Virus record (IMG/VR): IMGVR_UViG_3300031788_000008
Span: 55,793 to 75,792 of that record
Length of the DNA stretch: 20,000 nucleotides
Strand: one strand, 5' to 3'
DNA from: an uncultured virus (IMG/VR IMGVR_UViG_3300031788_000008)
Taxonomy: Duplodnaviria > Heunggongvirae > Uroviricota > Caudoviricetes
Shown one piece after another: positions 1 to 20,000 of the stretch (positions are counted from its first letter, which is position 1; the number at the start of each line of letters is the position of its first letter). The notes beneath the pieces are model-generated. The model made no database searches and had not been told where the DNA came from. It saw only the letters and a program-made list of their open reading frames with translations. Made by a program: the position numbers and the translations under genes.

Positions 1-387
1 GGGGATGGGAACTCGGGGGTATTTCACTCCTATGAATCAAATGATCGCCTTGCGGTAGCTTCTGTATCTGGTGGGTTGTTAACCGCGGGTACAAAAGCAA
101 CGATAACAGCCACAGTATGGGCTCGAAAGGATTTTGAAAGCGATTCTCTTGACCTTTACGTTACTTCAAATGTTGTAAATCCTACTTGGGTTTATATCGC
201 TACGCTTAAGCCCACTAAAGATGCACAAAATATTTTATCGACTACATTTACTCTCCCAGCCTCCGGCAATTTACAAGCTGTACGAGCACATTTTCGATAT
301 GAGGGACATGTGAATCCATCGGCTTGTGGTAATTCTTCTGGTGGAGAGTATGATGATTATGATGATTTAGTTTTTGCGGTGAATTAA
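1..387 (+). CDS. C-terminal part of a protein truncated by the window edge; resembles a beta-rich C-terminal domain of secreted bacterial proteases
   Basis: Frame is open from base 1 (GDGNSGVFHSYESNDRL...TVWA...DLY...LQAVRAHFRY...DDYDDLVFAVN*). The motif order matches, from memory, a domain at the end of myxobacterial secreted peptidases. Confidence 0.6.
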   Translation, partial: GDGNSGVFHSYESNDRLAVASVSGGLLTAGTKATITATVWARKDFESDSLDLYVTSNVVNPTWVYIATLKPTKDAQNILSTTFTLPASGNLQAVRAHFRYEGHVNPSACGNSSGGEYDDYDDLVFAVN

Positions 388-394
388 CCAGAGC

Positions 395-470
395 GCTCTT
401 GTAGCTCAGTGTAGAGCATTCCGTGTGCAACGGAAGGGTCGGATGGTTCAACTCCATCCCAAGGGCTCCA
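395..470 (+). tRNA. Atypical tRNA (Cys-like U73; anticodon loop TGTGCAA)
   Basis: Acceptor GCTCTTG/CAAGGGC + T + CCA, D arm TAGCTCAGTGTAGAGC, anticodon stem TTCCG/CGGAA, 6-bp T stem GGATGG-TTCAACT-CCATCC. Confidence 0.8.
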
Positions 471-475
471 AATTT

Positions 476-1441
476 ATGAAGGAAATCTATGAACGAGTAG
501 CGGCAGATTTCGCAGAGAAAATTGACCATCTGTTTGAATCTGAAAAATCCCTAGAGACCACATTTAAACAGTATTACGAAGGTTTGCCCTTTGATCGTAC
601 AGAGCACTGGAGCGGTATCATCCACAAAATTTTATCTGATTCCTGGAAAGACAAAGGACCTGAAGTAAAGTGTGAACCTACAGGAATGGATAAACTTCAA
701 ATTATGCGTTATCTTCATCATCTTCTGGATTACAATATTTTTACTCAAGTACTTCTCAATCTCCAAGGATACACCGGTATGTTTTATATGACCGGAGATG
801 CCCAAGCTGAGATTGAGCGAATGAAATCAGCATGGTCTTCAGCATACAAACTTGACCCCTTTGCTCCAAAGGCTAAAATGCTGAAACAGGCTGAAGCGAT
901 TACCGAAGAACAAAAACAATACAATCAAACTATCAGTGCTCTTCGTGCCCTGCGTATCATCACTCAGTTTACTCCACAAATTAGCTTCAGAGTGAGCCCA
1001 AAAGGGTCTACACCGGCCTTCGCAGACAGTCGTAATATCAGTATGATAGGGTTGGGGGGAGATCGCTTTCTTAAAACGATATCATCCCTCAAACCGTATT
1101 ACATTACTTGGAATCAAGTTCCTCAAATAGCCCAATTTATCGGGATTACCACACCACCAGGGCACGATGTTCCTGTCTCTACATTTAAAGCAGACGGCAT
1201 ATCATATGAATTCCATTCAAAATCTGGTGGAGAAGTGATTCAAGATGTTCTTTTTGCTAGAAAAATCATGTATGAAATCTTCCGAGATGTTAATATAACC
1301 AGAGAGACTTGTATCATGATTCCTCGTATGAATTCTATTTTGATTGTTGGGGATGTAGTATTTGAGAATCTACAAAAGGCATACGAGCGCCTGTACAAGA
1401 TGTATCCGGTCATTAGTTTTGTGGATGGGATTCGTGCCTAA
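476..1441 (+). CDS. Hypothetical protein (~321 aa)
   Basis: Long ORF. Start moved to ATG 476 because the ORF-track start at 425 lies inside the tRNA. No recognised motif. Confidence 0.75.
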   Translation: MKEIYERVAADFAEKIDHLFESEKSLETTFKQYYEGLPFDRTEHWSGIIHKILSDSWKDKGPEVKCEPTGMDKLQIMRYLHHLLDYNIFTQVLLNLQGYTGMFYMTGDAQAEIERMKSAWSSAYKLDPFAPKAKMLKQAEAITEEQKQYNQTISALRALRIITQFTPQISFRVSPKGSTPAFADSRNISMIGLGGDRFLKTISSLKPYYITWNQVPQIAQFIGITTPPGHDVPVSTFKADGISYEFHSKSGGEVIQDVLFARKIMYEIFRDVNITRETCIMIPRMNSILIVGDVVFENLQKAYERLYKMYPVISFVDGIRA

Positions 1442-1616
1442 AAAATGTAGAATTTATCTCTGTGAAAATCAAGCAACTAACTCTCTTCTGTTTAGTGATG
1501 ATTCCATATCATTTTATTGCGCAAAACATTATGATTCCATAACCAAGCGTTGGCTGAAACAGGCAGCGGAAGACTTAGATTGTTTAAAAGCGGTGAAAAG
1601 GAATAAGCTCAGATGA
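1434..1616 (+). CDS. Small Cys/His protein, paralog 1 (KKC-x4-CEN...FYCAKHYD)
   Basis: GTG start overlaps the upstream stop; clear similarity to the next two ORFs. Confidence 0.7.
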   Translation: MPKKCRIYLCENQATNSLLFSDDSISFYCAKHYDSITKRWLKQAAEDLDCLKAVKRNKLR

Positions 1617-1810
1617 AAAAATGTGATTATACTCGCTGTGAAAATTCAACTGTCGCACATATCGATTATTATAATAGTAATTTAAAATTTTACTGTGCGA
1701 AGCATTATGATTTAATAGTTAAACATTTGGCCAAATATGCCCAAGACCCCGATGAATGGGGGATTCAAAGGTGGTTTACAGAAATTCTAAGAAGGAACGG
1801 GATCAGATGA
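1613..1810 (+). CDS. Small Cys/His protein, paralog 2
   Basis: ATGA overlap; MKKCDYTRCEN...FYCAKHYD...ILRRNGIR. Confidence 0.8.
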   Translation: MKKCDYTRCENSTVAHIDYYNSNLKFYCAKHYDLIVKHLAKYAQDPDEWGIQRWFTEILRRNGIR

Positions 1811-2019
1811 AAAAATGTGACTATAATCGTTGTGAAAATTCAGCTGTCGCACATATCGATTACTGCGGGCAAACAGCTCAGCCAATCTGTGGGCCCGCAG
1901 TAAAGTTTTACTGTGCGAAGCATTATGATTTTATAGTTAAATATTTAGCTAAAGATGCCCTAGACCCCGATGATGATGGGTGGTCTACAAAAATTCTAAG
2001 AAGGAACGGGGTCAGATGA
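1807..2019 (+). CDS. Small Cys/His protein, paralog 3
   Basis: ATGA overlap; MKKCDYNRCEN...FYCAKHYD...ILRRNGVR; nucleotide-level duplicate of 1613-1810. Confidence 0.8.
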   Translation: MKKCDYNRCENSAVAHIDYCGQTAQPICGPAVKFYCAKHYDFIVKYLAKDALDPDDDGWSTKILRRNGVR

Positions 2020-2999
2020 AAAAGATATTTCTGTTGGACACAATGAGTTTTATCTACCGCGCTTATCATGCTGCGGCACATCAGTCCATTATGATGAGTA
2101 CTAAAGCAGGATTTCCTACCGGGGCGAGTTATATTTTTTGTAATATGCTTCGTAAATTACAAAAAGATTTTAATCCCGAGTACCTCATCGCCATATGCGA
2201 CACCCCGGGCGAAACCTTTAGAGATAAACTATCCCCTGATTATAAGGCCAATCGCAAGGGCGAAACTCCTTACGACTTGGTACGCCAACTTCCTCACATT
2301 TTTAAGGCGATTGAAGCTTACGGCATCTCTAAAATGGAGTTGGCTGGATATGAAGCAGATGATATTATTGGTACCTTGGCGCGTAAAATTTACGCCGAAG
2401 ATCCTGAAAATCAAGTATACATTGTGACCGGTGATAAGGATATGTTTCAGTTGGTAAACGACAGAACATTTACCATCAATCCTATGAAAGACTTGGTGTG
2501 TGATGTAGAAAAAGTGACTGAGATTGTGGGTGTGCCCCCAGAACAAGTTGTAGATGTCATGGCTTTACGTGGAGACACCACAGACAATGTGCCCGGAGCC
2601 CCGGGAATCGGCAAGAAGGGGTCTGTAGACATCATCAAGCAGTTTGGTTCTTTAGAACAAGCTTTTGTACGAGCGGATGAATTGAAGCGTAAATCATATA
2701 AAGAGTCCTTAAAAAATAATCAAGCTCAAATCCTACTCAGCAAACAATTAGTGACCATAGAAATCAATGCTCCCGTAGAACTTAGTATTTCGTCTATGAA
2801 AATAGGGGAAACTAATACTGAAGCTCTGAGTTCTTTATACAAAGAACTAGAGTTCGCCACTCTTTTGAAAAGAGAAGGTTTAGGAGCGCTGCCTGAAATT
2901 GTAGATGACTTCGCAGAAATCGTACCTCCTGATGACATTCTCACCCAAACCACGATGACCAAAGAAGATGCGGATGATTTGATCGACAGTATTTCATAG
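2016..2999 (+). CDS. Stand-alone 5'-3' exonuclease / flap endonuclease (Pol I N-terminal domain homolog)
   Basis: LLDTMSFIYRAYHA, YKANR, GYEADDIIGTLA, IVTGDKD, ALRGDTTDNVPGAPGIGKK (H3TH); no polymerase domain follows. Confidence 0.93.
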   Translation: MKKIFLLDTMSFIYRAYHAAAHQSIMMSTKAGFPTGASYIFCNMLRKLQKDFNPEYLIAICDTPGETFRDKLSPDYKANRKGETPYDLVRQLPHIFKAIEAYGISKMELAGYEADDIIGTLARKIYAEDPENQVYIVTGDKDMFQLVNDRTFTINPMKDLVCDVEKVTEIVGVPPEQVVDVMALRGDTTDNVPGAPGIGKKGSVDIIKQFGSLEQAFVRADELKRKSYKESLKNNQAQILLSKQLVTIEINAPVELSISSMKIGETNTEALSSLYKELEFATLLKREGLGALPEIVDDFAEIVPPDDILTQTTMTKEDADDLIDSIS

Positions 3000-3001
3000 A
3001 T

Positions 3002-3468
3002 ATGGCTAAATATAATTGTAGCTGCGGTGAACCAGCGTTTGCTGTTATGTGCGGGGAAGAAGGTTTTCCTGTTTGTTTTGATCATTTTTTCAAACAGATA
3101 AAAGAAGATGTTGAATATAATTTAAAACAGGCAGTTGGAAATACTGAAAGGTTTCAAATCCATTGTTTTTTCAAGAATGATGAACCTATTTATCTTCCTT
3201 TTGCGAGCTATCTTCAACTAGGAGAGAACCAACACTGCTGGGATAAATCTGATAACTGGAAAGATATTACTCCCTGTAAACATGAGAAATATGGGAACTA
3301 TATAGTTAATATAAGTCCCAGAAATTTCATATAGCAAAAGCATTCGAGAATGACCCGGTTTATAGCGATGATGACCAGCTTAAATATTGTGATTCCTGTG
3401 GAGTAAATAAACTACAGGAAAGAAAAGCCCGCGGCAGAATTTTTAATACTGGAAAAAGAAATGATTGA
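3002..3468 (+). pseudogene. Hypothetical Cys-rich protein frameshifted by a 27-bp mini-element (as annotated, ends at 3334)
   Basis: Removing 3293-3319 plus one 8-bp duplication joins ...CKHEK to FHIAKAFENDPVYSDDDQLKYCDSCG...KRND* (stop 3466-3468). Confidence 0.7.
3293..3319 (+). mobile_element. 27-bp micro-MITE made of the two ends of the tnpB element at 17256-18425
   Basis: GGGAACTATATAGTTAA (= 17256-17272) fused to TATAAGTCCC (= 18416-18425), flanked by AGAAATAT (3285-3292) and AGAAATTT (3320-3327). Confidence 0.85.
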
Positions 3469-3569
3469 TGTTAACATATCGACCTATTAGCGGGTATTGA
3501 TCAAAATTAGTTAGGGGTACAAAATCAATCCCGAAATTTTCAGACTTTCAAAATTATATTCATACAACC

Positions 3570-3597
3570 TTGAAATTTAACCTCACTGTGGTATTAT
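3570..3597 (+). promoter_or_regulatory. Putative sigma70-type promoter
   Basis: TTGAAA-16-TATTAT with TGn extension, upstream of the 3672 gene. Confidence 0.5.
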
Positions 3598-3671
3598 AAA
3601 TATATAGCAAACATTTATCGATGAAGCCACTTTATTGTGGTAAACCATAACAATTCAACCCCAGAGGAAAT

Positions 3672-4307
3672 ATGAATAAATCAATTGTTACCGTTCTTTC
3701 ACTAGCACTTTTTATGACTCCCCTTATTGCACAAGAAGAAAAAGGTGGACATGAATCGGCTAGACCCCAAGCAGCGCAACATGAAGGCGCAGCAAAACAA
3801 ACAGCACCAAAACAAGAAAAAGTTCCAAAGGCTGAAAAAGTAGCCAAAGTTCCGAAGGCTGAGAAACAAGAAAAGGCCCCAAAGACAGAGAAAGTAGCTA
3901 AGACTCAGGCTCCAAAAGCTGAGAAGCAAGCAAGATCTGAAAAGCCTACAGCTGTAAAGGCCCAAAAGCAGGAAAAAGTAAAGGCTGAAAAACCAGAGAC
4001 TCAAAAAGAGGATCGTACCAATGAGATAGCACATCAAAATTGGAACGGTAAGAATTTTAAGCCAGAATACTTTAAATCTAACTTTGGTGAATCGCACGGT
4101 TTTGGTATTCGCAGTGCTCAATGGCAGGGAAATCAATTCCATTCAGGCTCACGCTTTATGTTCGGCGGTGCGTGGTTTGTACTAGGAGAGGATCTACCTC
4201 TAGATTGGTACAGCTGCAACACCTATATCAATGAATATGAAGGCGGATATGCTCTTTACTGCCCTGAATATCCAGGCGTTCCATTTGGAATCACTGTAGT
4301 ATTCTAA
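3672..4307 (+). CDS. Secreted protein with Lys/Glu/Ala/Pro low-complexity linker and aromatic C-terminal domain
   Basis: RBS AGAGGA; signal peptide MNKSIVTVLSLALFMTPLIA; PKAEK repeats; C-terminus (FGESHGF..FMFGGAWF..WY..YI...GGYALY) recalls Acidobacteria hypothetical proteins. Confidence 0.8.
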   Translation: MNKSIVTVLSLALFMTPLIAQEEKGGHESARPQAAQHEGAAKQTAPKQEKVPKAEKVAKVPKAEKQEKAPKTEKVAKTQAPKAEKQARSEKPTAVKAQKQEKVKAEKPETQKEDRTNEIAHQNWNGKNFKPEYFKSNFGESHGFGIRSAQWQGNQFHSGSRFMFGGAWFVLGEDLPLDWYSCNTYINEYEGGYALYCPEYPGVPFGITVVF

Positions 4308-4327
4308 TAACCGTTAACATTAACATC

Positions 4328-4360
4328 AATATAGCCACTAATATAGTGGCTATATTTTTT
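4328..4360 (+). terminator. Intrinsic terminator with a duplicated 3' arm
   Basis: AATATAGCCACTA-ATA-TAGTGGCTATATT then T-run; GTGGCTATATTTTTTATC is tandemly repeated (4346-4381). Confidence 0.7.
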
Positions 4361-4562
4361 ATCGTGGCTATATTTTTTATCGTTACACTTGTTAAATTTT
4401 TATCGGACTTTTCATTTCATAAGTAGATACGAGAAGAAAAATTATTTGAAATACTAGGATGAAATAATTGGTCTGCTGCGAAACTCGTAGCTTTCAAAAC
4501 CCCACAACTAACAAGGTTCGCCGTGGAAACTACAGTCAACCAACCAAAGACAAGGAGAATTT

Positions 4563-5168
4563 ATGAATTTCGATTATACCCCAAAAGCATCAGGACCAAA
4601 GAAAGCAATTGGCCTATCTGTTACACAAACCATCAATAATGACGGCACAGCTTCAACAAACGCAATTTTTCAAGACAGCGATGGATTACCGATCACTGCC
4701 GCTCAGTTCAACAATTTATACCCAGTAGGTGTAGCGCTTCCAACGGTTACCGCTGGCGACAGTACACCAGGCCCTTCAGCATTTAAAGTTGTAGCAGTTA
4801 CTCCTCCAACTGCAAGCACTGCGGTCCCTGGGGCCTTTGTTGTAGCTACAACTTCCGCTGTTACACCACCTTCAGTTCCACCACCAACTGGCTGGGGACA
4901 AGCTGTGGATTTTACTTGCTCAATCGCTAGTGGATTGGTAGGACAATCTACAACCCAATCTGTGGATGCCGGAACATTGAGTGTTGTCAGCAACTCCAAC
5001 AATCCAGCAGCGTTCACCGTATCAACAAACAGCAGCGGTGTAGGGCTGGTGGCAGCGGGCGTGCCAGCTACTACGATTAAAAGTGCGTTTACTTCACCTG
5101 CTAAGCCTACGATTACCCCTGGATATCAACATTCTCCAGATCCATCAACAGGCCGTAAGATTTATTAG
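4563..5168 (+). CDS. Thr/Ser/Pro/Ala-rich protein, possibly virion-associated
   Basis: RBS AAGGAG; beta-rich, low-charge composition; followed by a terminator. Confidence 0.75.
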   Translation: MNFDYTPKASGPKKAIGLSVTQTINNDGTASTNAIFQDSDGLPITAAQFNNLYPVGVALPTVTAGDSTPGPSAFKVVAVTPPTASTAVPGAFVVATTSAVTPPSVPPPTGWGQAVDFTCSIASGLVGQSTTQSVDAGTLSVVSNSNNPAAFTVSTNSSGVGLVAAGVPATTIKSAFTSPAKPTITPGYQHSPDPSTGRKIY

Positions 5169-5224
5169 GCACAATTATTATGCCGGCCCAAAACACAGTC
5201 ATGTAATAGAATTTGCACAACTAT

Positions 5225-5260
5225 AAAAGCCGTCAACTAAAAATTGACGGCTTTTGTTTT
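5225..5260 (+). terminator. Intrinsic (possibly bidirectional) terminator
   Basis: AAAAGCCGTCAA-CTAAAAA-TTGACGGCTTTT-GTTTT. Confidence 0.85.
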
Positions 5261-5324
5261 GAAAAGAGATAAATGGAATAAATCAGTATTATATATTAAG
5301 TCCGGCCCGCCATAATCTGATTAC

Positions 5325-5636
5325 CAAAAAACGCCGTGAAGCCACGCCCTTCAGGCTGGGGATATAAGGCGGAAAGTGCTTGTATTAGATCGCAGGTTGT
5401 GGTATTTTTATTGTATGGCACTCGAAGGCTACAAAATAAGCATTGAAAGTCTTGCGAAAACCAAGCTGGCTAAATCAATGCTGCATTCGGGAATTATCGT
5501 CGCCTCGGGATACATGGAGTCGTTAAACGACTGCGGACAGTGTGTAAGTCTTGCGAAAGCAAGCAGCGCTGGTTGAAACAGTTAAGGGCGGCTTTGCCGC
5601 CTAGAATCCCTCGCCTTTAGGCGTGGGGAGTATCAA
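5325..5636 (+). mobile_element. Non-autonomous IS200/IS605-family element with internally deleted tnpB
   Basis: Preceded by TTAC; left hairpin GAAGCCACGCCCTTCAGGCTGGGG; tnpB fragments MALEGYKI and LAKTKLAKSM; right end GAATCCCTCGCCTTTAGGCGTGGGGAGTATCAA. Confidence 0.85.
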
Positions 5637-5657
5637 TAGATAGGGAGAGAAACAAAT

Positions 5658-5882
5658 ATGAATTTTCAAGAGCGTGTTATAACAGAAAAAAGAGAACTAG
5701 ACAATAAACTGGATAAATTGCAAGCCTTTATAAATGAAGGAACGGTTTATGCACAGCTTCCCAAAGAGGAACGTTCAAGATTAGCGAGACAGGCAACTGT
5801 CATGATTGAGTACTCTCAAATTCTCGCTGATCGTATCGCAAAATTTCAAGGGTATGATCCAACTAAAATTTGGTCTTTGTAA
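5658..5882 (+). CDS. Small coiled-coil phage protein (crAss001_48-like)
   Basis: FQERVITEKRELDNKLDKLQAFI...RLARQATVMIEYSQILADRI pattern; RBS GGGAGA. Confidence 0.75.
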   Translation: MNFQERVITEKRELDNKLDKLQAFINEGTVYAQLPKEERSRLARQATVMIEYSQILADRIAKFQGYDPTKIWSL

Positions 5883-5889
5883 ATAAATC

Positions 5890-5918
5890 TTGACAAATAT
5901 TCCAACTACCAGTATTAT
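5890..5918 (+). promoter_or_regulatory. Sigma70-type promoter of the Tyr/Leu tRNA cluster
   Basis: TTGACA-17 bp-TATTAT. Confidence 0.85.
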
Positions 5919-5933
5919 ACTCATAAGGCATTT

Positions 5934-6017
5934 ATGAACAACATTACCCTATCACCGTCATTGTCGTTGCTGGCTTATTACCTTAGCTTGCCACGCGGCG
6001 GTGTGTTCAACGGGTAA
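5934..6017 (+). CDS. Putative attenuator leader peptide MNNITLSPSLSLLAYYLSLPRGGVFNG (Leu/Ser/Tyr-rich)
   Basis: 27 codons directly after the promoter; Leu CTA,TTG,TTG,CTG,CTT,TTG; Tyr TAT,TAC; Ser TCA,TCA,TCG,AGC. Confidence 0.8.
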   Translation: MNNITLSPSLSLLAYYLSLPRGGVFNG

Positions 6018-6041
6018 ATTTTAACCCGATTCGAATTAACC

Positions 6042-6072
6042 GCCGCCCCGAAATGGGCGGCTTTTGTTTTTT
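6042..6072 (+). terminator. Attenuator terminator, mutually exclusive with antiterminator 5995-6046
   Basis: GCCGCCC-CGAAAT-GGGCGGC-TTTTGTTTTTT; leader GCGGCGGT (5995-6002) is complementary to ACCGCCGC (6039-6046). Confidence 0.85.
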
Positions 6073-6077
6073 GTGGT

Positions 6078-6107
6078 AAGCCCAGACTTCTAGTCTGGGT
6101 AGATGAC
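6078..6107. repeat. Isolated IS200/IS605-type terminal hairpin
   Basis: AAGCCCAGACTTCTAGTCTGGGTAGATGAC; similar to the hairpin at 17020-17046. Confidence 0.55.
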
Positions 6108-6111
6108 CTTT

Positions 6112-6204
6112 GCCTAGAACGCAGATACGGTTGGCTGCATCCGGCTGTAACCCGGAATTTGGCTAGTCCAGACAATGGGAGTTCGAATCTCTCTCTAGGC
6201 ACCA
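6112..6204 (+). tRNA. tRNA-Tyr(GTA)
   Basis: GCCTAGA/TCTAGGC+ACCA; TCCGG-CTGTAAC-CCGGA; long variable arm; TTCGAAT T loop; A instead of U at position 8. Confidence 0.9.
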
Positions 6205-6223
6205 AAATTTTATAGGGGTGATT

Positions 6224-6499
6224 ATGGAAAAATTCATGTCCAGATCGGAACAGAAACGAGTAGCTTCAATGAAGGGAGAGCCCGCGCCTTCATTTGAGAT
6301 TAGAGTTGAATACGATGATGGCGAATCGGTTTGGCATGATGGTAAAAGTCCTTTTTGTACACGCAGGGATCGCCCAATGGGAATGTACGCTATGATGCCG
6401 GATGACACGCAGCGGCCTTTAAATATAGGGTACATGCGTGTGAGTGAAATGCAAGGATTGGAAAAACTCCTCAATGAAATTTTAAATTTTAAGAAATAG
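6224..6499 (+). CDS. Hypothetical protein inside the tRNA cluster
   Basis: RBS AGGGGTG then ATG; exactly fills the gap between two tRNAs. Confidence 0.7.
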   Translation: MEKFMSRSEQKRVASMKGEPAPSFEIRVEYDDGESVWHDGKSPFCTRRDRPMGMYAMMPDDTQRPLNIGYMRVSEMQGLEKLLNEILNFKK

Positions 6500-6503
6500 T
6501 TTT

Positions 6504-6588
6504 GCGGCTGTGGTGGAATGGGCAGACACACCATCTTGAGGGGGTGGCGTCGAAAGATGTGAGAGTTCAAATCTCTCCAGCCGCACCA
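6504..6588 (+). tRNA. tRNA-Leu(GAG)
   Basis: GCGGCTG/CAGCCGC+ACCA; CCATC-TTGAGGG-GGTGG; long variable arm. Confidence 0.95.
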
Positions 6589-6612
6589 AGTTTAGAGTCA
6601 AACCGTAGTTGT

Positions 6613-6711
6613 GAGGTTGCAACGGGGAGCTAACACAATGCTGCTCGATAAGAAGCGAAAGCTTCCGCTCGCGGGCGTAAGGTCGGGGTGCAGGCGTTGA
6701 TCCGTTGCCTC
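6613..6711 (+). ncRNA. Unidentified structured RNA between tRNA-Leu genes
   Basis: Closing stem GCAACGG/CCGTTGC; internal GAAGC-GAAA-GCTTC hairpin; GC-rich island in AT-rich DNA. Confidence 0.45.
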
Positions 6712-6723
6712 TAAAATAAGTTT

Positions 6724-6809
6724 GCCGGGTTGGTGGAATTGGGAGACACTCTGGACTTAGGATCCAGCGGTTAACAGCCATGCAGGTTCGACCCCTGTAC
6801 TCGGCACCA
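6724..6809 (+). tRNA. tRNA-Leu(TAG)
   Basis: GCCGGGT/ACTCGGC+ACCA; CTGGA-CTTAGGA-TCCAG. Confidence 0.95.
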
Positions 6810-6816
6810 AAAATTT

Positions 6817-6907
6817 GCGCGGGTGATGAAACTAGGGAGACATGCAGCGTTCAGACCGCTGTGCCCTTAAACAAGGCGTGCAGGTTCAATTCCTGTTCCG
6901 CGCACCA
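6817..6907 (+). tRNA. tRNA-Leu(CAG)
   Basis: GCGCGGG/TCCGCGC+ACCA; CAGCG-TTCAGAC-CGCTG. Confidence 0.95.
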
Positions 6908-6920
6908 ATTTTGTAGATAG

Positions 6921-7011
6921 GCCAGAATGGCGGAATTAGGGAGACGCGCACGGCTCAAGCCCGTGTGAGCCTAAAAAACTCGTGGGGGTTCGATTCCCCC
7001 TTCTGGCACCA
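6921..7011 (+). tRNA. tRNA-Leu(CAA)
   Basis: GCCAGAA/TTCTGGC+ACCA; CACGG-CTCAAGC-CCGTG. Confidence 0.95.
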
Positions 7012-7200
7012 AAAATAAGTATTACATTTTATGGGCATATTTATTTGGCAGTGTATCAACTGTAAAAAGTTAGTAAAAACTTCCATGGATTTTTCTATCA
7101 ATGATCGTCCAATATGTTTTGAATGATGATGAAGTAGCAGAATTTTTTGCTAGACTTTCAAAAATCAATTTTAAAAAACAATAACTATTTAAGTATCTTA

Positions 7201-7478
7201 AAATATCCATTTTCAGTGTTTCCGATGTATAATTGGGTATGGATATCACACTAAAAATTAAAAGGATCAGTGTCTTAACTGGTCACGGTACTGATAGGAT
7301 TTACCTTTATTTTGATCTGCCTACAACATTTCCTGACTGGCCGCTTGAGGAATGTTCCGCAGTCATCGAAGCGACTAAAGGTTACGGCGTTGCCTGGGTA
7401 AAAGAAAATTTCCACCTAGAACCAGATGTAGTTTCGTCCTGTTTCTGAAATATCCATTTTCAGTGTTTCCGATGTATA
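7201..7478 (+). repeat. 31-bp perfect direct repeat (7201-7231 and 7448-7478), promoter-like
   Basis: AAATATCCATTTTCAGTGTTTCCGATGTATA, continuing as TATAAT or TATACT just before a start codon. Confidence 0.85.
7239..7448 (+). CDS. Hypothetical protein
   Basis: ORF lies exactly between the two 31-bp repeats. Confidence 0.7.
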   Translation: MDITLKIKRISVLTGHGTDRIYLYFDLPTTFPDWPLEECSAVIEATKGYGVAWVKENFHLEPDVVSSCF

Positions 7479-7488
7479 CTAGGGATGT

Positions 7489-7764
7489 ATGAGTAAACCA
7501 CCAATAAGCGAGAAACCTCCTTGGGTTCAAGGGGCTAAAAACACCAAGAAACGAAAGAAGAAAGACAACGATGCGATTCTAAATCCTGTATACGACGCAA
7601 AACTTGTGGAGAAATTGTGCGGAAACGCACGAAGGATAGTTCTTCAAGAAGGCAACGGGATGCTAACAAATGGTGTTCCAACGGAGTTATATTGGCACAT
7701 CAATGGGTGCTCTGCTTGTGAAGAACTTCGCTCCAAGGCTAAACCACCAGAGATACCGTACTGA
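7489..7764 (+). CDS. Hypothetical protein (HxxxCxxC)
   Basis: ORF following the second repeat. Confidence 0.65.
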   Translation: MSKPPISEKPPWVQGAKNTKKRKKKDNDAILNPVYDAKLVEKLCGNARRIVLQEGNGMLTNGVPTELYWHINGCSACEELRSKAKPPEIPY

Positions 7765-7804
7765 GGTGTAACGCATCATGGCCGGGACTGTGATCAGGAG
7801 GAAT

Positions 7805-8092
7805 ATGAACAAGCCGATTATTCTCATTGTAGCACTGAGATACGAAATTGATGGTGATTTAGAAGATGCGAAACGTATGTTGTCTAGAGCTTATGCTCCG
7901 CGTGAGGGAAGAGTTGAAAGTGCAAGTAGCCACAAAGCTACAGCAACATGCATATCAATGCAGGCTGAAATTGAGGAGATGCAAGAAGATATGTGTGAAG
8001 TTAGGAATGGTGTTGGATATGCCTACCTACAGGTCCCTTACCCAGCGGGGGCAGCTGGCGTGCAGCAACAAAAGCAGAGGAAGAAGAAATAG
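7805..8092 (+). CDS. Hypothetical protein
   Basis: RBS AGGAGG before ATG 7805. Confidence 0.65.
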   Translation: MNKPIILIVALRYEIDGDLEDAKRMLSRAYAPREGRVESASSHKATATCISMQAEIEEMQEDMCEVRNGVGYAYLQVPYPAGAAGVQQQKQRKKK

Positions 8093-8135
8093 ACAAAGAA
8101 AAGATCATCAAAGCGATCAAAGAGATCGATGATGA

Positions 8136-8378
8136 ATGTCGGAGGCGGTAATGAAAAGAGAACTCACTGAGAAGTTTTGCCAATTCGTCAACTACCCTGA
8201 AAGCGAGGATGCCTGCGGAGAGCCAGCACGCTGCAAGCATGAGGATGTGTGGTTGTGTGCCGCGCACTACGACATCGTCATGGATTCACCAGACGATTAC
8301 GATGCGATCACTGTGGATAATACGAAGTCATCGTTCGTATTCACTTTGCCGGAAAAAGAACCCAATGCCAAAACCTAA
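8136..8378 (+). CDS. Small Cys/His protein (C...CGEPA...LCAAHYD)
   Basis: Shares CxxHYD with the 1434-2019 paralogs and CGEPA with the 3002 gene. Confidence 0.7.
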   Translation: MSEAVMKRELTEKFCQFVNYPESEDACGEPARCKHEDVWLCAAHYDIVMDSPDDYDAITVDNTKSSFVFTLPEKEPNAKT

Positions 8379-8673
8379 TTTATTCAAAGAAGACGCCATT
8401 TTGGAATCCCAGATTATTGATACTTTAGAAGCTGGTTTGAAGCGGTGGCGACCAGATTTATCTTACCCCGAGTCTTACAGTGATATGCAAGCCTGTGTCC
8501 GGGGTCTGCTAATGGTCTTTGATGTTAAGCGCCTACCTCTGCCAAAGCCCCTGAGAATTGAATGTCATGTTTGTGATGGTTTAGGATATATGATAACGAA
8601 AGCAGAAAATAGCTATCGTGAATCAACGTCTTGTAAAGAATGCAAAGGACGGGGGCACATTCCCAGTGAATAA
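8365..8673 (+). CDS. Hypothetical protein with DnaJ-like zinc-finger repeats
   Basis: CHVCDGLG ... CKECKGRG (two CxxCxGxG). Confidence 0.7.
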   Translation: MPKPNLFKEDAILESQIIDTLEAGLKRWRPDLSYPESYSDMQACVRGLLMVFDVKRLPLPKPLRIECHVCDGLGYMITKAENSYRESTSCKECKGRGHIPSE

Positions 8674-8836
8674 ACGAGTGGATATTCGAGCTATTCTACG
8701 CAATCCGGCGCAACGCCGGGAGTTGATGATTCGCTGCATTATCGCCACACAAGCCAGAGAAGATGTCCAAACCACTTATAAACAGGCCGCCGTAGCTTAT
8801 GATAAAGTCAGTGACTATCGTAAATCAAATTCCTAA
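8666..8836 (+). CDS. Hypothetical protein
   Basis: GTG start overlapping the upstream stop; fills the gap. Confidence 0.55.
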   Translation: MNKRVDIRAILRNPAQRRELMIRCIIATQAREDVQTTYKQAAVAYDKVSDYRKSNS

Positions 8837-8883
8837 TCATTCCACCTCTTGCCATAAACAAATTCTTGAGATAGTATCAAGTT

Positions 8884-9870
8884 ATGGCAAATGCAAGCGC
8901 AAAAAAATTAGATTTTGACGATGAAGATGAATACGAGCCTCGTCCAGAAATAGGGTCAGATGACGATCAAGCTTATTATCATTGGTCCAAGCGAAATGGG
9001 GTATTTCGCCCTGTAGGTCACACTCAAGATACCGTACCAGCCGGTATTTATGAAATTGATAACGATAATAGCGGCTGGTTCCTATCCAAAGTAAAATTTC
9101 CATCAGATGCTCTACTCCGTTTACCTGGAATGCCTATTGATTTTATCCTTGATCAAATTGACACATTTTGGAAGCGTGAAGAATTATTCACCCAAACCAA
9201 ACTCCTCCATAAGCGTGGTATTTTGATGTATGGACCCGCAGGCTGCGGTAAAACATCAATCATTAGACTGCTCTGTGACGATATTGTTAGACGTGATGGT
9301 ATTGTGATCATGGTTACTAACTGCCGCTTGGCGGAAACGGCTCTTGGGGGCATTAGGCAAATAGAAACTCGTAGACCTATTCTTACAATTATTGAAGACA
9401 TCGAAACCTTCATGGGTCCTGGTGATGAATCTTCATCCGCCAGAGCACTGTTGGCTCTGTTAGACGGAGAAACTCAAGTGGATCACATTGTTCATTTGGC
9501 CACGAGTAATAAACCTGAACAATTGGAAGATCGTGTCGCTAAGCGTCCTGGGCGTTTTGATCTAGTAGTAAAATTAAGTCATCCGGTGGAAGAAGCCCGT
9601 AGAGCATACCTGTTAAATTTACTCCACGATCATGTAACCCCTGAAGAACTTCAGATTATGGTAGATGAAACTGAAGGTTTGGGATTGGCCCACTTACGCG
9701 AGTTGGTTGTAGCAAACTATTGCTTAGGCTTGGATCGTAAGCAAACATTAAAGCGTTTAAAGAAAAATTTCACAGGATCCTTAAAGGTCAAAAAGTCGCC
9801 CAGCGAGGGAATGGGATTTACCTTTGGTATCGATGAAGATGAAGATGAAAAATCATTAAAAAATGAGTAA
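8884..9870 (+). CDS. AAA+ ATPase (classical clade, single domain), paralog 1
   Basis: KRGILMYGPAGCGKT Walker A, IIEDIE Walker B, ATSN sensor 1, RPGRFD. Confidence 0.93.
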   Translation: MANASAKKLDFDDEDEYEPRPEIGSDDDQAYYHWSKRNGVFRPVGHTQDTVPAGIYEIDNDNSGWFLSKVKFPSDALLRLPGMPIDFILDQIDTFWKREELFTQTKLLHKRGILMYGPAGCGKTSIIRLLCDDIVRRDGIVIMVTNCRLAETALGGIRQIETRRPILTIIEDIETFMGPGDESSSARALLALLDGETQVDHIVHLATSNKPEQLEDRVAKRPGRFDLVVKLSHPVEEARRAYLLNLLHDHVTPEELQIMVDETEGLGLAHLRELVVANYCLGLDRKQTLKRLKKNFTGSLKVKKSPSEGMGFTFGIDEDEDEKSLKNE

Positions 9871-9872
9871 AT

Positions 9873-10937
9873 ATGCCTGATGAAATTGAACTACCTAAAA
9901 ACGAATTCGACATACTACAGGATCGTATGCAAGCCTCTGAAGTGAACCGTAGAATACTTGGGGCCAATCCAGCAAGCGAGATGAGAAAAGTAGCATCCGT
10001 GGATGGTAGTACACTTCTTTCATCCATGACAAAAAATCAATGGGCTGTATTACCGAATGATTCATTCACAGCCATTGGTACTACGGTTTCTCATTTACCT
10101 CCAGCGATTTATACTTTATCGTCCGATGGGGGCGCGATATTTTTCCATAAAACTAAAGTTCTTACTGATAATTTAATTGATCTGGATGATAGCGCGGCTT
10201 TGCGAATCATTGCCGGAATTGAGAAATTTTGGGAATCTAAATCCAAATTTGATCGTTTTGGTATTCTCTTCAAGCGCGGCATTCTTATGTGGGGACCGGC
10301 GGGGTCTGGAAAAACTGCCGCAGTTAACATGTTGATGAATGATTTGGTGGGGCGCGGTGGAATGGTTGTAATTGTGCAATCCCCAGGTCTTGCGATTGGG
10401 GGACTTCATGAACTTCGACGCATTGAACCGGAGCGTCCAATTATTGTAGTATTAGAGGACATCGAAGAAATGATACAAAATTTCGGAGAGCACGGATTGC
10501 TAAGTCTGCTTGACGGAGAGCACCAAGTTTCTAATGTTGTTGTACTGGCTACCACAAATTACCCAGAGCTTCTTGGCGAACGTATTATCAATCGACCAAG
10601 CCGTTTTGATGAAGTTATTTTAGTAGATATGCCTTCCAAGAATGCACGATATCGGTATCTCAAGCACATATTAAAAGACACGGTACCAGAAGTAGAACTC
10701 CGGCAGTGGGTTATAGCAACCGACAAGCTATCCATCGCCCATTTACGAGAGCTTATTGTTGCTACTCAATGCTTGGATCGCCCATATGCCGAAGTTGTAG
10801 ATCGTTTGAGGCGTATGAAAATTCGCCCGAATAGCGAGAAACGCGATAAAGAAGTTCCAGGCTTTTCAAATGTGGGCATGATAATTCCCGGGAATTTTTC
10901 AAAGGAATGTGGGGGTTCAAGTACATCAAGTAGATAA
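9873..10937 (+). CDS. AAA+ ATPase, paralog 2
   Basis: KRGILMWGPAGSGKT, VLEDIE, ATTN, RPSRFD. Confidence 0.93.
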   Translation: MPDEIELPKNEFDILQDRMQASEVNRRILGANPASEMRKVASVDGSTLLSSMTKNQWAVLPNDSFTAIGTTVSHLPPAIYTLSSDGGAIFFHKTKVLTDNLIDLDDSAALRIIAGIEKFWESKSKFDRFGILFKRGILMWGPAGSGKTAAVNMLMNDLVGRGGMVVIVQSPGLAIGGLHELRRIEPERPIIVVLEDIEEMIQNFGEHGLLSLLDGEHQVSNVVVLATTNYPELLGERIINRPSRFDEVILVDMPSKNARYRYLKHILKDTVPEVELRQWVIATDKLSIAHLRELIVATQCLDRPYAEVVDRLRRMKIRPNSEKRDKEVPGFSNVGMIIPGNFSKECGGSSTSSR

Positions 10938-10993
10938 ATGTCAAGAGCAAATAGTTATGCACAATACTAATAAAGGCTGGTATAGGAAAAAAT

Positions 10994-12136
10994 ATGTCAC
11001 ATTATAGTGTTTTAGTTATCGGTGAAAACGTAGAAGAACAATTAGCCCCCTTTCATGAATTTGAATGTACCGGGGATGACAATGAGTATGTGCAAGATGT
11101 AGATGATACAGAAGAAGCCAGGGAATCTTATAAAGCCGATAAAACAACCATGTATAAAGATCCAGATGGTAACTTACACAGTCCTTGGACAAAAGAAGGA
11201 CACGCCAAATCTGAATTTTATCGAGACCCTACACCAAAAGAAGAAAAAGAACGGGAAGAAACGGGATATTCTAACCTATCTTGTACATCTCAAGACTGGG
11301 GTGACGGTAGGGGATATAGAGACAGAATTAAGTGTCTCCCTGAGGGCTGGCAAGAAGTAGAAGTGCTCACATCTTCTGTGGAAACTTTCGCTGAATTCAT
11401 TAAAGGTTATTACGGGCATGAACCTGTTGCTTTTGGTGAATCTCCTGACCTTGATGAAACCCACAAGTATGGATATGTGATACTTGACGAAAAAGGTGAA
11501 GTGGTACGAAGTATCAATCGGACCAACCCAAATAAAAAATGGGACTGGTGGACTCTCGGTGGTAGATGGAACGGCTTCTTTAAAACAAAAAAAGCAGGAG
11601 TAGGGGTAATGGGTGCGCCTGGTTTGCAATCGGCGCATGAGGATTATGAACCACCTACTGACGATCGTGCCGATGTTTGTACTAAGGATGATATCGATAT
11701 CGATGGGATGCGAGATGAAGCAGAACGCGAAGCCGGTAAGAGTTATGATTTGTATTCCAAAATAGTAGCTGGACTACCTCCGATTGTATCTTGGGAAGCT
11801 ACAGTCGAAAAGCATAACAAAGATTACGCCGCTGCTAGAGAAGAATATAATGCACAACCGGCCGTATTAGTGCTTCGAAAGAACGAAGAGACTACTTGGT
11901 ATGACGCAGATGATTATTTGTGTTCTAGAGAGGTTTTTATTCAACGCTCACGGAATGCTGCTTTCTCTACTTTCGCTGTGGTTAAAGACGGTAAGTGGTA
12001 CGAACGCGGGGAGATGGGTTGGTGGGGCGTGGTGAGGGATGAAAAAGACGCAGATGAATGGTATACTCAGTTTGCATCTCTTGTGGATAGTCTGCCTGGG
12101 GATACTGTAATGACTGTGGTAGATTGTCATATATAA
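10994..12136 (+). CDS. Acidic hypothetical phage protein
   Basis: MSHYSVLV...QLAPF...NPNKKWDWWTLGGRW...W..RGEMGWWG...VVDCHI, a pattern I recall from uncharacterised phage proteins. Confidence 0.8.
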   Translation: MSHYSVLVIGENVEEQLAPFHEFECTGDDNEYVQDVDDTEEARESYKADKTTMYKDPDGNLHSPWTKEGHAKSEFYRDPTPKEEKEREETGYSNLSCTSQDWGDGRGYRDRIKCLPEGWQEVEVLTSSVETFAEFIKGYYGHEPVAFGESPDLDETHKYGYVILDEKGEVVRSINRTNPNKKWDWWTLGGRWNGFFKTKKAGVGVMGAPGLQSAHEDYEPPTDDRADVCTKDDIDIDGMRDEAEREAGKSYDLYSKIVAGLPPIVSWEATVEKHNKDYAAAREEYNAQPAVLVLRKNEETTWYDADDYLCSREVFIQRSRNAAFSTFAVVKDGKWYERGEMGWWGVVRDEKDADEWYTQFASLVDSLPGDTVMTVVDCHI

Positions 12137-12149
12137 ATTGAGGAAAATT

Positions 12150-12305
12150 ATGGCTCGTTTAACAGATGAAGACATCCAAAAAATAGCGGAAACTCCTTTT
12201 GACGGTCTAATTCAAGTTGAGATTTTGACTTACCATACTCAGTTGCTCGCTGAAATCGCACTAAGGCTTGGTGATCTTACTGATATGATTAGTATTCCAA
12301 AATAG
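12150..12305 (+). CDS. Small hypothetical protein (51 aa)
   Basis: RBS GAGGA; MARLTDEDIQKIAETP...ISIPK*; not in the ORF track. Confidence 0.6.
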   Translation: MARLTDEDIQKIAETPFDGLIQVEILTYHTQLLAEIALRLGDLTDMISIPK

Positions 12306-12366
12306 TAGCCCAGATTTGAAAAGACTGGGAGAATATGTCGTACCATTATTGTAGAGGGGAACTAAA

Positions 12367-12537
12367 ATGGCTGTAGAACGGATACAATTGATCAAGCGTA
12401 CGATATGGACAGCGAATTGTCCCCAATGCCAAGACACTAAGGAAGTTACTGAGAATCCACCCAAAGAACGATTTTGTTTGCAATGCAAAATCTGGATACC
12501 GTATGAAGAACAATTTTATTTGGGACCGGAGCTGTAA
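12367..12537 (+). CDS. Small zinc-ribbon protein (56 aa)
   Basis: RBS GAGGGG; CPQC...CLQC; not in the ORF track. Confidence 0.7.
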   Translation: MAVERIQLIKRTIWTANCPQCQDTKEVTENPPKERFCLQCKIWIPYEEQFYLGPEL

Positions 12538-12683
12538 TGGGAAGCGCGCTCCGACCTTGGCAGGTCGCGCGATCTGACCATATCCCCGATCACAGCAATG
12601 TAGCGTTGTGTTTCGACGGTCACATGCGCCTCCTCGACGCCCGCGTCAGTCTGATGTCCCGTGTGGACGGGGCCAAGACCATT

Positions 12684-12761
12684 GTCACCCAAATATGGGT
12701 AACTTTCAACCGGTCACCCATATTTGGGTTACTTAAGTCCAATCACCCAAATGTGGGTGAC
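12684..12761. repeat. Three 20-bp palindromes at 29-bp period
   Basis: GTCACCCAAATATGGGTAAC, GTCACCCATATTTGGGTTAC, ATCACCCAAATGTGGGTGAC with 9-bp spacers. Confidence 0.85.
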
Positions 12762-12918
12762 GCCCGTTATGAGCAGGCCGAGTCGGCCTTGAAAAATCAA
12801 TCAAGCTTCACTCTTTACAGGGAGTTGAGCTAAGCCGCCTTGGGCGCGTACGCGGCGACGGATCCTTTGCGGGCGTTGGCCTAAAATCAATAGCTCTAGC
12901 TCGCAGAAAGGCACGGCT

Positions 12919-13224
12919 ATGAAGATACGCCTACAAACTGCAATAACATTTGTAGCCGCACTGTGGCTGCTGATGCTTCTGGTGGGTTGCGAAGCTGACC
13001 CGGTATCAAGGGTGCAGAGCAGCAACAACAAAAACATCACGGTGGACTTCCTATTTGAACATGAAGGGTGCCGGGTGTACCGATTTGATGACGGCGACAT
13101 GCGGCAGGTTTACTACGCCAACTGCGGTGCGTTCGCACAAACCTCGTGGGACCGCTCGTGCGGCAAAAGCTGCACTGTACACGAAACCGTTTCAACTTCC
13201 GGTTATGGAAAAAGCAAGCATTAA
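12919..13224 (+). CDS. Lipoprotein, DUF4884-like
   Basis: Lipobox LVGC; VDFLFEHEGCRVYRF motif. Confidence 0.75.
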   Translation: MKIRLQTAITFVAALWLLMLLVGCEADPVSRVQSSNNKNITVDFLFEHEGCRVYRFDDGDMRQVYYANCGAFAQTSWDRSCGKSCTVHETVSTSGYGKSKH

Positions 13225-13242
13225 AAAAGGAGAACGAACCCG

Positions 13243-13473
13243 ATGAGTAAAATCACACCAAAGAAAGAGAAAGTGTTTACGATCACAGCCCGCGTTGTGA
13301 TCATTAAAGATCTGGATATCAAGGCCGACACTTTCGAAAAAGCTTTGGAAGAAGCCCAGAAACTATCGGAGTCTGACTTCGTGTCTTACGAGGGGTCGCC
13401 GCTCGATAGCAGCATACGCATCGTATCTATCAGTTCTCCCGACGCATGGCAGGTGGAGCGGCCACGGGGTTGA
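13243..13473 (+). CDS. Hypothetical protein
   Basis: RBS AAGGAG; I.A.TFEKALEEA pattern typical of small phage proteins. Confidence 0.7.
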   Translation: MSKITPKKEKVFTITARVVIIKDLDIKADTFEKALEEAQKLSESDFVSYEGSPLDSSIRIVSISSPDAWQVERPRG

Positions 13474-13602
13474 ACGGTAGCCCAAAGGAGCCGATAAACA
13501 GGCAGCAAGGTGAGGTTCGGTAGAACCGACAAAATGATGCGAGAAGCGGACAAGCACTTCATATGACGGCTGTAGTATCATAGGTACAAGGAATAACAGG
13601 TG

Positions 13603-14154
13603 ATGAAAATAGAGGATTCTGTGGAAACTGTGAATACATCAGCTAAAATTGATATCTTTAAATATGAATGGGAATTTTTGTCTAATTTTTATCCCTGTGA
13701 GATTGTTTGGGAAGGAATTACTTACGCTTCCACAGAGCACGCATACCAAGCGGCTAAGACACTGGATATAGAGAAACGCCGGATGTTTGGATTAGAAGAC
13801 AACCCTCGTTTAACAGCCAAAAAAGCAAAAGATATGGGAGCAAATATCAAGAAGAACGGAGAGCTGCGCTCCGATTGGCTCAAAGTCAATATCGGCATCA
13901 TGCGGGAATTGTTGGTATTGAAATTTGAGAAAGAAGAGCTGAAACAAAAATTATTGTCCACAGGCACCGCTTATTTGGAAGAAGGGAACTGGTGGGAAGA
14001 CAATTTTTGGGGTGTTTGTTATGGGGGCACAGAAAAAGGGTTCCATGGAATCAAATGCGGCAAATGGCCCCATGTCCCTTCGGGTGAAAATCATTTAGGT
14101 TTATTGCTTATGGCTATTAGGGCTACGTTTATTCCTAGAATACAGGTGGCATAA
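13603..14154 (+). CDS. NADAR / YbiA-family protein
   Basis: FLSNFYP, YASTEHAYQAAK, LKF...LKQKLLSTG..YLEEGNWWEDNFWG, GENHLGLLLMAIR. Confidence 0.92.
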   Translation: MKIEDSVETVNTSAKIDIFKYEWEFLSNFYPCEIVWEGITYASTEHAYQAAKTLDIEKRRMFGLEDNPRLTAKKAKDMGANIKKNGELRSDWLKVNIGIMRELLVLKFEKEELKQKLLSTGTAYLEEGNWWEDNFWGVCYGGTEKGFHGIKCGKWPHVPSGENHLGLLLMAIRATFIPRIQVA

Positions 14155-14155
14155 A

Positions 14156-14332
14156 ATGACAAAAAACGAAATACTATACAACTTAAAAAACGGACGAAGG
14201 TTGCGTTGCGATAGGAAAGATGAACCGTTATTGCCTTGGTTGCTAGAACATCCAAACATCCAGAATAAATTTGTGCAAGTTGATGACCAGTCTAGCTATA
14301 TTGAATTTATTTGGGAGAAAAATAATCCTTGA
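14156..14332 (+). CDS. Small hypothetical protein (58 aa)
   Basis: ATG one base after the NADAR stop; MTKNEILYNL...WEKNNP*. Confidence 0.6.
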   Translation: MTKNEILYNLKNGRRLRCDRKDEPLLPWLLEHPNIQNKFVQVDDQSSYIEFIWEKNNP

Positions 14333-14357
14333 CAATTTTTCAACTACCCAGTATTAT
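14329..14357 (+). promoter_or_regulatory. Sigma70-type promoter of the Pro/Met tRNA cluster
   Basis: TTGACA-17 bp-TATTAT; shares CAACTACC(C)AGTATTATA with the 5890 promoter. Confidence 0.85.
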
Positions 14358-14457
14358 ATAAAGAGTAGTAGTAAAGTAAAAGTTGGCTCGGAACGAGCCA
14401 TCAGGAAATGGGGGGTTTTGGGTAAAACTGAAGCCCATCACCAAAATTGAGATAATT

Positions 14458-14526
14458 ATGACCAAAATGCGACCGATGCCGATGTTTCCACCAAGCCCTA
14501 TGGGGCGCGGGGTCGCTGGACTTTAG
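14458..14526 (+). CDS. Putative attenuator leader peptide MTKMRPMPMFPPSPMGRGVAGL (Met/Pro-rich)
   Basis: 22 codons; 5 ATG; Pro CCG,CCG,CCA,CCA,CCT. Confidence 0.8.
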   Translation: MTKMRPMPMFPPSPMGRGVAGL

Positions 14527-14529
14527 TCC

Positions 14530-14558
14530 AACCCCGTGCTAGCGGGGTTCTGTTGTTG
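14530..14558 (+). terminator. Attenuator terminator, mutually exclusive with antiterminator 14505-14539
   Basis: AACCCCGT-GCTA-GCGGGGTT-CTGTTGTTG (imperfect U tract); leader GCGCGGGGT (14505-14513) pairs with ACCCCGTGC (14531-14539). Confidence 0.7.
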
Positions 14559-14601
14559 TAACAAATTTTCCCATATCAAACAGAAATCCCTTTTTGCATT
14601 T

Positions 14602-14676
14602 CAGGGTATAGTGTTAATGGTAGCACCCTAGTTTCGGGAACTAGTAGTCTCAGATCATTCCTGAGTACCCTGACCA
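14602..14676 (+). tRNA. tRNA-Pro(CGG), non-canonical T loop
   Basis: CAGGGTA/TACCCTG+ACCA; CTAGT-TTCGGGA-ACTAG; T loop ATCATTC. Confidence 0.88.
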
Positions 14677-14681
14677 GTTTA

Positions 14682-14717
14682 CGGTGTAGCTCAGCCCGGT
14701 TTAGAGCAAGCACACCG
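14682..14717 (+). pseudogene. Internally deleted tRNA-Pro-like remnant
   Basis: CGGTGT-AGCTCAGCCCGGTTTAGAGC-AAGC-ACACCG: a D arm closed by a short stem; no anticodon or T arm. Confidence 0.55.
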
Positions 14718-14775
14718 ACTTTCGTTACTTTTTGTACAGCTATCAAGATTTTTTGTAAAAGGAGTTACTTTTAAG

Positions 14776-14850
14776 CAGGGCGTAGATCAGAGGAAGATCG
14801 CAAGTCTGGGGGACTTGAGGCCGGAATATCATAATTTCCCGCCCTGACCA
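14776..14850 (+). tRNA. tRNA-Pro(GGG), non-canonical T loop
   Basis: CAGGGCG/CGCCCTG+ACCA; CAAGT-CTGGGGG-ACTTG; T loop ATCATAA. Confidence 0.85.
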
Positions 14851-14872
14851 CAGTTTGAAAATTTAAATTTAA

Positions 14873-14958
14873 CTAGGTGTCGGGTAGTTTGGTTTAGCCC
14901 ACATGCCTTGGGCGCATGTCTCGAAAGAGAATCGCAGGTTCAAATCCTGCCACCTAGA
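14873..14958 (+). tRNA. tRNA-Pro(TGG) with long variable arm, no encoded CCA
   Basis: CTAGGTG/CACCTAG+A; CATGC-CTTGGGC-GCATG; variable hairpin TCTC-GAAA-GAGA; GCAGG-TTCAAAT-CCTGC. Confidence 0.88.
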
Positions 14959-15024
14959 CATTGGCGACTGTCAGCCGTTAGTAAGTCTGACTTAAAGGCG
15001 CATAGAGCGCAGTCGCACTTTTTT

Positions 15025-15285
15025 ATGAGTGTATTCGGCAATACATGCGGCGTACGCATTTACAGAGGTCCATGCACCTGTAAAACTGCCTGCCCTAAAT
15101 GTCAAATAGGCTGCTGGAATCCCGCTGCATATCGTAACCCATGGTTTGGGAAGCCTGGGCACCAGATTTATTGGTGGAGGGATCCATACAGCTACGCGGA
15201 ATTTTTATGCGTAGAGCATTATGATGATGCTGTTAAAGACATTGAAGAATATGAAGAACTTTACCAAACGAAGGGTGTTTGCTGA
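15025..15285 (+). CDS. Small Cys-rich protein (CxxHYD)
   Basis: Start moved to ATG 15025, after the tRNA; FLCVEHYDD. Confidence 0.65.
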   Translation: MSVFGNTCGVRIYRGPCTCKTACPKCQIGCWNPAAYRNPWFGKPGHQIYWWRDPYSYAEFLCVEHYDDAVKDIEEYEELYQTKGVC

Positions 15286-15286
15286 A

Positions 15287-15475
15287 ATGAAATATATTTA
15301 TGAAGATCACGAGAAGCATACCACATGGGAATGTGAAGCCGAGGATTTGCTTGCAGCGGATAAACTCTATGAAGCCGCTGGATGTAGGATGAGTGAAAAC
15401 GCAAAAAGAAAAAAATCTATGCCTAATGATGTAGGGGCATGGTCACCCGATTGGGCGTGTAACAAAAAGGCATAA
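15287..15475 (+). CDS. Small hypothetical protein
   Basis: ATG one base after the upstream stop. Confidence 0.6.
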   Translation: MKYIYEDHEKHTTWECEAEDLLAADKLYEAAGCRMSENAKRKKSMPNDVGAWSPDWACNKKA

Positions 15476-15503
15476 TAGGTTTATTCCAACTAATGGAGGA
15501 AGT

Positions 15504-16164
15504 ATGATTATCGAAATTAGAGCGGCTGAAGGCGGACAGGACGCAAAATTACTGGTCGAAGATCAAATGACCATCTACGCGAGGTTGGCGATACGGAGGG
15601 GTCTTTGAGTTTGATGTTACCGAACAACGCCCAGGTATAGCTATCCTGCGCATTACAGGGGCTACAGCGCCTCAAGTCTTCGCTAACGAGGCAGGAGGTC
15701 ACCGTTTTCAGAGAATTCCTCCCACGGAGCGTAGCGGTAGAGTTCAAACCAGTACAATTACTGTGGCTGTTTTTGATGAACCGGAAGTTGCTGCTTTTGC
15801 CGTATCCCCAAATGATTTGGCATGGGAGACAATGCGCAGCGGGGGTAAGGGCGGTCAAAACGCCAATAAACTGGAAACAAAAATACGCTTAAAACATAAA
15901 CCTACAGGATTAGTCGTGGTTTGCGAATCAGAACGTAGCCAAAAAAGAAATAAAGACACGGCCTTAGCTGTCCTTACAGCACGTTTGTACGCTGCTGATA
16001 AGGATAAAAAAGCTGAAGCTGCTACTACGGATAGGCGACAACAAATAGGAACGGGACAACGAGGAGATAAACGCCGTACAATACGAGAAAAAGATGGAAA
16101 AGTCGTAGACCATATCACCGGTCAAAAATGGCGTTATTCTGATTATGTAAAAGGCATTTGGTAA
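15504..16164 (+). CDS. Class I peptide chain release factor, RF1-type PxT motif, no domain 1, expressed through a +1 frameshift at 15603-15608
   Basis: RBS GGAGGA; MIIEIRAAEGGQDAKL...RRGL(CTT TGA); +1 frame EFDVTEQRPG...NEAGGHRFQRIPPTERSGRVQTSTITVAV...GKGGQNANK...ERSQKRNK...KRRTIR; about 219 aa. Confidence 0.92.
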
Positions 16165-16167
16165 AAA

Positions 16168-16779
16168 ATGGAACAATATCCACATATCGAAGGCAGTACA
16201 AAGGCTCCTATAGGAGAACCGTGCATCGCTTTTTATAAGTACGATGGTAGTAATCTGCGCTTCGAATGGAGCCCTAAAAAAGGCTGGCATAAGTTTGGCA
16301 CCAGAAAAGAACTTTTTGACGCTCGCCATCCTTTGTGGTCTCAAGCCCTTCCCTTGTTTTTAGAGTTTGGAGATGAGATTGTAAAACGAGTGAAAGCATC
16401 GGATTGGCGATTGAAAGGTATCCAACGAATTACTGTTTTTTGTGAATTCTTTGGACCTAGCAGTTTTGCCGGAATTCATGATGAAAAAGAGCCTAAAGAA
16501 TTGCGTTTGATCGATGTATACCTTTTCAAAAAAGGTATGATGCCAGCGAAGCAATTTGTAGAAATTTTTGGAGATATGCCCCAGGCAGCACAGGTAATTT
16601 ATCAGGGAAATTTGACTAAGCAATTCATAGATGATGTGCGCTTTGGGGCTTATTCTGTGAATGAGGGCGTGGTCGCTAAGGGCGCTGATTTTCGGGTAAA
16701 AATAAAAACTGCTGCTTACTTCAAAAAATTGAATGAACGGCTCCCAGAGTTAGCGAATGCCTTTGATTGTGAGTATTAG
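16168..16779 (+). CDS. ATP-dependent RNA ligase-like nucleotidyltransferase (Rnl2-type)
   Basis: Motif I YKYDGSN, III FCEFFG, IIIa LIDV, IV EGVVAK, V VKIK; no OB domain. Confidence 0.82.
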   Translation: MEQYPHIEGSTKAPIGEPCIAFYKYDGSNLRFEWSPKKGWHKFGTRKELFDARHPLWSQALPLFLEFGDEIVKRVKASDWRLKGIQRITVFCEFFGPSSFAGIHDEKEPKELRLIDVYLFKKGMMPAKQFVEIFGDMPQAAQVIYQGNLTKQFIDDVRFGAYSVNEGVVAKGADFRVKIKTAAYFKKLNERLPELANAFDCEY

Positions 16780-16792
16780 ACTCTGTACGAGT

Positions 16793-16890
16793 TTGTGCTA
16801 ATACGAGGTGCGGAGTTCCATAGATTTAGGCGGAACAAGACCTAATTTCGGAACTCTACTGGCGACGGTCAGAGTTACCTCGTAGCACAA
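16793..16890 (+). ncRNA. Unidentified rod-like structured RNA
   Basis: TTGTGCT/AGCACAA, ACGAGGT/ACCTCGT, GGAGTTCC/GGAACTCT nested stems. Confidence 0.5.
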
Positions 16891-16892
16891 TT

Positions 16893-17046
16893 TCCCAAAC
16901 AGATACTTGTCTGGGAGAACTTGAGGACTCAGTGAGCCTCAGGTGGGGCATATTGGTGGACCCCTGTCCTTCGGGACTTAATCTGGCGGCCCAAGACGAG
17001 GAGTCAAGGGCTTAAAGAATCCTAGATTTTTAGTCTGGGAGCATCA
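16893..17046 (+). mobile_element. Orphan IS200/IS605-type right end / omegaRNA-like segment
   Basis: Series of hairpins ending GAATCCTAGATTTTTAGTCTGGGAGCATCAA, same layout as the right end at 5604-5636. Confidence 0.55.
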
Positions 17047-17156
17047 AGCAGTATTTTTTCAATTGGTGTATTCACCGTTTGCAGATTTGTACCGCTGGGG
17101 TTAATAAGGACGGTTGGTATGGAAAGTATAGGGACTTGGTAAAATTTTTTATTTAC

Positions 17157-17235
17157 GCCAGTGTAGCATAGTCCGGCCTAATGCGCTTCGCTCATAACGA
17201 AGAGATCGGTGGTTCAAATCCACCCGCTGGTACCA
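17157..17235 (+). tRNA. tRNA with CAT anticodon (elongator Met; Ile2 not excluded)
   Basis: GCCAGTG/CGCTGGT+ACCA; CTTCG-CTCATAA-CGAAG; GGTGG-TTCAAAT-CCACC. Confidence 0.92.
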
Positions 17236-17255
17236 AAATTTTAATGGAAAGTATA

Positions 17256-18425
17256 GGGAACTATATAGTTAACTCCCCCGGCTAGAACATAACAATGCTG
17301 AGAACTTTTCAATGTCGGTTGTATCCAAACGCGACGCAGAGACACGCGCTGGAGTTCGTCTTGCGTGACAACGCGGAGACGTACAACGCGGCTCTTGCAG
17401 AGCGCCGAGATGCATGGAAGTTGGAGCGCAAGGCGATCACCTATCGAATGCAACAGGACGAACTAACAGAACTACGCCGTGATGAACAATTTGCAAGAGT
17501 CGCCTGCGACATTCAACGTGATCCCTTGAGAAGGGTTGACCGAGCATTCCAAGCGTTCTTTCGGCGTTGTAAAGCAGGCCAGAAGCCAGGCTTTCCTCGT
17601 TTTCGCTCTCATCTGCGCTACGACTCTTTTGGATTCAGTCTCCCAGTCGTGAATAGTGAACGTCTGAGGATTCCGAATGTGGGGCAGATCAAACTGCGCG
17701 GAGGCCGCAGCATTGCAGGTAAGGCGAAGTGTTGCACGGTCAAGCGAGACGGCAACCGTTGGACGGCTTCAGTCGTGTGCGACATTGGTCCGGCACCAGG
17801 GAAGCGTATGGTAACAAATGCTGTCGGAATAGATATGGGCCTGACGACGCTCGCCACGCTGTCGGACGGGACGGAGATTGAGAACCCACGCTGGACCCGA
17901 CAGCACGAAGACCTGATTGCAGCCGCGAATCGCCTACTGGCACGGAAGCATAAACGTTCGAAGAACCGCATCCGGGCGCGGGAAGCACTGCATCGCGCTC
18001 ACCAGCGGGCCGCGAATGCCCGTCGCAACTATCTGCATCACGTTTCCAAATGGCTTGTGGGTAATTACGACCTGATCGCCCACGAAGCCTTAAACATTAA
18101 AGGCATGGCGCAAGGACATTTCGCCAAGTCGATTATGGATGCCGCATGGAGCATTCTGCTGTCGCAAGTACGCTACAAGGCTGAGAGTGCCGGAGTGTAC
18201 GCGATAGCGGTGAATCCACGCGGCACGTCACAAATGTGTTCGGGTTGCGGTCGAAACGTTCCGAAGAAACTGGCGCAGCGGGTGCATAGCTGTCCGCACT
18301 GCGGTCTAGTTCTGGGGCGTGACCACAATGCCGGACGGAACATTTTAGCGTTGGGGATCAACGCTGCGGGCGTAAGCCTTCAAAATCTACACACGACTCG
18401 GGTTAGGGAGTTATGTATAAGTCCC
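17256..18425 (+). mobile_element. tnpB-only element with terminal inverted repeats and 8-bp target site duplication
   Basis: Left GGGAACTATATAGTTAACTCCC; right (reverse complement) GGGACTTATACATAACTCCC; AAAGTATA at 17248-17255 and 18426-18433; GC-rich relative to flanks. Confidence 0.85.
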
Positions 18426-18434
18426 AAAGTATAG
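17295..18434 (+). CDS. tnpB: RNA-guided endonuclease TnpB
   Basis: RLYPN N-terminus, GFPRFR, RuvC I VGIDMG, RuvC II IAHEAL, zinc finger CSGCG...CPHCG, RuvC III RDHNAGRNI; D-E-D intact. Confidence 0.96.
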   Translation: MLRTFQCRLYPNATQRHALEFVLRDNAETYNAALAERRDAWKLERKAITYRMQQDELTELRRDEQFARVACDIQRDPLRRVDRAFQAFFRRCKAGQKPGFPRFRSHLRYDSFGFSLPVVNSERLRIPNVGQIKLRGGRSIAGKAKCCTVKRDGNRWTASVVCDIGPAPGKRMVTNAVGIDMGLTTLATLSDGTEIENPRWTRQHEDLIAAANRLLARKHKRSKNRIRAREALHRAHQRAANARRNYLHHVSKWLVGNYDLIAHEALNIKGMAQGHFAKSIMDAAWSILLSQVRYKAESAGVYAIAVNPRGTSQMCSGCGRNVPKKLAQRVHSCPHCGLVLGRDHNAGRNILALGINAAGVSLQNLHTTRVRELCISPKV

Positions 18435-18515
18435 TTCCCATTTTAAGGGGGTTAAATATGGCAATTCAGTTCACGCTTCATACCGCGTAAGGTGTGGGCG
18501 GATCAGGAGAAGGCC

Positions 18516-18806
18516 ATGAAACACCCTTGTAATCGGGCGGAACGCCGTGCTGTTCGTGACGGTAAAATCGACCGCCGTAAGTATATTGCTACATGCATTT
18601 GGCGTGATTACGATATAGTTCCCCATGAAGGAACCCCTCAAAATTGGTATCAACCCAAAGAATGGGGGCGTTTTGCTAAATTTAACCTGAATTGTGGCTG
18701 TATGATGTGTCATTCAGAGAAGTATTTTAAACATAAACGCAAAAGACGCGAAGCCCTCAAACAATCAATCAGTTATAACATAAGAGAATGGGATGAAATA
18801 TCTTGA
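18516..18806 (+). CDS. Small basic hypothetical protein (CGCxxC)
   Basis: RBS AGGAG before ATG 18516. Confidence 0.7.
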   Translation: MKHPCNRAERRAVRDGKIDRRKYIATCIWRDYDIVPHEGTPQNWYQPKEWGRFAKFNLNCGCMMCHSEKYFKHKRKRREALKQSISYNIREWDEIS

Positions 18807-18833
18807 CAATTTTTTAATTATAGGTATTATAAT
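18803..18833 (+). promoter_or_regulatory. Sigma70-type promoter
   Basis: TTGACA-16-TATTAT(AAT), directly before structured RNAs and a tRNA. Confidence 0.75.
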
Positions 18834-18842
18834 AATTGAAGC

Positions 18843-18970
18843 GTGGAACCCTTTTTACCTGACGAGGGAGTTTGTCGAAGTTGAGCCGCTCCTGCGATGA
18901 TTGGCGGATCAACAAGGTCTCGCAAGAGAGTGAGCTTAGCAAAGCTCCAACCGTGCAACAGGGTTCCCAC
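18843..18970 (+). ncRNA. Unidentified structured RNA
   Basis: Closing stem GTGGAACCCT/AGGGTTCCCAC; internal GTTGA/TCAAC, TCTC-GCAA-GAGA, GAGCTT/AAGCTC; begins at the expected transcription start. Confidence 0.55.
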
Positions 18971-19055
18971 TTTCTTATTTAAGTTTTGGGATAGGCAGTC
19001 GCCTTAAAGCGTCTGCCAATGGAAGTGCATAGCGCTTTCCGTTCCCAATAAAATT

Positions 19056-19134
19056 TGCGGGGATTAAGCTACGGTGCGCTTGGATGTCTCATAAGCATTC
19101 CTCTTAGGTGGTTCAACTCCACCCTCCGCTACCA
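19056..19134 (+). tRNA. tRNA-Met(CAT), initiator-like acceptor end
   Basis: TGCGGGG/CTCCGCT+ACCA (1:72 mismatch); GATGT-CTCATAA-GCATT; GGTGG-TTCAACT-CCACC. Confidence 0.82.
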
Positions 19135-19150
19135 TTTCAAAACCCCGACT

Positions 19151-19179
19151 TTGAATATCTTGTTATGAGTCAGTATTAT
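19151..19179 (+). promoter_or_regulatory. Sigma70-type promoter
   Basis: TTGAAT-17-TATTAT with the recurrent CAGTATTATA box. Confidence 0.65.
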
Positions 19180-19201
19180 ATGTATAAGTTAAGGAGAAAA
19201 T

Positions 19202-19822
19202 ATGCAGCAAAAATCTAGTTTTCAAAAAGCAATTGTAGCATTGATGTTGTGTGGAGTTATGACATTTGTAGGATGTACCGCATCATGGGTCAATACATTT
19301 GACACCGTTATCAGCGTTGCCGCTCCTGCTTTGACCGGTATTTTAGATGTTGCAGCGCTGGCAGATGGAAAGCCGGTAGATGCCGCCTTAGTTACAAAAA
19401 TTAACGCCGATGCCGCAGCAGTTGAAACTCTCGCCAAAGATTTCGCCAATGCTTCGTCTTCAGCAGGGCCGGGACTTTGTTCACAACTTCAAGTAGGTAT
19501 AACCACTTATGAATCAGACTTGCCGCTAGTATTACAAGTAGCTCAAGTATCTGATCCGAATACAGAAGCAAAAATTGAAGCGTTATCAGCTTTGATTGTT
19601 AGCACATTCAATAGCATTGAGCCTTTAATTCCGAACTGTGCGGCTCCAGCTAAAACCACATTGGCGGTTGCGGTACCATTGTCAGTTAAGAATTTTGTGA
19701 ATGACTATAACGCAGAAATGGTTAAGCCAACTGGAAATCCACAGGTAGATGCAGGAACAGCAAAACTTAAACTGCACACGAAATCAACTTTTATGCGCGT
19801 GGTAACATTTAGCTGGTTGTAA
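19202..19822 (+). CDS. Predicted lipoprotein
   Basis: RBS AAGGAG; signal peptide with lipobox FVGC; Ala-rich helical body. Confidence 0.8.
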   Translation: MQQKSSFQKAIVALMLCGVMTFVGCTASWVNTFDTVISVAAPALTGILDVAALADGKPVDAALVTKINADAAAVETLAKDFANASSSAGPGLCSQLQVGITTYESDLPLVLQVAQVSDPNTEAKIEALSALIVSTFNSIEPLIPNCAAPAKTTLAVAVPLSVKNFVNDYNAEMVKPTGNPQVDAGTAKLKLHTKSTFMRVVTFSWL

Positions 19823-20000
19823 AGTTTCAAAGAGACATAATCCCGTCGCCCTGCTTGCTCGACTAAGGCGGTGTGGGGTGTTGAGACCGGTAAGTTTGAC
19901 GACGATCCGGGTACGAAGTCCCTATCCTTTCTGATAGGGTGGTTGCGGGTGTTCTAGTCCACGCAATGACTAGCTAGCATTTTAGAAGTGATTTTTGTGG

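Follow-up and report, generated by a model that had tools for sequence, protein, structure and literature searches.

Why bacteriophages carry tRNA genes, and what use they make of them, is an open question, the current answers being codon-usage compensation and escape from host defences that cleave tRNAs. In a 20,000-nucleotide stretch of an uncultured Caudoviricetes virus, a giant peat phage (positions 55,793 to 75,792 of IMG/VR record IMGVR_UViG_3300031788_000008; the whole stretch is hereafter called the window), a promoter is followed by a short open reading frame (ORF), an intrinsic terminator and then a group of tRNA genes for Tyr and Leu. A preliminary description had interpreted this arrangement as a leader-peptide attenuator whose codons match the tRNAs downstream, and when the sequence was re-read its anatomy (promoter, leader ORF, terminator and five tRNAs) was confirmed base for base.

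The unit begins with a sigma-70-type promoter (5890-5918, on the + strand, as are all features given below; TTGACA-17-TATTAT, 11 of 12 consensus matches). It is among the window's top three promoter-like sites by score, and the promoter scan of the window found the same type at a Pro unit (14329) and at a third site (18803). Judged by eye, a TTGACA...TGGTATTA-type element also lies upstream of the leaders in relatives. The leader ATG at 5934 is situated 15 nt downstream of the -10 element, and AAGG precedes it by 5 nt; the Shine-Dalgarno motifs of the units, AAGG or GAGA, are weak, and the 5' UTR spans only about 9 nt. The leader ORF itself (5934-6017, TAA at 6015-6017) has 27 codons, MNNITLSPSLSLLAYYLSLPRGGVFNG. 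Inside it lie region 1 (CACCGUC, 5953-5959) and region 2 (GCGGCGGUG, 5995-6003), the 5' strand of the antiterminator, the partner of which is either region 1 or 6039-6046. The antiterminator segments are located where they had been placed, namely GCGGCGGT at 5995-6002 and ACCGCCGC at 6039-6046, and a small hairpin around the stop codon (6011-6029; CGGGT at 6011-6015, ACCCG at 6024-6028) is nested within this pairing. Regions 3 and 4 make up the terminator (6039-6072), whose 5' arm doubles as the antiterminator strand. Its stem at 6042-6061 (GCCGCCC/GGGCGGC, 7 G-C pairs) is followed by TTTTGTTTTTT, the T-tract occupying 6062-6072; with a dG of about -14.5 to -14.8, 6042-6072 is the best terminator match of the window.

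Between the terminator and tRNA-Tyr, an extra hairpin (6081-6099) represents a window-specific insertion that is absent from the aligned relatives. The first gene behind the terminator is tRNA-Tyr(GTA) (6112-6204; Rfam, 44.5 bits), which is followed by a 91-aa conserved protein (6224-6499) and by four tRNA-Leu genes recognized by Rfam: GAG (6504-6588, then a 135-nt spacer), TAG (6724-6809), CAG (6817-6907) and CAA (6921-7011). The 91-aa protein, for which a Pfam search matched no family, was found in four relatives plus its own cluster, and in the relatives it is likewise situated between tRNA-Tyr and tRNA-Leu. The genes that this terminator would gate lie outside the classical attenuator scope of amino-acid biosynthesis, transport and synthetase genes.

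The leader contains six Leu codons, in the order CTA, TTG, TTG, CTG, CTT and TTG, together with two tandem Tyr codons (TAT TAC), the Leu/Tyr control block corresponding to codons 6-19. Leu and Tyr account for 8 of the 26 non-start codons, compared with a background of 11.8% (binomial P = 0.008). Of 253 random short ORFs taken from the contig, however, 22 reach that fraction. The proposal that the leader uses the four encoded Leu isoacceptors and no TTA stood only in part: its codons are as had been stated, but the lack of TTA among six Leu codons has a P value of 0.12, TTA making up 29.8% of Leu codons. TTA is present in 2 of the 7 Leu/Tyr leaders of relatives (codon 23 in G003, codon 4 in G004), and the Leu/Tyr clusters of these two are devoid of tRNA-Leu(TAA) despite the TTA in their leaders; this detail is not robust. 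By itself, the window is only suggestive of a codon-matched attenuator, and significance beyond chance comes from the relatives and paralogues.

In the free RNA, 5953-5959 pairs with 5997-6003, and this 1:2 hairpin appears in both the MFE and the centroid structures. Across 8 sequences, 90.9% of its cells were paired, with a shuffle control that was not significant. The alternative antiterminator duplex (5995-6002/6039-6046) has a dG of -18.0, whereas shuffled sequences average -12.5 (p = 0.028). We then placed a ribosome codon by codon on the leader, refolded the RNA and read the terminator probability. For A-site codons 8-17 this probability was at most 0.30, the antiterminator winning in the MFE fold as had been proposed, while from codon 18 to the stop it was at least 0.86 and the terminator formed. 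The same ribosome-position pattern was seen in two relatives (L007 and L008). Among 14 leader-bearing units of all types, equilibrium folding gave a clear switch in 8 and no clear switch in the other 6 (the Leu/Tyr units of L009, G001 and G003, and the Val/Gly/Ala, Ser and basic units of G001). In all 14 units the terminator 5' arm forms an antiterminator duplex with a segment in the final 48 nt of the ORF. The dG of this duplex is -14.5 to -24.5, a strength similar to or greater than that of the terminator stem, and in 10 units it outperformed dinucleotide shuffles (p < 0.05). When own and foreign pairings to the terminator were compared, the diagonal was best in only 5 of 8 columns.

All 8 aligned relatives retain the terminator, and 98.2% of its cells are paired. 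Helices of the Leu/Tyr type are nearly invariant, with one three-way compensated change: in L008, the shared 5' arm has U in place of C, and both strands that pair with it (region 2 as well as the 3' arm) have A in place of G. Among the 8 distinct Leu/Tyr copies covariation is too sparse to stand out from shuffled controls, two-sided pair changes being equalled by 50/500, 94/500 and 56/500 shuffles.

The ORF, the terminator and the ORF-to-terminator antiterminator pairing recur in seven diverged Leu/Tyr units. The leader, whose lack of conservation had been named as an outcome that would speak against attenuation, is in frame in 7 of 7 of these (25-28 codons), and the start codon is kept in all seven complete units. 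Within this type the peptide is fairly conserved (TLSPSL...YLS...GGVF), and at homologous positions Leu and Tyr codons replace one another, exchanges that need 2-3 base changes, while their sum stays steady at 6-8. Extending the comparison to all types, the leader frame is open in every one of the 14 units, with stops in most of the other frames over the same spans, and in 12 of them 22-26 nt separate the stop codon from the terminator. Relatives were absent from the phage GenBank collection, where only two short tRNA-level matches were found. In the viral contig collection, the operon protein and an AAA ATPase used as queries each returned one weak locus without tRNAs, and the Leu/Tyr leader consensus pattern gave 0 matches. 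A pattern made from the tRNA-Tyr 3' end was also tried for finding relatives and was discarded, its match being an unrelated phage tRNA array.

A separate promoter for the tRNAs after 6072 had likewise been named as speaking against attenuation, and the promoter scan of the + strand from 5919 to 8848 gave no promoter-like site. In 10 of the 14 leader-bearing units (8 of 11 with identical copies counted once), the first tRNA begins 9-24 nt past the terminator stem, which leaves no space for a promoter of its own. Taken together, these two observations argue that the tRNAs would be made only by read-through. Contigs from four peat metatranscriptome runs span 5607 to 6240-6364 and so bridge promoter, leader, terminator and tRNA-Tyr; they start upstream of the promoter, and in them RNA and DNA are not distinguishable. 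Downstream contigs have a roughly ten-fold lower depth, this being a single depth figure per contig with ends and strand not visible and DNA as a possible source. These RNA-library contigs bear neither for nor against attenuation. One X1 contig joins 6301 to 6978.

If the logic of the preliminary description holds, other tRNA clusters should be preceded by leaders matched to themselves, and the second unit of the window agrees with this expectation in that its leader is Pro-rich and lies ahead of tRNA-Pro genes. Its promoter (14329-14357, TTGACA-17-TATTAT) and the Leu/Tyr promoter region are 85% identical over 39 nt. The leader ORF (14458-14526, MTKMRPMPMFPPSPMGRGVAGL) has 22 codons, with 5 Pro and 4 internal Met; both Pro (5/21, P = 0.007, reached by 1 of 253 random short ORFs) and Met (4/21, P = 0.0005) are enriched, and the leader is conserved in five further records. 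Region 2 of this unit (GCGCGGGGU, 14505-14513) is followed by a stop-codon hairpin, in the fold the equivalent of the 6011-6029 hairpin of the Leu/Tyr unit, and by a terminator-like hairpin (14530-14549) whose T-rich tail is only weak. Behind them lie tRNA-Pro(CGG) (14602-14676) and tRNA-Pro(TGG) (14873-14959), both identified by Rfam. In relatives the Pro-type hairpin covaries, as read from the sequences (TGC:GCA to CGC:GCG), and has no U-tract, so that it does not qualify as an intrinsic terminator there; the Pro leaders of relatives are also Thr-rich, with no tRNA-Thr nearby. In G003 and G004 the first six bases of tRNA-Pro itself double as the hairpin's 3' arm. With this arm inside the tRNA and no U-tract, the Pro type of these two relatives resembles control of tRNA folding or processing more than termination, and the Pro-type variant may act on the first tRNA, pairing with the acceptor strand and so gating how that tRNA folds or is processed.

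The complete 455-kb relative G001 made it possible to compare leaders and clusters within one genome. It has six leaders, of the types Leu/Tyr; Pro; Val/Gly/Ala/Cys/Asp; Ile/Thr/Gln; Ser plus Leu-TAA; and Gln/His/Arg/Asn/Lys, and some 50 of its 64 tRNA genes are grouped behind them into operons by amino-acid family. The true leader-to-cluster pairing is the best among 720 permutations, and when leader amino acids are set against clusters the diagonal is the column maximum in 6 of 6. Where the tRNAs for one amino acid are divided among clusters, the match extends to the codon level. TTA is found in the Ser leader and tRNA-Leu(TAA) in the Ser cluster; CAA in the Ile/Thr/Gln leader and tRNA-Gln(TTG) in its cluster; CAG in the basic leader and tRNA-Gln(CTG) in the basic cluster, where the Arg codons of the leader are all CGN and the cluster has Arg(CCG) and Arg(ACG), not Arg(CCT). 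The Ser tRNAs of G001 own a leader with a Ser run, which led us to drop a reading of the Leu/Tyr leaders, prompted by their being rich in Ser (4/26 in the window), as sensors of class II tRNAs. The Leu/Tyr unit is a member of a family, related jumbo phages sorting most of their tRNA genes behind separate codon-matched leaders, and the comparative evidence that sequence provides for codon-matched attenuators is strong.

Other accounts of these leaders were weighed against attenuation. They might act as general sensors of translation status, reporting any ribosome behind the polymerase with the amino-acid bias being secondary, in which case the tRNA operons would open when overall translation slows (host shut-off or a ribosome-targeting defence). 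The geometry of the RNA switch would be indifferent to where a stall comes from, and the leader tails, alike across unit types (G-rich, W/F), would fit a common structural scaffold. Such a sensor, however, would have no need of leaders in which the amino acids of each cluster peak, of a match that no other permutation exceeds, of a split in Leu and Gln isoacceptors that tracks the clusters codon by codon, or of Leu/Tyr swaps that keep the total constant, and we regard it as improbable.

It is slightly more improbable, in our view, that the leader is simply a small-protein gene with its own terminator, from which constitutive leaky read-through reaches the tRNAs and in which the pairings have no regulatory role. 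The fairly conserved Leu/Tyr-type peptide and the statistically weak covariation for the switch are what one would then see; yet a composition mirroring the downstream tRNAs in six paralogues and a tolerance of Leu-to-Tyr exchanges would not be expected, while the constant stop-to-terminator distance and the antiterminator complementarity in every one of the 14 units would be left unexplained. The remaining account takes the frame as incidental and the RNA as either a small RNA or a structured 5' leader that is not translated, such as a platform for RNase P or RNase E processing or a binding site for Rho or a protein. It draws on the weak Shine-Dalgarno sites, the very short 5' UTR and the G003/G004 Pro hairpins that run into tRNA-Pro. 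Against it stand the open frame of all units where other frames mostly carry stops, the conserved start codon, the enrichment of cognate codons, which would be meaningless in an untranslated RNA, and an Rfam search of 5850-7100 at E up to 1 that returned no family besides tRNAs, bar three unrelated chance-level matches; we give this account very little credence.

The attenuation reading is supported, the two outcomes named against it that could be tested, a separate tRNA promoter and a leader not conserved in relatives, having both favoured the attenuator. We consider it probable that these units are ribosome-mediated attenuators of the trp/his/leu type that switch phage tRNA genes on when the cognate charged tRNAs are scarce. 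The analysis shows the elements in the sequence, how far they are conserved, the alternative pairings in silico and the match of leaders to clusters; translation of the leader, stalling, regulated read-through and the physiological trigger are the steps that we infer, and they would proceed as follows. Transcription would begin at 5890-5918 and a ribosome would translate the 27-codon leader. With ample Leu- and Tyr-tRNA it would reach the stop codon and mask region 2 (5995-6003), allowing the terminator (6042-6061 plus the U-tract) to fold and stopping transcription ahead of tRNA-Tyr. With charged Leu- or Tyr-tRNA in short supply, the ribosome would stall at about codons 8-17 and mask region 1, whereupon region 2 would pair with the terminator 5' arm (6039-6046) and RNA polymerase would continue. 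Read-through would yield tRNA-Tyr, the small conserved protein and four tRNA-Leu, and the new tRNAs would end the stall, closing a negative feedback loop. Candidate triggers are a mismatch in codon usage and the loss of host tRNAs to defence nucleases or to shut-off by the phage.

Leader-peptide transcription attenuators are known from enterobacteria (trpL, hisL, leuL, thrL, ilvL and pheL, with pheM for pheST). Like these, the phage leader is a promoter-proximal short ORF rich in regulatory codons, its regions form mutually exclusive 1:2, 2:3 and 3:4 pairings, antiterminator and intrinsic terminator included, and its stop codon is positioned such that a terminating ribosome would mask region 2. 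The multivalent phage leaders (Leu plus Tyr; Ile plus Thr plus Gln) have counterparts in the thr and ilv leaders. Unlike the enterobacterial attenuators, the phage units gate tRNA genes, so that the molecule sensed and the product made would belong to the same class, and the feedback would act directly on the tRNA pool and not on amino-acid synthesis; they are also phage-encoded, and one genome carries a family of six or more paralogous units. In Gram-positive bacteria, aminoacyl-tRNA synthetase genes and amino-acid genes are regulated by tRNA-sensing T-box riboswitches. These resemble the phage unit in that the state of a specific tRNA would be read and a terminator or antiterminator chosen. 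A T-box, however, works independently of translation, through direct binding of uncharged tRNA, whereas the phage unit has an ORF, lacks T-box and specifier structures and gave no T-box match in Rfam. No known leader, T-box or sRNA family was matched in Rfam, either in the window at the gathering score (tRNAs only) or in 5850-7100 at E up to 1, and in the full-text literature we found no description of codon-matched attenuators ahead of tRNA genes in any organism.

If this reading is true, phage tRNA expression would be demand-driven and specific to the amino-acid family, by a control principle undescribed for tRNA genes in any organism in the full-text literature searched, and the leaders would provide compact, orthogonal sensors for individual charged-tRNA pools. 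On balance, we lean slightly towards a broader view in which jumbo phages run an amino-acid-resolved homeostat of their own tRNA supply: groups of tRNA genes would have private leaders written in the codons that their tRNAs read, down to the isoacceptor level, and charged tRNAs that are lacking, whether because of anticodon nucleases of the host, shut-off by the phage or a codon mismatch, would be sensed family by family and just those transcribed. Relatives of this giant peat phage place such leaders before at least five other tRNA groups as well, which suggests that the phage produces a given kind of tRNA only once ribosomes are short of it.

Direct reading of the sequence recovered every element that the preliminary description had listed for the Leu/Tyr unit, at the same coordinates. 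The promoter (5890-5918; TTGACA-17-TATTAT, 11 of 12 matches) ranks among the three best sites of the window and is followed by a 27-codon leader ORF (5934-6017), whose Leu codons are CTA, TTG, TTG, CTG, CTT and TTG and whose Tyr codons are the tandem TAT TAC. Downstream lie a terminator (stem 6042-6061, 7 G-C pairs and a T-tract), which is the best-scoring terminator match of the window, tRNA-Tyr(GTA), and then tRNA-Leu GAG, TAG, CAG and CAA. Folding of the free leader RNA gives three structures, namely a 1:2 hairpin that pairs 5953-5959 with 5997-6003, a small stop-codon hairpin and the terminator (z-score -2.7); the Shine-Dalgarno sequences of the leaders are weak. Leu and Tyr make up 8 of the 26 non-start codons against a background of 11.8% (P = 0.008), a fraction also attained by 22 of 253 random short ORFs of the contig. 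It had been claimed that the leader uses exactly the four Leu isoacceptors encoded downstream and excludes TTA. The window codons are as claimed, but the absence of TTA, the commonest Leu codon (29.8%), from six Leu codons reaches only P = 0.12, and the exclusion breaks down in relatives, where TTA stands at codon 23 of the G003 leader and codon 4 of the G004 leader (two related viral records) with clusters lacking Leu(TAA). The window Leu/Tyr locus on its own is suggestive and no more.

Between tRNA-Leu(GAG) and tRNA-Leu(TAG), a 135-nt non-coding spacer (6589-6723) gave no tRNA match at E values up to 1; relatives carry an extra tRNA-Leu at roughly this position, and the spacer may be a decayed tRNA. 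The window stretch is contained in RNA libraries labelled peat or permafrost, whose contigs span the terminator but begin upstream of the promoter and are possibly DNA. In a single metatranscriptome contig (run X1) the tRNA-Leu block is skipped, with 6301 joined directly to 6978 and 7091 to 7188; strain variation or faulty assembly could account for this.

Relatives were sought by a metagenome scan with an alignment of homologues of the 91-aa operon protein, which yielded 12 loci, 8 of them with Leu tRNA clusters (Tyr plus Leu in most cases), and by a pattern scan built from the Pro leader, which yielded five viral records; the whole records were searched for tRNAs and sampled. The same cassette was found upstream of tRNA-Tyr in every relative with enough sequence. 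The leader ORF is conserved, as the seven distinct complete Leu/Tyr leaders (25-28 codons) keep their frame despite indels: MNNITLSPSLSLLAYYLSLPRGGVFNG in the window, MTHVTLSPSLRLYSLYLSYRRGGVFKG, MTRVTLSPLSRLYSSYLSLRRSGVFNG and MARVSLSLALLYTLLSGDGSGVFSG at the loci L007, L008 and L009, MNRVFLASLRLYSYLSGGFGERVRWRGW in the complete relative G001, MTHVTLASDLLYTLLSGVGGRVLNG in G003 and MTRLTLSSLRLYSYLSGFSGGVFEGLN in G004. Leu and Tyr codons interchange at homologous positions (window versus L007: CTG to TAT, TAT to TTG, and TTG to TAT), while their sum stays constant at 6-8 per leader, as expected from selection on codon content and not on the peptide.

The tRNA genes of G001 (455.7 kb, 64 tRNA hits) are grouped according to amino acid, and six clusters carry the promoter, leader and hairpin cassette: (i) the Leu/Tyr leader precedes Tyr x2 and Leu x5, (ii) MTLMRPTPTFRPCTPTVRGGIGHTL precedes Pro x4-5, (iii) MNFNFTNAGWQTGAVGAVAAVCEAEGIVAAGAADSVPSEGWDD precedes Val, Gly, Ala, Cys, Asp ... 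Glu, (iv) MNMTSQTRTTTSTQRITTATTGGFTFEDGWDG precedes Ile x2, Thr x3 and Gln x2, (v) MVRIHALSSSSSSSRSGSGGVGVCL precedes Ser x4 and Leu(TAA), and (vi) MTFMTAKSSRKHQRRNNRWFGTGLFSEGWGA, the basic leader, precedes (Trp), Gln, His x2, Arg x3, Asn x2 and Lys x2. By proximity (gaps <1 kb), about 50 of the 64 hits lie behind such units. When cognate-codon fractions were tabulated for leaders versus clusters, the diagonal was the column maximum in all six columns, and the true assignment was the single best of 720 permutations, both raw and column-normalised. For amino acids whose tRNAs are divided among clusters, the leader codons track the isoacceptors: TTA occurs in the Ser leader and Leu(TAA) in its cluster, CAA in the Ile/Thr/Gln leader with Gln(TTG), and CAG in the basic leader with Gln(CTG). 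The Arg codons of the basic leader are all CGN, its cluster having Arg(CCG) and Arg(ACG) while Arg(CCT) is located elsewhere, and the Ser run comprises TCG, TCC, TCA, AGT and AGC, with all four Ser isoacceptors in the cluster. Orthologous Val/Gly/Ala and Ile/Thr/Gln leaders were found in G002 and G003. Within its Val/Gly/Ala cluster, just 5' of three tRNA-Gly, G001 also has a gene for a bacterial class A RNase P RNA of full length (L024 4129-4503; G001:C1:92128-92502; Rfam RF00010, 167 bits, E = 3e-52). The tRNAs of relatives include some with a CTA anticodon, called 'Pyl' by ARAGORN, in G001 (L023 10353-10803) and G002 (L031 2886-3044), which look amber-suppressor-like, and others with four-base anticodon calls (gcaa, ctag).

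The window itself holds a second unit, for Pro, whose promoter (14329-14357) is of the same make as the Leu/Tyr one (85% identity over 39 nt). Its 22-codon leader ORF (14458-14526; MTKMRPMPMFPPSPMGRGVAGL) is followed by a stop-codon hairpin, a terminator-like hairpin (14530-14549), tRNA-Pro(CGG) and tRNA-Pro(TGG); two tRNA-Met follow at a greater distance. Pro accounts for 5 of its 21 codons (P = 0.007; matched by 1 of 253 random ORFs) and Met for 4 of 21 (P = 0.0005). The Pro leaders of relatives are also Thr-rich, without a tRNA-Thr nearby; these Thr positions are Met in the window leader, which has tRNA-Met downstream. Region 2 of this unit (14505-14513) reads as complementary to the hairpin 5' arm (14531-14539). 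In the window the Pro-type hairpin has no more than a weak T-rich tail, and relatives lack such a tail altogether. In G003 and G004 the 3' arm of the hairpin competing with region 2 coincides with the six 5'-terminal bases of tRNA-Pro(TGG) (L020 3078-3105 in G004, the same stretch in L018 of G003; no U-tract). Instead of terminating transcription intrinsically, this variant may work through Rho or by affecting how the tRNA folds or is processed.

Units of all types were compared by a detector that took all perfect-stem terminators with a tRNA at most 900 nt downstream and listed the ORFs ending at most 80 nt upstream of the stem, a choice independent of composition. It found one ORF per terminator, except at L009 (two ORFs) and at three terminators with none. 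In 10 of the 14 detected leader units the first tRNA begins 9-24 nt past the stem (8 of 11 after L007, L029 and L035, which are identical, are collapsed into one), and units with such short gaps have no room for a separate promoter. Gaps in the remaining units are 51 and 55 nt (the two window units), 105 nt (basic) and 373 nt (Ser). An Rfam tRNA match of the basic unit that ARAGORN missed (G001:283747-283822) starts about 25 nt past the stem, and its anticodon loop appears by reading of the sequence to be CCA (Trp). On the + strand of the window, no further promoter-like site was found from 5919 to 8848.

Switching was modelled by blocking the ribosome footprint together with all sequence upstream and computing the terminator probability per A-site codon. 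In the window this probability was 0.04-0.30 at codons 8-17 and 0.86-0.99 at all positions between codon 18 and the stop, in agreement with the proposed stalling switch; L007 and L008 gave the same pattern, and a less restrictive mask the same picture for the window. Masked folding with longer terminator stems gave a clear switch in 8 of the 14 units and no clear switch in 6. The proposed antiterminator, a duplex of the last 48 nt of the ORF with the terminator 5' arm, is available in 14/14 units (dG -14.5 to -24.5) and is better than dinucleotide shuffles in 10 (p < 0.05); the stop codon lies 22-26 nt from the terminator in 12 of 14. For unusual terminators (G002 Val/Gly/Ala, G001 basic, L008) the own ORF was the best partner, while own-versus-foreign pairing favoured the diagonal in only 5 of 8 columns because the GCCGCC arm is common to many units. 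The Leu/Tyr-type helices are nearly invariant, with 98.2%, 83.0% and 90.9% of cells paired in the terminator, antiterminator and 1:2 hairpin, respectively (slid controls, 17-73%). Two-sided pair changes were too rare to outdo the shuffles, the observed number being reached in 50/500, 94/500 and 56/500; L008 supplies the only informative covariation event, a C to U change in the shared 5' arm with G to A in region 2 and in the 3' arm.

The window is the final 20 kb of a 75.8-kb viral contig (CheckV completeness estimate 24%) and contains all 10 of its tRNA genes. Since its relative G001 is complete at 455.7 kb with 64 tRNA hits, we assign the window phage to a jumbo phage lineage. Pfam matches among the neighbouring genes comprise a crAss001_48-related protein immediately upstream of the Leu/Tyr unit, a 5'-3' exonuclease, two AAA ATPases, a NADAR protein (13600-14154), an RF-1-domain protein and a TnpB-like protein. 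Within 15763-16779, the RF-1-domain protein (GGQ-type, ArfB-like, E = 9e-30) adjoins a 203-aa protein that is RNA-ligase-like by eye and gave no Pfam match, both between the tRNA-Pro and tRNA-Met genes; together with NADAR they look like a translation-rescue or RNA-repair neighbourhood. One tRNA-Met (17157-17235) lies between direct repeats of about 16 nt (ATGGAAAGTATAGGGA; 17120-17262), directly before the TnpB-like gene (17295-18434; OrfB_IS605 and Cas12f1-like TNB), an arrangement that may reflect a mobile insertion. The promoter type of the Leu/Tyr and Pro units occurs a third time at 18803-18830 (11/12 matches), ahead of about 220 nt of strongly structured RNA (dG -79, z = -3.8) and tRNA-Met (19057-19130); the 18803-19056 stretch has no obvious leader ORF and no Rfam match at gathering score.

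The Leu/Tyr unit is a real, conserved element. It follows classical leader-peptide attenuators in both logic and anatomy, shares their defining structural features, and gave no match to an Rfam leader family or T-box; unlike the gene class controlled by those attenuators, the regulated genes here are tRNA genes. In line with the novelty earlier claimed, the text returned by full-text literature searches contained no description of tRNA-gene attenuation, in phages or otherwise; a passage of PMC3082878 deals with supercoiling at the promoter of a tRNA operon, which has no bearing on attenuation. We consider it probable that the unit works as a ribosome-mediated, codon-specific attenuator, through which the phage would switch on its Tyr/Leu tRNA operon whenever the corresponding charged tRNAs run short. 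Most likely the Leu/Tyr unit belongs to a family by which these jumbo phages control the tRNA genes of each amino-acid family separately.

What the first reader, a model, noticed from the sequence alone, without database searches (positions are those of the whole stretch)
5890..14560. A repeated tRNA-sensing module: same promoter, same architecture, different codons
Seen: both modules have TTGACA-17-TATTAT with CAACTACC(C)AGTATTATA, a short leader with control codons followed by CGC-GG (Arg-Gly) as the antiterminator strand, a small hairpin over the stop codon and an overlapping terminator. The sequences differ but the pairing is kept, and tRNAs are grouped by the amino acids in their leader. 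Two independent matches make chance unlikely. Inference: a genome-wide feedback system supplying phage tRNAs on demand, for example after host anticodon nucleases (PrrC, PARIS AriB, retron PtuAB, VapC types) or starvation deplete specific tRNAs.
Basis: partly seen in the sequence, partly recalled or inferred. Interest (0 to 1): 0.93.

Follow-up and report, generated by a model that had tools for sequence, protein, structure and literature searches.

The report
Leader-peptide switches gating phage tRNA genes
In this giant soil phage and its relatives, each block of tRNA genes sits behind a tiny test gene spelled in the codons those tRNAs read, followed by a switchable stop signal, so the phage probably makes a tRNA set only when ribosomes read its codons slowly.

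Summary
Two modules (5890-6075 and 14329-14560) each have a consensus promoter, a short ORF, a stop-codon hairpin and a terminator with a competing antiterminator. They sit 50-52 nt before tRNA-Tyr plus 4 tRNA-Leu, and before the tRNA-Pro genes. Leader 1 has 8 Leu/Tyr among 26 codons. Leader 2 has 5 Pro and 4 Met among 21.

Using a helicase as lineage marker I found a sibling contig (G012), two IMG/VR relatives (G015, G016) and the cultured Tunturiibacter phage Tunturi_5. Together they give 13 modules in 5 genomes. All 13 leaders are enriched in the amino acids of their own tRNA block (P 1e-2 to 8e-7). None of 200,000 random leader-to-block assignments matches the real one. Orthologues keep the switch strands and the reading frame.

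The best reading (0.8) is a ribosome-mediated transcription attenuator that controls tRNA genes. Nine literature searches found no such case. This scan has noted look-alikes on other DNA (e1-2978539 and others). The trigger, whether anticodon nucleases or codon mismatch, is untested, and no experiment exists yet. Tunturi_5 offers a culturable test system.

The parts
5890..5918 (+). Promoter P1: TTGACA, 17 nt, TATTAT, with the spacer element CAACTACCAG
   Evidence: the ACTACC..GTATTAT element recurs before three modules of G016
5934..6017 (+). Leader ORF 1, MNNITLSPSLSLLAYYLSLPRGGVFNG. It has 6 Leu (CTA, TTG x3, CTG, CTT) and 2 Tyr codons. The 5' UTR is only about 9 nt
   Evidence: orthologue in G015 with the frame kept
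5953..5959 (+). Region 1, which pairs with region 2 when the leader is not being translated
   Evidence: MFE fold
5995..6002 (+). Region 2, the 5' strand of the antiterminator (GCGGCGGU; codons CGC GGC GGT)
6011..6028 (+). Small hairpin over the stop codon TAA (6015-6017), enclosed by the antiterminator
6039..6046 (+). Region 3, the 3' strand of the antiterminator (ACCGCCGC). It overlaps the 5' strand of the terminator
6042..6075 (+). Intrinsic terminator GCCGCCC-CGAAAT-GGGCGGC followed by TTTTGTTTTTTGTG
6112..7011 (+). Regulated block 1: tRNA-Tyr(GTA), a 93-aa ORF (6218-6499), then tRNA-Leu GAG, TAG, CAG and CAA
14329..14357 (+). Promoter P2: TTGACA, 17 nt, TATTAT, with the spacer element CAACTACCCAG
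14384..14436 (+). Two hairpins in the ~94-nt 5' UTR of module 2 (14384-14400 and 14413-14436). Their role is unknown
14458..14526 (+). Leader ORF 2, MTKMRPMPMFPPSPMGRGVAGL. It has 5 Pro (CCG x2, CCA x2, CCT) and 4 internal Met codons
   Evidence: orthologue in G015
14469..14476 (+). Region 1 of module 2, which pairs with 14509-14516 when the leader is untranslated
14504..14513 (+). Region 2, the 5' strand of the antiterminator (GGCGCGGGGU; codons GGG CGC GGG GTC)
14517..14530 (+). Small hairpin UGGAC-UUUA-GUCCA over the stop codon TAG (14524-14526)
14530..14559 (+). Terminator AACCCCGU-GCUA-GCGGGGUU with a T-rich tail CTGTTGTTGT. Its 5' strand (14531-14540) is the partner of the antiterminator
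14602..14959 (+). Regulated block 2: tRNA-Pro(CGG) at 14602-14676, a cloverleaf with GGG anticodon at about 14775-14861 (hand-read; missed by ARAGORN and Rfam), and tRNA-Pro(TGG) at 14873-14959
17157..17235 (+). tRNA-Met(CAT), possibly the distal end of the same unit. In the G015 orthologue Met and Phe tRNAs are interleaved with the Pro tRNAs

Best explanation
Both modules are ribosome-mediated (leader-peptide) transcription attenuators, and the genes they control are tRNA genes.

Proposed mechanism. A strong host-type promoter fires and the short leader is translated while RNA polymerase is still on it.
- If the leader's Leu/Tyr codons (module 1) or Pro/Met codons (module 2) are read quickly, the ribosome reaches the stop codon. 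There it covers region 2 and melts the stop hairpin. The terminator forms and transcription ends 50 nt before the tRNAs.
- If those codons are read slowly because the matching charged tRNAs are scarce, the ribosome stalls upstream and region 2 stays free. Region 2 pairs with the 5' strand of the terminator, and polymerase runs into the tRNA block.
- With no translation at all, region 1 pairs with region 2 and the terminator forms, so the default state is off.
Newly made phage tRNAs speed up reading of the leader and shut the block off again. That gives a separate negative feedback loop for each decoding class.

Shown from sequence: the parts, the mutually exclusive pairings, the codon match, and their conservation in 5 genomes.

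Inferred: translation of the leaders, coupling to polymerase, and what depletes the tRNAs in nature (a poor match between phage codons and the host pool early in infection, tRNA-cleaving defences, or starvation).
For: Anatomy and three-state folding of M1 and M2. In MFE folds the terminator disappears when the RNA is free from codons 13-21 (M1) or 6-16 (M2), and it returns once region 2 is masked.

Placement. The two best promoters and the two best terminators of the window pair up directly before the two multi-tRNA blocks. Only 9 plus-strand terminator-like hairpins exist in the 75.8 kb contig.

Codon match in the window.

Related genomes, found through the helicase, give 11 more modules: G012 has 1, G015 has 3, G016 has 4 and Tunturi_5 has 3.
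- All 13 of 13 leaders are enriched for their own block's amino acids (P 1.3e-2 to 8.2e-7).
- 0 of 200,000 random leader-block assignments reach the observed score.
- An exact test on the first six modules gives 1 of 720.
- 204 of 208 in-set leader codons are readable by an anticodon of their block.

Co-variation among the Tyr/Leu-type leaders. Ser is 10/29 and 7/31 where Ser tRNAs are in the block, against 4/26 and 3/23 where they are not. Cys codons occur only in Tun_A, whose block holds tRNA-Cys. TTA occurs only in the G016 leader; its block has tRNA-Leu(TAA), as Tun_A's also does.

Orthologue alignments (M1 with G015_YL, M2 with G015_PMF). The switch strands and terminator are nearly unchanged. 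The indels that fall inside the ORF are 9 nt and 6 nt, so the frame is kept. A 6-nt insert falls in the loop of the stop hairpin.

RNA-library contigs of 4 of 4 runs bridge promoter, leader, terminator and first tRNA in both modules.

Rfam finds no other known RNA element here.
Against: There is no experiment, and translation of the leaders is not shown.

The Shine-Dalgarno-like motifs are weak (AAGG, GAGA), and M1's 5' UTR is only about 9 nt.

M2's T-tract is poor (CTGTTGTTGT).

Leader 1's Leu/Tyr richness is unremarkable against random short ORFs (26 of 306).

The MFE switch is broad (6 or more codon steps) in 7 of 13 modules. It is narrow in 3, only a weakening in 2 (G012_M3, G016_GAV), and absent in 1 (G016_ITQ).

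When everything downstream of the stall site is free, the terminator state is 2.5-4.4 kcal/mol more stable than the antiterminator state, so the switch must be kinetic.

Orthologous modules are not independent data points.

For 3 leaders I took an internal ATG. With the longest ORFs the enrichment stays (P 0.02, 3.8e-4, 6.9e-7).

The RNA-library contigs cannot show ends or levels, and they may include DNA.

Three tRNA loci of the window (395, 17157, 19057) have no module of their own. A more distant relative, G019, has none either.
Confidence: 0.8

Rival explanations
1. The short ORFs are translated and do sense decoding, but the output is not transcription termination. For example, a stalled ribosome might change processing or stability of the tRNA precursor, or the hairpins might act as RNase sites.
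For: In 3 of 13 modules the competing pairing only weakens the terminator or is absent in MFE folds. A strong extra hairpin with no T-run lies between terminator 1 and tRNA-Tyr (6080-6100; 0 of 200 shuffles fold as well).
Against: All 13 modules end in a G+C-rich hairpin with a T-rich tail, placed 8-97 nt before the first tRNA (377 nt in one case). In 7 modules the alternative pairing removes that hairpin completely.
Confidence: 0.07
2. A protein factor controls the terminators, as lambda Q acts at pR'-tR', or a phage regulator binds the shared promoter spacer. On this view the ORFs are incidental.
For: A promoter followed 125-190 nt later by a terminator is the layout of Q-controlled late units (from my own knowledge). 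The spacer element ACTACC..GTATTAT lies between the -35 and -10 positions. It occurs in the own contig only at the two modules, and it recurs before 3 modules of the distant relative G016.
Against: It does not explain why 13 of 13 ORFs are spelled in the amino acids of their own tRNA block. It does not explain why indels inside the ORFs keep the frame. It does not explain why the antiterminator strand sits in the last codons. A factor could still act in addition. No Q-like gene was searched for.
Confidence: 0.06
3. These are stand-alone genes for micro-proteins or small RNAs, each with its own promoter and terminator, that merely lie beside the tRNA arrays.
For: Each unit is a complete promoter-ORF-terminator cassette.
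Against: The peptides share composition with the neighbouring tRNAs, not sequence with each other. Their composition changes with tRNA gain and loss. The tRNA blocks have no promoter of their own between the terminator and the first tRNA.
Confidence: 0.04
4. Chance: unrelated promoters, ORFs and hairpins that happen to line up.
For: Leader 1 alone is weak evidence (26 of 306 random short ORFs are as Leu/Tyr-rich).
Against:: the same layout occurs 13 times in 5 genomes, with a diagonal leader-block match not reached in 200,000 random assignments.
Confidence: 0.01

Closest known systems
Leader-peptide transcription attenuators of enterobacterial amino-acid operons (trpL, hisL, leuL, pheL, and the multivalent thrL and ilvL leaders)
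   Same: The layout is the same: a promoter-proximal short ORF rich in the cognate codons; regions 1:2, 2:3 and 3:4 with mutually exclusive pairing; a rho-independent terminator; off by default without translation. Several leaders here are multivalent, like thr and ilv, with up to nine amino acids sensed (G016_big).
   Different: The regulated genes are tRNA genes, that is, the sensed molecule itself, rather than biosynthetic enzymes. The loop is therefore direct autoregulation of tRNA supply. The owner is a phage. There is no sequence or Rfam-model similarity to Leu_leader, His_leader, Thr_leader or Trp_leader (no hit at E<=1). A stop-codon hairpin sits inside the antiterminator in all 6 modules whose folds I read. 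The family description is from my own knowledge.
pheST (phenylalanyl-tRNA synthetase) attenuator with the pheM leader of E. coli
   Same: It is a leader-peptide attenuator that controls a component of the translation apparatus rather than a biosynthetic pathway (recalled, not checked in a paper here).
   Different: It controls an aminoacyl-tRNA synthetase, senses one amino acid, and is a cellular gene.
T-box riboswitches
   Same: They also couple tRNA status to a terminator/antiterminator choice upstream of translation-related genes.
   Different: T-boxes bind uncharged tRNA directly through a specifier codon and the T-box sequence, and they need no ORF. No RF00230 match was found in the window. 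Here the reading frame is conserved.
Look-alike modules noted earlier by this scan on other DNA (e1-2978539, e1-5886956, e1-6043918, e1-5943215, e1-5926040, e1-5802700; e1-4946342 in CPR bacteria)
   Same: The notes describe the same idea: a short ORF written in the codons of the downstream tRNA array, followed by a switchable terminator.
   Different: They are on other genomes. None overlaps this window, Tunturi_5 or G012. I did not re-test them.

Membership tests
Leader-peptide (ribosome-mediated) transcription attenuator | A short ORF with a start codon close behind a promoter and ahead of the regulated genes | tested here: met
   ORFs of 27 and 22 codons begin 15 and 100 nt after the -10 element. 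No other ATG-started ORF of 10 or more codons lies between promoter and terminator; in module 2 an in-frame TTG start and a 10-codon TTG ORF exist. The SD-like motifs are weak.
Leader-peptide (ribosome-mediated) transcription attenuator | The ORF is enriched in codons whose decoding reports the regulated product | tested here: met
   13 of 13 leaders are enriched for their own tRNA set, and 0 of 200,000 random assignments do as well.
Leader-peptide (ribosome-mediated) transcription attenuator | An intrinsic terminator lies between the leader and the regulated genes | tested here: met
   The M2 T-tract is weak.
Leader-peptide (ribosome-mediated) transcription attenuator | An antiterminator excludes the terminator, and its 5' strand lies where a ribosome at the stop codon masks it | tested here: met
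   Shown for M1 and M2. Across the 13 modules the switch is broad in 7, narrow in 3, a weakening in 2 and absent in 1.
Leader-peptide (ribosome-mediated) transcription attenuator | Read-through rises when the cognate charged tRNA is limiting | not testable with these tools
   This needs reporters, Term-seq or in vitro coupled assays. RNA-library contigs only show that bridging molecules exist.
Leader-peptide (ribosome-mediated) transcription attenuator | The regulated genes encode amino-acid biosynthesis or aminoacylation enzymes (all published members known to me) | tested here: not met
   The downstream genes are tRNAs. This is the point of novelty.
Curated Rfam leader families (Leu_leader, His_leader, Thr_leader, Trp_leader) | A match to the covariance model | tested here: not met
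   Only tRNA matches reach the gathering score, and no leader family appears at E<=1 over 5880-7300 and 14300-19200.
T-box riboswitch | Specifier loop and T-box sequence (Rfam RF00230), with no need for translation | tested here: not met
   No match. The reading frame is conserved through 3n indels.
Lambda Q-type promoter-proximal antitermination unit | A factor-binding element between -35 and -10, and a Q-like protein | tested here: inconclusive
   A conserved ACTACC spacer element exists. No Q-like gene was searched for, and the model does not account for the codon match.

The most novel reading that the evidence does not exclude
Giant phages sort their tRNA genes into regulons by decoding class, for example GNN-codon tRNAs, long-variable-arm Tyr/Leu/Ser tRNAs, and Pro/Met/Phe tRNAs. 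Each regulon gets its own ribosome-stalling sensor. The sensor segment is re-coded as tRNAs are gained or lost, while a conserved switch cassette is reused (for example the ...DGWDG-stop ending). The system would work as a per-codon-class thermostat, and also as an alarm that refills exactly those tRNA species that host anticodon nucleases or phage-induced tRNA turnover remove. If so, it is a counter-defence sensor built from RNA and the host ribosome alone. It may be widespread, given this scan's look-alikes in unrelated phages and in CPR bacteria.
Probability: 0.4. Interest if true: 0.92.

Novelty: new variant of a known kind. Interest (0 to 1): 0.88.

Why it matters
How phages control their own tRNA genes is essentially undescribed. 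tRNA arrays are usually treated as constitutive codon-usage helpers or as decoys against tRNA-cleaving defences.

A leader-peptide attenuator in front of each array would mean three things:
- tRNA supply is under closed-loop control, separately for each decoding class.
- The classical attenuation mechanism has a second, unrecognised field of use, with RNA genes as targets.
- The leader peptides can be read as a label of which tRNAs belong to one transcription unit.

It also gives a direct handle on the arms race over tRNAs, because the sensors should fire when defence nucleases cut their cognate tRNAs. Tunturi_5 grows on a cultured Tunturiibacter strain (PMC11924767), so the idea can be tested at the bench now.

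Tried and rejected
Searches for relatives that found nothing or were uninformative:
- DNA similarity search of both modules against 50,697 phage records gave only two short tRNA-Leu matches or nothing.
- The promoter-core pattern in IMG/VR gave 47 loci, none with TTGACA upstream and none related.
- The two flanking proteins (crAss001_48-like and NADAR) gave no relatives.
- Exact 35-nt cores of leader 1 and leader 2 gave 0 other IMG/VR contigs.
- The promoter core in the metagenome contigs gave 6 near-identical copies of M1 or M2 and 2 unrelated hits, and no further module with this core.

A wrong lineage marker. The 380-aa protein (10994-12136) gave 21 loci. It proved to be an accessory gene spread over unrelated phages. 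The lack of leaders before their tRNAs therefore says little.

Other negatives:
- G019 (helicase 32% identical) has a mixed tRNA cluster with no leader or terminator.
- There is no protein-level synteny between the window and Tunturi_5 around the Tyr/Leu block.
- M1 and M2 do not align beyond the promoter, so they are not recent duplicates.

RNA-library contigs. The tRNA-Leu array (6551-7184) has almost no cover in 3 of 4 runs. Mature tRNAs and filtered reads make this uninterpretable. I did not use the loose-end letters as a query.

Literature. Nine searches found no leader-peptide attenuator of tRNA genes. Papers outside the held library were not searched.

Full report
WHERE THE WINDOW LIES. 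The window is the last 20 kb of a 75.8 kb IMG/VR virus contig. CheckV rates it 24% complete, which implies a genome of roughly 300 kb, and its G+C content is 42%. All 10 tRNA genes that ARAGORN finds in the contig lie in the window. The DNA recurs almost unchanged in many runs labelled peat metagenome and in six metagenome contigs.

THE OBSERVATION.
- Promoters. TTGACA-17-TATTAT occurs at 5890 and 14329 with the shared spacer CAACTACC(C)AG. A third copy without that spacer is at 18803. That is 3 matches against 0.03 expected.
- Module 1. The promoter is followed by a 27-codon ORF (5934-6017, MNNITLSPSLSLLAYYLSLPRGGVFNG), a hairpin over its stop codon, and the terminator GCCGCCC/GGGCGGC with a T-run (6042-6075). 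tRNA-Tyr starts 50 nt later, and four tRNA-Leu genes follow.
- Module 2. It has a 94-nt 5' UTR with two hairpins, a 22-codon ORF (14458-14526, MTKMRPMPMFPPSPMGRGVAGL), a stop-codon hairpin, and the terminator at 14530-14549. tRNA-Pro(CGG) starts 52 nt later.
- Ranking. These promoters and terminators are the top-ranked sites of the window. The whole contig has only 9 plus-strand terminator-like hairpins.
- Known families. No Rfam family other than tRNA matches, even at E<=1.

SWITCH LOGIC. Folding shows three states in both modules.
- With all the RNA free, an upstream segment of the ORF (region 1) pairs with region 2, and the terminator forms.
- With region 1 masked, region 2 pairs with the 5' strand of the terminator and encloses the stop hairpin. 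Region 2 is GCGGCGGU at 5995-6002 in M1 and GGCGCGGGGU at 14504-14513 in M2. The terminator is then gone.
- With region 2 masked, as by a ribosome at the stop codon, the terminator is back.
I moved the free 5' end codon by codon. The terminator is lost over 9 (M1) and 11 (M2) consecutive steps. Shuffled upstream sequence competes with the terminator as well in 30 of 1000 (M1) and 22 of 1000 (M2) trials. The terminator state is still 2.5-4.4 kcal/mol more stable, so the choice has to be kinetic, as in classical attenuators.

CODON MATCH IN THE WINDOW. Figures are against the contig's coding background.
- Leader 1 has Leu+Tyr at 8/26 (P=0.008).
- Leader 2 has Pro at 5/21 (P=0.006) and Pro+Met at 9/21 (P=1e-5).
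- Each leader against the other block's set is not significant.
- The six Leu codons of leader 1 (CTA, TTG x3, CTG, CTT) are those read by the four Leu anticodons present. TTA is the phage's commonest Leu codon, has no tRNA here, and is absent from the leader.
- A caveat applies to leader 1. Among 306 short six-frame ATG ORFs, 26 are as Leu/Tyr-rich. Only leader 2 itself is as Pro/Met-rich.
- CCT in leader 2 fits a cloverleaf with a GGG anticodon at about 14775-14861. I read this by hand and it folds as a cloverleaf, but ARAGORN and Rfam do not call it.

FINDING TRUE RELATIVES.
- Searches with the promoter, the flanking proteins and the leader cores found only copies of the same phage.
- A 380-aa neighbour was a false lineage marker.
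- The contig's DNA helicase worked. It led to G012 (an IMG/VR contig with a 100% identical helicase), G015 (170.5 kb, 56% identical), G016 (316.9 kb, 99% complete, 41%), and the cultured jumbo phage Tunturiibacter phage Tunturi_5 (PP885688.1, 308.7 kb, 41.6%).
- The host of this phage group is therefore probably Acidobacteriota.
- The Tunturi paper (PMC11924767; I read the passages that hold 'tRNA', 'Tunturi 5' or 'jumbo') reports 43 tRNA genes and says nothing about their regulation in those passages.

THE SAME MODULE, THIRTEEN TIMES.
- G012 equals the window up to position 5636 at 99% identity, then diverges and carries a 15-tRNA array. At its head are a promoter, the ORF MNKIHTNSNAVCTEHGTVAAAAAVGDTVSSDGWDG and a terminator, 22 nt before tRNA-Val. 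The array decodes Val, Ala, Cys, Asp, Gly and Glu.
- G015 has three cluster heads and G016 four. Tunturi_5 has three main tRNA clusters. Every one carries a short ORF ending 3-31 nt before a hairpin with a T-rich tail.
- Examples, given as leader then tRNA set:
  - MKNLSSNSLSSLSYSSSLLSGLVLPDGWDG, with Tyr, Leu and Ser.
  - MRNRKPNPMQWQPKRHFSRPSFGGLPFAP, with His, Arg, Asn, Lys, Phe, Met, Pro, Gln and Trp.
  - MLTITMPHTQTQTTISSGGGACLA, with Ile, Thr and Gln.
  - Tunturi_5 MKTLCLSSYCLSSSLSLSDGWDLRTGRDADMI, with Leu, Cys, Tyr and Ser.
- All 13 leaders are enriched for their own set (P 1.3e-2 to 8.2e-7). None of 200,000 random leader-to-block assignments reaches the observed score, by either of two scores. 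The exact test on the first six modules gave 1 of 720.
- 204 of 208 in-set codons are readable by an anticodon of the block. This is expected to be high, because the blocks hold nearly full isoacceptor sets.
- For three leaders I chose an internal ATG. With the longest ORFs the enrichment remains.
- Orthologous modules are not independent, so the counts overstate the number of independent events.

CO-VARIATION AND CONSERVATION.
- Among the four Tyr/Leu-type leaders, Ser is 10/29 and 7/31 where Ser tRNAs are present, against 4/26 and 3/23 where they are absent. Cys codons occur only where tRNA-Cys is in the block.
- The G015 orthologue of module 2 (MNTMRPFSGFRPYTPPSVRGVASL) heads a block of Pro, Met and Phe tRNAs. 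This makes it likely that the Met codons of leader 2 refer to the tRNA-Met gene or genes further downstream in the window (17157).
- Alignments of M1 with G015_YL and of M2 with G015_PMF show nearly unchanged switch strands and terminators. Indels inside the ORFs are 9 and 6 nt, so the frame is kept. A 6-nt insert sits in the loop of the stop hairpin.
- The MFE switch is broad in 7 of 13 modules, narrow in 3, a mere weakening in 2, and absent in 1.

RNA DATA. Four metatranscriptome runs, held only as contigs, each have a contig that bridges promoter, leader, terminator and first tRNA in module 1 (5607/5613/5721 to 6195-6364). Each also has one for module 2 (14033/14325/14330/14376 to 14778-14842). 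Molecules that run through the terminators therefore exist in RNA libraries. Contigs cannot show ends or levels, and DNA carry-over cannot be excluded.

MECHANISM. The best reading is a ribosome-mediated attenuator per tRNA block.
- Slow reading of the block's own codons stalls the ribosome upstream of region 2. The antiterminator forms and the tRNAs are made.
- Fast reading brings the ribosome to the stop codon and the terminator forms.
- This is closed-loop control of the sensed molecule itself.
- By the usual ribosome footprint of about 12-15 nt downstream of the A site (general knowledge), codons 10-16 of leader 1 and codons 6-9 of leader 2 are best placed to sense. The last control codons would already mask region 2.
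- What depletes the tRNAs in nature is open. It could be a mismatch between phage codons and the host pool early in infection, tRNA-cleaving defences, or starvation.
- Context fits a conflict over tRNA and ribosomes. An RNA-ligase-like gene, a truncated RF1-like gene and a NADAR gene lie beside the arrays here. Tunturi_5 has a CCA-adding enzyme and an RtcB-type ligase among its arrays.

COMPARISON WITH WHAT IS KNOWN. It works like the trp/his/leu/thr/ilv leaders and meets their structural definition. It is not a member of any curated leader family, and its targets are RNA genes. Nine full-text searches found no description of leader-peptide control of tRNA genes. This scan has noted look-alikes on other genomes, but none on the DNA studied here. 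I rate it a new variant of a known kind.

LIMITS.
- There is no experiment.
- Only about a quarter of this genome is held.
- SD-like motifs are weak and M1's 5' UTR is very short.
- The conserved ACTACC promoter-spacer element is unexplained. It could mean that a protein factor acts as well.

Noticed in passing
window 15504-16164 (+): A 219-aa release-factor-like gene can be read only through a +1 shift at CTT TGA G, preceded by GGAGGGG, as in prfB. Read through, it matches the RF1 (prfA) profile over residues 2-207 with 205 bits, better than RF2 (134 bits). It lacks the N-terminal domain, like RF-H. An RF1-type factor whose synthesis depends on poor UGA termination would be unusual.
   Followed up: partly
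window 16168-16779 (+) and 13600-14154 (+): An RNA-ligase-like gene (phrog_548, E 5.6e-5; a KxDG motif read by eye) lies directly after the RF1-like gene. A NADAR-domain gene lies just before module 2. Together they suggest a possible tRNA or ribosome repair cassette.
   Followed up: partly
window 17257-18425: The TnpB (IS605 OrfB) gene is an insertion polymorphism. Two metagenome copies of the phage (L078, L080) join 17256 directly to 18426. L080 also lacks 16770-16994.
   Followed up: partly
window 17119-17134 and 17244-17259: An exact 16-nt direct repeat, ATGGAAAGTATAGGGA, flanks tRNA-Met. The second copy abuts the TnpB insertion point.
   Followed up: partly
window 14775-14861 and 14680-14715: The first stretch is a cloverleaf with a 7-bp acceptor stem, a GGG anticodon and an encoded CCA, but an aberrant T arm. 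ARAGORN and Rfam both miss it. The second stretch is a fragment that looks like the 5' half of a tRNA.
   Followed up: partly
window 6080-6100: A strong 9-bp hairpin (-17.7 kcal/mol; 0 of 200 shuffles fold as well) lies between terminator 1 and tRNA-Tyr. It has no T-run and its role is unknown. RNA-library contigs of a variant diverge from the window right at 6076.
   Followed up: no
window 18803-19130: The third consensus promoter is followed by about 225 nt of apparently structured RNA with no leader or terminator. Then comes an ARAGORN 'tRNA-Met' that the Rfam tRNA model does not support at E<=1.
   Followed up: partly
window 5636; G012 (L132+L133): A sibling genome is 99% identical up to 5636. 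It then carries a methyltransferase-like ORF and a 15-tRNA array for GNN codons plus Cys, interrupted by GIY-YIG and HNH endonuclease genes. By eye, the loose-end consensus at 5636 in three RNA runs matches the first bases of G012 after its divergence point, so both forms appear to coexist.
   Followed up: partly
G012 M3, G016 L198, Tunturi_5 L164:1657-1755: Three leaders with different sensor parts end in, or contain, the same ...DGWD(G) segment (GGTTGGGAC). This suggests a reused switch cassette with exchangeable sensor codons.
   Followed up: no
window 5913-5918 and 14352-14357; G016 L198:534, L200:651, L201:112: The element ACTACC-N(1-4)-GTATTAT just upstream of and overlapping the -10 is specific to tRNA-module promoters. 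In the own contig it occurs only at the two modules. It is conserved in a relative whose helicase is 41% identical. It could be a site for a regulator or a phage-specific promoter class.
   Followed up: partly
window 5290-5640: A roughly 350-nt non-coding stretch lies after a bidirectional terminator. It carries a duplicated GTCTTGCGAAA motif and many helices. RNA-library contigs of three runs start at about 5607-5613. There is no Rfam match.
   Followed up: no
G009 (L089, L101): An unrelated large phage that shares the 380-aa accessory protein carries a tRNA with a CTA anticodon (an amber suppressor type).
   Followed up: no

Follow-up and report, generated by a model that had tools for sequence, protein, structure and literature searches.

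A probable leader-peptide attenuator and related systems

Multivalent attenuation in enterobacteria is exemplified by the ilvGMEDA leader (Ile/Leu/Val) and thrL (Thr/Ile), alongside which stand trpL, hisL, leuL, and pheL, and in E. coli the phenylalanyl-tRNA synthetase genes pheST are governed by a leader-peptide attenuator of their own. The locus considered here lies in a 20,000-nucleotide stretch of the genome of an uncultured virus (this whole stretch being the window referred to below) and is probably a ribosome-read leader-peptide attenuator, placed by a huge phage ahead of its Pro/Met/Phe tRNA block. It shares with the enterobacterial attenuators a short 5' ORF rich in the sensed codons, mutually exclusive hairpins, several amino acids per leader, and a stop codon so sited that a finishing ribosome would melt the antiterminator. 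Unlike them, it is phage-borne, with up to six units per genome; it would control tRNAs and translation-repair proteins rather than biosynthetic enzymes, and its leader offers about one codon per tRNA species where the enterobacterial leaders carry runs of one codon. No Rfam leader family was matched in the window.

The likeness to pheST lies in a part of the translation apparatus being controlled by a ribosome that reads test codons of the amino acid concerned. However, the product of pheST is the synthetase and the signal is therefore charging, whereas the phage product is tRNA, so that the loop would answer to the supply of tRNA species. In the manner of a T-box, tRNA status would be coupled to terminator read-through ahead of translation-related genes, but the T-box binds uncharged tRNA directly and without a ribosome, in contrast to a ribosome-read switch, and Rfam gave no T-box match in the window. 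An inducible spare tRNA block is also described for Anabaena sp. PCC 7120, whose trn operon (L-array) is portrayed as normally silent and induced by impaired translation (PMC8421152; PMC10272220), its control being ascribed to the protein repressor TrcR (PMC10272220). It is one array, unsorted by amino acid; the strings “attenuat”, “leader peptide”, and “terminator” are absent from the main text of PMC8421152. Literature searches returned no description of leader-peptide control over phage tRNA genes.

The leader and its overlapping hairpins

The elements preceding the first tRNA gene are as follows.

14329-14357, + strand: promoter-like TTGACA-17-TATTAT, 11/12 positions matching
14376, + strand: RNA 5' end in two metatranscriptome runs, 19 nt 3' of the -10 hexamer
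14458 (ATG) to 14524-14526 (TAG), + strand: leader ORF MTKMRPMPMFPPSPMGRGVAGL, 22 codons
14467-14502, + strand: leader test codons, comprising four internal Met, five Pro, and one Phe
14505-14539, + strand: hairpin 1, GCGCGGGGT..TGGAC-TTTA-GTCCA-ACCCCGTGC, proposed antiterminator (A:B), -23.0 kcal/mol
14530-14549, + strand: hairpin 2, AACCCCGT-GCTA-GCGGGGTT, proposed terminator (B:C), in which 14530-14537 pairs with 14542-14549 around the loop GCTA
14550-14561, + strand: U-rich tail of hairpin 2, CTGTTGTTGTAA
14544-14590, + strand: third hairpin, GGGGTTCTGTT / AACAG-AAATCCC, 24-nt loop, -11.8 kcal/mol, then CTTTTTGCATTT (14590-14601)

The promoter match at 14329-14357 is little proof when taken alone, because the whole scan returned 7 such sites against 7.5 expected. 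It is, however, nearly identical to the promoter preceding a Tyr/Leu leader in the same window (about 5890-5918), and the core CAACTACC..AGTATTATA occurs at only these two places within the 75.8-kb record. The RNA 5' end at 14376 may mark a transcription start or result from processing. Sequencing adapter lies directly 5' of this position in runs X17 and X18, and from 14386 onward the contigs reach depths of 39.7 and 14.7, versus 0-2.6 upstream. Peat metatranscriptomes, two runs from as many studies, each yielded an RNA contig with adapter at both ends that extends from 14376 to 14842 or 14848, the adapter ends of the RNA contigs falling at 14836-14848, within tRNA-Pro (GGG); one environmental RNA hence joins the leader, the hairpins, and two tRNA-Pro genes. 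These contigs cross the stop proposed at hairpin 2, although contigs cannot give the share of RNA that ends there.

A Met/Pro-rich leader ahead of three tRNA-Pro genes, as first proposed from the letters of the window, is indeed present, with Met or Pro at 10 of the first 15 codons, but its start had been placed about 2 nt too far downstream. Its Pro codons (CCG and CCA twice each, CCT once) include all three that had been matched to the downstream anticodons CGG, UGG, and GGG, and with ATG facing CAT the agreement is 4/4. Altogether, the downstream tRNAs read 9 of the 21 post-start codons (binomial P 1.3e-5 for a background frequency of 0.078). The leader is presumably translated, and the caution once voiced about its ribosome-binding site is apt, as only GAGA, 7-10 nt 5' of the ATG, resembles a Shine-Dalgarno sequence.

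Hairpin 1 consists of an outer stem (14505-14513 with 14531-14539) and an inner stem (14517-14521 with 14526-14530), the leader stop codon straddling the point at which the apical loop passes into the inner-stem 3' arm, to which it contributes the first base. The hairpins that the original prediction took for antiterminator and terminator are both present in the sequence, and their common segment, 14530-14539, renders them mutually exclusive. The fold of 14500-14562 has a z of -2.88 and was equalled by 1 of 200 shuffles. The reservation about a weak U tract also stands, the tail of hairpin 2 having 7 U in 12 positions and no unbroken run. The third hairpin may serve as an alternative terminator or, once read-through has occurred, form a tRNA-like stem.

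The proposed switch and its simulated states

Transcription would start just 3' of the promoter, and a ribosome would read the leader, whose codons are those of the tRNAs encoded downstream, at about one test codon per tRNA species. Slow decoding, as when matching charged tRNAs are scarce because host tRNAs are depleted or cleaved, would hold the ribosome on codons 4-12, 5' of segment A; hairpin 1 would then form, B would be locked, hairpin 2 blocked, and the polymerase would enter the tRNA genes. Under fast decoding, the ribosome would reach the stop codon, which lies in the hairpin 1 loop, and melt A, whereupon the freed B would pair with C (14542-14549) and the GC-rich hairpin with its U-rich tail would stop, or at least lower, transcription. 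Hairpin 2 is accordingly the presumed terminator in the phage of the window, and read-through the expected response to slow decoding. Since the products of the switch are the tRNAs that it senses, this arrangement would constitute supply-on-demand feedback, the phage probably making these tRNAs only when their codons are slowly decoded.

Folding with a simulated ribosome mask gave A:B a probability of 0.98-1.0 and B:C about 0 while the A site lay on codons 2-12, and A:B 0 and B:C 0.85 from codon 13 on. When the A site is at Pro14 or Met15, A already lies under the mask and hairpin 2 is favoured, so that only the earlier test codons suit the attenuation model. The full transcript at equilibrium without a ribosome prefers B:C (0.62) to A:B (0.27), via the pairing of GCGACC with GGTCGC, and the off and on states must therefore rest on kinetics. 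In 6 of the 8 sister units tested (described below), the 5' arm of the terminator was sequestered with the ribosome on the test codons and freed after its passage.

The same hairpins could be read in a shifted, trp-like register of four segments, in which A:B is a protector, B:C the antiterminator, and the third hairpin with CTTTTTGCATTT the terminator. Termination would then be averted only by a ribosome stalled at Pro14 or Met15, which would cover A and release B, while zero or full translation would stop transcription just 5' of the first tRNA. This reading, which is unlikely, accounts for hairpin 2 being followed by so weak a U tract, and A:B with the third hairpin is the ribosome-free minimum free energy structure of the region; the probability of the third hairpin also drops, from about 0.8 to about 0.3, while the ribosome occupies codons 13-21, and stands at 0.84 with the ribosome at the stop codon. 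A similar hairpin, followed by TTTTGTGCTTT, is found in G006 and L297. Against it, the third hairpin combines its 24-nt loop with a mere -11.8 kcal/mol, and a U run follows it only in the window, G006, and L297 and in none of G001, L200, L228, L244, L250, and L265; the canonical U tract of L228 belongs to hairpin 2. Moreover, the stop-enclosing hairpin is the antiterminator in the 12 sister units with unambiguous terminators, and as the layout is homologous, A:B should be the antiterminator in the window too.

Sister units in related huge phages

Sixteen units of six types were found in four related huge phages (that of the window, G001, G006, and G007), in each of which a promoter and a short ORF with alternative hairpins precede a tRNA block. 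The types are Tyr/Leu; Pro/Met/Phe; Val/Ala/Asp/Cys/Gly/Glu; Ile/Thr/Gln; Ser; and Trp/His/Arg/Asn/Gln/Lys. The window itself holds a second unit:

5890-6075, + strand: sister Tyr/Leu unit with the same promoter type
5934-6017, + strand: Tyr/Leu leader MNNITLSPSLSLLAYYLSLPRGGVFNG
6042-6061, + strand: canonical Tyr/Leu terminator, then TTTTGTTTTTTGT, with tRNA-Tyr and four tRNA-Leu downstream

A blind scan for a terminator with an ORF ending <80 nt before it and a tRNA <900 nt after it recovered 13 of the 16 and, besides them, a single unrelated site. Distinct anticodons had a cognate codon in their own leader in 104 of 111 cases, versus 179 of 409 for leader-block pairs swapped within one phage, and the true pairing ranked 1/24 in G001, 1/24 in G006, and 1/720 in G007. 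It is the comparison with relatives, together with that of the Pro-type leaders below, that places the leader-hairpin-tRNA layout beyond chance. No such leader was seen by eye at 17 starts of tRNA genes or clusters in more distant relatives sharing the ligase or the release factor, and none of 64 pattern matches in cellular genomes was one (0/64).

Conservation of the Pro-type leaders

Twelve Pro-type sequences from viral and metagenome contigs were compared. Hairpin 1 encloses the stop codon in 12/12 (dG -18 to -31, z -2.4 to -5.8), and segment A ends exactly 11 nt 5' of the stop codon in 11/11. All 8 pairs of the outer stem are standard in 11/11 sequences and three of them covary, pair 3 being GU (three times), GC (four), or AU (three), pair 4 CG (eight), UA (one), or UG (one), and pair 5 GC (nine) or CG (one), a count that uses a register set by pattern, and that pattern restricts the letters allowed. 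The inner stems vary in sequence with pairing always kept, and a homologous hairpin 2 is present in 12/12. Judged from these 12 sequences, both Pro-type helices are kept by covariation; RNAalifold on a plain MAFFT alignment of 4 sequences recovered the outer helix with 0 compensatory pairs and some broken cells. Conservation of the MRP and MF codons is no evidence, because the scan pattern required both.

These comparisons bear on the suggestion, made alongside the tRNA-shortage model, that EF-P activity at Pro-Pro, and not the supply of tRNA, is what the leader senses. The FPPSP of the window's leader would suit it, but a Pro-Pro pair occurs in only 3 of the 12 Pro-type leaders (the window, L244, and L265) and the five other leader types have no proline runs, and the suggestion, lacking a conserved motif, is hardly credible.

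The tail of hairpin 2 is canonical in L228 (TTTTTTGTTGTG) and poor in G006, L297, L200, and L250; G007 and L185 have no such tail, the 5' strand of the tRNA itself serving as the 3' arm. The latter arrangement raises the quite improbable alternative that the switch acts on the folding or processing of the first tRNA and not on transcription, the freed B, as a copy of the tRNA-Pro 3' acceptor strand, capturing the 5' acceptor strand or a tRNA-like stem so that the precursor misfolds and stays unmatured. Hairpin 2 of G007 and of L185 borrows as its 3' arm the 5' acceptor strand of the first tRNA-Pro(UGG), and B agrees with the 3' strand of that tRNA at 7/7 letters in G001 and G007 and 6/7 in G006; the simulated acceptor stem reached 0.84-0.99 only when the ribosome occupied codons 7-10 (G007) or 10-12 (L185), and 0.00 at the stop codon or without a ribosome. 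In the window, however, the acceptor stem of the first tRNA, Pro(CGG), differs and held at 0.98 in every state (0.99-1.00 in G006), and the condition of G007 and L185 could be explained by deletion between CGGGG direct repeats.

The resemblance of segments B, C, and D to tRNA-Pro acceptor strands, with a CCCCGACCA end following them in L265, might also denote no translational regulation at all: the ORF would be unread, and the conserved hairpins would serve the tRNA precursor in 5' processing or stability, perhaps as the remnant of a tRNA-Pro gene. The weak Shine-Dalgarno and the read-through of natural transcripts are in keeping with this, yet it leaves unexplained both the codon-anticodon match in 16 units of six types and the stop codon lying always within hairpin 1 with A exactly 11 nt 5' of it, and is considered very improbable.

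The downstream tRNA and translation-repair block

All the genes that the original prediction had placed behind the leader, namely three tRNA-Pro (CGG, GGG, and UGG), a release factor, an RNA ligase, and a CAT tRNA, were located.

14602-14676, + strand: tRNA-Pro (CGG), CCA encoded, atypical T loop (ARAGORN; Rfam 45.8 bits)
14776-14850, + strand: tRNA-Pro (GGG), CCA encoded, atypical T loop (Rfam 14776-14847, 41.7 bits, cut-off 29)
14873-14959, + strand: tRNA-Pro (UGG), extra 12-nt variable arm (ARAGORN; Rfam 50.6 bits)
14964-15024, + strand: branched hairpin GGCGACUG..CAGUCGC, then a U6 run, -21.7 kcal/mol, z only -1.64
15025-15285 (Cys-rich) and 15221-15475, + strand: two small overlapping ORFs without family match
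15504-16164, + strand: RF1-like release factor without domain 1, frame 0 at 15504-15608 and +1 frame at 15607-16164
16168-16779, + strand: minimal ATP-dependent RNA ligase, 203 aa, nucleotidyltransferase domain only (phrog_548, E 5.6e-5)
16780-17156, + strand: highly structured non-coding spacer, -134.8 kcal/mol, z -5.54, 0/100 shuffles as good
17157-17235, + strand: tRNA with anticodon CAT, read as Met (elongator Met, initiator, or Ile2) (ARAGORN; 63.7 bits)

The tRNA-Pro (GGG) gene was called neither by ARAGORN nor in the first Rfam pass. The hairpin and U6 run at 14964-15024 may be a stop or processing point beyond the tRNA-Pro genes, and no RNA among the contigs listed bridges these genes to the release factor; for both reasons the extent of the operon to tRNA-Met is conditional, the release factor, ligase, and tRNA-Met being presumed to share a transcript with the leader. 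No -10-like YRGTATWMT follows the 14357 promoter on the + strand before 19171. The spacer is covered by RNA contigs and had no Rfam match and no counterpart in 5 relatives.

In three relatives with long contigs the same block is closed by tRNA-Phe genes, and as the leader also has a Phe codon, the block is assigned as a Pro/Met/Phe unit; the window's contig probably stops short of its own Phe tRNAs. The core of the original reading, a codon-matched leader with exclusive hairpins ahead of the tRNAs for its codons, is retained on the strength of the 16 units, covariation, and the RNA that joins the leader to two tRNA-Pro genes, with the presumed sensed set amended from Pro/Met alone to Pro/Met/Phe.

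The ligase had no sequence match in Pfam, NCBIfam, or PDB, and its assignment is backed by fold and motif: K24-x-D-G27 is invariant in 9/9, and the predicted structure (pLDDT 81.9) has as its best folds T. brucei REL1, T4 Rnl1, and Naegleria RNA ligase. The release factor scored 205 bits with the RF1 model versus 134 bits with the RF2 model and aligned over the frame junction to RF1 residues 89-298, bearing out an RF1-like, two-frame gene. Its slip site, GGAGG-GGT-CTT-TGA-G at about 15596-15609, is kept in 5/5 phage homologues and resembles the +1 frameshift of prfB (RF2) in its SD-like GGAGG, 3-nt spacer, CUU, in-frame stop, and +1 continuation. However, the phage protein is RF1-like (PPT motif) and without domain 1, its slip site falls at about the equivalent of RF1 residue 120 whereas that of prfB is near the N terminus, and, unlike in prfB, the stop at the slip site varies between phages, being TGA, TAG, or TAA.

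A leader ORF and the tRNA genes behind it

The element at 14329-17235 is best filed as a predicted variant of leader-peptide attenuation, with the tRNA genes of huge phages as the genes under control. The original prediction, which had described a Met/Pro leader attenuator from the sequence alone, is confirmed in its observation and partly supported in its interpretation. The leader is rich in Met and Pro (10 of the first 15 codons), with Pro codons CCG (twice), CCA (twice) and CCT fitting the anticodons CGG, UGG and GGG of three downstream tRNA-Pro genes, behind which a CAT tRNA follows. The leader additionally has one TTT codon.

ATG 14458 to TAG 14524-14526, + strand: Pro/Met leader ORF, reading MTKMRPMPMFPPSPMGRGVAGL
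14602-14676, + strand: tRNA-Pro(CGG), found by ARAGORN and Rfam
14776-14847, + strand: tRNA-Pro(GGG), found by Rfam (41.7 bits) and missed by ARAGORN
14873-14959, + strand: tRNA-Pro(UGG), found by ARAGORN and Rfam
17157-17235, + strand: CAT tRNA, found by ARAGORN

Of the 21 codons that follow the start, tRNAs of the block read 9 (background 0.078, P 1.3e-5), and all four block anticodons have a codon in the leader. The tRNA-Pro genes at 14602-14959 are atypical, two T loops lying far from the GTTCRANNC consensus and tRNA-Pro(UGG) being extended to 87 nt by a 12-nt extra variable arm.

The virus record is 75,792 bases long, of 24% completeness (CheckV), and has the window as its final 20 kb. 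The window has all its genes on the + strand, including those for a 5'-3' exonuclease, AAA ATPases, a NADAR protein, a crAss001_48-like protein and TnpB, and contains ten tRNA genes according to ARAGORN. Relatives recruited via the release factor and ligase of the block are contigs between 141 and 463 kb long that carry 23-69 tRNA matches, and the window is therefore taken to belong to a huge phage. The stretch is present in peat and permafrost metagenome runs; blastn of 14300-17300 against 50,697 phage records returned zero matches.

Codon match across sixteen units

The same arrangement of promoter, short leader ORF, alternative hairpins and tRNA block (hereafter a unit) recurs in the window itself and in the tRNA regions of the three long relatives compared, G001 (332 kb), G006 (224 kb) and G007 (463 kb), giving 16 units of six types in four phages.

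5890-6075 of the window, + strand: Tyr/Leu sister unit, with the same promoter core as the Pro unit and the leader MNNITLSPSLSLLAYYLSLPRGGVFNG

In this sister unit, a canonical terminator (GCCGCCC-CGAAAT-GGGCGGC followed by TTTTGTTTTTTGT) precedes one tRNA-Tyr and four tRNA-Leu genes, and none of the five anticodons downstream lacks its codon in the leader: CTA, TTG, CTG and CTT fit the Leu anticodons TAG, CAA, CAG and GAG, while TAT and TAC fit GTA. G001 carries four units (Tyr/Leu; Pro/Met/Phe; Val/Ala/Cys/Asp/Gly/Glu; Ile/Thr/Gln), G006 four of the same types, and G007 these four types together with a Ser unit (leader MNRISSLSSSSSSFGGFGERVRWRGW) and a Trp/His/Arg/Asn/Gln/Lys unit (leader MTSMKHNTVARKQWRNRRHDGVGLSSDTEFGK). 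A blind scan for a terminator with an ORF end within 80 nt upstream and a tRNA within 900 nt downstream picked up a single unrelated site and 13 of the 16 units; the Pro-type units of the three relatives escaped it for want of a T-rich tail.

Codons tied to the controlled tRNAs are enriched in the 15 further units as well. Under strict wobble rules, distinct block anticodons find a cognate codon in their own leader in 104 of 111 cases, against 179 of 409 when leaders and blocks are swapped within one phage; with CAT and the start codon excluded, the figures become 100/107 and 167/397. Out of 24 possible leader-to-block assignments in G001, 24 in G006 and 720 in G007, the true one comes out best each time. 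With about one codon per tRNA species and no run of a single codon, the leaders suggest that the supply of a single tRNA species is tested rather than that of an amino acid. In G001, G006 and G007, a pair of tRNA-Phe genes closes the Pro-type block and fits the TTT codons found in the leaders; the window's contig stops at 20000, ahead of any Phe tRNA. By eye, no leader was seen at 17 tRNA gene or cluster starts of more distant phages with the same ligase or release factor (L005, L009, L010, L013, L015).

Mutually exclusive hairpins in Pro-type leaders

The overlap between antiterminator and terminator that had been proposed was borne out, the two hairpins being mutually exclusive through a common segment at 14530-14539; the fold of the region 14500-14562 has a z of -2.88.

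14505-14539, + strand: hairpin 1 (segments A:B), proposed antiterminator, -23.0 kcal/mol
14530-14549, + strand: hairpin 2 (segments B:C), proposed terminator

The Pro-type search pattern ATGCGACCNNNNNCGATGTTTC matched 11 viral loci, at least 119 metagenome stretches and 64 cellular-genome stretches. Screening of 130 viral and metagenome loci yielded 12 Pro-type sequences among the matches listed, one of them a metagenome contig of the window's DNA itself, and no leader was found among the 64 cellular-genome matches. Both hairpins are kept in all 12 Pro-type sequences among the matches listed, with covariation at pairs 3-5, and the stop codon falls inside hairpin 1 in each (dG -18.0 to -31.0, z -2.4 to -5.8), to be read with the caution that the MRP and MF codons were imposed by the search pattern and that the register pattern restricts the permitted letters. 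In every one of the 11 listed matches that fit the register pattern, segment A has its end exactly 11 nt ahead of the stop codon, and the eight outer pairs of hairpin 1 are all standard. Across the 10 distinct sequences among the matches listed, pair 3 is GU three times, GC four times and AU three times; pair 4 is CG eight times, UA once and UG once; and pair 5 is GC nine times and CG once. The inner stems of hairpin 1 vary throughout (TGGAC, ACCGTT, GCTC, GACGATT and others) and always pair in these listed matches, and the variable nucleotide of B (T, C or A), as read from the sequences, also keeps its pairing with C in hairpin 2. Covariation was counted in the register set by the pattern because plain MAFFT and RNAalifold on four Pro-type leaders recovered the outer helix only, with zero compensatory pairs.

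Two early pattern scans were discarded as they gave mostly chance matches, with ARAGORN tRNAs in only 6 of 153 loci, namely four reached via GCGCGGGG..CCCCGTGCT (L050, L053, L106, L109) and two via GGTGTGTTCAAYGGGT (L127, L153). Rfam leader families (Trp, His, Leu, Thr, Phe and others) and the T-box gave no match, either at gathering score over the whole window or at E up to 1 over 14300-15050, tRNA being the only family found. In two metagenome relatives, a Cys-rich ORF resembling by eye an HNH-type homing endonuclease lies directly behind the Pro-type leader and ahead of any tRNA (L228 2-358, reverse strand; L265 657-1022).

Ribosome position and the proposed action of hairpin 2

Folding of the window transcript 14376-14601 with a mask simulating the ribosome on the leader gave A:B at 0.98-1.00 and B:C at 0.00-0.01 with the A site on codons 2-12, A:B at 0 and B:C at 0.83-0.89 with the A site on codons 13-21, and both at 0 with the ribosome at the stop codon. 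Therefore, only the earlier test codons (leader codons read by the downstream tRNAs), from Met4 to Pro12, fit the model, while Pro14 and Met15 do not. The stop codon is so placed that a ribosome finishing the leader would be expected to disrupt hairpin 1; the geometry fits and the mask folding agrees. The leader is predicted to be translated, and read-through to rise when the cognate charged tRNA is scarce, for which the frame-fixed geometry and the codon match provide indirect support.

The attenuator reading is at its weakest in the action of hairpin 2. The caveats of a weak U tract and a weak ribosome-binding site attached to the original prediction were well placed, as the tail after hairpin 2 reads CTGTTGTTGTAA (U at 7 of 12 positions, interrupted) and the leader's Shine-Dalgarno is GAGA only. 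Tails differ widely across the Pro-type sequences: L228 has a canonical one (TTTTTTGTTGTG), those of L244, L265, the window and G001 are U-rich, and those of G006, L297, L200 and L250 are poor. G007 and L185 have no tail, the 3' arm of hairpin 2 being the 5' acceptor strand of the first tRNA-Pro. Canonical terminator tails are found in 12 units of the other, non-Pro types.

A third hairpin overlapping segment C and followed by a U run (14544-14590 and CTTTTTGCATTT in the window; also in G006) allows for a shifted, trp-like register in which this hairpin would terminate. Against this stand the 12 units with unambiguous terminators, where the hairpin enclosing the stop codon is the antiterminator, and L228 with its canonical terminator at hairpin 2; for both reasons the register with hairpin 1 as antiterminator and hairpin 2 as terminator was kept as the best model.

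In the sister units, transcripts cut before the 3' arm of the terminator had its 5' arm sequestered (0.7-1.0) with the ribosome on the test codons and freed (0.05-0.4) after the ribosome moved onto segment A. This switch holds in 6 of 8 sister units and is not clear in G001 Tyr/Leu and G001 Val/Ala, whereas full-length equilibrium folds display it in two of six, the other four forming the terminator at every ribosome position.

Segment B copies the 3' acceptor strand of the first tRNA-Pro at 7 of 7 letters in G001 and G007 and 6 of 7 in G006. In G007 and L185, a mask on codons 7-12 brings the acceptor stem of the first tRNA to 0.84-0.99, against 0.00 with the ribosome at the stop codon or with no ribosome; in the window, this stem stands at 0.98 in every state. 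An alternating GGGG/CCCC chain toggling the fold of the first tRNA was considered as a general device and rejected, being true of G007 and L185 only and not of the window, G006 or L250.

Promoters and RNA evidence

14329-14357, + strand: promoter-like TTGACA-17-TATTAT
14318-14360 of the window, 1400-1455 of L175 (reverse strand) and 2845-2895 of L019 (reverse strand): examples of the shared promoter layout

All 16 leaders share a promoter layout consisting of a AAAAATAAT stretch, a -35-like element and then a -10 region reading ACTTCC/CAACTACC..(T)GGTATTAT or CAGTATACT. On the + strand, no -10 of this family type lies between 14349 and 19171; a general promoter scan gave one site, scoring 9/12, at 16053.

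Between 36 and 74% of the sampled words of 13600-17300 are present in six peat metatranscriptome runs, and four runs were mapped, as assembled contigs, to 13000-17600. In two of them from two studies (X17, X18), one contig piece, flanked on either side by sequencing adapter, extends from 14376 to 14842 or 14848, at depths of 39.7 and 14.7 against 0-2.6 upstream. RNA therefore begins or is cut at 14376, and this RNA carries the leader, both hairpins, tRNA-Pro(CGG) and tRNA-Pro(GGG). Pieces from the other two runs (X15, X16) start farther upstream, at 14033 and 14330, so upstream read-in also happens. The contigs cover the release factor, ligase, spacer and tRNA-Met. Cover is thin or missing in stretches from about 15310 to about 15770, and none of the listed pieces spans 14848 to 15780, a gap that is neutral as to co-transcription. 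Contigs do not give the share of RNA ending at the hairpins. The tRNA-Pro transcript could end at the following structure.

14964-15024, + strand: branched hairpin followed by U6

Three further features of the RNA contigs were observed. A backward joint of 163 bases (15192 to 15030) occurs in two runs of two studies at the region's highest depth; it may reflect RNA in circular or tandem form, or template switching on an abundant 163-nt RNA from within the Cys-rich ORF at 15025-15285. Contigs of two runs link 17231, where tRNA-Met has its 3' end, with 18838 at the end of the stretch 18795-18838, a few bases past another TTGACA-17-TATTAT promoter ahead of a second CAT tRNA at 19057; most probably, the 3' end of one RNA and the 5' end of another have become joined in a chimera, or the joint is a deletion variant. 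Lastly, contigs of three runs skip from 17256 to the sequence at 18435, passing over the IS605-type TnpB gene (17257-18434), which resembles a polymorphic insertion and has a G+C of 53-57%, compared with about 43-46% for its surroundings.

Release factor, RNA ligase and spacer

15504-16164, + strand: RF1-like release factor in two frames, slip site at about 15596-15609
16168-16779, + strand: RNA ligase, 203 residues
16780-17156, + strand: structured non-coding spacer, 377 nt, z -5.54 against shuffles, covered by RNA contigs
Around position 5000 of L003, L004, L005 and L006: slip-site homologues

The release factor and RNA ligase named in the original prediction were both recovered. With a +1 step at CTT-T, the former yields a 219-residue product aligning without a break to RF1 residues 89-298 (E 2.3e-46) and scoring 205 and 198 bits with RF1 models against 134 bits with prfB (RF2); it is without domain 1 and has PPT in place of the PxT motif of RF1. 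The slip site GGAGG-GGT-CTT-TGA-G is kept in 5 of 5 phage homologues, the stop being TGA, TAG or TAA. Like that of prfB, it has an SD-like element 3 nt upstream, CUU with an in-frame stop, and homology resuming in the +1 frame. Unlike prfB, the gene is RF1-like rather than RF2, and the stop at the site is not the factor's own substrate, as TGA, the stop in the window, is not known to be read by RF1. Titles and abstracts searched contained no RF1-like factor with a prfB-type slip site.

The ligase, placed among the ATP-dependent RNA ligases of the nucleotidyltransferase superfamily, is supported by RNA-ligase fold matches and motif I, K24-Y-D-G27 (KxDG, the motif of the adenylated lysine), which is invariant in 9 of 9. 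Its model (pLDDT 81.9) has RNA ligases as best Foldseek matches (E 6.7e-6 to 1e-3, TM 0.54-0.60), and the profile phrog_548 matches at E 5.6e-5; Pfam, NCBIfam and PDB gave no sequence match. The core domain alone aligned, C- or N-terminal domains of the Rnl1, Rnl2, Rnl3 and Rnl5 types being absent. For the spacer, no relative was found in five phage records and no family in Rfam.

Relation to known systems

To our knowledge, all classical leader-peptide attenuators control amino-acid biosynthesis or aminoacyl-tRNA synthetase genes, unlike the present element, whose downstream genes are tRNAs, an RF1-like gene and an RNA ligase. A full-text search outside subscription journals found no paper on leader-peptide control of tRNA genes. 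The nearest published system is the Anabaena trn array, which is described as induced by translational stress (PMC8421152) and kept off by the repressor TrcR (PMC10272220).

Neither the reason for which phages have tRNA genes nor the use to which these are put is settled in the field. A tentative proposal, against which the balance tips slightly, is that huge phages run a genome-wide controller of tRNA supply, with one leader per tRNA block and about one test codon per tRNA, in which the shortage of a single tRNA, for instance through a host anticodon nuclease, would induce only the block that replaces it; with the frameshift-controlled RF1-like factor and the RNA ligase included, a single counter-defence regulon would then combine the sensing and resupply of tRNAs, the repair of cut ones and the control of termination. 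A leader that does test the codons of the tRNAs behind it would mean that the phage gauges decoding speed codon by codon, that its tRNA production follows demand instead of being constitutive, and that the logic by which amino-acid operons are attenuated has been re-used for the translation machinery itself. The leader would offer a compact natural sensor for the supply of a single tRNA species and a sequence signature for finding such units in metagenomes, while the RF1-like gene with its prfB-like slip site and the minimal RNA ligase point to a wider translation-repair module.

Amber-reading tRNAs

Amber recoding was considered for the window's record and left no sign there, since open frames gain less length when TAG is taken as sense than when TGA or TAA is. 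G001, G006 and G007 each carry between one and three tRNAs whose anticodon is CTA (amber readers), in a block without a leader.

4203-4489 of L021; 2386-2461 of L177; 1936-2254 of L180 (reverse strand): CTA-anticodon tRNA blocks of the relatives
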